Below, piece after piece: positions 1-55,418 of a stretch of DNA of 55,418 nt. Numbering within the stretch: position 1 is the first letter of the stretch; each line of letters begins with the position of its first letter. The position numbers and the translations under genes are program-made. Where the stretch lies: the NCBI GenBank assembly GCA_046758085.1, contig JBHHZP010000002.1, forward strand, positions 1 to 55,418. The letters run 5' to 3'. The notes beneath the pieces were generated by a model, which searched no databases, was not told the DNA's origin, and was given only the letters and a program-made list of their open reading frames with translations. Source of the DNA: Acidiferrobacterales bacterium (GTDB lineage: Bacteria; Pseudomonadota; Gammaproteobacteria; Acidiferrobacterales; SPGG2).

Positions 1-211
1 CCCCGCCTGCGGAAAGCGCAGCTACACTTACGGCTTTGAATACGATCCGCTGTGAAACCGGGTGGATTAAGGATTTTTTGTGAATGGACACGCTGCCGAC
101 GAGGCGCCAATTCTTCGGCGATCAGCAAGCAGGTTAGAGCGGCATAGGGTCGTCGTTTCCGTGCTGCGGCTGTGAATCCGGATTGCCGCTGAGGGAGTGG
201 GCCCAGGCAAG

Positions 212-1009
212 TTATTCGATTCGATGCTGCGATCGCGGCGTAAAAGACGCGGATTGCAGGTACAGCGATGTCCCACCCAGCACCAGGAACAGGACTACCC
301 ACTCCCAATTGAAAGCGATGAAGGTGGGTAGCGATACCAGCATCAGGATCACGGCCGTCAGGGACGCGAACGGCTGGAAGCGAAACACGGCCCCCGCCAA
401 CGTGGCAAGAAGCAGAAAGGTCTGAACCATGGTTAAGTCGAGACTGAGGTCGGTCACCGCCGGAATGTTTTCCCACTCGATGTCGAAATCTGGAATGAGC
501 TGGTCGTACCAGGGCGTTTGCTGGTCCGATGCGACCTTCTTGATCGCCGGTACCCGTAGCCAGTCCAGCGGGTAGCGCGTGCCGCCTCCGATCAACAGCT
601 TGAAGAATAGGGTCAGTATGAGGAAATTGACCAGCGCTTGTGGCCAGCGCCAGTGACCGGGCGGCAGCATCCACAACCTGCGGTGATAGGCCAGGGTGAG
701 CACCAATCCGGCGAACAGCGGTTGGTAGTAGTGCTGCGGCAGGCCCAGGCCCAGGTAACCCAAGGCGAGCACGGCGACGCCCAACGCTAGCGGCACCACA
801 GGGTGAAGCGGCTGCGGCGCCCTACGGGGCCACGCCGGCGGCCCACCCGCCAGCCAGGCCAGCTGTGCCTCCACACGGGCGATACGCGCCTTGAGCGCAT
901 CGCGCTCGTCGGCGCGCTTGGTTTGCGTCTTAGCGCCCGTGCGCGGCCGCTGCCGGCCATGGCGCCGGCGGCCCGGGGGACGGCCATCGGATGTGCCTGC
1001 GTCATTCAC
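212..1009 (-). CDS. hypothetical integral membrane protein (Arg-rich N-terminus, short coiled-coil, several TM helices)
   Basis: 265-aa ORF with hydrophobic helices (VVPLALGVAVLALGYLGLGL, FLILTLFFKLLIGGG, VVLFLVLGGTSLYL). No family recognised. Confidence 0.5.
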   Translation of the reverse strand: MNDAGTSDGRPPGRRRHGRQRPRTGAKTQTKRADERDALKARIARVEAQLAWLAGGPPAWPRRAPQPLHPVVPLALGVAVLALGYLGLGLPQHYYQPLFAGLVLTLAYHRRLWMLPPGHWRWPQALVNFLILTLFFKLLIGGGTRYPLDWLRVPAIKKVASDQQTPWYDQLIPDFDIEWENIPAVTDLSLDLTMVQTFLLLATLAGAVFRFQPFASLTAVILMLVSLPTFIAFNWEWVVLFLVLGGTSLYLQSASFTPRSQHRIE

Positions 1010-1296
1010 GAATCGAATCCGGCAAATGGCTCACTTACCCCTCATTATAGCCAATTCGGCACAATTCTTGCTTAGAAAGCCATCAATAACCCGGGCGCCG
1101 GGTGAGCGCTAGGGCCGCGGCCGGGTCACAAACCGCATGGCCATTCGCCTGCTCATACAATATAGCCGCTGCCCGGGGGTGTCGCCTGCGTGCTCACAGG
1201 GGCTCCCGGCACTGCAGTATCTGCCAGGGCTGACAGCTAAGTGTGGGTGAGTAGTATTTAAATTTGATGTATTGCCGCTATTATTGAGTTGAGCAC

Positions 1297-1938
1297 ATGA
1301 TCAAGATCAAGTCGATCACGGATTGGGGGCTGGTCATCGGCGTGGCGCTGATGAGCGTGGGGGCCAATCTCCCTCAAGAGCTGGCGGAGAGCTGGGGCAT
1401 CGACCGTCGTTTTTTGCTCGGCGGCCTGGTGGCACTGGTGGCTGTCGCCCTTGTTCGTTATCTGAAGTTCACCCTAGTTCTGGTGGTCGCTATTCTGGCG
1501 ATCGGCGCTAACCTGCCTGCGGGTATCGCCGCCGAGTTCGGTATTGACCGAAACATCATGACCTTCGCGTTGATCGCAATGGTGATAGTGTCGCTCGCTA
1601 GCCGATTGTTCAAGATACCGACGGGCATCGAGAAACAGAGGACCACAACAAGTCGGCACGGTGCCGTGGCCTTGTTTAACGCCGTTGCCAAGGGCCAGCT
1701 GTCGGTCGCGCAGTCATTAGTGAAGACGGGTGTCAATGTCAACGTCAAAACGCTCGACGGCACGACGCCGTTGATGGCAGCCGCACACAAGGGTTACTCG
1801 GATCTCGCCAAGATCCTGGTGGACTGCGGTGCTGATGTAAACGCCCGTGACCGCAAGGGTAACACCGCCATGATGATCGCATTGAGCCGCGGATACACGC
1901 GCACCGCCGAGTTGCTCAAGGTCGAGGGCGCCAATTAG
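1297..1938 (+). CDS. membrane-anchored ankyrin-repeat protein
   Basis: 213-aa ORF with 3 N-terminal TM segments. C-terminal ankyrin repeats: GVNVNVKTLDGTTPLMAAAHKGYSDLAKILVDCGADVNARDRKGNTAMMIAL. AT-rich promoter-like region upstream. Confidence 0.8.
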   Translation: MIKIKSITDWGLVIGVALMSVGANLPQELAESWGIDRRFLLGGLVALVAVALVRYLKFTLVLVVAILAIGANLPAGIAAEFGIDRNIMTFALIAMVIVSLASRLFKIPTGIEKQRTTTSRHGAVALFNAVAKGQLSVAQSLVKTGVNVNVKTLDGTTPLMAAAHKGYSDLAKILVDCGADVNARDRKGNTAMMIALSRGYTRTAELLKVEGAN

Positions 1939-1979
1939 CACCTTATCCTCTCGCGGCGCGGCGGATCTTGCCGGGGTCT

Positions 1980-2843
1980 TTAGTTTAATGCCGAGGACAA
2001 CAGGCCGCGGTACTTGTTGACCAGCTCACCTTTCCCGCCCAGCAGGTCGAAAACGGCCAGCATATACTTGCGCCCGGCATCGTCGTGGAATCGCCGGTTG
2101 CGTTTAACAATCTCGAGCAAATTACTCAGCGCCGGCTCGTAATCGTTGGCCAGCACCTGGCGGGCACTGAGCTGGCTGAGCGCCTCGCAATTGTCGGGAT
2201 TCGCCGCAATCATTTTTTCCAGCTCTTCGGCCGGTGGCGCGCTGGCGGCGATACGGGCGAACCGGATACGCCCGGCCAATGCCAGCGCCTCAGGTTCGGT
2301 CTTGGCCTGCGCAGACAGCATGCCGTGTACCGCTTGTGCCTCATCCAGCCGGGACTGCTCGACATAGATACTTGCTAGCACGAGCTTGGCACGATCGTTA
2401 ACGGCATCGGCCTCTACGGCACTGCGCAGAAGACTCACCGCCTCGTCGTCTTGTCCGCTACGGTGGGCGACTAGCGCCTTGTCCACAAGCGCATCGGACT
2501 CACGCGCAATGTAGGGATCGATGCAACGCCGGATGGCACTCTCGGGCTGGGCGCCCATGAACTCGGTCACCACTTGGCCGTTGCGGAAGACCTTTACGGT
2601 AGGGAGACTGCGAATGCCGTATTGCTTGGCGAGCTCGCGCTCAACGTCGGTGTCGACCTTGGCCAGGAAAAGCTTGCCGGCGTAGACCTCGGCCAGCCGC
2701 GTGAGCACCGGCGTGAGCATCCGGCATGGCCCGCACCACTCCGCCCAGAAATCCACCAACACCGGAACCTCGCGCGACTTCTCCAGCACCCGCTTGGTGA
2801 AATCTTTTAGGGTAACATTCGCAATGTGTGGTGATGTGCTCAT
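1980..2843 (-). CDS. thioredoxin-domain protein with C-terminal TPR region (YbbN/CnoX-like architecture)
   Basis: FWAEWCGPCRMLTPVL active-site motif followed by a helical-repeat C-terminal half. Start placed at the internal ATG (MSTSPH...); the ORF extends to 2906. Confidence 0.85.
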   Translation of the reverse strand: MSTSPHIANVTLKDFTKRVLEKSREVPVLVDFWAEWCGPCRMLTPVLTRLAEVYAGKLFLAKVDTDVERELAKQYGIRSLPTVKVFRNGQVVTEFMGAQPESAIRRCIDPYIARESDALVDKALVAHRSGQDDEAVSLLRSAVEADAVNDRAKLVLASIYVEQSRLDEAQAVHGMLSAQAKTEPEALALAGRIRFARIAASAPPAEELEKMIAANPDNCEALSQLSARQVLANDYEPALSNLLEIVKRNRRFHDDAGRKYMLAVFDLLGGKGELVNKYRGLLSSALN

Positions 2844-2938
2844 CTGGGGCTTTTTAACGTCGCGGCAAACGCGCCGGCGAAAAAGAATCTGCGACCGACT
2901 TGCCAATATTTCAAGACTGGCGTAAATACAAGGCGGGT

Positions 2939-3014
2939 TGGCGCTCCCTAGGGGACTCGAACCCCTGTTACCGGCGTGAGAGGCCGGCGTCCTAGGCCAC
3001 TAGACGAAGGGAGC
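2939..3014 (-). tRNA. tRNA-Glu (anticodon CUC)
   Basis: The reverse complement GCTCCCTTCGTCTAGTGGCCTAGGACGCCGGCCTCTCACGCCGGTAACAGGGGTTCGAGTCCCCTAGGGAGCGCCA folds as a cloverleaf. It has a 7-bp acceptor stem, anticodon loop CTCTCAC, a TTCGAGT T-loop and an encoded CCA. Confidence 0.9.
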
Positions 3015-3018
3015 AGAT

Positions 3019-4410
3019 GTGCACAAACATGCGCCGAGCATGCACAACGAAACCTATTATACGGATGGGTACAAATTGAACAACAAAACGACTGGGTTAT
3101 CGGCGGTTCGCACAGGGGATGGAGAGACCGCCCCCCTCAGCATCCCTTGTTCCGCACATCCCATCTCCCGCGCGCAGATTCATCGCAACGCACTGAAGGT
3201 CCTCAATACGCTAAAAGAGGCCGGTTTCGTCGCCTATCTAGTCGGTGGTTGTGTGCGTGACTTGCTGCTGGGGCGCGAGCCCAAGGATTTCGATGTGGTA
3301 ACGGACGCGCGCCCGGAGGAAGTGCGCAAGCTTTTCCGTAACGCGCGCCTGATCGGGCGGCGGTTTCGCCTGGCGCATGTGCGCTTCGGGCGCGAAATCA
3401 TCGAGGTGGCGACGTTCCGTGCCATCCCCAGGGAGGCGCGCGCGGGGGCGCGTGAAGCGCGCACCGCCGCAGGCCGAATCCTGCAGGACAATGTTTTCGG
3501 GACCGAGGAAGAGGACGCGCTGCGACGGGATTTTACGGTCAACGCCCTCTACTACGATGTCCGCGACTATTCGGTTGTCGATTATGTCAACGGCGTCCAG
3601 GATCTGAAGCAGGGGGTCTTGCGAGTCATTGGGGATCCGGAAACGCGCTATCGCGAAGACCCCGTACGCTTGTTGCGAGCTGTTCGTTTCGCGGCAAAGC
3701 TGGGATTCAAGATCGAGCCGGCAAGTGCCGCACCCATTCGCGAACTCGGTTACTTGCTTGTGGACGTCCCGCCCGCGCGCATGTTCGAGGAACTCATCAA
3801 GCTGTTCCACGGTGGTTACGGGCTGGAGACCTACGAGCTTTTGCGAACATATGACCTGTTCAAGTACATTTTCCCACTGACCGAGGACGCGCTGAGTGCT
3901 GAGCAGGAAGGCTACCCGTTAACGCTCGTGCCGCGCGCCTTGGCTAACACCGATGCGCGTGTGCAGCAAGGAAAGCCTGTGACACCGGCATTCCTGTTTG
4001 CGGCGATGCTGTGGGAGCCGGTGCGCCACCAGGTCGAAAGCCGGATTGCGCAAGGCCATAAGCGATATATCGCTATGCAGCTTGCGGCTAATGACGTGCT
4101 GTCCACGCAGGCGCAGCGTGTCGCGCTACCGAGACGTTTCAGTGTGATGGCGCGAGACATCTGGGCGCTGCAATCGAGGTTTGAGCGCCGCAGCGGCAAG
4201 CAGGCCCTTCGTTTCCTGGAGCACCGGCGTTTTCGCGCCGCCTACGATTTCCTGTTACTGCGGGTCGAAGCTGGCGAGGAGCATTCCGAGCTCGGTCAGT
4301 GGTGGACTCAGATTCAGGAAGTCCACGAGGCAGGGCGCCGCGCGATGATTAATCAGCTTACGCCCGCGCGCAAACGTAAGCGCAGGCGCCGTCAGAAGAG
4401 CCAACCATGA
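3019..4410 (+). CDS. pcnB: poly(A) polymerase I
   Basis: LVGGCVRDLLLGREPKDFDVVTDARPEEV nucleotidyltransferase motif, RDFTVNALYYD, basic C-terminal tail. Start uncertain (GTG 3019, ATG 3040, or a non-canonical start further in). Confidence 0.9.
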   Translation: MHKHAPSMHNETYYTDGYKLNNKTTGLSAVRTGDGETAPLSIPCSAHPISRAQIHRNALKVLNTLKEAGFVAYLVGGCVRDLLLGREPKDFDVVTDARPEEVRKLFRNARLIGRRFRLAHVRFGREIIEVATFRAIPREARAGAREARTAAGRILQDNVFGTEEEDALRRDFTVNALYYDVRDYSVVDYVNGVQDLKQGVLRVIGDPETRYREDPVRLLRAVRFAAKLGFKIEPASAAPIRELGYLLVDVPPARMFEELIKLFHGGYGLETYELLRTYDLFKYIFPLTEDALSAEQEGYPLTLVPRALANTDARVQQGKPVTPAFLFAAMLWEPVRHQVESRIAQGHKRYIAMQLAANDVLSTQAQRVALPRRFSVMARDIWALQSRFERRSGKQALRFLEHRRFRAAYDFLLLRVEAGEEHSELGQWWTQIQEVHEAGRRAMINQLTPARKRKRRRRQKSQP

Positions 4411-4940
4411 AGGAGCGCGCGCCACGAGTGATCCGGCGCGCCTACGTTGCGCTGGGCAGTAACTGCGGTGACCCCGTGGCCAGGGTTCGAGCAGGCATGA
4501 CGGCATTGGGGCGATTACCACAGACCCGGGTGGAGCGCTGCTCCTCGCTTTACCGTACGGCGCCGATGGGTCCCGTGATTGACCAGCCGGACTTTATCAA
4601 TGCCGTGTGTCGCATTAAGACGGAGTTGGACGCTAACGCATTGATGAAACGCCTGCTTGAAATCGAGGCACGACACGGACGTGTGCGTGAGGGAGAGCCC
4701 GGTGGCCCACGTACCCTGGATCTCGACTTTTTGATGATCGATCATCAGGTCATCGCCACGCCGGAGCTTACCTTGCCTCATCCAAGACTCCACGAACGCG
4801 CGTTCGTCCTGTATCCTTTGGCCGAACTCGATCCGGACCTTGTCATTCCTGGTCATGGTGGCGTCACGGAGCTCCTGGGAGCGTGTTGCGATCAACGTGT
4901 CCAGAGACTCGCGCAGGCAGCATCAGCTGACAATTCATAG
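4407..4940 (+). CDS. folK: 2-amino-4-hydroxy-6-hydroxymethyldihydropteridine pyrophosphokinase
   Basis: AYVALGSNCGDP, LYRTAPMGP..QPDFINAV, PRTLDLDFL, LTLPHPRLHERAFVLYPL. The ATGA overlaps the pcnB stop. Confidence 0.9.
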   Translation: MKERAPRVIRRAYVALGSNCGDPVARVRAGMTALGRLPQTRVERCSSLYRTAPMGPVIDQPDFINAVCRIKTELDANALMKRLLEIEARHGRVREGEPGGPRTLDLDFLMIDHQVIATPELTLPHPRLHERAFVLYPLAELDPDLVIPGHGGVTELLGACCDQRVQRLAQAASADNS

Positions 4941-4996
4941 CACACCGCCCCGGCGCTGGGTGCGCCACGTTGATTGAATCTTAGGCTGCTGAAAGC

Positions 4997-5641
4997 ATGA
5001 AGAGCGGAGCCCCCAGATACTTGGCGGTAGAAGGCCCCATCGGCGTGGGCAAGACCAGTCTGGCCCGCCGGCTGGCGGACGCCTTCGGCACCGAGCCGGT
5101 GCTCGAGCGACCGGAAGAAAACCCTTTCCTGGAGCGATTCTATCAAGCACGGGCACGCTTTGCGTTGCCGACGCAGTTATTCTTTTTGTTCCAGCGCGCA
5201 CGCCAGATACAGGAACTGAAGCAAAGCGATATGTTTCGACCGGGTTACGTCGCGGATTTCATGCTTGAAAAAGATACGCTGTTCGCGCGGGTTAATCTTG
5301 CCGATGACGAGCTCAGGCTGTACGAGCAGGTCTATGCACAGCTGCGCCTCGATCTTCCCGTTCCCGACCAGGTGGTTTATCTGCAGGCACCTGTGGATGT
5401 GCTAATGGAGCGAATCCGAAAGCGTGATTTAGGATACGAGCATCTGATCGACAAGGCCTATCTACAAGAAGTGGTCGATGCCTATACGCAGTTTTTCTAT
5501 CATTACATCGCAGCGCCTCTTCTTGTTGTCAATACTGCCGAGATAAACTTCGTTGACAGCGACAAGGATTTTACGGTTCTCGTAGAACATATCCGCAAGC
5601 ATCGCAGCGGACGACATTTCTTTAATCCACTGGTGACCTGA
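4997..5641 (+). CDS. deoxynucleoside kinase family protein
   Basis: P-loop LAVEGPIGVGKTSLARRLA with dNK-like length and layout. Sits between folK and panB. Confidence 0.75.
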   Translation: MKSGAPRYLAVEGPIGVGKTSLARRLADAFGTEPVLERPEENPFLERFYQARARFALPTQLFFLFQRARQIQELKQSDMFRPGYVADFMLEKDTLFARVNLADDELRLYEQVYAQLRLDLPVPDQVVYLQAPVDVLMERIRKRDLGYEHLIDKAYLQEVVDAYTQFFYHYIAAPLLVVNTAEINFVDSDKDFTVLVEHIRKHRSGRHFFNPLVT

Positions 5642-5643
5642 CG

Positions 5644-6450
5644 ATGAAGCCGGTAACGATCGTATCTCTGGTCGCGATGAAAAACGCAGGTGAAAAGATC
5701 ACTTCCCTGACGGCATACGATTATAGTTTTGCAAATCTGCTTGATCGGGCGGGGATTGAGGTCATTATTGTCGGCGACTCGCTGGGAATGGTGTTACAGG
5801 GCCACGACAATACCCTACCCGTGACCCTTAACGACATGGTCTATCATAGTGCCTGTGTCGCGCGCGGATGCCAGCGCGCCCTGATCGTGGTGGACATGCC
5901 GTTCATGACCTATCACGTCAACCGCGAGCAGGCACTGGTCAATGCAGGGCGCCTGATGCAAGAGGGACGCGCGCATGTGGTGAAGATCGAAGGCGGAACC
6001 GAGATTGTCGATACCGTGCGATTCCTCACTGAGCGCGGGGTCCCCGTTTGTGGGCACGTTGGCCTGACCCCACAGGCGGTGCATCAGCTGGGGGGTTACA
6101 AGGTCCAGGGACGCGATACGGAGTCGGCCGAGCGCCTGCGCGGTGAGGCACACGCCCTGCAGGATGCAGGTGCAGGCTTACTGGTGCTCGAGGCAATACC
6201 GCTTGGCCTTGCCAGGAGCATTAGCGCCGAGCTCGCAATCCCGACGATCGGAATCGGGGCCGGGCCTGACTGTGACGGCCAGGTGCTGGTGCTGCAAGAC
6301 ATTCTCGGTATCTATCCGCGGCCAAGCCCGAAGTTTTCCAAGAATTTCATGCACGCAAGCGACAGCATAGAGGGCGCGGTCAAGGCTTTCATTGCGGCGG
6401 TACGTGACGGGAGCTTTCCCGGGCCGGAGCACAGCTTTCAAGATCGGTGA
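5644..6450 (+). CDS. panB: 3-methyl-2-oxobutanoate hydroxymethyltransferase
   Basis: LTAYDYSFANLLDRAGIEVIIVGDSLGMVLQGHDNTLPVTL, VVDMPF, KIEGG, GHVGLTPQ. Confidence 0.95.
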   Translation: MKPVTIVSLVAMKNAGEKITSLTAYDYSFANLLDRAGIEVIIVGDSLGMVLQGHDNTLPVTLNDMVYHSACVARGCQRALIVVDMPFMTYHVNREQALVNAGRLMQEGRAHVVKIEGGTEIVDTVRFLTERGVPVCGHVGLTPQAVHQLGGYKVQGRDTESAERLRGEAHALQDAGAGLLVLEAIPLGLARSISAELAIPTIGIGAGPDCDGQVLVLQDILGIYPRPSPKFSKNFMHASDSIEGAVKAFIAAVRDGSFPGPEHSFQDR

Positions 6451-6627
6451 TCGGAGGGCGTTCTGTTAGCGGTGTTACTAAGCGGAGCCTAAAGATGTTT
6501 GGATCGTCCCTCGCGCCTGCCTGTGCGTCGCAGGCAGACAGGTTGCACACGGGCATCCTGCCCAGGCCAAGAGCATACATAGCCCAGTGCAAACACATGT
6601 GCGCTCAGCCAAATAGGTATGGAATTC

Positions 6628-6714
6628 TGGTGCCGGGAGAGAGACTCGAACTCTCATGAGGTTGCCCCCACTGGATTTTGAGTCCAGCGCGTCTACCAGT
6701 TCCGCCATCCCGGC
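6628..6714 (-). tRNA. tRNA-Leu (anticodon CAA)
   Basis: The reverse complement GCCGGGATGGCGGAACTGGTAGACGCGCTGGACTCAAAATCCAGTGGGGGCAACCTCATGAGAGTTCGAGTCTCTCTCCCGGCACCA is a class II tRNA with a long variable arm and anticodon loop CTCAAAA. Confidence 0.9.
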
Positions 6715-6807
6715 GGCGGGCGGGTAGTATAAACGATTCTTCGCTGCAAGCGACACAACGGCTATAAAGAGAAATCTGCTACCGGTTCCTGGTAACTTGC
6801 CCACTCG

Positions 6808-7833
6808 ATGCGAACCGCAGACTTCGATTACGATCTGCCGGAGGCCCTGATCGCGCAGTATCCGGCTGAGCCGCGCTCGGCCAGTCGCTTGCTGGCGCTA
6901 AACGGTCAGACGGGCGAGATCCGGGATCTGCAATTTGTTGAGCTAGCGAACGTCGTAGCTCCCGCTGATCTATTGGTGTTCAATAATACGCGCGTGATTC
7001 CGGCCCGTCTCTTCGGGCGCAAGGAAAGCGGGGGGCTCATAGAGGTATTGATCGAACGTATTCTCGATGCCCACCGAGTGCTGGCGCAGGTGCGGGCGAG
7101 CAAGCCGCTGCACGCGGGTGGGCGGGTGCTGCTGGAAGAGGACGCGACGGCGCGCGTTATCGCACGTCGGGGTAGTTTTTACGAGCTTCGACTCGAGCAC
7201 CCGGAGCCGGTAACGGGCATCCTGGAGCGCATCGGGCATGTACCCTTGCCGCCGTACATCATGCGGCCGGACGCCGCCGTTGACCGCAAGCGTTATCAGG
7301 CGATCTACGCCGACGTCCCGGGTGCCGTGGCGGCGCCCACCGCGGGTTTGCATTTCGATAATGCCATGTTTGCCCGTCTAAGATCGGCCGGGGTGGAGAT
7401 CGCGTTTGTGACGTTGCACATCGGTGCGGGAACGTTTCAGCCTGTGCGTGCGCAAGACGTTCGCGATCACCGTATGCACAGCGAGTATGTCGAGATCGAC
7501 GAGCGCGTCACGACACGCATCGGCGCGGCCAGGGCTCGCGGTGGCCGTATCATAGCGGTGGGCACGACCGTAGTGCGTGCACTTGAAACGGCGGCACGAC
7601 GAGGCCCAATCGATCGGTTTGCCGGCGAGAGTGATCTTTTCATCTATCCCGGATATCGGTTTCAGGTAGTCGATGCGATGTTGACGAATTTTCATTTGCC
7701 TAGGTCCAGCCTCTTGATGCTCGTCTGTGCATTCGCCGGCACCGCCCACGTCCTAAGGGCCTACCGCCATGCCGTGGAGCAATGCTACCGTTTCTTCAGT
7801 TATGGTGACGCGATGTTTGTAACACCGCAAGAA

Positions 7834-7848
<15 letters not shown>
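6808..7848 (+). CDS. queA: S-adenosylmethionine:tRNA ribosyltransferase-isomerase
   Basis: MRTADFDYDLPEALIAQYP, PLPPYI, AAPTAGLHF, GTTVVRALE. The last codons fall inside a heptamer repeat array. Confidence 0.95.
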
Positions 7849-9051
<1,203 letters not shown>

Positions 9052-9108
9052 GGACGCGTCGCTCACGATTAGCCACACAATGTCATCGAAAATCTGAAAG
9101 GAAATGTC

Positions 9109-9447
9109 ATGAATCTATTGCTATCTGAAGCCTGGGCGCAGGGTGCCGGCGGCGCCGGCGGAGGGCCCGGCTTTGGCCTGTTGTTCTGGATGGTGCTGTT
9201 TTTCGCCATCTTCTACTTTATGGCCATTCGTCCGCAGCAAAAGCGCGCGAAGGAGCATAAGTCCATGATTGCGGCGCTATCGAAGGGTGACGAGGTCGTG
9301 ACAAACGGCGGCACACTGGGACGGGTTACGCACGTGGGCGAGCAATTCCTGACTCTGGAGGTCGCCGAAGGTGTCTCCATAAAAGTGCAGAAGGGCTCTA
9401 TCGCCGCGATCATGCCGAAAGGCACGATCAAATCTACCTCGTCGTAA
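9109..9447 (+). CDS. yajC: preprotein translocase subunit YajC
   Basis: FFAIFYFMAIRPQQKRAKEHKSMIAALSKGDEVVTNGGTLGRV. Confidence 0.9.
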   Translation: MNLLLSEAWAQGAGGAGGGPGFGLLFWMVLFFAIFYFMAIRPQQKRAKEHKSMIAALSKGDEVVTNGGTLGRVTHVGEQFLTLEVAEGVSIKVQKGSIAAIMPKGTIKSTSS

Positions 9448-9601
9448 CACCGGCTCCGGATACACGCGCGATCGTGGTCGTTGCGAGAACGGTGCACTTG
9501 CCGTGACCGGTGACACGCATGATTGACTGGAATCTCAATGCAAAGGTACGGATTGTTGTGAAAGATTGGTTTTTCAAAAGCGAAAGCCGGGCGCAGTCCC
9601 T

Positions 9602-11482
9602 ATGAACCGGTATCCGCTGTGGAAGAATTTGTTGATCCTCGCCGTTTTGGTGGGCGGATTGATCTATGCGCTGCCCAATTTCTATGGTGAAGATCCCGCT
9701 ATTCAGATCTCCTCGTCGCGGCAAAGGGTCGATGTTGCAACGCTTACCCGGGTCGAGGAAAGCCTGCACAAAGCCGGTGTGCGCTTTACCTCATCCGAGC
9801 TCGACGAGCAGGGCGCAAAGATCCGTTTTGCCGATACCGACACCCAACTGAAGGCGCGGGATCTGGTGCATAAGCTACTTGGGGACACGTATACAGTCGC
9901 GCTTAACTTATTGCCCGCGACGCCAGACTTCCTGGCCGCGCTCGGTGCCAAGCCCATGTACCTGGGACTGGATCTGCGCGGCGGCGTTCATTTTCTGATG
10001 CAAATGGATATGGATGCGGTAATAAAGAAAGAGGAGGAGAGCCTGGTTGGGGGGTTGAAAGGAGTCTTGCGCGAAAGCCGGGTGCGTTATCTAACCGTAA
10101 GGCGCCGGGATCAGGGCGGTCTGGAAATGCGCTTTCGCAGCGTCGCCGACCGCGATAAAGCGCGCGCGAGCATTGTTGGCGAGCTGCCGGAGCTTAAGCT
10201 CACCGACGTAGACCGTGCCGAGGGGCCTGTGATTATCGCGAAATTAAACGAGCAAACGCTGCGCCAGCGGAATGAAGCGGCGCTCGAGCAGAACATGACC
10301 TCGCTGCGCAATCGCGTCAACGAGCTCGGGGTAGCAGAGCCGATCATCCAGCAACAGGGCGCCTCGCGCATTGTCGTGCAGTTACCGGGTGTGCAGGACA
10401 CCGCGGAGGCCAAGCGCATACTGGGACGAACCGCAACCCTGGAAATCAGGATGGTGGACGAAGAGAATGACGTGGCCAGCGCCGTCGCCGGTCGGGTGCC
10501 ACCGGGTTCCAGGCTCTATCGAACCCGCGAGGGTGGCCGTATCCTGTTGAAGAAACGATTGGTCTACTCCGGCGATAACATCGTCGATGCCTCCCCCAAT
10601 TTTGACAGTCGCACCAACGAGCCCATTGTCTCCATCACCCTGGACGCTCGCGGGGCCGCCATCAATCAGCGGGTGACCGGAAAAAACGTAGGCAAGCGTA
10701 TGGGTGTGGTCTATGTCGAAGTACGCTCGGAGATCAAACGCGACAAGAACGGCGATCCCGTGCTGGATGAAAACGGTGAACCCGTGCGGGTCAAGCGGCG
10801 ATTCGAGGAGGTCATTACTGCGCCCGTGATCAGGTCGCAGCTCGGAAAACGCTTCCAGATCGAGGGCGCATTTACCGTCGAGGAGGCCAACGAGCTTGCA
10901 TTGTTGTTGCGCGCCGGCGCACTGGCGGCACCGATCGAAATCGTCGAAGAGCGCACGGTCGGTCCCAGCCTCGGACACGACAACATCCGGCAAGGCTTCC
11001 AGGCGATCGCGGTCGGTTTTGTTGCGGTGTTGATATTCATGGTGGTGTACTACCGTGCCTTCGGGGCCATAGCCGATCTGGCGCTGGCGTTTAACCTGGT
11101 GCTGATCGTGGCCATCTTGTCGTTGTTTCAGGCCACACTAACGCTCCCCGGCGTGGCCGGAATCCTGTTGACTGTCGGTATGGCGGTCGACGCGAATGTG
11201 CTGATCTTCGAGCGTATCCGCGAGGAGCTGCGTGCCGGCAATACGCCGCAGGCGAGCATCCACGCAGGCTATGAAAAGGCCTTGGGCACCATTGCTGACG
11301 CCAACATCACCACCTTGATAGCTGCGGTAATGCTCTTTAATTTCGGCACCGGGCCGATCAAAGGATTCGCCATTACGTTAAGCATCGGTATCCTGTCGTC
11401 CATGTTTACCGCCATCCTCGGTTCACGGGCGCTGGCCAATCTCATATTCGGCGGGCGACGTTTGCGCACGTTGCCTGTCTAG
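9602..11482 (+). CDS. secD: protein translocase subunit SecD
   Basis: MNRYPLWKNLLIL, LGLDLRGGVHF, C-terminal 6-TM domain with GILLTVGMAVDANVLIFERIREE. Confidence 0.95.
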   Translation: MNRYPLWKNLLILAVLVGGLIYALPNFYGEDPAIQISSSRQRVDVATLTRVEESLHKAGVRFTSSELDEQGAKIRFADTDTQLKARDLVHKLLGDTYTVALNLLPATPDFLAALGAKPMYLGLDLRGGVHFLMQMDMDAVIKKEEESLVGGLKGVLRESRVRYLTVRRRDQGGLEMRFRSVADRDKARASIVGELPELKLTDVDRAEGPVIIAKLNEQTLRQRNEAALEQNMTSLRNRVNELGVAEPIIQQQGASRIVVQLPGVQDTAEAKRILGRTATLEIRMVDEENDVASAVAGRVPPGSRLYRTREGGRILLKKRLVYSGDNIVDASPNFDSRTNEPIVSITLDARGAAINQRVTGKNVGKRMGVVYVEVRSEIKRDKNGDPVLDENGEPVRVKRRFEEVITAPVIRSQLGKRFQIEGAFTVEEANELALLLRAGALAAPIEIVEERTVGPSLGHDNIRQGFQAIAVGFVAVLIFMVVYYRAFGAIADLALAFNLVLIVAILSLFQATLTLPGVAGILLTVGMAVDANVLIFERIREELRAGNTPQASIHAGYEKALGTIADANITTLIAAVMLFNFGTGPIKGFAITLSIGILSSMFTAILGSRALANLIFGGRRLRTLPV

Positions 11483-11494
11483 GAGAGCAGAGGC

Positions 11495-12499
11495 TTGAGT
11501 TATTTCACGCAGACAAAGATTGATTTTATCGGCACCCGCAAGCTGCCGATGGCTGTGTCGGCATTGTTGATCATCGGCACCTTCGTGGCCCTGTTCACGC
11601 GCGGCCTGAACTTCGGTCTGGATTTTACCGGCGGTACGCTGGTCGAGCTGAGCTACGCAGACCCAGTAGAGGTCTCCGATGTGCGGCAGGAGCTGGCGCA
11701 AGGCGGCTTTTCCGATGCGGTGGTCCAGCATTTTGGTAATGCACGTGACGTGATGGTGCGCATACCCTTGAAAAAAGACAAAGCAAGCGCTGCCATCAGT
11801 GAGGAGGTAGTGTCGGTCCTGAGAAAGGCGCGCAACGAGATCGGTGTGGAGAGTCAGCCGGGCAAGGCGCAAAGATGTTCCGCAGGCCCCAATAGGTCCA
11901 TCGTGGACTGTCAGGTGCAGGTGCGGCGCGTCGAGTTCGTCGGCCCGCAGGTCGGCGAGGAGCTTGTGGAGAAAGGGGGGCTGGCGCTGATCTACACCCT
12001 CATCGCCATTCTGGTCTATGTGCTGTTCCGGTTTGAATGGCGCTTTGCTGTCGGCTCGATCGTTGCCGTGGCGCACGATGTCTTGATCACCTTCGGATTC
12101 TTCTCCATTACACAGATGGAGTTCTCGCTGTCCGTGCTGGCGGCCATCCTCGCCGTGCTTGGCTACTCCCTCAACGACACGATCGTCGTTTTTGATCGGA
12201 TCCGTGAGAACTTCCGGCGAATGCGCAAGGCAAACGTGGTAGACACGATGAACGCGTCGATCAACCAGACTATCTCGCGCACCATCATCACCTCCGGCAC
12301 CACGATGCTGACGGTGCTGGCCTTGTTTTTCCTCGGTGGCGAGATTATGCGTGGATTCTCGACAGCCTTGATCGTGGGGATTGTCGTCGGAACCTACTCC
12401 TCTATCTATATCGCCACGCCGACCGTGCTGGCGCTCGGAATCTCACGGGAAGACTTGCTGCCGGTAAAGAAGGAAGGTGCCGAGCCGACTCGGCCCTGA
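11495..12499 (+). CDS. secF: protein translocase subunit SecF
   Basis: IDFIGTRK, GLDFTGGT, VEFVGPQVGEEL, YSLNDTIVVFDRIREN. TTG start in the ORF track. Confidence 0.9.
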   Translation: MSYFTQTKIDFIGTRKLPMAVSALLIIGTFVALFTRGLNFGLDFTGGTLVELSYADPVEVSDVRQELAQGGFSDAVVQHFGNARDVMVRIPLKKDKASAAISEEVVSVLRKARNEIGVESQPGKAQRCSAGPNRSIVDCQVQVRRVEFVGPQVGEELVEKGGLALIYTLIAILVYVLFRFEWRFAVGSIVAVAHDVLITFGFFSITQMEFSLSVLAAILAVLGYSLNDTIVVFDRIRENFRRMRKANVVDTMNASINQTISRTIITSGTTMLTVLALFFLGGEIMRGFSTALIVGIVVGTYSSIYIATPTVLALGISREDLLPVKKEGAEPTRP

Positions 12500-12721
12500 T
12501 CCCCCTCTGGCGGACTTACCGCCGCAAGGTTGAGCGGGCAGTGCGCGCCCGCGTAGCACACTTCGGGCCATATTCTCCAGGCACGCCGACCACTGATCCT
12601 CGAAATTCGTTACTTTGTCGGTCGGGCCGAGAGCCGGCAAAACCGGGCCGCACGCGTCGACTATACGTCGACTATACTTAACGCCGACAAGAACGGCATT
12701 GCCTCAACCTTGGGGGTAAGT

Positions 12722-14191
12722 ATGACTGGTGATTGGTGGATGATCTGGCCAGGCAACGCGGCGTTGTCTGTCCTGCTGCTTTATATTGGCGCTTTGCTCT
12801 TTCTCTATCCGGCGCGACGGCCTCTGCATGGGGTTATTCGCTCCACGACCCGCGCCATCAGCGGCCCGTTACGCCTGGGCGCACGCTGGCTGATGTCGAC
12901 AGCGGAGGAGCTGCGCGCTCGCAACAAGGTGGTACTGTTGTCCCACGGGAAAGAGGAGATCACGCAGGGAATCGAGCGTGAGTTCGAACGTGTGACGGCG
13001 GTGGTTCAGCGCGATCTGCATGATTATCCGGTGCTGCAACGCAAGCTCATGGGCGAGATTACGCGCATCGAGGAAGACTACCAAAAATGCGGAGAGGTAC
13101 CGCCGACGCCCCCAGAATGGACCAAGGCAGTGGCCGCCGTTGCCAAGATCGCGCCAACCGCCGACGGATTGGTGCAAAAGATCCTCGGCGACATCGGCCA
13201 TTCCATCGAGAAAATTCAGGAAAGGGCCATCGTCGAGTACCGCAAGTCCTATGAGGAGCGGCATAAAATTCTGAAAGGGTTTATGCCGTTCTGGCGCTCG
13301 CTTAACCAGACGCTTACCCAGGTGGACCGCAATCTGACGGGCCTGCAGGAAAGCGCATCGAGAATCGACGCGCAGATGGAAAAGTACGAGCAGATCACTG
13401 CGAGCTCGGAGAAGGCTGAGCACGCATTGACCTCCTCGGCGACGACACAGTTCGTAATTGCAAGTGTGGTGCTGGCGATTGCCTTCGGTGGTGCCTTCGT
13501 CAATTACAAGCTGATCGCCCTGCCGATGTCGGCGATGGTCGCCAACGACTTCATCACTGACACCTTGCGGGCGTCGGATATCGCCGCGTTGGTGATCATC
13601 TTCGTCGAGGCAAGCATGGGGTTGTTCCTGATGGAATCGTTGCGTATTACGCACTTGTTTCCTCGTATCAATAACTTGCAGGACAAGATGCGCCGGCGAT
13701 TCATGTGGGTCGCGTTTTCGATCCTGCTCACACTTGCATTCGTCGAGGTCGCGCTCGCCGTGCTGCGTGATGTGATTGTAGCCGCCGGCATAGAGCTGAC
13801 ACGCGATCTTGCCGGGGCGGACGCGGCCGCGGCAGAGGCAGGGATGGTCGAGAAGATCCCTACCGTCGGGCAGATGATTCTCGGTTTTATTCTGCCGTTC
13901 GCGCTGGTCTTCGTGGCGATACCGCTGGAGTACTTTATCAACTCTGCGCGTACGGTTGTGGGCGTGGCGATCGTACTAGCCATTCGCGCCCTGGCGTTTG
14001 CACTGCGGGTGGCGGGTAATATCGTCAAGCAACTCGGTAACCTGCTGGTCAACCTCTACGATGTGCTGATATTCGTGCCGCTGTTGATCGAGCGATTTAT
14101 CAGATCCATGCGCGGGGGGCAGGAAAACGTGAACTTCGCGCATTCCGGCGAGATCACTTCTTTTCCCGCAAAGGGCAGAGCAAGCGCTTGA
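12722..14191 (+). CDS. hypothetical membrane protein (1 TM + ~210-aa coiled-coil-like region + ~6 TM)
   Basis: Long ORF with a clear TM/soluble/TM layout. ATG 12722 is preceded by GGGGGTAAG; the ORF opens at TTG 12710. No family recognised. Confidence 0.7.
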   Translation: MTGDWWMIWPGNAALSVLLLYIGALLFLYPARRPLHGVIRSTTRAISGPLRLGARWLMSTAEELRARNKVVLLSHGKEEITQGIEREFERVTAVVQRDLHDYPVLQRKLMGEITRIEEDYQKCGEVPPTPPEWTKAVAAVAKIAPTADGLVQKILGDIGHSIEKIQERAIVEYRKSYEERHKILKGFMPFWRSLNQTLTQVDRNLTGLQESASRIDAQMEKYEQITASSEKAEHALTSSATTQFVIASVVLAIAFGGAFVNYKLIALPMSAMVANDFITDTLRASDIAALVIIFVEASMGLFLMESLRITHLFPRINNLQDKMRRRFMWVAFSILLTLAFVEVALAVLRDVIVAAGIELTRDLAGADAAAAEAGMVEKIPTVGQMILGFILPFALVFVAIPLEYFINSARTVVGVAIVLAIRALAFALRVAGNIVKQLGNLLVNLYDVLIFVPLLIERFIRSMRGGQENVNFAHSGEITSFPAKGRASA

Positions 14192-14216
14192 TGGGGCGCC
14201 AAACGACGGAGGACAT

Positions 14217-14897
14217 ATGATCATGAAACGCATGCTATCTACGGCACTTGTCGTCACGCTGGGGCTGGCGCTGTTGGCGTCATGCTCAAGCGGTGGGCCG
14301 CCGAAAAACCGGACCCACGGCGTGTACATGCTGATCGATACATCGGGCACCTATGCAGGAGAACTGGACAAGGCGCTCGCCGTGATCAATTATCTCCTGG
14401 GCACGATGAACCCGGGCGATGTGCTGGCGGTCGCCAAGGTCAGCAGCCGCAGTTTCAGTGAAAAAGACATCATTGCCAAGGCGACCTTCACCAGCGACCC
14501 GGTGCGTGCCAATCAGCAAAAGCGCGCCTTCCGGGACAAGATCGACAAGTTCGCCAAAACTATGAAACGCGGCAGCGCTTACACCGACATCACCGGCGGC
14601 ATTATCCAGGCCGCGGAGTTCCTGAATGAGGCCAATCCGGGCCAGAAGACCGTCCTGATCTTCTCCGACATGCAGGAAGAGCTTGGTAAGAGCACGGTTC
14701 GGGATTTTCCGATCGAGCTAAGCGGGATCCGCTTCGTGGCGCTCAACGTGACCAAGCTGCGCACCGACAACGTTGACCCGCGCCGTTACATGGGCCGGCT
14801 CGAGTGGTGGCAGAAACGGGTGACCAACGCCGGCGCCGCGGACTGGCGCGTGGTGAACGATCTCGAGCACCTCGAGCGCATATTTGACAGAAGCTAG
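14217..14897 (+). CDS. vWA-like lipoprotein
   Basis: Lipobox LALLASC. MIDAS-like residues DTSGT ... YTDITG ... LIFSDMQEE. Lies 25 nt downstream of the preceding ORF. Confidence 0.7.
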   Translation: MIMKRMLSTALVVTLGLALLASCSSGGPPKNRTHGVYMLIDTSGTYAGELDKALAVINYLLGTMNPGDVLAVAKVSSRSFSEKDIIAKATFTSDPVRANQQKRAFRDKIDKFAKTMKRGSAYTDITGGIIQAAEFLNEANPGQKTVLIFSDMQEELGKSTVRDFPIELSGIRFVALNVTKLRTDNVDPRRYMGRLEWWQKRVTNAGAADWRVVNDLEHLERIFDRS

Positions 14898-15204
14898 AGC
14901 GCCCGTCGAATAACCCCTTTCCTGGCCGCTGGTGCGCCTCTACGGGCGGTTTCGCGGCGTACATGGTCCCCAATAACCGTAGCGTGGCCAACGGCGGCCT
15001 CGCGTGAGCAATTCGCGAGTACCCCCTAAAAAGCCCGCGGCGCCTGCCGGCTGGCTGGCGCCCGAGAAAAGGGCGGAGACCGGGGTGTGCATCGAGCAGG
15101 CAATCCCGGGCGAAATCGTTTATCCTACGCCGCGTTTGCGCACCCCGCGTCCGCCGCGATACGGGCGCATTGCACCAGTTAACCGACCGGGACCACCGCC
15201 TCCG

Positions 15205-16458
15205 ATGTTTAGCAAAGACATGATCATCGCCGGGTTCGACGATGAGCTGGCTGCGGCGATCGACAGTGAGCAGCGCCGCCAGGAGCAGCAAATCGAGCTC
15301 ATCGCATCTGAAAACTTCACCAGCCCGCGTGTGCTGGCAGCCCAGGGCTCGGTGCTTACCAACAAGTATGCCGAGGGCTACCCCGGGCGGCGCTACTACG
15401 GTGGCTGCCAATTTGTGGACATCGCCGAGCAATTCGCCATCGACCGCGCCAGGCAGCTTTTCGGCGCCGATTACGCGAATGTCCAGCCCCATTCGGGCTC
15501 CCAGGCGAACGTCGCGGCCTACATGGCGCTGCTGCAGCCTGGCGAGACCCTTCTCGGGATGAGCCTTGCCGACGGCGGTCATTTGACGCACGGGGCCAAG
15601 GTCAATTTCTCCGGCAGACTGTTTAATGCCATCCAGTACGGATTGAACCCCGACACGCAAGAGATTGACTATGATCAGCTAGAGCAGCTGGCCGTGGAGC
15701 ACAAGCCGAAAATGATCATCGGTGGCTTCAGCGCATACTCGCGCATCGTTGACTGGCAGCGTTGCCGCGACATCGCCGATCGGGTGGGGGCCTATCTTTT
15801 AGTCGATATGGCTCATGTCGCCGGCCTGGTTGCAGCTGGCCTATATCCCAATCCGGTGCCGATCGCCGATGTCACCACGTCCACTACCCACAAGACGCTA
15901 CGCGGTCCGCGGGGAGGCTTGATTCTCGCCAAGCGCAATCCCGAGATCGAAAAGAAACTGGATTCGATGGTCTTTCCAGGCACCCAGGGCGGTCCGCTGA
16001 TGCATGTAATCGCGGCCAAGGCGGTTGCCTTCCTGGAGGCGTTGCAGCCCGAGTTCAAGGCGTACCAGCAGCAGGTCCTGGACAATGCACGCGCCATGGC
16101 CGCCACGATAATAGAGCGCGGCTACAAGATCGTCTCTGGTGGAACGGATAATCACCTGTTTCTGGTGGACCTGATCGGCAAGGGCATTACTGGCAAGGAT
16201 GCAGAGGCGGCACTCGGGGAGGCCAACATCACCGTGAACAAAAACGCTGTTCCCAGTGATCCGCAGAAACCGTTTGTGACGAGTGGTATACGTGTCGGCA
16301 CACCGGCGATCACCACGCGCGGCTTCGGGATCAGGGAGAGCAGCCGGCTCGCCGTGTGGATCTGCGACATCCTGGACAATCTGGATGACGTATCCGTGCG
16401 TGCGACGGTCAAGCGCGATGTTCTCGAGCTTTGTCGCAACTTTCCGGTGTACTCGTGA
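15205..16458 (+). CDS. glyA: serine hydroxymethyltransferase
   Basis: [41 protein letters not shown]. Start at the internal ATG (MFSKDM...); the ORF opens at 15004. Confidence 0.95.
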
Positions 16459-16494
16459 GTCGGAGGTGGTAAGCCGCAAGCGCTGATTCGCGGC

Positions 16495-16560
16495 CTTTAC
16501 GTTTACGATTCACGATGTACGATTTAGGATTCAGGTATCACGACTCAAGGTTCACGACTG
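16495..16560. repeat. degenerate heptanucleotide array (glyA-nrdR spacer)
   Basis: TTTACG TTTACG ATTCACG ATGTACG ATTTAGG ATTCAGG TATCACG ACTCAAGG TTCACG. Confidence 0.75.
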
Positions 16561-16561
16561 G

Positions 16562-17077
16562 ATGCGATGCCCTTTCTGTTCCGCTGAGGATACCCGCGTA
16601 GTGGATTCGCGCTTGGCCGATGAGGGCGATTCTGTGCGCCGCCGTCGCGAATGTAACTCCTGTCGCGAGCGGTTTACGACCTATGAGCGCGCCGAGCTGC
16701 GTTTGCCGCAGATTATCAAGTCTGACGGGCGGCGGGAGCCGTTTCGCGAGGACAAGCTGCGCAGTGGCATGAGTCGAGCACTGGAAAAGCGCCCCGTCGA
16801 GTCAGAGGCGGTCGAGCATGTGATCGGCCGTATCCGCCACAAGCTGCTTGCGAGTGGCGAGCGCGAGGTAGGCTCCCGGGCTGTCGGGGAATGGATGATG
16901 GAGGAACTCAAGGAGCTCGACGCCGTTGCCTATGTACGATTTGCCTCGGTGTATCGCAGCTTTGAAGATCTGAACGCCTTCAGCGAGGAGGTGGAGCGCC
17001 TGCAGAATGAGCCCAGTGCCGAGGTGCGCCGTAGGCAGCTGAAGCTTCTCCCCGACAGCAGCGACAAGGATGACTGA
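16562..17077 (+). CDS. nrdR: transcriptional repressor NrdR
   Basis: [42 protein letters not shown] zinc ribbon plus ATP-cone. Confidence 0.95.
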
Positions 17078-18170
17078 TGTGGGCCGTGATGAGGTGCACA
17101 TGGCGCGTGCCTTGCGCCTGGCGCGGCGCGGCCTTTATTCGACCGACCCCAATCCGCGAGTCGGTTGTGTGGTGGTCAAGAATGACGAAATCGTAGGAGA
17201 GGGATGGCACGAGCGTGCCGGAGAACCCCATGCAGAGGTGGCCGCATTGCGTGAAGCCGGGGAGCGGGCGCGCGGGGCCAGCGTTTTTGTCACGCTCGAG
17301 CCATGTTGTCATCAGGGACGCACGCCCCCGTGCACCGATCTCCTGGTCCAGGCACAGGTGGGGCGCGTGGTCGTCGCGATGGAAGATCCGAACCCCGAGG
17401 TTAATGGAGGAGGTCTGGCCGCACTGAAAAGCGCCGGCCTGACCGTCGAGGTCGGGCTGTTGCGTGAACAGGCCGAAGCCCTGAACCCAGGGTTCGTGAG
17501 TCGCATGCGCTGCCGTCGCCCGTTCGTGCGCGCCAAGCTTGCAGCCAGCCTGGACGGGCGCACGGCGATGCGCAGCGGTGAGAGCCAGTGGATTAGCGGC
17601 GAGGCTGCGCGTGCCGACGTGCAGCAATGGCGTGCGCGCAGCTCGGCGATCCTGAGCGGAATCGGCACGGTGCTGGCCGACGACCCGGCGCTTACTGTCC
17701 GTGACCTCCAGGCCGGCCGTCAGCCATTGCGCGTGGTAGTGGACACGCACCTCAGAACGCCTCCGAGGGCGCAGCTGTTGGCGCAAGATGGTGCCGTCGT
17801 GATCGCCACCGCCAGTAACGACGGCGAGCGTGCGCAGCGCTTGCAACAGGCGGGGGCGGAGATCGTGCGCCTGTTTGGCGAAAACGGCTCCGTCGATTTG
17901 CACAGGCTGATGAGACACCTGAGCGCGCGAGAGGTCAACGAGGTCTTGTTGGAGAGTGGTGCGACGCTCTGCGGGGGCCTGCTACAGGCGGGATTGGTTG
18001 ATGAGCTTCTGATTTACCTCGCGCCGACCTTGATGGGCGATGAGGCACGCGGGATGTTTAGGCTACCGGGCCTGGAACGTATGCAGGATCGCATTGAGCT
18101 TGAGATTAAAGACGTGCGCGCCGTCGGCCGCGACTGGCGGTTTATTGCGAAAGTGAGGCGTGAGGCGTGA
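17070..18170 (+). CDS. ribD: bifunctional diaminohydroxyphosphoribosylaminopyrimidine deaminase / 5-amino-6-(5-phosphoribosylamino)uracil reductase
   Basis: [21 protein letters not shown] deaminase motif, followed by a reductase domain. ATG overlaps the nrdR stop. Confidence 0.9.
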
Positions 18171-18240
18171 AGCGGGAAGTGTTAAGTTTCATGAAGAAAG
18201 TCTTGGAATTGCCCACTCCTTACTCCTCACCCCTCACAAG
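18153..18240. repeat. inverted heptanucleotide arrays forming a long imperfect hairpin (ribD-ribE spacer)
   Basis: Left arm: GTGAGGC GTGAGGC GTGAAGC GGGAAGT GTTAAGT. Right arm: CCACTCC TTACTCC TCACCCC TCACAAG, which is the complement of GTGAGGN units. Confidence 0.8.
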
Positions 18241-18248
18241 TGATTGAA

Positions 18249-18911
18249 ATGTTTACGGGCATTATTCAGGCAGTAGGCACGATCGCGTCGCTTGAGACAC
18301 ATGCGGATGATCGCCGGCTGCGGTTAGGCGCCGGAACGCTCGAGCTGGACGGTATTAGGCGCGGTGACAGCGTGTGCGTGAACGGTGTGTGTCTTTCCGT
18401 GCACGATCTGAGCGGCGAGTGTTTCAGCACCGATGTGTCGGCAGAAACCCTCGGGTGCACGGCATTCTCGACGCTCCGTCCCGGCGATAAGGTCAATCTG
18501 GAGAAGGCGTTAACGCCCGCGACGCCCCTGGGTGGGCACCTGGTCACCGGCCATGTCGACGGCGTCGGTGTGGTCGTGGACCGGCGAGGGGTGGGCCGTT
18601 CTGTCGCTTTTCGCATTCGCGCACCGGAGAACACCAGCAGGTATATTGCCGAGAAGGGATCCATCTGCGTCGACGGGGTCAGTCTCACTGTCAATGCGGT
18701 TCGCGGATCGGAGTTCGATGTGAATATCGTGCCGCATACGCTCGAGCAAACGACTTTGGGCGCGTTTCAGGTGGGTCGGCGCGTCAACCTGGAGGTAGAC
18801 ATAATCGCCCGCTACCTGGAGCGCCTGCTCCAAGGTGATAAGGACAGACCGGAAGGTTCAAAGATCACGGCGGAGTTTCTGTCAAAGCGCGGTTTTATCC
18901 ATGAACCGTGA
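18249..18911 (+). CDS. ribE: riboflavin synthase
   Basis: MFTGIIQAVGTI, GDSVCVNGVCLSV, duplicated domain GSICVDGVSLTV. Confidence 0.9.
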   Translation: MFTGIIQAVGTIASLETHADDRRLRLGAGTLELDGIRRGDSVCVNGVCLSVHDLSGECFSTDVSAETLGCTAFSTLRPGDKVNLEKALTPATPLGGHLVTGHVDGVGVVVDRRGVGRSVAFRIRAPENTSRYIAEKGSICVDGVSLTVNAVRGSEFDVNIVPHTLEQTTLGAFQVGRRVNLEVDIIARYLERLLQGDKDRPEGSKITAEFLSKRGFIHEP

Positions 18912-18959
18912 CCGTAATCCGTGAACCAACCGTCCAAGACGACTAGCGACTTACGAATC
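18906..18959. repeat. degenerate 6-7-nt periodic array (ribE 3' end)
   Basis: CCGTGA CCGTAAT CCGTGAA CCAA CCGT ... GACGACT AGCGACT TACGAAT. Confidence 0.55.
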
Positions 18960-18965
18960 ACCCTG

Positions 18966-19553
18966 CTAGTCGAGCGGCAGGATTTCGTACTCGATCTGGG
19001 CCGAGGCGAGCAAGAACGATCGCCTCTGGCCTTTCTTGGTGAGCACGAGCTCGCTCACCATCTTGTAGCGCCCCGGCGGGGCATCTTCAGGGATCGGTAA
19101 CGGGTTGGCGGCGAGGTAGTAGCCTGTCCGTGGCAACTGCTTGCTGAGATCCTGGATATTGGTGGCAACAAGCGTGCCGTCGTCGGCATAGAACTTGATG
19201 ATCTCCTGGAACACGAAATCTGCATCGTCCTTGCGCTGCAGGAACAGCCGTTTTGTAACAGCGAGATTGTTGCAAGGCCTGGTTGTGGCCGCCTCCGGCG
19301 CTATCTGGTAGAGCCGGGCGATTGCATAGACCCCCTTTTTGGGAAGCGGCGCGTACGTCTGGCGGGCGGCTTTTGTTTGTTCCGTGGAGTAACGGTACGT
19401 TGTCTCGTAGTGTGCCTTCTCGTTTCTCCATTGGTAAAGCTTGCATTGCAACGAGGCTTCCGCAAAACGGCCATGCGCCAGCAGCGCGAAGGCCGTGAGC
19501 ACGAATAAGGCGACCACTTTGCGAGGACGGCAGAAACCAGACCCGGTGTTCAT
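18966..19553 (-). CDS. hypothetical secreted protein
   Basis: 195-aa ORF with a signal-like N-terminus (KVVALFVLTAFALLAHG). Lies 12 nt downstream of the kinase gene on the same strand. Confidence 0.6.
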   Translation of the reverse strand: MNTGSGFCRPRKVVALFVLTAFALLAHGRFAEASLQCKLYQWRNEKAHYETTYRYSTEQTKAARQTYAPLPKKGVYAIARLYQIAPEAATTRPCNNLAVTKRLFLQRKDDADFVFQEIIKFYADDGTLVATNIQDLSKQLPRTGYYLAANPLPIPEDAPPGRYKMVSELVLTKKGQRRSFLLASAQIEYEILPLD

Positions 19554-19565
19554 GCTATGTGACTG

Positions 19566-20873
19566 TTACCGTTCCTGGTTGCCCCACGCTTTTCTGAGAG
19601 GCGCATACTTGTCGTAGCGGGTCTGCTCTTGCGATGCGTTTTGGACTGCCGTTGTCTCTGTTGCGCGGTTAGATTGGAACCAGTAAAAGCCAAGAACAGC
19701 ACCAAGCGCCACGATACCCGCGAGCACTAATCCAAAGCTGCCTAATATTCTGCGTCTGATGCCTGATATTAACTGCCGATGGGGCGCCGGCAGCGCTGCC
19801 CGGGCCGGCTGGAATTGCCGTGCTTTCACCTTGCGGTGGCGAAGCAGTGCTTTGCGAAACTCCACAATGGTCTGAAACCGTCTGTCTGGCTCTTTGGCGA
19901 TCGCCTTAAGAATGACTTTTTCCAGCTCCCTCGGAATTTCGGTTTGATACTTGCTCGGCGGTGGCGGGTTTTCCTGCACATGTGCGTGCATCAGGCCGTA
20001 GTTCGTCTTTCTCTCGAAAGGGAGCCGGCCGGCGACGGCCTCGAACAACGAGATGCCTAGCGTGTACACGTCAGAGCGATAATCCACTGCACGGCCTTTG
20101 ATCTGTTCTGGCGACATGTATAGCAACGTACCCATCATGGCCCCACCTTGCGCGAGACCGTGGTCATGCATCAACTTGGCAACGCCGAAATCCAATAGCT
20201 TCAGGCGGCCGTCTACGGTGATGAACATGTTCGCAGGCTTCAGGTCTTGATGGACGATGCCCGTCCGATGTACGTGTTCCACCCCCACTGACGCCTGTGC
20301 GAACAGGTCGATCGCCTCACTTACGGAAAGGGTCCCTTGGCGCCGCAGCCGTTGCTCGAGCGTTTCGCCATCCAGGTAGTCCATTACCAGCACGAGCCCG
20401 ACGTCTTTTTCCATGAGCGCATGCAGGGTGACAATGTAGGGGCTGTCGATGCGCGCCTGTACCTGGGCCTCTTTGGCAAAACGTCGTACAAATTCGACGT
20501 TTTGGCACAGATGCGGCGGTAGCACCTTGATAGCTACCTTGCGATCGAGCAGCCTGTCGCGCGCCTTGTACACCACACCCATGCCGCCCACACCCGCTTC
20601 CTTGTCGATGACGTAGTGGTCGAGGCAGGTCCCAGGCGCGAGCACGTGCTGCGCGGGCACCACCGACAGTCCGGTCAACGGCGTTGATTTGGGCTTTTTG
20701 GCCGCGCCGTCCACCAGGACTACTGTGCGTGCAAGTTTTTCGGCCTTCTGATTTTTCACTGCAGGTCGATCCCTGTACGGAGTTGAGAAATACCCGCGCC
20801 CCCGCGGCGGCGCCGGCACGTTGCTCGAGGTGGTCGCCAGGACGTTAAGATATATAGTCCATTCTGCCTGCAC
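19566..20873 (-). CDS. Hanks-type Ser/Thr protein kinase, C-terminally membrane-anchored
   Basis: GVGGMGVVYKA, VAIKVL, HQDLKPANMF, DFGVAK, YMSPEQ. C-terminal TM ILGSFGLVLAGIVALGAVLGFYWF. Start uncertain. Confidence 0.85.
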   Translation of the reverse strand: MQAEWTIYLNVLATTSSNVPAPPRGRGYFSTPYRDRPAVKNQKAEKLARTVVLVDGAAKKPKSTPLTGLSVVPAQHVLAPGTCLDHYVIDKEAGVGGMGVVYKARDRLLDRKVAIKVLPPHLCQNVEFVRRFAKEAQVQARIDSPYIVTLHALMEKDVGLVLVMDYLDGETLEQRLRRQGTLSVSEAIDLFAQASVGVEHVHRTGIVHQDLKPANMFITVDGRLKLLDFGVAKLMHDHGLAQGGAMMGTLLYMSPEQIKGRAVDYRSDVYTLGISLFEAVAGRLPFERKTNYGLMHAHVQENPPPPSKYQTEIPRELEKVILKAIAKEPDRRFQTIVEFRKALLRHRKVKARQFQPARAALPAPHRQLISGIRRRILGSFGLVLAGIVALGAVLGFYWFQSNRATETTAVQNASQEQTRYDKYAPLRKAWGNQER

Positions 20874-21031
20874 ATTCTATGCCGGATCGAGCTGTGCTGC
20901 GGTCGGTCACGGTGACTGCAGGCAGAGCAGGCGTTGCCGGACCTGGCTGGCTCGCGGGCGCAAGCATAGGCGGAAATCTGCGACCAAATGGGCCATAATG
21001 GACCTCGCGTGAGGCGTTTGATGAGTGTGTG

Positions 21032-22189
21032 ATGGCAATTAGCCCGATAAACGAGATTATCGACGACCTGCGGCACGGCCGCATGGTTATCGTGATGGAT
21101 GACGAGGATCGCGAGAACGAAGGCGATTTACTCGTTGCCGCCGAGCACGTACGTGCTGAAGACATCAACTTTATGGCGCGCTACGGGCGCGGGCTGATTT
21201 GCTTGACGCTGACCGAAGAACGTTGTCAGCAGTTGGAGTTGCCGCTGATGGTCAGCGGGACGCGTCGCCGTGGGAACACGAGCTTCACGGTGTCCATCGA
21301 GGCCGCCCACGGCGTCACTACGGGAATCTCCGCGGCCGACCGCGCCACAACCGTCCATGCAGCAATCCGAAAAAATGCGAAACCTGCGGATGTGGTAGTG
21401 CCCGGGCACGTCTTTCCTTTGATGGCGCAGCGCGGCGGTGTGCTGGCGCGGGCGGGGCATACCGAAGCCGGTGTCGATCTTGCGCGTCTGGCGGGGCGGG
21501 CGCCGGCGTGCGTACTGTGCGAGATCATGAATGACGATGGCACGATGGCGCGCCTGCCGGAGCTGGAGGGGTTCGCAAATCGGCATGGCTTGAAGATCGG
21601 TACCATTGCCGATCTGATCCGCTATCGCACGGAGCATGAGTCGACCATCCGGCGCATGGTTGAGACTGACCTGCCGACTGAGTTTGGCCAGTTTCATGTG
21701 GTTGCGTATCACGACACGATCAGCGAACGGGTACATTTGGCCCTGATCAGGGGAGCGATCACGCATGGCGGCCCCACGCTCGTAAGAGTTCACGTACAGC
21801 AAAGCCCGCTCGATCTTTTTGCCGACATTCGCCGCACGGGACACTGGACATTGCGCGCGGCTCTCGAGCGCGTAGCGAATGAAGACAGTGGTGTTGTCGT
21901 GATTCTGTGTTACCCGGAGGCGCCGGAGCACTTGTTGGAACGGATTCGGCACTTTGGCGAGTCCGGTGAGATCCTGGAATTGCCGGTGAAGAAGCGCCAT
22001 CGCGAAGAGCTTCGTACCTACGGGCTGGGCAGCCAGATACTAATGGACCTCGGGGTGGGTAATATGCGGGTGCTGGGGCATCCGCTAAAGCTGCCGGGGA
22101 TGTCAGGCTTCAATCTGGAGGTCGTGGAGTACATCGAGCACGACGATCGGCGGACGCCAGACGAGGGACCAAAGAAAATAATCGGATGA
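21032..22189 (+). CDS. ribBA: 3,4-dihydroxy-2-butanone-4-phosphate synthase fused to a degenerate GTP-cyclohydrolase-II-like domain (RibBX type)
   Basis: [13 protein letters not shown] and [14 protein letters not shown] (DHBPS) are intact. The C-terminal domain lacks the Cys zinc ligands ([23 protein letters not shown]). Confidence 0.85.
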
Positions 22190-22662
22190 GTGGCGCCAAA
22201 AGTATTCGCGGAGATCTTCTTGCCCGTAACGCGCGGTTCGGGATAGTTCTTAGCCGGTACAATGATTTCGTGGGTGAACGGCTGCTGCAGGGGGCGCTCG
22301 ATACGCTTGAGCGTCACGGTGCACAGAGCTCTAACATCGAGGTCGTGCGGATTCCGGGTGCTTTCGAGATGCCGCTCGTGGCCAAGACCATGGCTGCGAG
22401 CAAACGCTACGATGCGTTGATCGCCCTGGGTGTGGTCGTGCGCGGTGAGACGCCCCACTTCGAGTATGTGGCCAACGAGTGCGTTTCCGGCCTTGGGCGA
22501 GTGAGCGTGCAATTCGATATGCCCTTCGGTTTTGGCGTATTGACCGTCGATACCCTGGAGCAGGCGATCGAGCGGGCCGGCGCAAAGGCGGGCAACAAGG
22601 GTGTCGAGGCCGCACTCGCCGCGATAGAGATGGTTAATCTGATCAAGCAATTTCAGGGCTAG
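22186..22662 (+). CDS. ribH: 6,7-dimethyl-8-ribityllumazine synthase
   Basis: [43 protein letters not shown] overlap with ribBA. Confidence 0.95.
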
Positions 22663-22676
22663 CATAGGGTTGGGAT

Positions 22677-23129
22677 ATGACAGGGGGAAGCCGTCATCAA
22701 GCGCGCCAGGCTGCGGTTCAGGCCATATATCAGTGGCAACTGACTCAGCAGCCTCCCTCCGAGATCGAGGATCATTTCAGTCTGGATCACGAGTTGCACG
22801 ATGTGGACATGGATTTTTTTCATCACCTCGTGGCTGAAATCCCATCGCATCTGCATGAGCTGGATGATCACCTGATGCCGTATCTGGATCGCGAGCTCGA
22901 GGAGATCGACCCGGTCGAGCGCGCGATACTGCGTATTGGGGCCTACGAGCTCGAGTTTCACCCAGAGATCCCCTACAAGGTCATCCTCAACGAGGCGGTG
23001 GAGCTCGCGAAAACCTTTGGTGCGGAGCACGGCCATAAGTACGTGAACGCCGTGCTGGATCAGGTAGCACGCAAGCTGCGTGCCGCGGAGATCCAGGTCG
23101 GACACACATCCTCGCCGTCCACGGTTTGA
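22677..23129 (+). CDS. nusB: transcription antitermination factor NusB
   Basis: RHQARQAAVQAIYQW, ILRIGAYEL, INEAVELAKTFG, YVNAVLD. Confidence 0.9.
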   Translation: MTGGSRHQARQAAVQAIYQWQLTQQPPSEIEDHFSLDHELHDVDMDFFHHLVAEIPSHLHELDDHLMPYLDRELEEIDPVERAILRIGAYELEFHPEIPYKVILNEAVELAKTFGAEHGHKYVNAVLDQVARKLRAAEIQVGHTSSPSTV

Positions 23130-24094
23130 ACGAGTTTGAGCTGATCCAGCAGTACTTCTCGTCCCAAGGGCTCGCCCGTGATGACGTTGTCGTGTCCATT
23201 GGCGACGACGCGGCGGTCGTAACGCCGCCGGCCGGGATGCAACAGGTCGTAACCACCGACATGTTGATCGCGGGGACCCATTTTCTGGCCGATGCCGATC
23301 CCCAATCAATCGGCTACAAGTCGCTGGCGGTCAATCTCAGTGATCTCGCCGCCATGGGTGCGAGCCCGACGTGGTTCACATTGAACTTGAGCCTGCCGGG
23401 CGTCGATCAGCTCTGGCTCGAGCGGTTACGAGACGGTCTGTTCCGTCTGGCCGATACCTACGGCGTTCAGCTCATCGGCGGTGACACCGCGCGCGGACCG
23501 CTCGTGGTCGGCGTGCAGGCCTTCGGTGTGCTTCCCGCGGGCACTGCCTTGATGCGCGCCGGCGCGCGGCCGCGTGATCGAATCTACGTCACGGGTGCCC
23601 TCGGTGACGCCGGTTTGGCGCTGGCGCACCAGCGCGGTGAGCTGGCGTTGTCCGCGCCCGACCACGAGATCGTAATGCAGCGACTCAACTTTCCGGCACC
23701 GCGTGTATCCGAGGGCGTCGGCATGCGCGATGTTGCATCGAGCTGTATCGATATCTCCGATGGGTTGCTGGCCGATCTTGGACATATCCTGCAGGCAAGC
23801 GCTGTCGGTGCCCGTGTTGTGCTTGAACGCATCCCGGTCTCTTCGGTCTATCGGGAGCACTTCGAGCACGTGCACGGCTGGGACGCGGCGCTCAAGAGTG
23901 GCGATGACTACGAGCTGTGCTTTACGGTGCCGGCGGAGCAGGCCGCCACGCTGGAGCGGTTAGGTGCCACGTGGGCGTGTGGTGTGAGTTATATCGGCGA
24001 CATCGAGGCCGCACCCGGGTTGCGCCTCGTGGATGCCACCGGTCGCACGCACGCGTCCACCAAGGAGGGGTTCGATCACTTTGCCGACGACTGA
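23126..24094 (+). CDS. thiL: thiamine-monophosphate kinase
   Basis: NEFELIQQYF, GDDAAVV, SLAVNLSDLAAMGA, GGDT, DISDGL. The TTG start overlaps the nusB stop. Confidence 0.9.
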   Translation: MNEFELIQQYFSSQGLARDDVVVSIGDDAAVVTPPAGMQQVVTTDMLIAGTHFLADADPQSIGYKSLAVNLSDLAAMGASPTWFTLNLSLPGVDQLWLERLRDGLFRLADTYGVQLIGGDTARGPLVVGVQAFGVLPAGTALMRAGARPRDRIYVTGALGDAGLALAHQRGELALSAPDHEIVMQRLNFPAPRVSEGVGMRDVASSCIDISDGLLADLGHILQASAVGARVVLERIPVSSVYREHFEHVHGWDAALKSGDDYELCFTVPAEQAATLERLGATWACGVSYIGDIEAAPGLRLVDATGRTHASTKEGFDHFADD

Positions 24095-24605
24095 TCAAGG
24101 CCCCACCGGCGAGCGTAGACGAGGACGCTTGCCGCGCACGGTCTGGCGTCACCCGGCCAGTGTCCTTGCCCTGGGACTGGGCGTGGGTGCCGTGCGCTAT
24201 GCGCCCGGTACTGCCGGAACACTGGTGGCGATCCCGCTATACGTATTGATTGCGCCGCTACCGCCAGCATGGTACGCCGCCACCGTGATCCTGTTGTTCG
24301 CCGTGGGCATTTGGCTGTGCGATCAGGCCCAACGGCTGCTGGGTGCTCACGATCATCCTGCGATTGTATGGGACGAGATTGTGGGCTACCTGTTGACCAT
24401 GTTCCTGGCGCCGCCGGGGTGGCTATGGGTGGTCGTAGGGTTTGTGCTGTTCCGTCTTTTTGATGTCTGGAAACCGTTTCCGATCAAGACCGTGGATCGC
24501 ACTATCCGTGGCGGCCTCGGTACGATGCTTGATGATGTTCTAGCTGGTATCTATGCGTGGACAGGGATTCAAGTTCTCGCTTTCTTGGCGAGGGTGTTTT
24601 TCTGA
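24081..24605 (+). CDS. pgpA: phosphatidylglycerophosphatase A
   Basis: LALGLGVGAVRYAPGTAGTL, DHPAIVWDEIVG, FDVWKPFPI. Start uncertain: TTG 24081 gives about 174 aa, and the ORF opens at ATG 24033 inside thiL. Confidence 0.85.
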   Translation: MPTTDQGPTGERRRGRLPRTVWRHPASVLALGLGVGAVRYAPGTAGTLVAIPLYVLIAPLPPAWYAATVILLFAVGIWLCDQAQRLLGAHDHPAIVWDEIVGYLLTMFLAPPGWLWVVVGFVLFRLFDVWKPFPIKTVDRTIRGGLGTMLDDVLAGIYAWTGIQVLAFLARVFF

Positions 24606-24689
24606 CTCAGGGTGATGAGTACTCGGTATAGTAGGTTGTCTTCGAATTATTGACCTCGCTATTAGCTACCAGCCACTCGCTACTGCATT
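24603..24689. repeat. heptanucleotide arrays (pgpA 3' flank)
   Basis: Right arm: CTCGCTA TTAGCTA CCAGCCA CTCGCTA CTGCATT. The left arm (TGATGAG TACTCGG TATAGTA) is only weakly complementary. Confidence 0.6.
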
Positions 24690-24915
24690 ATAGACAAAAA
24701 ATTTTGGCGTGATACCCAAGCGCCTCTAGCCTTGCCACCAGCGTGACGGCTTCGATCTTCGTCGGATTGTAGTAAATCAGCATCTGGTGTTCTTTCTCGG
24801 GATAAAGCCACGGTGCGATGACACCGGGCAGCTGGCGCAGCTTCTCATCCAGGATTTTTCTCGCCCCTGCGTCCAGCCCTTCTTTGACATGCATGAAGGT
24901 TTCCGCGATGTACAT
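24688..24915 (-). CDS. small hypothetical protein with HMA/ferredoxin-like sequence pattern lacking Cys ligands
   Basis: 75-aa ORF FMHVKEGLDAGARKILDEKLRQLPGVIAPWLYPEKEHQMLIYYNPTKIEAVTLVARLEALGYHAK. The pattern resembles beta-alpha-beta-beta-alpha-beta metallochaperones, but GMxCxxC is replaced by EGLDAGA. Confidence 0.45.
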   Translation of the reverse strand: MYIAETFMHVKEGLDAGARKILDEKLRQLPGVIAPWLYPEKEHQMLIYYNPTKIEAVTLVARLEALGYHAKIFCL

Positions 24916-25097
24916 GTTCCCGGCTTCGGGCGACTGACGAGTGCGATGATCGATGTAGACGGTTTCGAATCAGCCGGTCGCCAATCGACCCGATTGGATT
25001 CCGGCCACGCGCGAGCGGCCATTTCCTAGTATAACTTCCGGACAATCGTGTCGCCTACCGGCGAGTATTCTAATCGGGTTCTCGCACCCGAAGGCGA

Positions 25098-25127
25098 GGT
25101 ACTTTCTTGTCGCGACAAGAAAGTACC
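25098..25127. repeat. perfect 30-bp palindrome
   Basis: GGTACTTTCTTGTCG|CGACAAGAAAGTACC. Confidence 0.9.
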
Positions 25128-25321
25128 CAAAGAAACGCTCCCCCGGGTCTGCGGCCGCACACCCCGCGGCTGCCCTCGCCCCAGAGCTTGACTCAGGGGG
25201 TCCGCCGAAGGGCCATCCCTGTCCCTGCGGCGGACGCACGAGATCCCTCTCGTGCCCCTGCGGGCCTGCTCTTCGTCTGCACTCGGGGCTCGGCTTGACC
25301 AAGGGGGCGAAAAACCTACCC

Positions 25322-25363
25322 CCTCACGATTCACGGATCACGGCTGACGAATCACGGTCCACG
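25322..25363. repeat. six-unit heptanucleotide array NNTCACG
   Basis: CCTCACG ATTCACG GATCACG GCTGACG AATCACG GTCCACG at a strict 7-nt period. Confidence 0.85.
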
Positions 25364-25380
25364 GGCCTGCGTCTTTGCGT

Positions 25381-25449
25381 TGGACGTTTTACAATAATTT
25401 CTCTGCAATCTTTGCGCTCTCCGGTGTGAGTTCGTGCCATATCAGCGCT
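25381..25449 (-). repeat. dispersed repeat, partial copy C (first ~70 nt only)
   Basis: The reverse complement AGCGCTGATATGGCACGAACTCACACCGGAGAGCGCAAAGATTGCAGAGAAATTATTGTAAAACG matches the 5' module of copies A and B. It begins at the stop codon of the CheR-like gene. Confidence 0.65.
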
Positions 25450-26314
25450 AGTGTGACTCCCGTCGGTATATACCAAGCTTGGGGAACCATGGTGCGAGCG
25501 CGCAGCCGCCCGCTGGCAGCGACTCGTGCTTGCCGATTGCCAGGGCTCCTCCCGGTCGCAACCGCACCAGCAGCTTTTCCAGAATGGCGCTTTGCAGCTC
25601 GGCATCGAAATAGGTGAATACCAGGTTACGGCACAAGACCACATCGAAGTGCCCGTCCGGCAGCGCCGCGCGTATGTCTTGCTGCAGGAACCGCACGCGC
25701 TCGCGGTATTGCGAGCGCAGACAGTACCCGTCGTCAGTGCGATCGAACGCAGCCCTGAGCCAAGCGCGCGGCAGCGCCTTGACGCTGCTCCAGTCGTAGC
25801 AAGCCGCCTGTGCCCGCAACACCATGCCGGGGTCCGCATCCGAGGCGATGATGTTGAATGGCAGCTGGCCCGGCACGGTCTCCGCCCGGAGTATCAGACC
25901 GATCGCCAGCGTGTAGGGTTCCTCGCCCGAGGCGCACCCGATACTCCAGGCGTCCAGACGGTTTGCGCCCCGCCCGCGTACCTGCTCGGCGAGGCACGGC
26001 GCGACGACATCGCAGAGGTGATCGAATACGATCCTGTCCCGATAGAAACGTGAGATGGTTACCCGGCAGAGACTATCCAGCGTGGACCATTCCTCCGGTG
26101 TGGTTTCGAGGTACTCGCGGTAATGCGCCAGCCCCGCCAGGCCCAGCGTGTGTACGCGACGGGTGATGCGCTTGCAGACCTGGCGGCGGACTTTGCGATA
26201 CCCCGGCCAACGCATACGCAGCCGTGGTAGCGCCCACCGCAGGAATCGAACGCACTCTGGATCTTTCACCACCTCTGACCTGGAGTAGCATCGACGTACC
26301 GGACGCATCGGCAC
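25448..26314 (-). CDS. CheR-family SAM-dependent methyltransferase (orphan)
   Basis: TISRFYRD, AWSIGCASGEEPYTLAI, DVVLCRNLVFTYFD. No other che genes nearby. Confidence 0.8.
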   Translation of the reverse strand: MPMRPVRRCYSRSEVVKDPECVRFLRWALPRLRMRWPGYRKVRRQVCKRITRRVHTLGLAGLAHYREYLETTPEEWSTLDSLCRVTISRFYRDRIVFDHLCDVVAPCLAEQVRGRGANRLDAWSIGCASGEEPYTLAIGLILRAETVPGQLPFNIIASDADPGMVLRAQAACYDWSSVKALPRAWLRAAFDRTDDGYCLRSQYRERVRFLQQDIRAALPDGHFDVVLCRNLVFTYFDAELQSAILEKLLVRLRPGGALAIGKHESLPAGGCALAPWFPKLGIYRRESH

Positions 26315-26469
26315 GCGGCGTGGTCACGCTGCGCAGGCTAGCATGGATAGCAAAAAATCGCCTGCGCACGCGCATCGCGGCAAGGCTGGGAGAAAGGATA
26401 TTCGGTACCGAAGTCTGTGTGTCTGGCAAGCACGAGGAGCGCAGCGTCCATCGTGCTTGCCGATGTAGC

Positions 26470-27252
26470 CTAATACGTGGTGACGATGAGGCCGAGCTTT
26501 TTCAGGGCACTCTGCGCGCGTTCGAAACCCTGGCTGGCAGACAGGTACCACCACTTCAGGGCCTGGTTCAGATCCTGCGCGACGCCGTCGCCCCTCACAT
26601 ACATCAGGCCTAACGCATACTGGGCGGCGGCATCGCCGCGCAACGCCGCCTTCAACCACCACTTGGACGCCTCCAGCATGTCCTTGCTTACGCCTTCGCC
26701 CTGCGCATACATAAGTCCGAGATTGAACTGCGCATCGGTGCTGCCTTGAACGGCGGCCCTATGCCACCAGCTGACGGCTTTGGCCGCGTCGATGGCGACA
26801 CCTGTTCCCATCGAGTAGGCAACACCGAGATTGTACTGTGCGTCCCGATGTCCATTGACCGCTGCCCTTTCGTACCACCGTACTGATTCCTGCATGTCGT
26901 GGGTGACGCCGAGCCCCGTGCCGTAGGCGATGCCAAGCAGGTATTGCGCTTCCGAGTGGCCTTGCTCGGCAAGTAAGGTCAAACGCATGCCGGCCAGCTC
27001 GAAGTCGCCTTGTTCCATTGCCGCCTGCACCTGGTTGTAGCGATGCGCGATCAGACCGGCATTCGCTACGGAGGATGCGGGAGGCAAGCCGACGTGATCA
27101 AGCTTGGTGACTGCCGCGTTGGCGGTGAAAGGAGCAAGCAGATAGGCCGAGGCGATGATGAGGCTGACCAGTAGCGTGATCTTCACCAGCAGCCGGGCTG
27201 TGGTCTCGCATTCCTGTGCCGTGGATATCGTCCTTGTATAATCATTACCCAT
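26470..27252 (-). CDS. Sel1-repeat (SLR) protein with N-terminal membrane anchor/signal
   Basis: At least five tandem Sel1 units (AQYLLGIAYGTGLGVTHDMQESVRWYERAA, AQYNLGVAYSMGTGV..., AQFNLGLMYAQGEGV..., AQYALGLMYVRGDGV...). Start at the internal ATG (MGNDY...). Confidence 0.85.
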   Translation of the reverse strand: MGNDYTRTISTAQECETTARLLVKITLLVSLIIASAYLLAPFTANAAVTKLDHVGLPPASSVANAGLIAHRYNQVQAAMEQGDFELAGMRLTLLAEQGHSEAQYLLGIAYGTGLGVTHDMQESVRWYERAAVNGHRDAQYNLGVAYSMGTGVAIDAAKAVSWWHRAAVQGSTDAQFNLGLMYAQGEGVSKDMLEASKWWLKAALRGDAAAQYALGLMYVRGDGVAQDLNQALKWWYLSASQGFERAQSALKKLGLIVTTY

Positions 27253-27622
27253 GATGTCCTCGCTTGGCGCCGAGCGCCGGGATGGCCCATGCGTCAAAGT
27301 CCCTTGTGCACGTTGCGGCCAGTTGACCAAAAGAGTAGTCAAGATCTGTGCCAATGTGCTGCTCAGGCGGAAAAATCAGGAAAAACCAGGCAATTTCTGC
27401 TTGTTCAAACGCCATACAGAGTCTGCGAGAGTCAATTGGCGCCCAGTCCTGGCGCGCTGAACGGCACGAAATCGTCGCTGGACGGCGCGCGCGGAGCTGC
27501 GGGTCCGGGATACCGCTGGCGGCTGGGAAAGAGGCCGTTCGCGCCGCTGACGCACTACCTGGACGCGCGTACAATCAGGCCCGTCCCCGGATGACGGGGG
27601 GCTCTTGCCGCGCGCACACAAG

Positions 27623-28243
27623 ATGACAACGAAGCCCGAGCTCCTGGTAACGGTATTTTCCGATTACATTTGCCCGTTCTGTTATATCGGTTCTGTGCGG
27701 CTCGATGCCTTGCGCGAGCAGTTCGCCTTGAAAGTCAACTGGGTGGCGCTTGAGATCCATCCGGACAATCCCTCACAAGGGCGACCCGTAGAAGAGCTGG
27801 GTTATGCGCCGGAGCAGTGGCAGCAGATGATGGATGCGCTTTACCGGATGGCGCGGGAGGAGGGCGTGCATATCGCCGAGCGCAGATTTACGACAAACTC
27901 GCACAAGGCATTGCTGTTGGCCGAGGCTGCTAAAGAGGAGGGCAAGGATATCTTTTATCGCCTGCATAACCGCTTGTTCGAGGCCTACTTCGGTGAGCGC
28001 CAGAATATCGGTGATGCCGATGTTCTGCGCGCCCTGGCGCGCGAGAGCGGCGTGCCCGATGGCACGGTAGCACGCGCGTGGAGGAAGGAACGTTACGAGC
28101 GGCGGCTAAAGACCAATCTTGTGGCTGCGGCGAAACTGCACGTGACAGCTACGCCCACGTACGTGATCGGCAAGCGCCTTCTGGTCGGCGCGGTGCCGGC
28201 AACGGTCTTACGCGACGCTGCAAGGCACGCTCAGAAGGGCTAG
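27623..28243 (+). CDS. DsbA-family thiol oxidoreductase (FrnE-like)
   Basis: VTVFSDYICPFCYIG CxxC motif, C-terminal VTATPTYVIG. Confidence 0.8.
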   Translation: MTTKPELLVTVFSDYICPFCYIGSVRLDALREQFALKVNWVALEIHPDNPSQGRPVEELGYAPEQWQQMMDALYRMAREEGVHIAERRFTTNSHKALLLAEAAKEEGKDIFYRLHNRLFEAYFGERQNIGDADVLRALARESGVPDGTVARAWRKERYERRLKTNLVAAAKLHVTATPTYVIGKRLLVGAVPATVLRDAARHAQKG

Positions 28244-28262
28244 CGGCTGGCTGAAAACCGTG

Positions 28263-29297
28263 TCAGCGGCCCACGCCTTCGATTCGTATCTCGCCCGGCG
28301 CGCCCACTTCCCCTGTGATCTCGATGTCCACCGGCAGGAACTCGCGGACGACCTCGGCGTTCGTGAGTAGGTGACGCGTTATTCTCGCTGTGCGCAATCG
28401 CGACGTGCCAGGCACCACCGACAACGGCATAACGAGCTGGTCCGCAAGGTGTTCATCGATAGCGCCTGGTGTGCCGAGAAAGGCCTCGAAGGCGTCGACT
28501 GCCTCATCGGCAACTCGCTCAGCGGGTTTACCCCGTGCGCCCAGCGCAGCGAAACAATACTGCGATTGCTCAAACTCGGCGATCAGCACCAGCGCGGTCC
28601 CCGGGGAGTAGGAGGACAGCCGTAGTACGGCTACGTCGATATCGGAGCAGTGCTTGGCCAATCTTTTCTGGGCCTGCCGCTGTTGTCGTAGCGCGATCGA
28701 ACGATCGAGGCTCGCAGCGAGCGACATCCCGCGAACACGTTTCAACGTTCCGCGTTGACCCAATACGAGAGGGGTGGGCTTGTCGATCGGCTCGATGTGC
28801 GCCGTCAGGCAGCCTCCGCCACGCGGGTAAAAGCCGGGGCGCACCAGCTTGCTGGCAATTTGGTATGCGCTGCGGCCGAGATAGTGCAGCCAATGCCACG
28901 CGAGGTAATGATAGCTCGGGCTCCAGGGTACGTGGGTACCGCCGATAATCGTGACACAGGATTGAATTTTGCCGAAGCTCAATGGCACCGCAATCGTTTG
29001 CAGCACCAGCGTAGCGGCGCCGGCGGAGCCGACATTGAAATGATAATTGCCACCCGCAACCGCTCCCGGTTCAAAATAAAGCGATGTCGATCCGAGTACG
29101 GCCCCTTGCACCCTGCCGTGGCTTATGGAAGCGCTTGCCTCCACCGCCTTTAAGTGTTGCGGCATAAGCCCCGGTTTCGGCCGGCGCCCACGAATATCGC
29201 GCACATGCACGGCCTTACCCGTGAGCACGGACATCGATAGCGAGGTTCGCAAGACTTGTCCGCCGCCCTCGCCTTGCGCACCGTCAATTTCAATCAT
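28263..29297 (-). CDS. rtcA: RNA 3'-terminal phosphate cyclase
   Basis: IEIDGAQGEGGGQVLRTSLSMSVLTGKAVHVRDIRGRRPKPGLMPQHL, GSAGAATLVLQT. Start at the internal ATG. Confidence 0.9.
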   Translation of the reverse strand: MIEIDGAQGEGGGQVLRTSLSMSVLTGKAVHVRDIRGRRPKPGLMPQHLKAVEASASISHGRVQGAVLGSTSLYFEPGAVAGGNYHFNVGSAGAATLVLQTIAVPLSFGKIQSCVTIIGGTHVPWSPSYHYLAWHWLHYLGRSAYQIASKLVRPGFYPRGGGCLTAHIEPIDKPTPLVLGQRGTLKRVRGMSLAASLDRSIALRQQRQAQKRLAKHCSDIDVAVLRLSSYSPGTALVLIAEFEQSQYCFAALGARGKPAERVADEAVDAFEAFLGTPGAIDEHLADQLVMPLSVVPGTSRLRTARITRHLLTNAEVVREFLPVDIEITGEVGAPGEIRIEGVGR

Positions 29298-29508
29298 GAT
29301 TGGGGCAGCCGGGGCCACCCGAAGCGACGCGATCACAATACCACGTGCTCGCGTACGACCGCCCGCTCTCCCCGGAGTTCGTCCGGTTTTGGGTTACCAT
29401 AGACTCGCACCATCCCGTTTCGGAGCGCACACCTATGCTAAAGCGTTCCGTCAGGCCGGCAAAGGCAGCGGACGCCCAGCGCCCGGCCGTTCGGGATAAA
29501 TCCCATGT

Positions 29509-30318
29509 ATGACGTTGGGAGCCGCATCGAGAATGGTCGCTACACGAACACAATTAGCGAGCAGCACCACCGTTTCGCGTCTCCCTTCACGACGAGATGG
29601 ATGGTGGCTGGCGGGAGTAGACGGCTGCCGGGACGGCTGGTTTGTCGTGCTCTTGCGGGTCACGCCGGCGACGCAGATGGTGCGGGCCCTGCGCTTCGAG
29701 CTGTGTGCGCAGTTTTGCGAGGTCCTGGCTCTGCGGCCCGAGCCGCTGCGAGCGGCGATCGATATCCCCATCGGTCTGCTGGACCATCCGGCGAAAGGGG
29801 GCCGGGCGTGCGATCGGGCGGCGCGCCGTATTTTGGGACGGGGCCGGCAAAGCAGTGTGTTCAGCCCCCCCGCAAGGCGCGCGCTGCGGGCAAACTCGTA
29901 TCATGAGGCGACGCGTCTGAACCAGCGCGGGATAAGCCGGCAGGCATTCGGTATCCTGGCGAAGATTCGCGAAGTTGACTGCGCGCTTTGCCCGCGGCTA
30001 CAGCGAAAATACCTTGAAGCGCACCCGGAGCTTGCGTTTGTGGTGATTGCCGGCGCACCCATGCAGCACAACAAGAAGACGCCCGCCGGGCGGCTCGAAA
30101 GACAACGCGCGCTGCAACACTATTACGGTTGTCACTACATCGGCCCCGATGCATTGCGTGTGCGCTTTGGTCGCGCACGTGTGGCTACCGACGACATACT
30201 GGACGCCTATGCCTTGGCTCATAGCGCCGTGCGCATCGCGGCCGGCCACGCCGTGCGTTTGCCGGGTGGTGATCCGCCGTGCGACGCCACAGGCTTGCGC
30301 ATGGAGATCTGGTATTGA
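29509..30318 (+). CDS. DUF429-family protein (predicted RNase H-fold nuclease)
   Basis: AGVDGCRDGWFVVLL, AIDIPIGLLD, GGRACDRAARRILG..SSVFSPP, DDILDAYALA. Family recalled from memory. Start uncertain. Confidence 0.65.
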   Translation: MTLGAASRMVATRTQLASSTTVSRLPSRRDGWWLAGVDGCRDGWFVVLLRVTPATQMVRALRFELCAQFCEVLALRPEPLRAAIDIPIGLLDHPAKGGRACDRAARRILGRGRQSSVFSPPARRALRANSYHEATRLNQRGISRQAFGILAKIREVDCALCPRLQRKYLEAHPELAFVVIAGAPMQHNKKTPAGRLERQRALQHYYGCHYIGPDALRVRFGRARVATDDILDAYALAHSAVRIAAGHAVRLPGGDPPCDATGLRMEIWY

Positions 30319-30540
30319 GCGTACAGCGGTTGGGCGGATATGCGTGGAGTCGCTGGGATTGCGTCATGCGGCCAGAACGCGTAGTTTATGCTCCGGCAGA
30401 GCGCGCTGCTCTGGACAGCGTGAATGTGAGGCAGCTAATCTAGGGGAATGCTGATCCAGGCCTCTGTTGTTTTTTTCTTGTTATTACCGGGAGCACATGA
30501 TTGTTGGCAGGGGATCTCTGCATCTTTGCCAGAACACCCA

Positions 30541-30730
30541 GGGCGAATATTGCATGAACCCACACCGCAGAGCGCAAAGATCGCAAAGCGAACAAATCGT
30601 TAAACACCGACCGCGGCAATCGGCCTGCGGTGCCAAGTATGACACCGTAGCCCATTTGAGATCAGGCCAACACCGCTTGACCTTCCTTTCTCTGCGTGCT
30701 CAGCGGTGAAATATCCGGACTAGCGTGGCG
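30541..30730 (+). repeat. dispersed ~190-nt repeat, copy A
   Basis: Aligns by eye along its length with the reverse complement of 46201-46395. Shared blocks include GCATGAAC.CACACC, GAACAAATCGTTAAAC, TGACACCGTAGCCC, ATCAGGCC and GGTGAAATAT.CGG. Confidence 0.8.
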
Positions 30731-30793
30731 AGGATGCAAAATATTTTATGCGTCACTCAGTAAATTTTAGAACCATGAGATCACGCTGTGGAA

Positions 30794-31936
30794 ATGAAAC
30801 GTAATCCGACCCGAGCCGTTGGCATCGGTTCGGTCACCATCGGCAACGGCAACCCGATCGCGGTGCAGAGCATGTGTGCGACGCGTACTCAGAATGTCGA
30901 TGCGACAGTGGCGCAAATAAACGAGCTGGTCACGGCCGGCGCCGACATAATTCGCATTGCCGTGGATAACCGCAGGGACGTGGCGGCGCTTAGCCATATT
31001 CGCGCGCAGGTACCGGCTAATCTGACGGTCGACCTCCAGGAGAGCTATCGATTGGCGGGCGATGCTGCGCCACATGTCAACAAGATCCGCTATAATCCCG
31101 GACACCTGTACCACCACGAACGCAAGAAACCCTGGCAGGACAAAGTCAGATTCCTGGTCGATGCCGCCGGTGAACATGACTGCGCACTGCGTGTCGGCGT
31201 CAACTGTGGCTCTGTCGATCCAGACAAGGCACAACGGTACGCGGCCGACGATTCGATCTCGCCTATGCTGGAGAGCGCGCTGGAGCACTGCGAGTTGCTC
31301 GACAAACTCGGTTTCACACGCTTCTGTGTCTCGCTTAAGGACTCGGATCCGGCAAAGGTAATCGAAGCGAACAAGCGTTTTGCCGAGGCGCGCCCCGACG
31401 TACCGTTGCACCTGGGCGTGACCGAGGCTGGGCTCCCGCCGGACGGCATCATCAAGACACGCATTGCGTTTGAGCAGCTTATCAGTCGTGGTATCGGCGA
31501 TACTATCCGCGTCTCGCTGACCGTGCCCAACCATCGGAAAGGTGAGGAGATCAGGGCCGGTCGCGAGATCCTGGCGGATATCGCCGCGGGGCGTGTTCGT
31601 AGCGTGGTGGATTACGGCAAGGACACGTTGAACATTATTAGTTGTCCAAGTTGTTCGCGGGTCGAAAACGAGGCCTTCATTGATCTCGCCCAGCAAGTCA
31701 AGGAAATGACGCAATATGCGAACCCGTATGCGCTCACTATCGCGGTCATGGGCTGTCGCGTGAACGGCCCGGGGGAAACCGACGATGCTGACCTGGGCCT
31801 GTGGTGTGGCCCAAAACTCGTGAATCTCAAACGCGGAAGCGAGCCCTTGGGTGCCTACCCGTACGACGAGATCCTTCCCCGGTTGAAGCAGGAACTCGAT
31901 GCCCTGATCGCGAAAAAGACCGCACACAGTGCTTGA
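30794..31936 (+). CDS. ispG: 4-hydroxy-3-methylbut-2-en-1-yl diphosphate synthase
   Basis: [56 protein letters not shown]. Confidence 0.95.
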
Positions 31937-32175
31937 GTCTACCGTCAACTCCCGCTATGCCGTTGCGGCGTGCGCAAAGGAAGCGAACGGCACGCAAGCA
32001 ACGGGCTAACGCGCACTTCACTTTCCATCATTCGCAGTAATAGCGGTAATACCCGGGTGCCGTTGTCCGGTCCCTATATAACGGGGCCGCGGTGGCAAAG
32101 GAGATCTCTCGCCGCAAGGCGGGCAGGGATGACTAGATTCAGGAGGAAGCATTTTTGATAACTAACGGATCTACG

Positions 32176-32829
32176 ATGGGGGGTATCCCGTCGACCTCGG
32201 TGAAAAGGTGGGTCGCATTGGAACTTGGGCTTTTGCTGCTCTTGACCCCGCTGTTCTTGTACTTTGCCCCCCGCGGTATGGGTCTTTATGCTACGGCCGC
32301 AATCGCGTTTGTGTTGTACGTTGTACTTACCGCGAAGTATACCCGCGACCGGATCTGGGGACCCACGGACAGACCGCGATCCAAACGGCTGCGCTGGTCG
32401 GCCATCACGCTTACCGTTCTGACCGTCCCGCCGCTACTGGCTTTTTTTGCCTGGGGCGCCTGGCAGGGCCACCAGGTCGTGTTCATGAACCTGCTGCTGG
32501 CGCTGGCGCTATATCTGCCCTGGGCGTTGTTACAGCAGACGATCTTTCAGTTTTATCTGCTGGGGCGACTACGCGTATTGCTGCCCTTGTCCCCTTTTGT
32601 CCTGGCGGCGGTCAACGGCGTCGCGTTCGGGCTGGTGCATCTGCCTTATCTGCCGTTGATGCTGCTCGCGATGGTGGCCGGCGTTTTCTGGAGCTACTCC
32701 TATCTGCGTGACCGGGTTGTGTTGCCGATCGCGATATCGCACGCCTTGTTGGGAACGACGTTCTACTATGCCGTCGTTGGGCGTGATTTGCTCGGCGACT
32801 GGTTGGCTATCATGAACGCCGCCGTGTGA
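32176..32829 (+). CDS. CPBP (CAAX protease)-like intramembrane protein with substituted catalytic motif
   Basis: Multi-TM protein. LLQQTIFQFYLLGRL sits where the EExxxR motif is expected. FGLVH and ISHALLG motifs are present. Confidence 0.6.
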   Translation: MGGIPSTSVKRWVALELGLLLLLTPLFLYFAPRGMGLYATAAIAFVLYVVLTAKYTRDRIWGPTDRPRSKRLRWSAITLTVLTVPPLLAFFAWGAWQGHQVVFMNLLLALALYLPWALLQQTIFQFYLLGRLRVLLPLSPFVLAAVNGVAFGLVHLPYLPLMLLAMVAGVFWSYSYLRDRVVLPIAISHALLGTTFYYAVVGRDLLGDWLAIMNAAV

Positions 32830-32856
32830 AGCAGGCGGCATGCGCGGGCTTGCGTC

Positions 32857-34761
32857 TTAGGCGGTTTCGGCGGCAATCGCCTTGGGGACGATCTCGGGGC
32901 GGAACCGCTGTTGAATAGACCGCAGTATGCCGGCAGCATCGAGTCCGGCCTCCGCCAGCATCTCCTCGCGTGTCCCGGTCTCGATCAAGCTGTCGGGCAA
33001 CCCCAGATTCAATACCGGCACCAGCTTCGAGTGTGCCGCCAGGCATTCGTTCACGGCACCGCCCGCGCCGCCTGGGACGACATTGTCCTCAATCGTGACA
33101 AGTCCAGCATGCGTGTCCGCGAGCTGGAGGACCAATTCCTCATCCAGCGGTTTGACGAAACGCATATTGATCACCGTTGCATCGAGTTCCTCGGCGGCCT
33201 CCATTGCCGGGGCGACCATCGCGCCAAACGCCAGCACTGCGATCTCCTTGCCGTTGCGGCGCGGCTCGGCCTTGCCGATCGGCAATGTCTTCATGGTTTT
33301 CTTGACGGCGACACCGGGGCCTTTGCCACGTGGATAACGTACCGCTGCCGGCTGATTGAGCTGGAAGCCGGTATAGAGCATCTGCCGGCATTCGTTCTCA
33401 TCGGCCGGAGCCATGATCACCATCCCGGGCAGGCAACGCAGATAGCTCAAATCGTAACTGCCATTGTGGGTCGCGCCATCGGGTCCGACTACGCCGGCGC
33501 GATCGATGGCGAACAGCACTGGCAAATCCTGCACCATCACGTCGTGGATCAGCTGATCGTAGGCGCGCTGCAGGAAGGTAGAGTAGATTGCCACCACCGG
33601 CTTCAGACCGTCCGCTGCCACGCCGGCGGCAAACGTGACGCTGTGTTGCTCGGCTATACCGACATCGAAATAGCGATCTGGGTACTGTTTCTGGAACTGC
33701 ACCAGACCCGATCCTTCGCACATCGCCGGTGTGATTCCGATCAAGCGCTCATCGCGTCTGGCCATGTCGCACAGCCATTCGCCAAACACCTGCGTGTAGG
33801 TCGGCCCCCCCTTGGACTTCGAAGGCACGATACCGACATTGGGATCAAACGGGGAGACACCGTGGTATTTCACCGGATCCGCCTCGGCAAGCGCATAGCC
33901 TTTGCCCTTGCGCGTGACCACGTGCAGCAGCCGCGGTCCTTGCAACGAACGCAGGTTCTTGAGCGTTTTCACCAGGGTCGGCAGATCGTGGCCATCGATC
34001 GGTCCAAAGTAGTCGAAGCCCAGCTCTTCGAAAAACGTCCCGGGAACGACCATACCCTTCATATGCAACGAGGTACGGTGCGCAAGCTCCCACACGGGTG
34101 GAATGTGGCGCAGCACCTTGTCGCCGCTCTCACGCATGGTCCGGTAAAACTTGCCGGAGAGTACGCGCGCCAGATACTTGGACAGGGCGGCCACATTAGG
34201 GGAGATAGACATGTCGTTGTGGTTCAGCACCACGAGCACATCTGATTTGAGGTCGCCCGCGTGATCGAGCGCCTCGTAGGCCAGGCCTGCCGTCATGCCG
34301 CCATCACCGATGATGGCGACTGCCTTACGGTCACTGCCCTCGCGCGCTGCCGCCACGGCCATGCCCAAGGCCGCACTGATGGAAGTGCTGGAGTGGCCTG
34401 CGCCGAATGCGTCATACGGGCTTTCGCTACGACGCAGGAACGGCGCCAGGCCGTCCTTCTGGCGAATGGTGCTCATGCGATCGCGCCGTCCCGTCAGGAT
34501 TTTGTGCGGATAAGCCTGGTGGCCCACATCCCACACCAGCCGGTCGTCCGGCGTGTTGAAGACGTAGTGCAGCGCGATCGTCAGCTCGATCGTACCGAGC
34601 CCGGCGCCGAGGTGTCCGCCGCATTGCGCTATTGAATGAATCAGGTAATCACGCACCTCCTTGGCGAGCGGCTCGAGCTCGGATTCCGGCAACCGGCGCA
34701 GGTCCTCCGGCAGGTCTATGGACTCGAGGATCGTGTAGGCGGTTTGGCGGCTCATGTCCAT
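32857..34761 (-). CDS. dxs: 1-deoxy-D-xylulose-5-phosphate synthase
   Basis: [64 protein letters not shown]. Confidence 0.95.
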
Positions 34762-35627
34762 GATATCAGATGGATGTAGGGGTTATACGCGAGCGGCGCA
34801 CGATTAAGACTCGCGGAACCAATGCACAGCGCGCCTTGTTTGCCTGCAGAACAGCTAACGTGCGAGAGCAGTTCCCGAAATCTGTCTGACGGTCGTTGAC
34901 CCGCCGGTGTCCAGTTTTCCTCACCGCTTCCTCCTAGCCTTGGCCCTGTCCCCGGTTCGAGTAATCTTCTATGTTAGGAATTAGAAGTATTACAGATCTT
35001 GCTGGGTAGTGCCACGAAGCGCGTGGCTTTTGTCCCCCGGGCGATGCCACTCTCAGCGCCGCGGGGCAGGCCGCCCCGAACTCGCCACCGCGACCGGCGA
35101 ATAGCCGGCTCGCCGCGCAAAGAATGTCGTCTAATCTATAGGACCGCCAAATACCCTGCTCTATTTCCAGCCGGGCGCCCGGGCGTCATCCTCGGGCAGT
35201 CAACGGATCTCACACGCGGTCGAGCAAGGTCTGTGGCGCCGTACATTCGCGTGAAGCGGCGAAGCTATTTTCCATAAAAAAAGTATGTGTTTTGTCTACC
35301 TGCCACAGGTTGCTACAAGTGTTGGAATCGTGGAACGCACGCGCATCAGGCGTGTCATTCATACCAATGCGTGCATGAGCGCACATCCGTGCGACCCACG
35401 GGCCGGCGACGAGGGGCGCTGTGCCGCGCGAGCAAGATGGCTTATCGGCGTTAGCGGCTAACCTGGCAGCTTGCGTCCCGGGCACTGGACATTTCGTTCA
35501 CCGATGTGTACGTTCGATTTGCCCGGACGCACGAGTACGGCGTTCGCGCGATGTGACGCTCGCTATACTTGCTGAATTCGTGGAAACCGCTTCAATCCGA
35601 CCATAAAAAGGAATCTGTCATACATCC

Positions 35628-36752
35628 ATGGGTGTACCACTAATTCAACAATACCGGGTGGGTCGCTATATTCTCGCTCAGAAGTTGCGCGGCGTGCGCC
35701 GCTACCCGCTCGTGCTCATGCTGGAACCGCTGTTTCAGTGCAACCTGGCCTGCGCGGGATGCGGGAAGATCGATTACCCTAAGCCGATTCTGCAAAAGCG
35801 CTTGAGCGTGGAGGAGTGCCTGGCGGCAGTCGATGAGTGCGGGGCGCCGATCGTGTCCATACCCGGCGGTGAGCCGCTCATCCACAAAGGAATCACGCAA
35901 ATCGTCGAGGGTATCATCGCCCGCAAGAAGTTCGTGTACCTGTGCACCAATGCCTTGCTGCTGAAGCGGCGAATCGATGAATTTACACCCTCGCCATACC
36001 TGACGTTCTCGGTCCATCTCGATGGCAACCGCGACCGCCACGATGCATCGGTATGCCGCCACGGGGTGTTCGACAAGGTGATTGAGGTCGTAAAGCTGGC
36101 GCTCGGTAAAGGCTTTCGCGTGACATTGAATTGTACGTTGTTCCAGGGCGAGTCGGCAGAGGAAATTGCGGAGTTTCTGGATTATGCGCGCGACCTCGGC
36201 GTCGAAGGCGTGACCATCTCCCCGGGCTACAGTTACGAGCACGCGCCGCAGCAGGATGTTTTTCTGCAGCGTGCCGGTAGCAAGCAGCTCTTCCGTGACA
36301 TTTTCAAGCGTGGCAAGGGCCGTAAATGGCGGTTTAATCAGTCGGCGCTGTTTCTGGATTTCCTTGCCGGAAACCAGACCTACGAATGCACCCCGTGGGG
36401 TAACCCCACGCGCAATATCTTTGGCTGGCAAAAGCCGTGTTATCTCTTGGTCGATGAGGGCTATACGTCAAGCTTCAAGGAACTCATCGAGCACACCGAC
36501 TGGGAGCGCTACGGCACCGGGCGCCATCCCAAATGCGCGAACTGCATGGTGCACTGTGGCTACGAGCCAACTGCTGTCAACGATACCTTTGCGCATCCGT
36601 TAAAGGCGCTGAAGATATTCCTGCGCGGACCGCGCACCGAGGGACCGATGGCACCGGAGCTGCCAATCACCTACCCGGACCCACCGCCGGGAGCGGCCAT
36701 CAAGTTTGACAGCAAAGACGGCGAATCCGCAGGCGAGGAACGCGCCGCTTAG
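35628..36752 (+). CDS. hpnH: adenosyl-hopene transferase (radical SAM)
   Basis: YPLVLMLEPLFQCNLACAGCGKIDYP radical-SAM CxxxCxxC motif. Length and context are hopanoid-typical. Confidence 0.85.
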   Translation: MGVPLIQQYRVGRYILAQKLRGVRRYPLVLMLEPLFQCNLACAGCGKIDYPKPILQKRLSVEECLAAVDECGAPIVSIPGGEPLIHKGITQIVEGIIARKKFVYLCTNALLLKRRIDEFTPSPYLTFSVHLDGNRDRHDASVCRHGVFDKVIEVVKLALGKGFRVTLNCTLFQGESAEEIAEFLDYARDLGVEGVTISPGYSYEHAPQQDVFLQRAGSKQLFRDIFKRGKGRKWRFNQSALFLDFLAGNQTYECTPWGNPTRNIFGWQKPCYLLVDEGYTSSFKELIEHTDWERYGTGRHPKCANCMVHCGYEPTAVNDTFAHPLKALKIFLRGPRTEGPMAPELPITYPDPPPGAAIKFDSKDGESAGEERAA

Positions 36753-37892
36753 ATGGCTTGGCTATTCCTGGCCCTCCCCGGGGCCATCGTGTGGGTTTCC
36801 ATTCTGATCCTCCCGTGGCGCCCATGGCGGGTGCGCGAGCTGTTGGACGCCGAGTCTCCGACACCGAACGCCGATCTCGGCGATGTCACCGTGCTCATCC
36901 CCGCCCGCAACGAGGCTGCGTTGATCGGCCAAGCGCTTGCTGCGCTCGATGCACAGGGGCAAAACCTCAGGATTGTGCTCGTGGACGATGAATCTAGCGA
37001 TGGCACGAGTGAGGCCGCACGCGCCGCGGCTGGGCACGGCCTGTGTGTCGTGAACGGGCGGCCTTTACCTGCCGGGTGGACCGGCAAGCTGTGGGCGCTG
37101 GAGCAGGGGCGGGTGCACGCGAGCCGCCCGTTCACTCTGTTGATCGACGCAGACATCGCCTTGCAGCCGGGCATCCTCGTGCGGTTGCGAGACAAGATGG
37201 CGCATGATGGCTTGGGGCTCGCGTCCTTGATGGCGGCGCTGCGCATGAAAACGACGTGGGAGAAACTGCTAATGCCCGCGTTCGTGTATTTCTTCAAGCT
37301 GCTTTATCCCTTTCGACTGTCCAACGACCCGCGCCGGCACAGGGTCGCAGCGGCCGCCGGCGGCTGCGTGCTGTTGCACACACAAGTCCTCGACGAGCTC
37401 GGCGGATTTGGCGCGCTGCGAGATGCGCTTATCGATGATTGTGCACTTGCACGACAGGTCAAAGCGCGCGGCTACAAGACCTGGGTGGGCCTGAGCCATT
37501 CGGTGCACAGTGTTCGGGCCTACGACGATCTCGGCGCGATCTGGAACATGGTGGCCCGTTCAGCCTTCACGCAACTGCGCTACTCGATCGGCTTGCTGCT
37601 GGGTTGCACGACACTCTTCGCCGCAGCATTCTGGCTGCCGCTGGGTGGCCTGCTGGCGCCTAGCCTTTCGGCACGGACGTTATCGGCATTGGCGCTAGGG
37701 GCGATGATGGCGAGCTTTCTGCCGACCCTGAAGTTCTACCGGCGATCGCCACTGTGGGCGCTCGCGTTGCCAGTTACCGCCACGCTTTATCTCGCCATGA
37801 CGTGGACCTCGGCGCTGCGCTATTGGCACGGACGGGGTTCTCAATGGAAAGGGCGCGTCTACGGTAAAGACTTGGGATCACGGGCCGGCTGA
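36753..37892 (+). CDS. family-2 glycosyltransferase, hopanoid-associated (HpnB-like)
   Basis: VTVLIPARNE, VLVDDESSDGT, PLPAGWTGKLWALEQG, with TM segments at both ends. Starts one nt after the hpnH stop. Confidence 0.75.
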   Translation: MAWLFLALPGAIVWVSILILPWRPWRVRELLDAESPTPNADLGDVTVLIPARNEAALIGQALAALDAQGQNLRIVLVDDESSDGTSEAARAAAGHGLCVVNGRPLPAGWTGKLWALEQGRVHASRPFTLLIDADIALQPGILVRLRDKMAHDGLGLASLMAALRMKTTWEKLLMPAFVYFFKLLYPFRLSNDPRRHRVAAAAGGCVLLHTQVLDELGGFGALRDALIDDCALARQVKARGYKTWVGLSHSVHSVRAYDDLGAIWNMVARSAFTQLRYSIGLLLGCTTLFAAAFWLPLGGLLAPSLSARTLSALALGAMMASFLPTLKFYRRSPLWALALPVTATLYLAMTWTSALRYWHGRGSQWKGRVYGKDLGSRAG

Positions 37893-37997
37893 CGTGGGCA
37901 TGAACGCGGTTCGTCGTCCGGGGAATGTCTTTTGTCGGATAGGGATCTTTGTGGCGGCACTTTCGCAGGCTTGTAAGGATTGGAATTACTGACAGGT

Positions 37998-38012
37998 CTG
38001 TATGTCATACAG
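37998..38012. promoter_or_regulatory. operator-like palindrome CTGTATG-T-CATACAG
   Basis: Perfect 7-bp arms in an AT-rich stretch, about 100 nt upstream of hydrolase paralogue 1. Confidence 0.4.
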
Positions 38013-38113
38013 TAAAATAGATCGAAGTTCCTGAAAATCTAATAACTTAACGCTGGTTGTAACGGCCGGGCGGATTTCCGGTTGGCGGTCTTCAAATAAG
38101 AGGAGTTGAAAAC

Positions 38114-39151
38114 GTGTTACCGGTACCAAAACGTTTGGTGAGGTTTTTGTTAGCCGCATTGCTGGCGGGTTGGGGCGGCAGTTTGTCGCTTGCCCAGGCG
38201 ACCGACACTGCGCAGCTCGCATCGCTGGCGCCGTCTCAGCTGCACCTAGGTTTCGACTACGAGAAGTTCATCATCAATCCGAATTCTTACATAGACCGGG
38301 AGCGCGAGACCAAGCACTACATCGTACAGTCCCTGTCTTTTCCCTCCATCGGTGACAACGGTCAGGAAGGCAATCTCGTCACTGCACTGTACTACCAGAG
38401 CAAGCGGCCGGGCAAGAAAAAGCTGATTGTGGTCCTGCCTATCTGGGGTACCCATACCTATCCGTCGCGCAAGATCACCGAGAGCCTGATGCATTACAGC
38501 GATGGGGAGATGAACATCTTGCGCATACTGGGCAAGAACTATCTCTTCGACTGGGACACCATGAGCGCGATATCGAGCGAGCAGGAGCTTATCGCCGTGT
38601 CCCGGCAAATGGTCGAGCGCGTGCGCACGCACGTCAAGGACATCCGCCGCGCCGTCGATTGGGCCGAGTCTCAACCGGATGTCGATCCGGGCCGCATCGG
38701 TCTCATCGGATTCAGCCTGGCTGCGACCGTCGCAAGCCTAGTGGTGGAAAACGAACCGCGGATCGGAGCGGGGGTTCTGGCGATGGGTGGCGCCAATATC
38801 AACGAGATGTTTGCCACCTGCTTTGGCCGCGCGGAAGAAACACGTGAGGTCATCACCAAGCGCCTGGGCTGGACGCGAGAGACCTTCGAGCGCAAGCTTG
38901 CGCAACCGCTGGCACCGATCAACCCGGTGAGTTTTGCCGGTCAGGCCAACCCGGACCGGATCATCATGTTTGATGCGAGGTACGACACCTGCATGCCCAG
39001 GACCAGCCGGGAAGCGCTGTGGCAGGCGCTGGGTCAGCCGCAACGCATCACCTGGCCCTATAATCACAAGATGGCCTTTCTCACCATGACGTTTCTGGGC
39101 GGGAACACTATGCGGCGCAAGATCTATCAGTTCCTGGACGAGACGCTCTAG
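38114..39151 (+). CDS. exported alpha/beta-hydrolase-fold protein, paralogue 1
   Basis: GTG start with AGGAG 8 nt upstream. Signal-like N-terminus. GFSLA nucleophile-elbow-like motif, with later DARYDTC and YNHKM. Strongly similar to the ORF at 40474-41562. Confidence 0.8.
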   Translation: MLPVPKRLVRFLLAALLAGWGGSLSLAQATDTAQLASLAPSQLHLGFDYEKFIINPNSYIDRERETKHYIVQSLSFPSIGDNGQEGNLVTALYYQSKRPGKKKLIVVLPIWGTHTYPSRKITESLMHYSDGEMNILRILGKNYLFDWDTMSAISSEQELIAVSRQMVERVRTHVKDIRRAVDWAESQPDVDPGRIGLIGFSLAATVASLVVENEPRIGAGVLAMGGANINEMFATCFGRAEETREVITKRLGWTRETFERKLAQPLAPINPVSFAGQANPDRIIMFDARYDTCMPRTSREALWQALGQPQRITWPYNHKMAFLTMTFLGGNTMRRKIYQFLDETL

Positions 39152-39213
39152 CGGATGCTGAGACCGGATGCGCTCGCCTTGGCCCGCGCGCCGGTGACAG
39201 TGATTGTGTTACG

Positions 39214-40305
39214 ATGCAAAAGCCAGACACAAAAGCAGAAAGCGCGCGCGCCGACGAACAATATCAACGGCACGTCCTCCAGGGTGTCTCCCGCACCTTC
39301 GCCCTGACGATCCCGCAGCTGCCTCCCGGCCTGCGCCGGGTCGTGGGTAACGCGTACCTGCTGTGTCGCATCGCGGACACGATTGAAGACGAGCCCGCGC
39401 TTAGCGCCGAGCAGAAGCGTCGCTTCTCCCAACAGTTTATCGATGCCGTCGACGCCAAGCTGTCCGCCGAGCGTTTTGCCTCCGAGCTGTCCCTCCTGCT
39501 TACCGAAAGCACGCTTCCAGCAGAACGCGAATTGATCGAGAACACGCCGCGCGTGCTGCGCTTGACCCACAGCTTTACTGCCAACCAGCGCGATATACTC
39601 GCTCGCGCGGTGGCCATCATGGCCAAGGGCATGTCGGTGTTCCAGGCGAATAAAGACATCGATGGGCTCAAGGATCTGCCCCAGCTAGACAGCTACTGTT
39701 ACTACGTCGCCGGGGTAGTCGGTGAGATGTTGACCGAGCTTTTTTGCGATTACTCGTGCGAGATCGACCGAAACCGGGATGCGATGATGAAGCTGGCCGT
39801 GTCTTTTGGTCAGGGGTTGCAGATGACCAACATCCTCAAGGACATCTGGGAAGACCGCATGCGCGGGGCATGCTGGTTACCGCAGGATGTGTTCAAGCAG
39901 GCGCGCTTCGACCTGAAAGATCTGTCGAAGGACGAGCATGGCGAGTCCTTCGAGGAGGGGCTGGAGCAGTTGATCGGTATCGCGCGCACACACCTCGAGA
40001 ACGCGTTGTCCTACACTTTAATGATTCCGCGCAGCGAAAAGGGCATCCGGCGTTTTTGCCTGTGGGCGTTGGGCATGGCGGTGCTTACCCTGCGAAAGAT
40101 CAACCGCAACCGCGATTTTACGACGGGCAATGAAGTGAAGATCTCGCGCCGCAGCGTGCGCGCGACGATCGCGGCGACCAATATGCTGGTGAGTAACGAT
40201 CGGCTGTTGAAGCTTTTGTTCGATGTCACCACGCACGGATTGCCGCCATCGTCTCCCCGCCCGATCCCCGAGTCGCGCCGCTTCCGCCCGTACTCGATCA
40301 ACTAG
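39214..40305 (+). CDS. sqs: squalene synthase (single-enzyme Sqs type)
   Basis: VSRTFALTIPQLP, YLLCRIADTIEDE (DTxED), YCYYVAGVVGEMLTELF, GQGLQMTNILKDIWEDRMRGACWLPQDVF. Confidence 0.8.
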   Translation: MQKPDTKAESARADEQYQRHVLQGVSRTFALTIPQLPPGLRRVVGNAYLLCRIADTIEDEPALSAEQKRRFSQQFIDAVDAKLSAERFASELSLLLTESTLPAERELIENTPRVLRLTHSFTANQRDILARAVAIMAKGMSVFQANKDIDGLKDLPQLDSYCYYVAGVVGEMLTELFCDYSCEIDRNRDAMMKLAVSFGQGLQMTNILKDIWEDRMRGACWLPQDVFKQARFDLKDLSKDEHGESFEEGLEQLIGIARTHLENALSYTLMIPRSEKGIRRFCLWALGMAVLTLRKINRNRDFTTGNEVKISRRSVRATIAATNMLVSNDRLLKLLFDVTTHGLPPSSPRPIPESRRFRPYSIN

Positions 40306-40473
40306 TCCATTAAGGAGCTTGCCCCTGCGCGCATGCATGACTGTCTTGACCGGGATCGTCGCCGCGCCCCGTGACGCGCACCCCGCCCATGCCGGTGCGG
40401 GGCGCAAGATTCTGCACCGCAGCAAAAGGCCTGCTACACTTCTTGCACGTAACATAACTCCTTAACAAACTCG

Positions 40474-41562
40474 GTGGCTTGGACCTTTTTAAGCGTGGCT
40501 GCTGCCAAAAAATTAGTTGACACCGGGCCTGCTCGATGCCGTTTCGCGATGCTCGTGATTGCCGTGTGGCTGGGGTTCGGCCAGGGGGGGCTGACCATGG
40601 CCGAGGCGGGCACGCGCTCGCCGATCGCGGCGGAAGACCCGGCCCTGCTCGGCTTTGACTTCGATTATGAACGATCGGCCATCCAGCCGACCGAGCGCAT
40701 CGATGGTGGGCGCGAGACGCAAGCCTACCGGGTCCGAGCGCTGGCGATTCCATCGATCGGTGAGAACGGTCAGCCCGGGAACTTGGTGTCGGCGCAATAC
40801 TACGAAAGCAAGCTCCCAGGTCGACACAGACTCGTCATCGTCTTACCGATATGGGGCGCACAGAAATTCCCGCCGAAAAACATGGCCAAGGCATTGCTGC
40901 GACACAGCAACGGTGATATGAACGTCTTGCGGCTTTTGGGCGAGAACCCGCTTATCGACTGGGCGGGAATACAGGCCGCGTCCAGCGAAAGAGAGCTCGT
41001 GGAGATCATGCAGCGCATGGTCGAACGCGTGCGGACTCATGTCATCGACATTCGCCGCTGGATCGACTGGGCCGAGAGCGAACCGGGGGTTGATCCGGGG
41101 CGAATTGGACTGGTCGGTTTCAGTATGGGCGCGAGCGTTGGCAGCCTCGTGTTGGCGAACGAACCGCGCTTTGCCGCCGGCGCGCTGGCCCTGGGCGGGG
41201 CGAACCCGCATGAAGTATTGTCGACCTGTTTTATTCGAAAGATCAAAAAAACCCGCAAGGCACTGCTGTCGCGCTTTCACTGGAGCCCACAGACCTTGGA
41301 GCAAAAAATGAAGCAACCGCTGGCACCGATCAATCCCGCCCGGTTCACGGGCACGGTCAATCCGCAGCGAATCATTATAGTGGAGGCGGGCCGCGACACT
41401 TGCATTCCTAAGAGTGGCCGTGACGCACTCTGGCACGCCATGGGGAAGCCAAGACGTGTGATTTGGCCCATCAATCACAATGTGGGTTTTCTGACCATCA
41501 CCCCCTTGGGCGGCAATATCATGGCGCGCAGGATCTTCGATTTCCTGGATCAGGTGCTGTGA
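40474..41562 (+). CDS. exported alpha/beta-hydrolase-fold protein, paralogue 2
   Basis: GFSMG (GxSxG), EAGRDTC, INHNV. Shares long blocks with paralogue 1: MVERVRTHV, DWAES.P.VDPGRIGL, QPLAPINP. Start uncertain (GTG 40474 or ATG 40549). Confidence 0.8.
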   Translation: MAWTFLSVAAAKKLVDTGPARCRFAMLVIAVWLGFGQGGLTMAEAGTRSPIAAEDPALLGFDFDYERSAIQPTERIDGGRETQAYRVRALAIPSIGENGQPGNLVSAQYYESKLPGRHRLVIVLPIWGAQKFPPKNMAKALLRHSNGDMNVLRLLGENPLIDWAGIQAASSERELVEIMQRMVERVRTHVIDIRRWIDWAESEPGVDPGRIGLVGFSMGASVGSLVLANEPRFAAGALALGGANPHEVLSTCFIRKIKKTRKALLSRFHWSPQTLEQKMKQPLAPINPARFTGTVNPQRIIIVEAGRDTCIPKSGRDALWHAMGKPRRVIWPINHNVGFLTITPLGGNIMARRIFDFLDQVL

Positions 41563-41755
41563 CGCGGCGATTTCCAGTCACCGGCTACGCGGGCTTAGCA
41601 CCGAAACCAGCACCGTCGCACGTAGAGCAGCAGCGAACACAATGTTAAAATCGCTAAGCCGCTGGTCCTCGCTCGTGGTACCCGGCAGCGCTATGCTGGG
41701 CGCCGGCATCAGGCGAATCGGGGTGCTCCAGCGCATTGAAGAGGCTACGGTATCC

Positions 41756-43738
41756 ATGTTAGATCGCAAATCGAAACAACCGGTTTCCTACCGGGATAAT
41801 TGGCGGCCGCACGACGTCCCCGAGACCCGGGGCGAGCGGATCGCTCGGATTCCCGATCGCGACCTGGCGCGGGCGATCGACTCGGCACGCGAAGCGTTGT
41901 TGGCGCTGCAACATGCCGAGGGCTACTGGTGCTTCGAGCTCGAGGCCGACTGCACGATTTCCGCCGAGTATATCTTGATGATGCACTTTATGGGCGAGAT
42001 CGACGTGGCGCTGCAGGCCAAGATCGCGGCGTACCTGCGCGACCGTCAAGACACCCATGGCGGGTGGTCGCTGTACCCGGGCGGTGACTTCGACCTCAGT
42101 GGCTCCGTCAAGGTGTACTATGCGTTGAAGCTCAGCGGCGATTCCCCTGAGGCGCCGCATATGCAGCGGGCGCGGGAAGCGATTCTCGGCCACGGTGGCG
42201 CCGCCTACAGCAACGTCTTTACTCGCATCACGTTGGCGTTGTTCGAGCAGATCCCTTGGCGTGGTGTTCCGTTCATACCGGTGGAGATCATGCTGCTGCC
42301 GCGCTGGTTTCCTTTTCATATCAGCAGGGTGTCGTACTGGTCGCGAACCGTGATGGTTCCGCTGACGATCATGTACAGCCTGAAGGCACGCGCGACGAAC
42401 CCGATCGGTGTCCGCATCGACGAGCTGTTCACGGTGCCGCCCGAGCAGGAACGAAATTATTTTCCGGTACGTTCACGACTTAATCACGTTTTGCTTGCGG
42501 TCGAGCGCAGCGCCCGCCGGCTTGAGCCCCTGATCCCCGGCTGGGTGCGGCGCCGAGCCATCAGGAAGGCGGAAGCCTGGATTATCCAACGGTTGAATGG
42601 CAAGGACGGGCTGGGGGCGATTTTTCCGGCAATGGTCAATGCCCACGAGGTGCTGGCGCTGCTGGGCTACCCGCCGGAGCATCCCTATCGTCGGACGACG
42701 AAGGCGGCGCTGCAAAAGCTCCTGGTGATCGGCGAGCGCTCGGCCTACTGTCAGCCCTGTGTCTCGCCGGTGTGGGATACGGGGCTGGCGTGTCTGGCGT
42801 TGCACGAAGCCAATGGCGGCGAGGCAACGCCCGAAACGCTGCGCGCGCTGGATTGGCTCAAATCCAAGCAGCTGCTCGATCAACCCGGGGACTGGAGCGA
42901 GTACCGGCCAAACCTTCGGCCGGGCGGATGGCCGTTTCAGTTTGGCAACGACCACTATCCCGATCTTGATGATACGGCGCTAGTGGCCTGGGTCATGCAC
43001 GAGACCGGAGATGAACGCTATCGCGAGTCGATCGACCGTGCGGCGGAATGGTTGTGCGGCATGCAGTCCAAGAACGGCGGCTTCGGTTCGTTCGATGCCG
43101 ACAACACTTATTATTACCTGAACGAAATTCCGTTTGCCGATCACGGCGCGTTGTTGGATCCGCCGACTGCCGATGTGAGCGCCCGTTGCGTCACTTTGTT
43201 CGGACGGTTGGGTAGGAGCGAGTATGCGGAATGCTTGCGCCGATGTTTGGACTATTTGCGCAAGGAACAAGAACAAGACGGCTCCTGGTTTGGACGCTGG
43301 GGCACGAACTACATCTACGGCACCTGGTCGGTCCTGATTGCGCTGGAACAAGTGGGTGAGCCCAAGATGCAGCCCTTCATTCGCCGCGCCGTCGAGTGGC
43401 TCAAGTGGATCCAGCAGCCCGACGGGGGCTGGGGGGAGACCAACGACTCCTACCTCTACCCGGATCAGGCCGGTAAGGCAGAGGCGAGCACCGCGTTTCA
43501 GACGGCATGGGCCATGCTCGCGTTGATGGCGGCCGGTGAAACACATTCATCCGAGGTCCGGCGCGGGGCCGACTTTCTATTGCGCACGCAGCAGGCGGAC
43601 GGTTTTTGGACTGACCCGGTGTTTACCTGTCCCGGATTTCCGCGGGTGTTTTATCTCAAATATCACGGATACCAGAAGTTCTTCCCGCTGTGGGCGCTTG
43701 CGCGCTATTACAACTCGCGAAAGCCGAAGGCACTTTGA
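41756..43738 (+). CDS. shc: squalene-hopene cyclase
   Basis: GYWCFELEADCTISAEYILMMHF, DLDDTA catalytic motif, multiple QW repeats (QSKNGGFGSF, EQEQDGSWFGRWG, QQPDGGWGE, QQADGFW). The ORF opens at 41642; the start is uncertain. Confidence 0.95.
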   Translation: MLDRKSKQPVSYRDNWRPHDVPETRGERIARIPDRDLARAIDSAREALLALQHAEGYWCFELEADCTISAEYILMMHFMGEIDVALQAKIAAYLRDRQDTHGGWSLYPGGDFDLSGSVKVYYALKLSGDSPEAPHMQRAREAILGHGGAAYSNVFTRITLALFEQIPWRGVPFIPVEIMLLPRWFPFHISRVSYWSRTVMVPLTIMYSLKARATNPIGVRIDELFTVPPEQERNYFPVRSRLNHVLLAVERSARRLEPLIPGWVRRRAIRKAEAWIIQRLNGKDGLGAIFPAMVNAHEVLALLGYPPEHPYRRTTKAALQKLLVIGERSAYCQPCVSPVWDTGLACLALHEANGGEATPETLRALDWLKSKQLLDQPGDWSEYRPNLRPGGWPFQFGNDHYPDLDDTALVAWVMHETGDERYRESIDRAAEWLCGMQSKNGGFGSFDADNTYYYLNEIPFADHGALLDPPTADVSARCVTLFGRLGRSEYAECLRRCLDYLRKEQEQDGSWFGRWGTNYIYGTWSVLIALEQVGEPKMQPFIRRAVEWLKWIQQPDGGWGETNDSYLYPDQAGKAEASTAFQTAWAMLALMAAGETHSSEVRRGADFLLRTQQADGFWTDPVFTCPGFPRVFYLKYHGYQKFFPLWALARYYNSRKPKAL

Positions 43739-44451
43739 CCCGTCTGGGCGTCGTCGTCGCACTGTCGGCGGAAGCACGTACCCTCCTGAACGAGCCAATC
43801 CAACCCGGTGGGCGTGCCGCGCTCGGCGATGGGTTCGTGCAGCTCTGCGGGATCGGAACCGCCCGTGCCCGCGATGCTGCCGGCGCACTGCTCGAAGCCG
43901 GAGCCACCGCCCTGCTGAGTTGGGGCACCTGCGGTGGGCTTGACATCGCGTTGACTGCCGGGAGTCTGGTTTTGCCGGAGACCGTCGTCTCCTCGGCGGG
44001 TGCGGTCTTCGGCGTCGAACCGGCCTGGCACCAGCGTGTTTCCCGCTGCCTGGCGCGGCATATCGCCTATAGCCACGGGCCGCTGGTAGAAAGTCGCTCG
44101 GTCTTGGGAAGACCGGCGGACAAGAGCGCGCTGTCGCGAGCCACTGGCGCAGTGGCGGTCGATATGGAGAGTGCCGCGGTGGCGGAGGTCGCGCGCGCCG
44201 CAGGCGTCCCGTTCCTGGTCGTTCGCGCCGTGCTCGACCCGGCCCAGCGCACAGTACCTGCCGGTATTCTGCGCGCCACCGACCCGTACGGGCGCGTACG
44301 TGGCTTGCCACTGCTTCAGGCCTTGCTCTGGCGCCCGCGCACGTGGGTCGATCTGTGGCGACTGCGTGCGGACCTGCGCGCGGCGCAGGCAACACTGGCC
44401 CGCGTCGCGCAGCTCGCGGGCCCCGGCCTGCGGGCTCAACAGGAAGTCTAG
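43735..44451 (+). CDS. hpnG: hopanoid-associated nucleosidase/phosphorylase
   Basis: PNP/UDP-family pattern: GVVVALSAEA, GIGTARA, VAVDMESAAVA, PFLVVRAV. TTG start overlaps the shc stop (TTGA); the ORF opens at 43690. Confidence 0.8.
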   Translation: MTRLGVVVALSAEARTLLNEPIQPGGRAALGDGFVQLCGIGTARARDAAGALLEAGATALLSWGTCGGLDIALTAGSLVLPETVVSSAGAVFGVEPAWHQRVSRCLARHIAYSHGPLVESRSVLGRPADKSALSRATGAVAVDMESAAVAEVARAAGVPFLVVRAVLDPAQRTVPAGILRATDPYGRVRGLPLLQALLWRPRTWVDLWRLRADLRAAQATLARVAQLAGPGLRAQQEV

Positions 44452-44478
44452 AAACCTTTGGTATTGTTCCCGAGATTT

Positions 44479-44560
44479 TTCTTGTATCTTGCAGCTGATT
44501 GTCTCTTGTATCTTGCCACTTGCATCTTGGATCTGATTTTTACTTGAATCTTGCCACTGT
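44479..44560. repeat. heptanucleotide-periodic CTTG array (hpnG-hpnA spacer)
   Basis: CTTG recurs at 7-nt steps: 44481/44488, then 44505/44512/44519/44526, then 44543/44550. Units such as ATCTTGC and ACTTGAA resemble the right arm at 7906-7933. Confidence 0.75.
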
Positions 44561-44564
44561 TTTT

Positions 44565-45557
44565 ATGAAAACTCTCGTCACAGGCGCGTCGGGTTTCATC
44601 GGCTCGGCGGTGGTACGCGGGCTGATCGCTGCTGGCCACGACGTGCGCGTGCTGCTTCGGGTGCAGAGCGATCGCGCAAATGTCACCGGCTTGCCGGTGG
44701 AGATCGTGACCGGCGATCTCACCGACAAGGTGTCGTTGGAGCGCGCACTCGCCGGCTGCCGGGCATTATTTCACGTGGCCGCGGACTACCGTATGTGGGT
44801 ACCCGACCCGGATCGGCTATACGCCATCAACGTGACCGGAACGCGCGACATCATGCAGGCCGCCATGACGGCCGGTGTGGAGCGTGTCGTCTATACGAGC
44901 AGCGTGGCGACCCTCGGCCTTCACACCAACGGTGCGCCGGCCGACGAAGATACGCCGGTAAGCCTGGCCGACATGGTCGGCCACTACAAGCGCTCGAAGT
45001 ACCTTGCCGAGGAAGAGGTCCGGCGCCTGGTACGTGCGGAGGGCCTGCCGGCCGTGATTGTGAATCCCTCGGTGCCGATCGGACCGCGTGACATCAAGCC
45101 CACGCCCACGGGGCGCATGATCGTGGAAACCATGTGCGGGCGCATGCCGGCCTATGTCGACACCGGACTGAACCTGGTGCACGTGGACGACGTTGCCACC
45201 GGCCACCTGCTGGCTTTCGAGCGTGCGCAGGTGGGCGAGCGTTACGTGCTCGGCGCGCAAAACATGACACTGAAACAAATCTTGGCCGAGATTGCCCGGC
45301 TTAGCGGCCGGCGCCCGCCGCGAATACGGTTGCCGCACGGCGTCATTCTGCCCATCGCTCATGTCGCCGAGGCCTGGGCGCGGATCACGGGCGCAGCCGA
45401 GCCGCGCGTTAGCGTCGACGGCGTTCGCCTGTCGAAAAAGACCATGTTCTTCTCGATCGAGAAGGCCAGGCGCGAGCTCGGCTTCGCCCCGCGGCCGGTG
45501 GGCGAAGCCCTGGCCGATGCCGTGCGCTGGTTTCGCGAGCACGGCTACTGCAACTGA
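44565..45557 (+). CDS. hpnA: hopanoid-associated NAD-dependent sugar epimerase/reductase
   Basis: MKTLVTGASGFIGSAVV Rossmann motif and a YxxxK site (YKRSKYLAE). Start at the internal ATG after the heptamer array. Confidence 0.85.
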   Translation: MKTLVTGASGFIGSAVVRGLIAAGHDVRVLLRVQSDRANVTGLPVEIVTGDLTDKVSLERALAGCRALFHVAADYRMWVPDPDRLYAINVTGTRDIMQAAMTAGVERVVYTSSVATLGLHTNGAPADEDTPVSLADMVGHYKRSKYLAEEEVRRLVRAEGLPAVIVNPSVPIGPRDIKPTPTGRMIVETMCGRMPAYVDTGLNLVHVDDVATGHLLAFERAQVGERYVLGAQNMTLKQILAEIARLSGRRPPRIRLPHGVILPIAHVAEAWARITGAAEPRVSVDGVRLSKKTMFFSIEKARRELGFAPRPVGEALADAVRWFREHGYCN

Positions 45558-45566
45558 AGCCACCGC

Positions 45567-46211
45567 GTGCCGAGCCCCACCAAGACAGACAATTCCTTTC
45601 TGTGGCTGCTGGTGCTGACGCTCCCGGGCGTGTTCGTGTGGTCGGCGATCAATCCGCATGACCGTCTGACCTGGGCGCTCGAGGTGGCGCCGGTGGTGAT
45701 CGGCGTCGTCATTCTGGTCGCCACGTACCGGGCCTTCCGGTTCACCAACCTGGCCTATGCGATGATAGGGTTGCACGCGCTGATCCTGCTGATCGGGGGG
45801 CACTATACGTACTCCGAGGTCCCGCTGTTCAACTGGGTGAGAGATACGCTTGAGCTTTCGCGCAACCATTACGACCGCGTGGGCCATCTTGCCCAAGGAT
45901 TCTTTCCCGCCATTGTCGTGCGCGAGATCCTGGTACGACTTTCGCTCTTAGAGCCTGGAAAGTGGCTGTTCGTCATCGTTACTTGTGTTGCCTTGGCGAT
46001 CAGCGCGTTCTACGAAATGATCGAGTGGTGGGTCGCCGTGATCAGCGGTACCGCCGCCACGGCGTTCCTAGCGACTCAGGGCGACGTGTGGGACACCCAG
46101 TGGGACATGTTTCTGGCCCTGTGTGGGGCGGTGCTGGCGCAGCTGTTGCTGGGCCGGGCGCATGATCGCGCACTGGCGCGCCTGCGCGGCGCGGGCGTGC
46201 CGACACCCTAG
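45567..46211 (+). CDS. DUF2238/YjdF-family membrane protein
   Basis: Multi-TM protein: NPHDRLTWALEVAPVVIG, GGHYTYSEVPLFNW, RNHYDRVGHLAQGFFPA. Family recalled from memory. Confidence 0.7.
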   Translation: MPSPTKTDNSFLWLLVLTLPGVFVWSAINPHDRLTWALEVAPVVIGVVILVATYRAFRFTNLAYAMIGLHALILLIGGHYTYSEVPLFNWVRDTLELSRNHYDRVGHLAQGFFPAIVVREILVRLSLLEPGKWLFVIVTCVALAISAFYEMIEWWVAVISGTAATAFLATQGDVWDTQWDMFLALCGAVLAQLLLGRAHDRALARLRGAGVPTP

Positions 46212-46395
46212 CCGAATATTTCACCACTGCGCACACAGAGGACGCAGTGAAAAGAAGGTCATGCGGTTCTGGCCTGATACCAAAGGGGCTACGGTGTCAC
46301 ACTTTGCACGGGGGGCCGCTTACCACGGGCGGTGGTTTAACGATTTGTTCCCTCTGCGCTCTCTGGTGTGAGTTCATGCGATATTAGCGCTAACC
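46201..46395 (-). repeat. dispersed ~190-nt repeat, copy B
   Basis: Reverse complement matches copy A with two 9-nt indels. One end overlaps the stop codon of the DUF2238 gene. Confidence 0.8.
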
Positions 46396-46668
46396 CGCTC
46401 AGTCCGGGCCGCGCGGGACGGCGGCTGGAGGCCATCGGTGCCCGCTGATATGGTCGTTTTCTCTGCGCTTGACGCCGCCTTGCTGGTGAACGCGTGCGTT
46501 GGGGCTAGGCCGGCCGGGGCCAGTTGTGGAATAATCCTCATGTTCCAGCGAAGGCACTTGGGCGGCGCAGTTTGCAGACCGTCTTTTCACGTGTCTCCGT
46601 GGTTGCGGCCCCGCAGCGGGGCATAATGGCTACCACCCAATGACGCAGTTCTACCCCAGGAGCTAACA

Positions 46669-47718
46669 ATGGATAGCAATAAGGCCAAAGCGCTGAGTGC
46701 AGCACTCGGTCAGATCGAAAAGCAGTTCGGCAAGGGCTCGGTCATGCGCCTCGGCGATGCGGAGAGGGTCCAGAACATCGATGCCGTGCCGACGGGATCA
46801 CTTGGACTGGACATAGCCTTAGGGATCGGCGGCCTGCCGCGAGGCCGGGTTGTGGAGATCTACGGTCCCGAGTCCTCGGGAAAGACCACCCTCGCCTTAC
46901 AGGCGGTGGCGGAGGTGCAGAAGGCCGGCGGTACTGCTGCCTTTGTCGATGCGGAGCATGCGCTCGATCCGAGCTACGCGCAGCGACTCGGTGTGAACGT
47001 CGACGACCTGCTGGTGTCGCAGCCCGACACCGGTGAGCAGGCGCTGGAAATCACGGACATGTTGGTGCGCTCGGGGGCTGTCGAAGCGGTGGTGGTCGAT
47101 TCGGTCGCAGCGCTCACGCCGAAGGCCGAGATCGAAGGGGAGATGGGCGACTCACATATGGGTCTGCAGGCGCGTCTGATGTCGCAGGCGTTGCGCAAGC
47201 TCACCGCCAACATCAAGCGCTCCAACACGCTGGTGATCTTTATCAATCAAATTCGTATGAAAATCGGCGTGATGTTCGGCAATCCCGAGACCACGACGGG
47301 CGGGAACGCGCTGAAGTTCTACGCCTCGGTCCGGCTGGATATTCGCCGCATCGGCGCCATCAAAAAAGGTGAGGAAATAATCGGCAACCAGACGCGGGTG
47401 AAGGTAGTCAAGAACAAGCTGGCGCCGCCATTCAGGAAATGCGAGTTCGATATCCTTTATAATGAAGGTATTTCCAAGGAGGGCGAGCTCATCGATCTCG
47501 GTGTGGCTGAAGGGTTTGTGGATAAATCGGGTGCCTGGTATAGCTACAATCGCGACCGCATCGGCCAGGGCAAGGACAATGCGCGCCAGTTCCTGAAAGA
47601 CAAGCCCGAGATCGCAGCCGAAATCGAGGCCCGTATCCGCGAGAAGCTCGATATCGGCACCCGCGCGGGTCCGGCTGTGGTGGCCGAGGAAGGGCTGGCC
47701 GAGGAGGTGGAGGCCTGA
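46669..47718 (+). CDS. recA: recombinase RecA
   Basis: [56 protein letters not shown]. Confidence 0.98.
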
Positions 47719-47728
47719 GCCGGCGCCC

Positions 47729-48178
47729 ATGGATGCAGGGCGCGCCAAGCACAAAGCGCTCGAGTTGCTCGCGCGGCGCGAGCACAGCGGACATGAGTTG
47801 CGCACTAAGCTCGTGCGCAAGGGCTGCGCGGCGGCATTGGCGGATAATGTGGTTGCCGAGCTCGAGGCCGCACGACTGGTGTCCGATGAGCGCTTCGCGG
47901 AGAGCCTGGTGCGGGTGCGGACCGAGCGCGGACATGGCCCGTTGCGCATCGAGCGCGAGTTGCACGACAAGGGGGTCGATGCCGAGCTGATCGAGACAGT
48001 GCTCGACAGCAGCGACCCGCTGTGGCTGGATCTGGTGCGGCGCATTCGCAGAAAAAAGTTTGGCAAGGCGGCACCCAAGGATTACAAGGAACGCGCCAGA
48101 CAGGCGCGTTTTTTACAGTATCGTGGATTTACTTATGATCAAATACAGCGCGCGTTGGCGTCGGATGAGTCAGACTAA
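47729..48178 (+). CDS. recX: recombination regulator RecX
   Basis: KALELLARREHSGHELRTKL, with a helical-repeat layout. Immediately follows recA. Confidence 0.85.
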   Translation: MDAGRAKHKALELLARREHSGHELRTKLVRKGCAAALADNVVAELEAARLVSDERFAESLVRVRTERGHGPLRIERELHDKGVDAELIETVLDSSDPLWLDLVRRIRRKKFGKAAPKDYKERARQARFLQYRGFTYDQIQRALASDESD

Positions 48179-48245
48179 ACCAAGAGAGAGGGGGCGCAGC
48201 GAATTTGTATAGGCTGAGTAACCCGCCGTGCGTGGCTGAACTACT

Positions 48246-50843
48246 ATGATGAAGAGTACCGAGATACGCAGTCGTTTCCTGGATTACTTTCGCTCGCAGG
48301 GGCACCAGATCGTGCCCTCGAGCTCGTTGGTGCCTGCCAACGACCCCACGCTGCTGTTCACCAACTCGGGCATGGTGCAGTTCAAGGATGTGTTTCTGGG
48401 CCGTGAGACGCGCTCCTACAAGCGCGCTGTCACCGCGCAACGTTGTTTGCGCGTAGGTGGAAAGCATAATGATCTCGAAAACGTCGGCTACACCGCGCGT
48501 CACCACACTTTCTTCGAGATGCTGGGCAATTTCAGCTTTGGCGACTACTTCAAGCAGGATGCGATACCGTTTGCCTGGGAGTTTCTCACCAAGGACATGA
48601 GGCTGGCGCCCGAGAAGCTCTGGGTCACGGTATACGAGGACGACGACGAGGCCGCCGACATCTGGCTCAAGGAGATGGAGGTTCCTCAGGAGCGGTTTGC
48701 ACGCATGGGTGCGGAAAGCAACTTCTGGGCCATGGGCGATACCGGTCCCTGCGGGCCGTGCTCGGAGATCTTCTACGACCATGGTCCGGATGTGGCCGGG
48801 GGGCCGCCCGGGACGCCCGAGGAAGAAGGCGATCGCTACGTGGAGATCTGGAACCTGGTGTTCATGCAGTTCAACCGGGACGAGCACGGCGAACTGCACC
48901 CGCTCCCGCGTCCTTCGGTCGATACCGGCATGGGCCTGGAGCGCATGGCGGCGGTCATGCAGGGCGTGCACTCCAACTACGAGATCGACCTGTTCCAGAA
49001 TCTGATAACGGCCGCCGCGCGGCTGGCGCGCGTCAAGGATACCGATAACGCCTCATTACGCGTGATCGCCGACCACATACGTGCCTGCGCGTTCCTGATC
49101 GCTGACGGTGTCATGCCTTCCAATGAAGGACGCGGCTACGTGTTGCGCCGGATCATCCGCCGTGCCGCGCGCCATGGCTACGAGCTCCGGCTGCGAGAGC
49201 CGTTCTTCTACAAGCTCGTGGGTCCGCTGATCACGGAGATGGGTGAGGCCTACCCCGAGCTGACGAAGGCGCAGACCCAGGTCGAGCGCGTGCTCGAGCA
49301 GGAGGAAGAGCGCTTCGGCGAGACGCTTGAACAGGGCATGAAGATTCTGGACGAAAGCCTGACGCGGCTTTCGGGCAACGAGCTTCCCGGCGAGACGGTG
49401 TTCAAGCTCTACGATACGTACGGCTTTCCGGTTGATCTTACCGTGGATTATGCGCGCAAGAACGAGGTGAGCGTGGATTTGGAAGGCTACGAGCGCGAGA
49501 TGGACGCACAGCGCGAACGTGGCCGCGCGGCATCGAGCTTCAAGGTAGGCATGAAAATGGACGGTGTGGATATCGAGGACGCAGAGTTCACGGGTTACGA
49601 GACCCTGAGCCACGGGGCTGCGGTGGAACAGATCTACGTGGAGGGGGAGCCGGCGGACACCATCGGCGCGGGTCAGGAGGGCGTTATCTATCTCGATCGC
49701 ACGCCGTTCTATGCCGAGGCCGGGGGTCAGGTCGGCGATCGGGGATGGCTTCGCACCAGGAATGCCCGCTTTGTGGTGAACGACACGCAGAAAGCACATG
49801 CGCATGTCGGCGTGATGGAGCAGGGCGAGATCAAGCTCGGCGAGCGTGTGACCGCTGAGGTGAACGCCAGCCGGCGTCAGGCCACGATCTATAACCACTC
49901 GGCCACGCATTTGCTGCACGCCGCGCTGAAAAAGGTCCTCGGCCCTCATGTCACGCAGAAAGGATCGCTCGTCGAACCCGCACGGCTGCGCTTTGATTTC
50001 TCGCATCCCGAGCCGCTGATGCCGGCACAGCTCGACGAGATCGAGCGCCTAGTCAACGATGAGATCCGTGCCAACCTCCCGGCGCAGACCCGTATCATGT
50101 CGCTTGAGCAAGCGCTCGAGTCCGGTGCCGTCGCCTTGTTCGGGGAAAAGTATGACGAGAAGGTGCGTGTCGTGGCGATGGGCGATTTTTCCACCGAGCT
50201 TTGCGGCGGTACCCACGTGCGCCGCACGGGCGATATCGGTTTTTTCAAGATCGTCTCGGAAAGCGGCATCGCGGCGGGCGTGCGTCGTATCGAGGCGCTG
50301 ACGGGACAGGGGGCGCTCGATTACGTGCACGACACCGAGGCGCGCCTCAAGCGCATCGCAGAGCAGCTCAAGGGTAGCCCCGAGGAAGTTGAGCGCAAGG
50401 TAGAGCAGTTGAACGCGCGCACGCGCGAGCTGGAAAAGGAGCTCAAAGCGCTGCGCCACCGGCTGGCGAGTGGCGGCGGCCAGGCGTTGGAGGAGCAGAC
50501 CAAAGAGATCAATGGCATCAAGATACTGGCGGCACGTCTCGACGGCGCCGATGCCAAGGGTCTGCGCGAAGCGGTGGACCGGCTTAAGGACAAGTTCGGC
50601 TCGGGTGCGGTGGTGCTAGGCGCGGTGCAGGATGAGAAAGTCATTCTGGTCGCCGGCGTAACCAAGGACCTGACGAAGCGGGTGCACGCGGGTAAGCTCG
50701 TGAACGCGGTCGCCAGCCGCGTGGGCGGTAAGGGCGGCGGGCGCGCGGACATGGCGCAGGCGGGGGGCGAGGATCCCTCGCAGCTGGATGCGGCGCTGGC
50801 CAGTGTCCCCCAGTTGTTGCAGCGACAGCTGGCCCAATCGTGA
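48246..50843 (+). CDS. alaS: alanine--tRNA ligase
   Basis: [43 protein letters not shown], editing-domain [13 protein letters not shown]. Confidence 0.98.
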
Positions 50844-51128
50844 CACCGGCAAGACGCGGTATGTGAACTTTTTTATGCTGCGTGTGTAACGAGTCAGAAC
50901 AAGACTGCGGCTACACAGGGCGCCTGGGCGGTGTTATGGTGTGGCCGGTCCAAGGAACAAAGAAGCGTTGTAGTGTTGATTTCCCTCCGCAGCCTGTTTG
51001 TGCTGCGTGGTGCCATAGGCGGCTGACGATTCTCTTAAACGACTAAGGACGCGACTTGGGCTCACCCGCCGGGTGTTCCGCGCCTGGGCTGCTGTGTTTC
51101 CTTCATGATGAGTGAGTAGACAATTTCG

Positions 51129-52361
51129 ATGGCCCTTATCGTGCAAAAGTACGGCGGTACCTCGGTCGAAAGCACCGAACGCATCAACGCGGTCGCGGAC
51201 CGCGTGGCGCGCATGCGCGCGCAGGGGCATGATCTGGTAGTCGTGGTCTCGGCGATGGGCGGGGAGACCGACCGTTTGTACCAGCTTGCGACGGAGATTT
51301 ACGACGCGCCCCCGGCGCGCGAGCTCGATGTCCTACTGGCCTCCGGCGAGCAGGTGTCGGTGGCGTTGCTGAGTATGGCATTGTACCGGCGCGGCTGCGA
51401 TGCGCGCTCGTACATGGGACACCAGGTCCACATCCTGACCGACAATGCGCACGGTAAGGCACGCATCCGTGATATCGATGATGCGCGCGTACGGGGCGAT
51501 TTGGGTCGCGGCCGTGTGGTCGTGGTAGCCGGATTCCAGGGGGTCGACGAGGACGGAAACATCACGACGCTGGGCCGTGGCGGTTCCGACACCACGGCGG
51601 TGGCGATGGCGGCCGCACTCAAGGCCGACGAGTGCCAGATCTACACCGATGTCGACGGGATCTACACGGCCGACCCGCGTATCGTGCCCGAGGCCCGGCG
51701 GCTCAACCGCATCACGGTGGAGGAGATGCTCGAGCTGGCGAGCCTGGGGGCCAAGGTGTTACAGACGCGCTCGGTACAGTTCGCCGGCAAGTACCGAGTG
51801 CCCTTGCGGGTTCTGTCTTCGTTCGAGGACGGGCCGGGCACGCTTATTGCGTACGAGGAAGAAGCGATGGAGCAGGCACTGATCTCTGGTATCACGTATA
51901 CACGCGACGAGGCGAAGCTCACCATTATGGGTGTCCCGGACAAGCCCGGGGTGGCGTACAAGCTGTTTAACGACATCGCCGACGCCAACATTGACGTCGA
52001 TATGATCGTGCAGAACGTGGGCGCGGATGGGCTAACTGATATGACGTTCACCGTCCAACGCGCGGATTATGCTAAGGCCATGAAAATATTGAAAAATGTA
52101 GCCCGCGCGGTAGAAGCCCGCGACGTCGCGGGGGATGACAAGATCGTCAAGATCTCCGTAGTGGGCGTAGGGATGCGCAGCCACGCGGGTATCGCCAGCA
52201 CCGCGTTCCACGCGCTGGCGGACGAGGGCATTAATATCCAGATGATCTCGACCTCGGAGATCAAGATTTCGGTGGTCGTGGACGAAAAGTACCTGGAGCT
52301 GGGCGTGCGCGCCCTGCATAGTGCCTTCGGCCTGGATCAGGACGGGCAAGGCGCTCGTTAA
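51129..52361 (+). CDS. lysC: aspartate kinase
   Basis: MALIVQKYGGTSV, VVVVSAMGGETD, LGRGGSDTTAVA, C-terminal ACT domains. Confidence 0.95.
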   Translation: MALIVQKYGGTSVESTERINAVADRVARMRAQGHDLVVVVSAMGGETDRLYQLATEIYDAPPARELDVLLASGEQVSVALLSMALYRRGCDARSYMGHQVHILTDNAHGKARIRDIDDARVRGDLGRGRVVVVAGFQGVDEDGNITTLGRGGSDTTAVAMAAALKADECQIYTDVDGIYTADPRIVPEARRLNRITVEEMLELASLGAKVLQTRSVQFAGKYRVPLRVLSSFEDGPGTLIAYEEEAMEQALISGITYTRDEAKLTIMGVPDKPGVAYKLFNDIADANIDVDMIVQNVGADGLTDMTFTVQRADYAKAMKILKNVARAVEARDVAGDDKIVKISVVGVGMRSHAGIASTAFHALADEGINIQMISTSEIKISVVVDEKYLELGVRALHSAFGLDQDGQGAR

Positions 52362-52665
52362 CCAGACCCAAAATGTGGTCTGGCATGGAACGTGCATACA
52401 ACTAGGTGACGGCAGCGGGCGTATACTCGCGGCTCGTCGCCGCGGCGGGATGTATCCAGAGATTCCGCGGTTGAGACCGGATATAATGCTGTTTCGCCCC
52501 GACTAAAAGAATCCCGAGGAAGGGCACCTGCTGCCTACAAGCGGCAGGCGGAAACTACAACAGGGATCAAGAATAAGGACGGTCGTTTGAGGCCGTTCGA
52601 TCGTGCCGCCTTTTTGGATGTGGGTAAAGGATCGCTACTTGTAATAGCTAAAGGAGTACAGCACG

Positions 52666-52896
52666 ATGCTGATTCTAACGAGACGTATAGGCGAGACACT
52701 GAACATCGGGGACGACGTGCAGGTAACTGTGCTGGGTATAAAGGGCAACCAGGTGCGCATCGGCATTAATGCGCCTAAGGACGTTCCCGTCCACCGTGAA
52801 GAGATCTATGAGCGCATCAAGCGCGAGAAAGAGTCGCCCGTGACCGAGCCGGAGACCGAGACCCCGGCGATGCGCCAGGGTGATCACTCCGCCTGA
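52666..52896 (+). CDS. csrA: carbon storage regulator CsrA (with extended C-terminal tail)
   Basis: [51 protein letters not shown]. 76 aa in total. Confidence 0.95.
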
Positions 52897-52954
52897 TCTT
52901 GTCCTTTACGCCGCTTCGACCAGTGCGTATGCTCGCCAGCATACCGTCGATCAA

Positions 52955-53047
52955 GGAGAGATGGCCGAGCGGCTGAAGGCGCTCCCCTGCTAAGGGAGTA
53001 TGGGGTTGATAGCTCCATCGAGGGTTCGAATCCCTCTCTCTCCGCCA
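52955..53047 (+). tRNA. tRNA-Ser (anticodon GCU)
   Basis: GGAGAGATGGCCGAGCGG..., anticodon loop CTGCTAA, long variable arm, GGTTCGAATCC T-arm, encoded CCA. Confidence 0.9.
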
Positions 53048-53058
53048 GTCATTTGAGA

Positions 53059-53081
53059 AGCCGGCCCTAGGCCGGCTTTTT
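53059..53081 (+). terminator. rho-independent terminator after tRNA-Ser
   Basis: AGCCGGC-CCTAG-GCCGGCT stem-loop followed by TTTTT. Confidence 0.75.
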
Positions 53082-53140
53082 GATGTCCGGGTCCCGCCAA
53101 GTGTGGCCACTCATTGATATTGCGACTGCCGTCGCGAGAA

Positions 53141-53185
53141 TTGATGCAAAGCGAGAAAGTAGCTACAATCATCGAATGTAGCTAC
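53141..53185 (+). promoter_or_regulatory. candidate sigma70 promoter with two GTAGCTAC palindromes (likely antitoxin operator)
   Basis: TTGATG (53141-46), a 17-nt spacer, then TACAAT (53164-69). Perfect palindrome GTAGCTAC at 53159-66 and 53178-85, directly upstream of the antitoxin ATG (53199). Confidence 0.55.
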
Positions 53186-53198
53186 AAGTGATAACGGT

Positions 53199-53471
53199 AT
53201 GGAAATCTCGATTCGGGAACTCAAGAATCATCTGTCCAAGTATCTACGCCGTGTCGCGGCAGGTGAGGAAGTAATTATTACGTCCCACAATCATCCCGTG
53301 GCACGGCTCATCGCGGTTACAAAAAAGGGACGGGAGGCAAACGCGCTCGCCCGGCGATTGCGTGCGCTGCCTGGTGTTCGATGGAACGGCAAAAGGCCAC
53401 GCGGTGGCCAGTTGCGGCCCAAGGTTACCGGCAAGACGGCAGGGGATTTGGTCCTGGAAGATCGTCGGTGA
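53199..53471 (+). CDS. type II antitoxin, Phd/YefM-like N-terminal domain
   Basis: MEISIRELKNHLSKYLRRVAAGEEVIITSHNHPVARLI. The stop overlaps the toxin start (GTGA). Confidence 0.8.
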   Translation: MEISIRELKNHLSKYLRRVAAGEEVIITSHNHPVARLIAVTKKGREANALARRLRALPGVRWNGKRPRGGQLRPKVTGKTAGDLVLEDRR

Positions 53472-53899
53472 TTCTGTATCTCGATACGTCGGCTTTAGTA
53501 AAGCTTTACGTAAGCGAGGTACACGAAGACATTGTGCTCTCGGCTTTTCGCGAAGCGCAGATCAGAGCCACCCACATGCTTGCCTATGTAGAGGCGCGAT
53601 CGGCTTTTGCGCGGCTGCATCGTGCTGGGAAGTTGACCATACCCGAGTGGAAAGGTGTGCGCCAGGAGTTTCTTAGGGATTGGTCGAGTTATCTGCAGAT
53701 CATGGCTGATGAACCCAATATTGAGAGGGCCGCTGACCTGGTCGAGGATTTCGGACTTCGGGCCTACGATGCTGTGCATCTCGCCGCGGCGGATTATTTA
53801 CGGGCGAACGCCGCGACGGAGATCACGTTCGCCTGCTTCGACCGGCACCTGAATCGCGCCGCGAAAACGCTGGGGCTATATGTCCTAGCTGATGGTTAG
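53468..53899 (+). CDS. vapC: PIN-domain toxin (VapC family)
   Basis: VILYLDTSALVKLY, with later conserved acidic residues (YVEARS, AYDAVHLAAA, CFDRHL). GTG start in the frame of ORF 53381-53899. Confidence 0.8.
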   Translation: MILYLDTSALVKLYVSEVHEDIVLSAFREAQIRATHMLAYVEARSAFARLHRAGKLTIPEWKGVRQEFLRDWSSYLQIMADEPNIERAADLVEDFGLRAYDAVHLAAADYLRANAATEITFACFDRHLNRAAKTLGLYVLADG

Positions 53900-54117
53900 C
53901 AGAAATGCCAGCGACTGATGGTCGAGCCGGGTTCCTTTTGCCGTACGTCGGCGATCAGGGGTTTCAGGAAGACGGAAATCGAGACCAACGCGCCAGCCCC
54001 CATTCCCATGAGCACCGAGGACACCACCACGATCATCCAGGCGTAGCGGCTTTCCAAACCTGGCGGGCCTTTGTGGCTCATTATGTGCTTTGTTATTCTC
54101 CAGTTGGTGCTCGACAT
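53896..54117 (-). pseudogene. 5' remnant of an MFS-type transporter gene
   Basis: RYAWMIVVVSSVLMGMGAGALVSISVFLKPLIAD looks like TM1 plus the start of an MFS (oxalate/formate-antiporter-like) protein. Similarity ends near 53946, and the frame stops at the vapC stop. Confidence 0.4.
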
Positions 54118-54271
54118 TGTGCGCCGACGCTACTGACAAATCTACGGCGCAGCACCGGGCGAATCGCCAGTCGTCACCTGTCGCAGCCGCGGCAGGGGTT
54201 TGCTAATATTCGCGCCCTGATTCCTTCCCCCTCCCCACTCGTTGGGGACGGTCGGGGAGGAGTATCAATTC

Positions 54272-54348
54272 GCGCCCGTAGCTCAGTTGGATAGAGTACC
54301 TGGCTACGAACCAGGGGGTCGGGAGTTCGAATCTCTCCGGGCGCGCCA
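54272..54348 (+). tRNA. tRNA-Arg (anticodon ACG)
   Basis: GCGCCCGTAGCTCAGTTGGATAGAGTACCTGGCTACGAACCAGGGGGTCGGGAGTTCGAATCTCTCCGGGCGCGCCA, with anticodon loop CTACGAA. Confidence 0.9.
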
Positions 54349-54475
54349 ATCCGTTAACGCCTCGATTGTTCTAGGTTCACCCATAGGGAACTTGAACCTA
54401 TACTGGCTACAGGTGTCGTGATGCCTGTAGTCCACCTATGGGCCAGAGTCGTCTTGCGGTAGGAGGACTGAAACC

Positions 54476-54745
54476 ATGACGGAGAAGCGCACTGTAGAAA
54501 TCTTTGTTGCCGGCTGTCCGTTATGCCGAAAGACCGTTGATCTCGTTAAGCGCATCGCTTGTCCGTCTTGTGCGGTAGATGTGCTGAACATGAACGATCC
54601 CAACGTCGCAAGCCGGGCAATAGGGTTGGGCATTCAGTCGGTGCCTGCGGTGGTCATCGATGGGATGCTCGCCGAGGGTTGTGCCGGGCGCGGTGTGGAT
54701 GAGGCAACATTGCGTGCGGCAAGTGTGGGACAGCCAATTACTTAG
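54476..54745 (+). CDS. small thioredoxin-fold protein (CPLC motif)
   Basis: VEIFVAGCPLCRKTVDLV, a second CPSC, SVPAVVIDG. GGAGG lies 10 nt upstream of the ATG. Confidence 0.7.
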   Translation: MTEKRTVEIFVAGCPLCRKTVDLVKRIACPSCAVDVLNMNDPNVASRAIGLGIQSVPAVVIDGMLAEGCAGRGVDEATLRAASVGQPIT

Positions 54746-55188
54746 GCACACGCACCTTATGGAATTATCTCGAAGACAGGAGGTCAAGCAGGTCGCTTTT
54801 ACACAAGTGTCACAAGTGAATCAGAAATCTGAATGCAGCTAGACAACACTTGTAAATCTTCTCCTACCGCGTTATGGTGATCGGTGCCGCAGCAGATGGC
54901 GGATTGAACGCAAACCCAAACAAATGTCACCGACAGGCCCTCCCCAAATAACCACACAGGGGTCCCGCCGTCTGCTAGCTCTTTGAGCTTTCTTCTGAGG
55001 GGTCTTGCCCTCGATCTCAGGTGCGTTTCATCTTGGCCCAACATAAGCGTTAGGCGGCGTACCTTAAATAAATATACAAAAGCGAAGCTGTCAGGGTTTT
55101 CGCGTGACCTGAAAGCATCACAAGCGGTATTTCATCGGACCCAGTTCCACAAGTTTGGCAAAATCCGGCAGTTAACGTTTCTCCCGAG

Positions 55189-55211
55189 TTATTGGCCACC
55201 TTGGCCAATAA
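55189..55211. promoter_or_regulatory. operator-like inverted repeat TTATTGGCCA-N3-TGGCCAATAA
   Basis: Perfect 10-bp arms, 28 nt upstream of the ATG at 55239. Confidence 0.45.
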
Positions 55212-55238
55212 CAGTCAGTAGAAAAGGAGAGTTAAGAG

Positions 55239-55418
55239 ATGAAAAAGATCTATATGTTGCTGACGATGCCTGTGCTGCCCCTCATCTTTTCGGCCGCACC
55301 GACGTTTGCTTTTGAGTGCCCGAAGCACTTCGCTGAGGCGCAGGCCCTCATCGACAAGGTCAAGGGAGACATGGGTGGCGCCATGTCGAAACAGATGCCG
55401 AAGGAGCAGATGGCTCTC
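55239..55418 (+). CDS. secreted protein, 5' partial (runs off the window end), Met-rich after the signal peptide
   Basis: AAGGAGAG RBS, then MKKIYMLLTMPVLPLIFSAAPTFA signal peptide, then ECPKHFAEAQALIDKVKGDMGGAMSKQMPKEQMAL. No stop before the window end. Confidence 0.65.
   Translation, partial: MKKIYMLLTMPVLPLIFSAAPTFAFECPKHFAEAQALIDKVKGDMGGAMSKQMPKEQMAL

Follow-up and report, generated by a model that had tools for sequence, protein, structure and literature searches.

A heptamer-armed hairpin between ribD and ribE as a probable gene-less, IVS-type member of a genome-wide cassette population in an Acidiferrobacterales bacterium

What is a spacer built of tandem heptanucleotides doing between two riboflavin genes, and is it peculiar to them? 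The question is raised by the ribD-ribE junction of an Acidiferrobacterales bacterium (GenBank assembly GCA_046758085.1), analyzed here within a window comprising the whole stretch of 55,418 nucleotides of contig JBHHZP010000002.1 (positions 1 to 55,418, forward strand). Intergenic heptamers were named STRR in cyanobacteria around 1990 and later reported in Xanthomonas and Beggiatoaceae. To our knowledge, neither these repeats nor the small proteins of rRNA intervening sequences (IVSs) have an accepted origin or function. A preliminary description of the window had proposed that the ribD-ribE spacer is an inverted pair of heptamer arrays, exemplifying a genome-wide style of spacer with several unit sequences rather than one repeat family. 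The reading that we favor, with a probability of roughly 0.6, is that this spacer is a gene-less, IVS-type member of a genome-wide population of hairpin cassettes with heptamer arms.

The arms and their sequence read as described beforehand, and TRF, an inverted-repeat search and RNAfold agree on them (Table 1). TRF assigns period 7 to both arms, and the inverted-repeat search pairs stretches of 16-17 nt that are 82-88% complementary. The long imperfect hairpin that had been predicted is borne out by folding: the RNA reaches -36.8 kcal/mol (z -4.17), none of 200 shuffled sequences being equally stable, and forms an imperfect stem of ~30 bp, a long stem as in IVS-type cassettes. The 25-nt loop contains no ORF, and hence no PF05635 ORF such as IVS-type cassettes carry. 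A blastn-short search against the genome returned no homologue of this loop elsewhere, and MITE-like copy-paste was rejected on that ground.

The repeat array encodes the last six codons of ribD (K V R R E A) together with its stop codon TGA (18168-18170), which lies inside the third unit of the 5' arm. The first three units of this arm place TGA in all three frames, and the reverse complement of the 3' arm reads TGA, TGA and TAA in its three frames. The ATG of ribE (18249) follows 8 nt past the end of the 3' arm, and the ribosome-binding region of ribE is outside the stem. An alternative in-frame GTG is found at 18240, but homologues in relatives start MFTGI. No intrinsic terminator or promoter was found in the spacer and no U-tract follows the stem; Rfam yielded no known RNA family or riboswitch at E ≤ 1, save two chance matches within ribD.

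Table 1. Genes, arms and heptamer arrays of the window (positions of the whole stretch)
Feature	Position	Strand	Basis or remark
ribD	17070..18170	+	Pfam dCMP_cyt_deam_1 and RibD_C; domain end at residue 356/366
5' arm (GT arm), GTGAGGC GTGAGGC GTGAAGC GGGAAGT GTTAAGT	18153..18187	+	Sequence, TRF, inverted-repeat search
Loop with inner mini-stem, TTCATGAAGAAAGTCTTGGAATTGC	18188..18212	+	RNA fold
3' arm (AC arm), CCACTCC TTACTCC TCACCCC TCACAAG, complement of GTGAGGn units	18213..18240	+	Sequence, TRF, fold
ribE, riboflavin synthase	18249..18911	+	Pfam Lum_binding x2
Second hairpin: (CAAGTnn)n arm into upstream stop codon, (nnACTTG)n arm ending just before next ATG	7822..7935	+	
Lone array of TTTACGA / TTCACGA units between glyA and nrdR	16496..16549	+	Ends 12 nt before nrdR start
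Short CCGTGAn array at ribE stop codon, weak complementary arm opposite, convergent spacer	18906..18959	+	
Hairpin with CTCGCTA-type 3' arm, left edge of ~800-nt segment	24603..24689	+	
nnTCACG x6 array, right edge of ~800-nt segment at 24.6-25.4 kb	25315..25367	+	
ATCTTGn arrays ahead of start codon	44479..44565	+	

The junction was compared with that of relatives. In 40 relatives the ribD-ribE spacer has a median length of 17 nt, and in most 0-20 nt, against 78 nt here; because the spacer of relatives is mostly this short, the hairpin is an insertion relative to other lineages. One relative (L021) carries an unrelated heptamer hairpin at the same junction. The hairpin is common to the sister genome G001, the window having one extra 7-nt unit in the 5' arm. 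As to timing, we infer that the element reached its present place, after the ribD stop codon and ahead of the start of ribE, in the genus ancestor.

The comparison with a related genome, which the preliminary description had proposed as a check, revealed arrays at orthologous sites of this independently assembled sister, so that they are not assembly artefacts. In the alignment with the sister, gaps make up 7-9% of arrays and 0.6% of other spacers, and substitutions run at 0.07-0.08 in arrays compared with 0.12 at third codon positions. All six further loci that had been listed are period-7 arrays. Both arms of the hairpin at 7822-7935 have 7-nt indels, the array at 18906-18959 has a 13-nt indel, and the one between glyA and nrdR has none. 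At 44479-44565 the sister has ~100 nt more, including a facing CAAGATA-type arm, and the ~800-nt segment at 24.6-25.4 kb, the ORFs of which match no Pfam or NCBIfam family, is absent from the sister. Judged from these alignments, the ribD-ribE hairpin has changed since its insertion chiefly through slippage, whole 7-nt units being added or lost.

The proposed genome-wide style of spacer, with several units instead of one family, is evident well beyond the window. Autocorrelation over the 1261 short intergenic regions of the genome gives z = 20.2 at lag 7, 7.7 at lag 14 and 11.8 at lag 21, with values of about 0 at lags 5, 8 and 13. The excess over controls that had been set as a test is equally visible with a fixed-window detector, which finds 143 arrays at lag 7 and 8-14 at lags 4, 5, 8, 10, 11 and 13, and with TRF, which finds 74 arrays of at least four copies with period 7, 19 with period 6 and three with period 8. 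Of the 143 arrays, 114 (80%) are non-coding, non-coding DNA making up 19% of the genome. At least six unit families were distinguished, namely CAAGTnn, CGAGTnn, CGTGAnn, GTGAGGn, GGTGATT and CCAGTCT. Across genera, a 4-5-nt core of the unit is conserved and two positions are free to vary. The STRR units CCCCAGT, CAACAGT and TTGGTCA also hold (A/G)GT.

The claim about placement stood only in part. Arrays do occur between co-directional operon genes, as proposed, but they are not specific to such spacers: divergent spacers are nearly array-free, and the lag-7 signal of convergent spacers exceeds that of co-directional ones. The real rule is the presence of a gene 3' end. The local gene order glyA-nrdR-ribD-ribE is gammaproteobacterial, as had been stated, and so are the relatives. 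Since ~60 unrelated spacers, convergent ones included, are filled by the same architecture, nothing about it is specific to the riboflavin genes; the ribD-ribE element is typical of the class, and nothing points to a role peculiar to riboflavin.

This architecture is polar. The first arm is the GT-rich, stop-rich strand and usually starts at or within the upstream stop codon; a loop comes next, and then a complementary arm whose end is immediately ahead of the following gene. For GT arms, the complementary partner was found downstream 32 times and upstream once; for AC arms, upstream 24 times and downstream three times. Neighboring arrays form 18 GT-then-AC pairs and no AC-then-GT pair. More than half of the GT-sense arms (40/71) begin between -20 and +10 nt from a stop codon, while lone arrays show no strand bias with respect to transcription (15 GT-sense, 16 AC-sense). 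A stop codon is present on at least one strand in 81% of units, compared with 59% of letter-shuffled units. The 18 paired hairpins have a median fold z of -4.7, none of them (0/18) is followed by a T-run, and the loops are mutually unrelated. The arms have no unique pairing register, in-phase shifts of 7 nt fitting equally well, and the variable positions of one arm do not co-vary with those of the other, which speaks against strong selection for an exact RNA stem; a precise palindrome or co-varying stem was accordingly discarded. Arm polarity, three-frame stops, insertion status and the tie to PF05635 genes and IVS-type elements are points that the preliminary description did not contain.

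That tie emerges from the proteins found between such arms. PF05635 (TIGR02436) is the family of the "23S rRNA intervening-sequence protein", an Avd-like, pentameric four-helix bundle. The one intact PF05635 gene of this genome, C77:7848-8162(-), lies between the arms CGTGAGG AGTCAGG CGTGAGG TGTGAAG and CTTCACT CCTCATC ... CCTCACA. On C25 a truncated copy is bounded by CGTGAGGGGTGAGGCG, which begins at a stop codon, and CTCACTCCTCACC. Both pairs of arms consist of GTGAGGn, the unit also of the ribD-ribE hairpin. Within the order, 10-11 of 12 PF05635 loci are flanked by arrays, and the proportion is 31/32 for loci from 32 other gammaproteobacterial families, where control lags give 0-1/32. Across Gammaproteobacteria, nearly all of the PF05635 genes sampled are enclosed by this architecture. 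PF13366 (the PD-(D/E)XK "GxxExxY" family), taken as negative control for cargo, is absent from this genome, and none of 14 of its loci in relatives is flanked. No further case came out of a search for arm pairs with long loops and cargo. Three genomes have a PF05635 cassette bounded by CAAGTnn arms at the rpsI-tRNA junction, where the present genome has only a remnant with one-unit arms.

The association is also phyletic. In the order sample, a pattern of GT every 7 nt (x5) has a median of 48 matches in PF05635-positive and 3.5 in PF05635-negative genomes (p = 3e-5), and the number of matches correlates with PF05635 copy number (Spearman rho 0.66). For 200 genomes drawn from 198 genera of the class, the median is 27 with PF05635 and 3 without it, and at least 30 matches occur in 17 of 35 genomes with the gene and 3 of 161 without it (Fisher p = 3e-12). 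On the other hand, array-rich genomes with no detectable PF05635 gene exist (e.g. the complete genome G013), 13 of the 35 PF05635-positive genomes have few GT-type arrays, and the present genome, a MAG that is 94% complete, combines at least six unit families with one intact PF05635 gene. The arm unit follows PF05635 protein similarity only above about 70% identity. Co-evolution of protein and unit was rejected, as units are common only to proteins at least 70% identical, probably at orthologous loci.

How do these elements relate to systems already described? The likeness to STRR that had been pointed out is one of kind, shared with other heptameric repeats: like STRR and the long simple-sequence repeats of Mrazek (2007), the arrays are dispersed, mainly intergenic, head-to-tail tandem heptamers. 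STRR belong to another phylum and have other units, and neither their canonical units nor a cyanobacterial host is found here; the present arrays are short, degenerate and mostly polar inverted pairs at stop codons. Similar in placement are the tandem heptamers of Xanthomonas (GGGAATC) and Nostoc (GGGGA(C/T)T), which vary in copy number, are over-represented where ORFs are co-oriented and are depleted from divergent spacers and coding sequence (Rehm et al. 2015, PMC4692102). At a stop codon, no more than 50 bp away or overlapping it, their sense strand is the G-rich one, the complement being found just upstream of the next ORF, and Xanthomonas has 70-75 convergent (inverted) pairs per genome (PMC4692102). 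The arrays described here share this placement, strand and convergent pairing. They differ in that the earlier study concerned one dominant G-tract unit as a G-quadruplex former, whereas at least six families, mostly lacking GGG, are found here; GTGAGGC, CAAGTAG and CGTGATC have no GGG tracts and so do not supply the four or more G-tracts of a quadruplex. No PF05635 link was reported for the Xanthomonas and Nostoc repeats in that study.

The TAACTGA repeats of Beggiatoaceae are intergenic arrays of 2-6 stop-containing units in a gammaproteobacterium, patchily distributed and also known from cyanobacteria and Bacteroidetes (MacGregor 2015, PMC4679880). They consist of a single unit, related heptamers not being repeated, almost always direct (one inverted case in 170) and a few nt upstream of start codons, whereas other units and inverted pairs anchored at stops are found here. 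In the 23S rRNA IVSs of Coxiella and Leptospira, an S23p/PF05635 ORF is enclosed in a long stem made by terminal inverted repeats; in the Coxiella IVS, tandem heptamers (GACAGAT) whose copy number varies among strains precede the ORF, and the first of them is a site of RNase III cleavage (Warrier et al. 2016, PMC4990558). The C77 gene has the same design. Tandem heptamers in the arms are present at ribD-ribE, C77 and C25, and within this genome the loop holds a PF05635 ORF only at C77 and a truncated one at C25. Unlike the rRNA elements, the ribD-ribE element lies between protein genes rather than in 23S helix 25 or 45, and it has no ORF. Because the same arms surround PF05635 genes, we regard the class as the non-rRNA form of the IVS-type cassette, most copies of which are cargo-less. 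The new point here is the tie between heptamer hairpins and PF05635 genes; in the literature searched, its sole mention was a passing comment on the IVS of Coxiella.

Could the arrays instead be functionless slippage products, accumulating in neutral space after stop codons, with inverted arms arising by template switching and PF05635 genes merely surviving or landing there? We hold this to be rather unlikely. The 7-nt indels that dominate the differences between sister genomes, the arms devoid of unique register and co-variation, the unrelated loops and units that drift fast relative to the PF05635 protein all fit such an origin, and polymerase slippage favoring 7-nt units has been proposed (Mrazek 2007, as cited in PMC4679880). 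However, substitution in the arrays is no faster than neutral, and slippage alone leaves unexplained the 18:0 and 56:4 arm polarity, the enrichment of stop-containing units, the core conserved across genera with its two free positions, the flanking of 31/32 PF05635 loci and the ~10-fold phyletic association.

It is improbable that the ribD-ribE hairpin is an adaptive RNA element selected for this operon, whether it would shield the 3' end of the ribD segment, mark a processing site or couple translation. Its stable fold, its extent from the ribD stop to a point 8 nt short of the ribE ATG, its retention in both species of the genus and an array substitution rate slightly under that of third codon positions would be expected of such an element. 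Most relatives manage without any hairpin, however, the arm differences between the sister genomes include no evident compensatory pairs, the ribosome-binding region of ribE is left free, and neither an Rfam family nor a terminator is matched.

It is less probable still that the arrays are sites for a multimeric protein binding single-stranded nucleic acid, one unit per subunit, with Csp, S1, a CsrA-like protein or the PF05635 pentamer as candidates. Units with a conserved core and variable spacer positions, repeated at 7-nt pitch, do resemble known protein-binding arrays, the idea was put forward for the TAACTGA repeats of Beggiatoaceae (MacGregor 2015, PMC4679880), and the PF05635 association would fit it; many unrelated units in one genome, lone arrays on either strand alike and a unit untied from PF05635 sequence below about 70% identity speak against it. 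Spread as MITEs or as REP/REPIN-like elements moved by a RAYT (Y1 transposase) is hardly credible: the arrays resemble REP, BIME and REPIN in being abundant, intergenic and hairpin-forming past gene 3' ends, and this genome has three Y1_Tnp matches, but Y1_Tnp occurs in 32 of the 41 genomes, some of them array-free yet holding 12-16 copies, and its distribution is unrelated to the arrays (Spearman rho 0.23, not significant); the array copies have an internal 7-nt periodicity, in common only a 7-nt core, and neither a fixed length, a conserved full-length unit nor related loops.

We therefore return to the gene-less, IVS-type cassette. The hairpin would be co-transcribed with the operon and fold into its imperfect stem; the three-frame stops of the leading arm, in whichever strand is read, would halt ribosomes reading in; and the stem may be cut by RNase III, plausibly so by analogy with the heptamer-bearing stems of rRNA IVSs. 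The net effect on the rib operon would probably be small, and the hairpin itself is probably near-neutral. Its loop has no homology to the C77 and C25 cassettes outside the heptamers, so that descent from a gene-bearing cassette is only one of the possibilities; the hairpin may instead have arisen on the spot, or PF05635 genes may have settled in hairpins already there.

More tentatively, heptamer hairpins and PF05635 genes may possibly constitute one widespread cassette system. PF05635 would then act in trans on 7-nt arms, promoting their formation, expansion or movement to stop-proximal sites, or binding and processing the transcribed stems. The thousands of gene-less STRR-like arrays of cyanobacteria, Xanthomonas, Beggiatoaceae and the present lineage would be its footprints, and rRNA IVSs a special case that landed in 23S rRNA.

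For annotation, the class explains why many genes here have tails encoded by repeats and why spacers fill precisely the distance between a stop and a start codon, and heptamer hairpins should not be labelled terminators. The tie to PF05635 links two long-unexplained kinds of bacterial DNA. If it is causal, the origin of heptamer repeats becomes experimentally testable, and a single cassette system, if true, would offer the first functional handle on both families, unexplained since the early 1990s.

The spacer between ribD and ribE carries an inverted pair of heptamer arrays, and the long imperfect hairpin proposed for it in the preliminary description is borne out. Period 7 was called for both arms by TRF, a repeat search gave an arm complementarity of 82-88% over 16-17 nt, and the predicted RNA fold is an interrupted stem of ~30 bp (-36.8 kcal/mol, z -4.17), a stability matched by none of 200 dinucleotide shuffles. 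The array takes in the 3' end of ribD, where 2.6 units are read as coding and supply the last six codons and the TGA stop (18168-18170); the 3' arm ends 8 nt before the ribE ATG. Stops in all three frames are found on the + strand of the 5' arm and on the - strand of the 3' arm. The spacer contains no promoter-like or terminator-like sites and matches no Rfam family, and no homologues of its loop were found elsewhere in the genome.

Features of the ribD-ribE junction, and an ORF in a segment that differs from the sister genome
Feature	Position or length	Strand	Description	Basis
ribD	17070-18170		deaminase + RibD_C domains	
5' arm	18153-18187		GTGAGGC GTGAGGC GTGAAGC GGGAAGT GTTAAGT	window sequence
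Loop between arms	25 nt			window sequence
3' arm	18213-18240		CCACTCC TTACTCC TCACCCC TCACAAG	window sequence
ribE	ATG at 18249		Lum_binding x2	
75-aa ORF	24688-24915	-	inside the ~800-nt segment	

The periodicity was analyzed across the whole assembly (G000; 3.94 Mb, 349 contigs, 59% GC, the window being contig C2), using a crude, codon usage-based gene call (3277 ORFs, coverage 81%). In 1261 spacers of 40-250 nt, match frequency peaked at lags 7 (z 20.2), 14 (z 7.7) and 21 (z 11.8), with z at 0 for lags 5, 8 and 13. Using a single fixed window and a threshold of at least 19/28 matches, a detector returned 143 lag-7 arrays, 114 of them non-coding, versus 8-14 at each of the control lags 4, 5, 8, 10, 11 and 13; lags that are multiples of 3 gave 58-77 arrays, almost all coding. 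TRF arrays of at least four copies numbered 74 for period 7, 19 for period 6 and 3 for period 8. Autocorrelation, detector and TRF counts thus contradict an absence of lag-7 excess, and the signal is genome-wide over intergenic regions, as had been suggested. The proposed placement between co-directional genes holds only in part: co-directional spacers do carry the signal, but so do convergent ones, and divergent spacers hardly show it.

Several unit families occur in G000 (CAAGTnn, CGAGTnn, CGTGAnn, GTGAGGn, GGTGATT and CCAGTCT), each with a conserved core of 4-5 nt and about two free positions. TAA, TAG or TGA is present on at least one strand in 81% of consensus units versus 59% of letter-shuffled units and, since 7 mod 3 = 1, three units place stops in all three frames. 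Of 126 arrays, 119 have more stop codons on the GT-rich strand than on its complement. Arm polarity is strict: for GT-rich arms the complementary partner was downstream 32 times and upstream once, for the complementary AC arms it was upstream 24 times and downstream three times, and adjacent pairs run GT-then-AC 18 times and never the reverse. This arrangement reads identically on either strand, and among lone arrays neither orientation relative to transcription is favoured (15 GT-sense, 16 AC-sense). GT-sense arms start -20 to +10 nt from the end of a stop codon in 40 of 71 cases. The 18 clear arm pairs have a median fold z of -4.7, and in none is the hairpin followed by a T-run. Arms lack a unique pairing register: a 7-nt shift gives alignments of the same quality, and the free positions therefore do not co-vary between arms. 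The ribD-ribE element is a member of this polar, stop-codon-anchored class, which is abundant in G000.

RibE relatives in public genomes belong to gammaproteobacterial MAGs at no more than 64% identity, with one exception at 91%, VRUB01000001, which is part of a sister genome of the same genus (G001). VRUB01000001.1, of the public genomes the closest, carries the name 'Nitrospira sp.', which is probably incorrect because the synteny (glyA-nrdR-ribD-ribE) and protein relatives of this genome are gammaproteobacterial. The ribD-ribE spacers of 40 relatives have a median length of 17 nt and are frequently 0-10 nt long, versus 78 nt in the window, which identifies the heptamer-armed hairpin as a lineage-specific insertion. 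At the same junction, a distant gammaproteobacterial MAG (JAADGZ010000193) carries an unrelated CAAGATA/TATCTTG hairpin (AAGATAC... / ...GTATCTT), independent of that in the window.

Contig C172 of G001 is collinear with the window at ~93% identity. It has the same ribD-ribE element minus one 7-nt unit, a queA-tgt hairpin in which each arm differs by a single 7-nt indel, and a glyA-nrdR array of equal length. Across the 50 kb of alignment, arrays have a mismatch rate of 0.074-0.080, compared with 0.113 for other spacers and 0.122 for third codon positions, and gapped sites amount to 7-9% in arrays versus 0.6% in other spacers. The arrays have thus been passed on vertically and changed by slippage of units, and they are not substitution hot spots.

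Other differences from G001 were also observed. A segment of ~800 nt (window positions 24560-25366), replaced by ~97 nt in G001, has a heptamer hairpin at its left boundary and an nnTCACG array at its right boundary; it contains several palindromes, and the three ORFs searched in it match no Pfam or NCBIfam family. Window positions 40731-41362, 630 nt within an ORF, are missing from G001, where the flanks ...CCTACCGG and CCGCAGCG... join directly. At window positions 44452-44458, G001 keeps ~100 nt (C172:52408-52513) that include a CAAGATA-type arm opposite ATCTTGn arrays; this arm was either lost from the window or never there.

The same architecture surrounds genes of the "23S rRNA intervening-sequence protein" family (PF05635/TIGR02436). 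The one intact copy in G000 (C77:7848-8162(-), 131.6 bits), whose product is weakly similar to DGR Avd, is flanked by CGTGAGG AGTCAGG CGTGAGG TGTGAAG on one side and CTTCACT CCTCATC ... TTCTCAC ACCTCAC ACCTAAC on the other, the unit family of the ribD-ribE element. Contig C25 holds a truncated copy, consisting of the N-terminal 47 residues, with CGTGAGGGGTGAGGCG, beginning at a stop codon, on one side and CTCACTCCTCACC on the other. Thus, the class shares its architecture and, in G000, its unit with PF05635 cassettes. Adjoining the C77 cassette is a GDP-L-fucose-synthase-like ORF (C77:6701-7756 (-)) with two in-frame GTGAGGn arrays (6959-7004 and 7098-7141) encoding 'SLLTPHSSPP' and 'SRLTPHASR' in apparent loop regions; heptamer arrays can hence persist within coding sequence.

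Within the order, heptamer arms flank 10-11 of 12 PF05635 loci, with varying units (CGTTAGT, AGACTCC, CAAGTnn, TTCGCCG, GAATTTT), and none of 14 loci of the negative control family PF13366. A PF05635 cassette with CAAGTnn arms occupies the rpsI-tRNA junction in three genomes (G029, G037 and G015); these carriers (L089-L091) belong to two other families of the order. The G000 junction (C65 ~11700) holds just TAGTAGCCACCAGATACTCGCTACTG, a 26-nt remnant with one-unit arms. Class-wide, 32 PF05635 genes were sampled, each from a different family; for 31 of them a lag-7 array was located no more than 200 nt away, in most cases as inverted arrays flanking the gene, compared with 0-1 of 32 at lags 5, 8, 10 and 11. 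As unit sequence tracks protein similarity only above ~70% identity, the conserved feature is the 7-nt pitch and architecture, not the word.

Arrays were counted across genomes by a proxy pattern, GT every 7 nt five times, which matches G000 79 times at lag 7 and once at lag 8. In the order, median matches were 48 in 13 PF05635-positive versus 3.5 in 28 negative genomes (p = 3e-5; p = 0.006 without the home family), and PF05635 copy number correlated with matches (Spearman rho 0.66); Y1 transposases, examined for a REP/RAYT origin, showed no such relation in this sample. Among 200 genomes of 198 genera in the class, medians were 27 versus 3, and at least 30 matches occurred in 17/35 positive versus 3/161 negative genomes (Fisher p = 3e-12). 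PF05635 and arrays are strongly associated across Gammaproteobacteria.

The literature searched yielded no paper generalising this link. Xanthomonas GGGAATC repeats follow the same positional rules as the G000 arrays, with 70-75 convergent pairs (Rehm et al. 2015, PMC4692102), and Beggiatoaceae contain TAACTGA direct repeats (MacGregor 2015, PMC4679880). The Coxiella IVS (rRNA intervening sequence) carries tandem heptamers of variable copy number and is cleaved by RNase III at the first repeat (Warrier et al. 2016, PMC4990558). By analogy with such IVS stems, RNase III may cut the ribD-ribE element, which would be co-transcribed and fold, its three-frame stops insulating it from ribosomes; its effect on the rib operon would probably be small.

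Follow-up and report, generated by a model that had tools for sequence, protein, structure and literature searches.

Two exported alpha/beta-hydrolase paralogues of a hopanoid gene cluster as credible candidates for a periplasmic step in hopanoid biology

What could a pair of exported hydrolases be doing in the middle of a set of genes for making hopanoids? The question is raised by a stretch of DNA of 55,418 nucleotides (the window) from an uncultured gammaproteobacterium of the Acidiferrobacterales, in which two related open reading frames, here called ABH1 and ABH2, lie on either side of a squalene synthase-like gene. Hopanoids, which are the sterol-like lipids of bacteria, rank among the major lipids of bacterial membranes and count as some of the most abundant molecular fossils, and for many of the bacteriohopanepolyol (BHP) structures of the environment we know of no biosynthetic enzyme. 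Among the conserved genes of the hpn clusters, hpnA, hpnB, hpnL and hpnM are without established function (PMC12583986). It had been supposed that the hpn set contains no alpha/beta-hydrolase, and our literature search indeed found no such enzyme described in hpn clusters; the alphaproteobacterial survey makes no mention of an ABH-type gene (PMC12583986).

The locus and its two paralogues

The genes follow the order hpnH-hpnB-ABH1-sqs-ABH2-shc-hpnG-hpnA, all on the forward strand, and curated models (NCBIfam, Pfam) sustain the gene context of the original prediction, in which the gene called GT2 is hpnB. The series begins with hpnH (35628-36752; TIGR03470, 561 bits against a cut-off of 225), which encodes the adenosyl-hopene transferase, the first step towards the extended C35 hopanoids, and continues with hpnB (36753-37892; TIGR03469, 402 bits against 379), for a hopene-associated GT2 glycosyltransferase. 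ABH1 (38114-39151) comes next, then a gene of the squalene/phytoene-synthase family (39214-40305; SQS_PSY PF00494, 208 bits), for which squalene synthase TIGR01559 comes first among the NCBIfam models with 131 bits, short of the cut-off of 287, and then ABH2 (40474-41562). They are followed by the squalene-hopene cyclase gene shc (41642-43738; TIGR01507, 866 bits against 431), by hpnG for a hopanoid-associated phosphorylase/nucleosidase (43690-44451; TIGR03468, 197 bits against 187), and by hpnA for a hopanoid-associated sugar epimerase-like short-chain dehydrogenase/reductase (SDR; 44499-45557; TIGR03466, 512 bits against 368). A flank of isoprenoid-precursor genes on mixed strands (30788-34761) contains ispG (30788-31936, forward; Pfam GcpE), a gene for an Rce1-like membrane protease (32155-32829, forward; Pfam Rce1-like) and dxs (32857-34761, reverse; TIGR00204, 900 bits).

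The paralogy of the two reading frames, of 345 and, as listed, 362 residues, is confirmed by 176 identities over 344 positions (51%) with one gap (BLASTP, E = 3e-131). The motifs that had been named as common to both are present, as is the FLDxxL C-terminus, with the exception of RDTC.P, which belongs to ABH2 only (GRDTCIP); ABH1 reads RYDTCMP, and the common motif is DTC.P. ABH1 has a GTG start with the ribosome-binding site AGGAG 8 nt upstream; for ABH2 the true start is probably the GTG at 40495, and not 40474, because P0001 and P0002, its orthologues, have 355 residues, as do the proteins called on sibling contigs.

The two copies have had distinct histories in related genomes. ABH1 orthologues, 60-69% identical, occupy the position after hpnB in six relatives (L002-L007), and ABH2 orthologues, 65-66% identical, lie directly upstream of shc in two others (L081, L093). 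The close relative L001 carries an in-frame 630-bp deletion in ABH2 by which residues 87-296 are gone, so that one of the copies, at least, can be dispensed with. In the relatives L080 and L082 the gene maps put the second ABH paralogue between the Rce1-like gene and dxs; a second paralogue is thus retained in two different places within the hopanoid/isoprenoid locus. By these comparisons ABH2 is the divergent duplicate, lost in some cases, and ABH1 the conserved positional orthologue. The alanine at the last position of the ABH1 elbow, from which it had been suggested that the two copies may have diverged in function, gives no support to that idea, as this position varies over the family (G 47, S 28, A 4). 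Both copies are under purifying selection similar to that of shc, with dN/dS of 0.23 for ABH1 and 0.26 for ABH2, alongside 0.26 for shc and 0.25 for hpnG.

The spacer between hpnB and ABH1 is about 95% conserved over four relatives and contains a promoter-like site on the forward strand, CTGACA-18-TAAAAT (37989-38018; 10 of 12 matches in a consensus scan), within whose own spacer lies the perfect palindrome CTGTATG-T-CATACAG (37998-38012). This palindrome occurs once in the window and elsewhere only in the closest siblings. The two elements may constitute an internal promoter and an operator for ABH1 and the downstream genes.

Fold, catalytic residues and export signals

The AlphaFold models of ABH1 and ABH2 (pLDDT 88.3 and 87) can confidently be assigned to the alpha/beta-hydrolase fold, as had been anticipated. 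With the ABH2 model, Foldseek gives a probability of 1.0 to alpha/beta-hydrolases, the esterases of family CE7 coming at the top (E ~1e-12, TM 0.55-0.69), and a further 1458 alpha/beta-hydrolases reach E <= 0.001. The order Ser-Asp-His that had been noticed in both sequences holds in S201 (38714-38716), D291 (38984-38986) and H318 (39065-39067) of ABH1 and in S217 (41122-41124), D308 (41395-41397) and H335 (41476-41478) of ABH2. In the models the serine is placed at a nucleophile elbow, between strand 190-200 and helix 202-213 in ABH1 and between strand 206-216 and helix 218-229 in ABH2; by secondary-structure topology, the aspartate follows the next-to-last core strand and the histidine the last in both proteins (in ABH2, strands 300-305 and 327-331; ABH1 is equivalent).

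Across 79 family members, with identities as low as about 35%, these residues are near-invariant (Ser 79/79, His 78/79, Asp 76/79), and the elbow consensus G-F-S-x-[G/S/A] corresponds to the pattern small-x-Nu-x-small of the superfamily. Two cysteines, Cys236 and Cys293 in ABH1 and Cys252 and Cys310 in ABH2, are conserved almost as widely (76/79 and 75/79, respectively, in ABH2 numbering), and three of the four sequences without C310 have lost the pair together, which is what one would expect of a disulfide formed in an oxidising compartment.

Export would agree with the N-termini, which had been described as signal-like and in which a heuristic for Sec signals (positive n-region, hydrophobic core of about 10-15 residues, small-x-small cleavage motif) recognizes cores of 11-12 residues in the two window copies. 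For ABH1 a signal peptide is predicted over residues 1-29 (38114-38200), with K6, R7 and R10 in the n-region, the core LVRFLLAALLA (Kyte-Doolittle 2.45) and cleavage after AQA (AQA|T); for ABH2, read from 40495, the heuristic finds four K/R residues, the core FAMLVIAVWLG (2.50) and the site AEA|G, ending at 40608. Across the family, a lipobox cysteine, at the end of a signal peptide of the form [LVI][ASTVI][GAS]-Cys, is present in 62 of the 73 members whose N-terminus is complete, never with Asp at +2, which supports export family-wide. The family member of most lineages is a lipoprotein whose anchor probably lies in the outer membrane. The window proteins and their clade (L001-L007) have no lipobox and carry sites of the SPase I type (AQA, AEA or AHA); in this Acidiferrobacterales clade the lipobox has given way to an ordinary cleavable signal peptide, which would probably leave the enzymes soluble in the periplasm, the location in vivo that we infer for ABH1 and ABH2.

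The family and its genomic company

The family comprises about 240 clusters at 50% identity, has been seen so far only in uncultured Gammaproteobacteria and Acidobacteriota, and no close relative that is characterised or solved was found for it. In an NCBIfam scan neither ABH1 nor ABH2 matched any of the Hpn models (HpnA-HpnR), and only sub-threshold matches (<= 30 bits) to lactonase, lasso-peptidase and PHA-depolymerase models appeared.

In other genomes, too, the homologues keep company with hopanoid genes, with a strong enrichment beside hpnH, hpnB, shc, hpnM and hpnL, as the original prediction required. Of 79 species-level genome loci, all from metagenome-assembled genomes (MAGs), 24 have hpnH, shc, hpnB, hpnM, hpnL or hpnN within 10 kb (binomial P ~7e-29 at a background of 1% and 5e-13 at 5%, the loci being phylogenetically non-independent), and among 33 metagenome contigs that have 3 kb or more of flanking sequence, a set that partly overlaps the MAG set, 15 show the linkage. 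In 20 of the 79 loci hpnH is no further than 2.7 kb from the ABH homologue; hpnB is the commonest immediate upstream neighbour (15 genome loci, median gap 294 bp), and in many loci the gene lies directly between hpnB or hpnM and hpnL. At least three hopanoid-linked arrangements exist in the two phyla, hpnH-hpnB-ABH-(AlkP-like)-sqs-shc, hpnN-MVA-hpnH-hpnB-hpnM-ABH-hpnL and, in Acidobacteriota, a divergent shc/ABH pair, and the linked members fall on at least six deep branches of a neighbour-joining family tree without support values.

The association is recurrent but not exclusive, as about two thirds of the genome loci have no hpn gene within 10 kb. About nine loci of Thermoanaerobaculia combine the family gene with MMPL/HAE3, a TonB-dependent receptor, a PqiC-like lipoprotein and MlaFE; in group D it stands among housekeeping genes with a LolC/E-like permease directly upstream; and further contexts hold amidase and acetyl-CoA synthetase genes. 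Since some contexts are of the housekeeping or the amidase/acetyl-CoA synthetase kind, the enzyme may well have a substrate other than a hopanoid. The family is a small, previously uncharacterised group of exported serine hydrolases, with members found repeatedly in the neighbourhood of hopanoid genes in two phyla.

A possible role and its relation to known systems

We consider it somewhat better than an even chance (about 0.55) that ABH1 and ABH2 are functional, exported Ser-Asp-His hydrolase paralogues, genomically coupled to hopanoid genes, that act on a hopanoid-derived or hopanoid-associated envelope lipid, their most likely role being that of a periplasmic esterase or transacylase; the original prediction had speculated on such an activity towards BHP. 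The catalytic activity, and above all the substrate, are what we infer here. The family is genomically coupled to genes for the making and moving of extended (C35) hopanoids, namely hpnH, hpnB, shc, hpnM and hpnL; hopanoids, or glycolipids derived from them, would first have reached the periplasmic side of the envelope, and the serine nucleophile could then cleave an ester or lactone bond, or transfer an acyl group, in a hopanoid derivative or a closely associated lipid, probably downstream of the HpnB glycosyltransferase. Against a hopanoid role it counts that, to our knowledge, the pathway from diploptene to bacteriohopanetetrol (BHT) needs no esterase, and that the closest solved folds found by Foldseek are cytoplasmic sugar deacetylases and not lipid enzymes; in favour of an envelope-lipid role, the non-hopanoid contexts are themselves in part those of envelope-lipid transport (MMPL/HAE3, TonB-dependent receptor, PqiC-like, MlaFE).

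These same contexts would suit a general hydrolase of envelope-lipid homeostasis (a periplasmic or outer-membrane phospholipase, a lysophospholipase or a lipid A deacylase) that does not act on hopanoids, co-located with hopanoid, Mla/MCE and Lol systems because all of them serve the lipid balance of the outer membrane. The Thermoanaerobaculia loci, the LolC/E-like permease of group D, the MlaC-like hpnM that adjoins the family gene in loci of the Arenicellales type and the lipoprotein anchors of most members all point that way; however, the tightest and commonest neighbours are biosynthetic (hpnH, hpnB, shc) and not transport genes, the window has no mla, hpnM or hpnN homologue, and no similarity to known lipid A deacylases or PldA is detectable, so that we hold this explanation to be possible but rather unlikely. 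Transport genes, namely hpnM and hpnN, and also those for MMPL and TonB-dependent receptors, are likewise the company that a non-catalytic lipid-binding or adaptor lipoprotein would keep, with a hydrolase fold co-opted for binding in a hopanoid or lipid shuttle. Pseudo-enzymes, however, usually lose the triad, and its conservation down to about 35% identity argues for catalysis and makes an adaptor very improbable.

The structural matches lead to another candidate, a carbohydrate esterase related to the CE7 fold that would deacetylate an exported glycan or peptidoglycan, its hopanoid linkage being incidental. CE7 enzymes are the top Foldseek matches, and the intervals of 91 residues from Ser to Asp and 27 from Asp to His are near those of CE7, which we take to be about 88 and 29. 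But identity to CE7 is only 13-17%, Pfam AXE1 (PF05448) gives no match at E <= 0.01, the other 1458 alpha/beta-hydrolases match too, and the presumed CE7 signatures (RGQ, GxSQG, HE) are absent, the elbow being GFSx[GSA] and the histidine being followed by K, R or N; moreover, a linkage to hopanoid genes repeated across phyla is unlikely to be incidental. The proposal seems improbable to us as a separate one, and would merge with the action on hopanoid-derived lipids if the product of HpnB is a hopanoid glycoside.

More tentatively, and in a form that we regard as unlikely, the family could be the catalytic part of a periplasmic branch, so far undescribed, of hopanoid biology. HpnB, as a GT2 enzyme, would make a hopanoid- or polyprenyl-linked glycoside in the cytoplasm; HpnL, which carries a flippase-like domain, would flip it; and the serine hydrolase, working with an exported AlkP-superfamily enzyme and the carriers HpnM and HpnN, would carry out on the periplasmic side an ATP-independent ester or lactone exchange, for example by making or breaking acyl or ester bonds that join extended hopanoids to other lipids of the envelope, with acylated BHPs or hopanoid-lipid A-like conjugates as products. 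If true, this would reveal a new class of hopanoid-modifying enzymes and explain some of the orphan BHP structures of marine sediments; if the substrate is not a hopanoid, there would still be a new lipoprotein hydrolase tied to the lipid systems of the outer membrane. ABH1 and ABH2 are credible candidates for a missing periplasmic step, and the family offers a concrete and testable candidate for the modification or trafficking of hopanoids after export in uncultured sediment Gammaproteobacteria and Acidobacteriota, while drawing attention to the envelope genes that occur together with it, those for an exported AlkP-like enzyme and a small lipoprotein as well as hpnB, hpnM and hpnL.

Among known systems, the usual database label of these proteins is the dienelactone hydrolase family (DLH, Pfam PF01738), which ABH1 and ABH2 match at 30.9 and 28.0 bits against a gathering cut-off of 21, the aligned part being limited to 130 and 80 positions of the model's 217 (3-132 and 56-135), a match flagged as weak on some sibling contigs. 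They share with it the alpha/beta-hydrolase fold and the expected chemistry of lactone or ester hydrolysis; but the classical dienelactone hydrolase (ClcD) is small and cytoplasmic and has a Cys nucleophile, whereas in the ABH proteins the nucleophile is Ser; they also carry a beta extension at the N-terminus, a lid of three helices, the conserved Cys pair and signals for export. The CE7 enzymes (acetyl xylan esterase and cephalosporin C deacetylase; 3fvt, 1ods, 6fkx) also have an N-terminal extension and a helical insertion after beta-6, a similarity that is structural only; they are hexamers of the cytoplasm with small acetylated sugars as substrates, whereas the ABH proteins are exported or carry a lipoprotein anchor, and their genes are linked to those for lipids. 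With HpnA, HpnB, HpnL, HpnM and HpnN, the ABH proteins have in common genes that lie inside hpn clusters in only some hopanoid producers, although fold and chemistry differ; such patchy accessory genes have been read as involved in non-essential steps (PMC12583986). A last comparison is with the exported alpha/beta-hydrolase transacylases of mycobacteria, the Ag85 mycolyltransferases and Chp1/Chp2, which work with MmpL lipid exporters. Although these belong to other organisms and other lipids, and no relationship to them can be detected in the sequences, the arrangements MMPL-TBDR-ABH and hpnN...ABH would by analogy fit their logic, in which the gene lies beside an RND/MMPL transporter and the exported lipid is modified outside the cytoplasm without ATP.

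The paralogous pair and its locus

Both open reading frames lie on the forward strand of the window at the coordinates and with the lengths originally predicted, ABH1 at 38114-39151 (345 aa) and ABH2 at 40474-41562 (362 aa as listed), and they are unambiguously paralogues (BLASTP, 51% identity over 344 residues with one gap, E = 3e-131). The motifs by which they had been paired were found in both, with the exception of RDTC.P, whose common form is DTC.P (RYDTCMP in ABH1, GRDTCIP in ABH2). The true start of ABH2 is probably the in-frame GTG at 40495, because the length that it gives, 355 aa, is also that of its orthologues P0001 and P0002 and of the gene as called on sibling contigs; the GTG start of ABH1 is preceded by AGGAG at a spacing of 8 nt.

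The hopanoid locus proposed around the pair was confirmed by curated models, with two amendments: the gene described as a GT2 is hpnB, and the sqs-like gene, which matches PF00494 (SQS_PSY), has its best NCBIfam squalene-synthase score below the cut-off. The gene order is ispG, a Rce1-like membrane protease, dxs (minus strand), a gap of 866 bp, hpnH (TIGR03470, 561 bits vs cut-off 225), hpnB (TIGR03469, 402 vs 379), ABH1, the sqs-like gene, ABH2, shc (TIGR01507, 866 vs 431), hpnG (TIGR03468, 197 vs 187), hpnA (TIGR03466, 512 vs 368), DUF2238, recA, alaS and lysC, and no homologues of hpnN, hpnM, hpnL, mla or an AlkP-like gene were found within the window. Approximately 10 kb upstream (27605-28243) there is a gene for a DsbA-like periplasmic thiol-disulfide oxidoreductase, whose synteny (dsbA, rtcA, ..., ispG, Rce1-like) is kept in two further loci (L080, L082), and which may be of note given the conserved Cys pair of the ABH family.

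The RecA of the window is 95-96% identical to that of Acidiferrobacterales MAGs, which places the source organism among the uncultured Acidiferrobacterales of the Gammaproteobacteria; this match rules out as source organism the "Nitrospira sp." by which the near-identical locus L001 is labelled. The Nitrospira/Nitrospiraceae labels of L001 (VRUB01000001.1) and L003, which match the window at 90-95% identity, are probably the result of mis-binning or mis-naming.

Two non-coding regions stand out. The spacer between hpnB and ABH1 (37893-38113) is about 95% conserved among four relatives, above the 85-90% nucleotide identity of the flanking coding DNA between the window and L001, and it contains a promoter-like site (CTGACA-18-TAAAAT, 37989-38018) with a perfect palindrome, CTGTATG-T-CATACAG (37998-38012), between the hexamers. 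This palindrome, which looks like an operator, occurs once in the window and elsewhere in the closest siblings only. Regulation by LexA was considered and rejected, as the palindrome is LexA-box-like but with a spacing of N7 and not N8, and as the canonical LexA box is absent from the whole window, even by recA. The divergent dxs-hpnH intergenic region (34762-35627), at 866 bp unusually long, contains neither a convincing ORF nor an Rfam match; in the same gap of the relatives, gene callers place spurious-looking ORFs of 50-75 aa.

Fold, catalytic residues and export signals

The alpha/beta-hydrolase fold and the linear Ser-Asp-His layout attributed to both proteins are borne out by AlphaFold models built from an alignment of 38 sequences, which are confident (pLDDT 88.3 and pTM 0.83 for ABH1, 87.0 and 0.81 for ABH2, with cores above 90), and by a Foldseek search of the PDB, which gave alpha/beta-hydrolases with probability 1.0. 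In both models a long beta-strand ends right before the serine (Ser201 in ABH1, Ser217 in ABH2) and a helix starts right after it, which makes this site the nucleophile elbow; the Asp (291, 308) comes after the penultimate core strand and the His (318, 335) after the final one, these being the canonical positions. Behind the strand that succeeds the nucleophile helix, three inserted helices form a predicted lid. At the level of profiles, the Pfam DLH model is matched with partial coverage (30.9 bits for ABH1 and 28.0 for ABH2 vs cut-off 21), and no Hpn or other curated NCBIfam model scores above its cut-off for either protein. In sequence and profile searches of the PDB, the matches were to generic lipases and esterases and confined to the nucleophile elbow (best E = 1.7e-6), with no characterised relative among them. 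When 1.84 billion representatives were searched exhaustively with a profile, 240 clusters scored E ≤ 1e-30, and therefore the family is small and discrete.

Conservation was examined in 79 sequences, namely the window pair and 77 members from genome loci. The Ser nucleophile is present in all 79, the His in 78 and the Asp in 76, whereas the last position of the elbow varies (G in 47, S in 28, A in 4), so that the Ala of ABH1, which had been read as a possible sign of functional divergence, lies in the normal range of the family, and that reading is not supported. Two cysteines are conserved to a similar degree, Cys252 (76/79) and Cys310 (75/79), the latter two positions beyond the Asp; of the four sequences without Cys310, three are without Cys252 as well, a pattern of co-loss that would be expected of a disulfide pair and would suit an oxidising compartment.

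The signal-like N-termini noted in ABH1 and ABH2 have, by sequence, SPase-I-type features, and in the models the first 30-45 residues are a helix of low confidence that runs into a disordered linker, matching the expectation for a signal peptide. Across the family, a lipobox cysteine is present in 62 of the 73 complete N-termini, at a distance of 22-36 residues from the first conserved motif downstream, and never with Asp at +2, which, according to the Lol sorting rule of Proteobacteria, suggests anchoring in the outer membrane. The exceptions are mainly the clade of the window (ABH1, ABH2 and L001-L007), with a K/R-rich n-region, a hydrophobic core of 11-12 residues and AQA, AEA or AHA cleavage motifs; these would probably be soluble periplasmic enzymes.

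Gene neighbourhoods and the two copies

Scanning GTDB at one genome per species yielded 79 loci (L001-L079), all of them from MAGs, with no cultured isolate among the hits in this species-representative collection, which may explain why the family had gone unnoticed. Linkage was called by tblastn with the window proteins, together with curated-model checks of the neighbours, over a range of 10 kb, and the survey found homologues repeatedly near hopanoid genes: hpnH, shc, hpnB, hpnM, hpnL or hpnN lies within that range in 24 of the 79 loci. The median gap to the ABH gene is about 1.5 kb for hpnH (20 loci, always ≤ 2.7 kb), 294 bp for hpnB (15 loci), about 1.4 kb for shc (13 loci) and 146 bp for hpnM (6 loci). 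The binomial tail for this linkage is 7e-29 to 5e-13 at a generous background of 1-5%, a P value that ignores relatedness; more important as evidence is the variety of arrangements. In Acidiferrobacterales and other Gammaproteobacteria the order is dxs (minus strand), hpnH, hpnB, ABH, in some cases the AlkP-like gene, sqs, shc, hpnG and hpnA (arrangement A); in Arenicellales-type genomes it is hpnN, mevalonate-pathway genes, hpnH, hpnB, hpnM, ABH, a small lipoprotein on the opposite strand and hpnL (arrangement B), where HpnM (TIGR03481, 182 bits vs 160) and HpnL (TIGR03476, 275 vs 196) exceed their cut-offs and HpnN, cut by the locus edge, reaches 692 bits vs 752; and in Acidobacteriota, including Thermoanaerobaculia, hpnA, hpnH and shc share a strand with ABH divergent from shc (arrangement E). 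Hopanoid-linked members fall on at least six deep branches of a neighbour-joining tree drawn without branch support values. The linkage was reproduced in an independent scan of metagenome contigs, some of which overlap the MAG set, with hpn genes at 16 of 67 loci overall and at 15 of the 33 whose flank measures 3 kb or more.

Two further genes accompany these loci. The AlkP-superfamily protein (about 450 aa, with a signal peptide; L002:11000-12352 and equivalents in L003-L005, L007, L020, L064, L071, L075, L080, L088-L092, L105 and L128) is encoded directly 3′ of ABH in 10 genome loci, with a median gap of 96 bp and in three arrangements, and is absent from the window; it has a weak Pfam Phosphodiest match, its best PDB match is the alkaline sphingomyelinase ENPP7 (E = 5.7e-4), and it is a second uncharacterised exported enzyme tied to hopanoid loci. 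The small lipoprotein, of about 113-152 aa and without a family match, is conserved shortly 3′ of ABH, between it and hpnL, in the Arenicellales-type hopanoid loci (L036:8724-9137, L017:10930-11388, L040, L035, L075, L106).

As to the two copies, wherever a genome locus matches the family over its full length, the score with ABH1 is above or about equal to that with ABH2, and single-copy orthologues located after hpnB cluster with ABH1 in the neighbour-joining tree; therefore ABH1 is the conserved copy and ABH2 a divergent duplicate. The duplicate recurs and is not a one-off: ABH2-type orthologues of 65-66% identity immediately precede shc, hpnG and hpnA in a further MAG of the Acidiferrobacterales (L081) and on one metagenome contig (L093), two other genomes (L080, L082) have a second copy between the Rce1-like gene and dxs, and the sibling contigs L083-L086 keep both copies. 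Between the window and L084, dN/dS is 0.229 for ABH1 and 0.257 for ABH2, as compared with 0.258 for shc, 0.254 for hpnG, 0.144 for sqs, 0.119 for hpnB and 0.052 for hpnH, that is, purifying selection on the pair is comparable to that on bona fide hpn genes. In the closest genome relative, L001, where 12163-12930 corresponds to window 40306-41641, a clean in-frame deletion of 630 bp (window 40732-41361) removes residues 87-296 of ABH2, including the catalytic Ser, and thus ABH2 is dispensable in at least one lineage; in L083-L086, unlike L001, it is intact. On L083 (11148-13227) gene calling breaks shc into two parts of 436 and 247 aa; since the gene is intact at 698 aa in L084-L086, the cause is probably a frameshift or an error of sequencing.

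The proposed role and its alternatives

Judged from their sequences, the genes of ABH1 and ABH2 look expressed and are selectively maintained, with a conserved triad, N-terminal export signals and repeated coupling to hpnH, hpnB, shc, hpnM and hpnL. We infer a periplasmic or outer-membrane serine-hydrolase role with a hopanoid-linked substrate: with the chemistry of a serine esterase, lactonase or transacylase, the enzymes would work on a hopanoid derivative, or on a lipid that the cell handles along with hopanoids, in a step that would probably stand downstream of HpnB.

The main rival is that of a general hydrolase of outer-membrane lipid homeostasis, favored by the Mla/MCE, MMPL and Lol contexts in which the family is also found. 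In about two thirds of the genome loci no hpn gene was seen within 10 kb, and thus the family is hopanoid-associated and not hopanoid-exclusive. A conserved block in Thermoanaerobaculia (L027, L029, L038, L042, L054, L066, L077, L114) consists of an unknown 580-aa protein, an MMPL/HAE3 RND transporter, a TonB-dependent receptor, ABH, a PqiC/YmbA-type auxiliary lipoprotein, MlaF, MlaE and a rhomboid gene, which again points to envelope-lipid transport and may be a module of export or import; its MMPL gene was considered as HpnN and rejected, as at 83 bits vs a cut-off of 752 it is only weakly HpnN-like, and HAE3/MMPL fits better. The gammaproteobacterial loci of group D have a LolC/E-like permease upstream and a FAD-linked oxidase downstream, with housekeeping genes around; lactone chemistry suggested by this oxidase stays speculative, the neighbourhood being otherwise housekeeping. 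Alphaproteobacterial members have an amidase gene upstream, and in some Acidobacteriota ABH follows acs. A CE7-like sugar deacetylase is possible, the top Foldseek matches being CE7 acetyl-xylan esterases and cephalosporin-C deacetylases (E ~1e-12, TM 0.55-0.69, 13-17% identity); since 1458 PDB entries match at E ≤ 0.001, this likeness is at the level of the fold, and such an activity would merge with the hopanoid-linked hydrolase if the product of HpnB were a hopanoid glycoside. That the proteins are non-catalytic is unlikely, because the triad is conserved.

In a 2025 survey, hpnA, hpnB and hpnL have no established function, hpnM is only possibly involved in transport, and no further candidate genes were found near hpn clusters in Alphaproteobacteria (PMC12583986); no hydrolase is listed in a survey of Acidobacteria either (PMC5462960). 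A search of the literature on hopanoid clusters together with hydrolase, esterase or DLH found no precedent. Neither the fold nor the chemistry of the family is unusual; what is new is that a discrete family of exported hydrolases sits inside the hopanoid loci of uncultured lineages, a concrete and testable candidate that may come as some surprise to specialists.

Two known systems offer analogies to the proposed role. In the synthesis of BHT-glucosamine, the GT2 HpnI is paired with the deacetylase HpnK. In mycobacteria, exported alpha/beta-hydrolases that are transacylases work with MmpL exporters.
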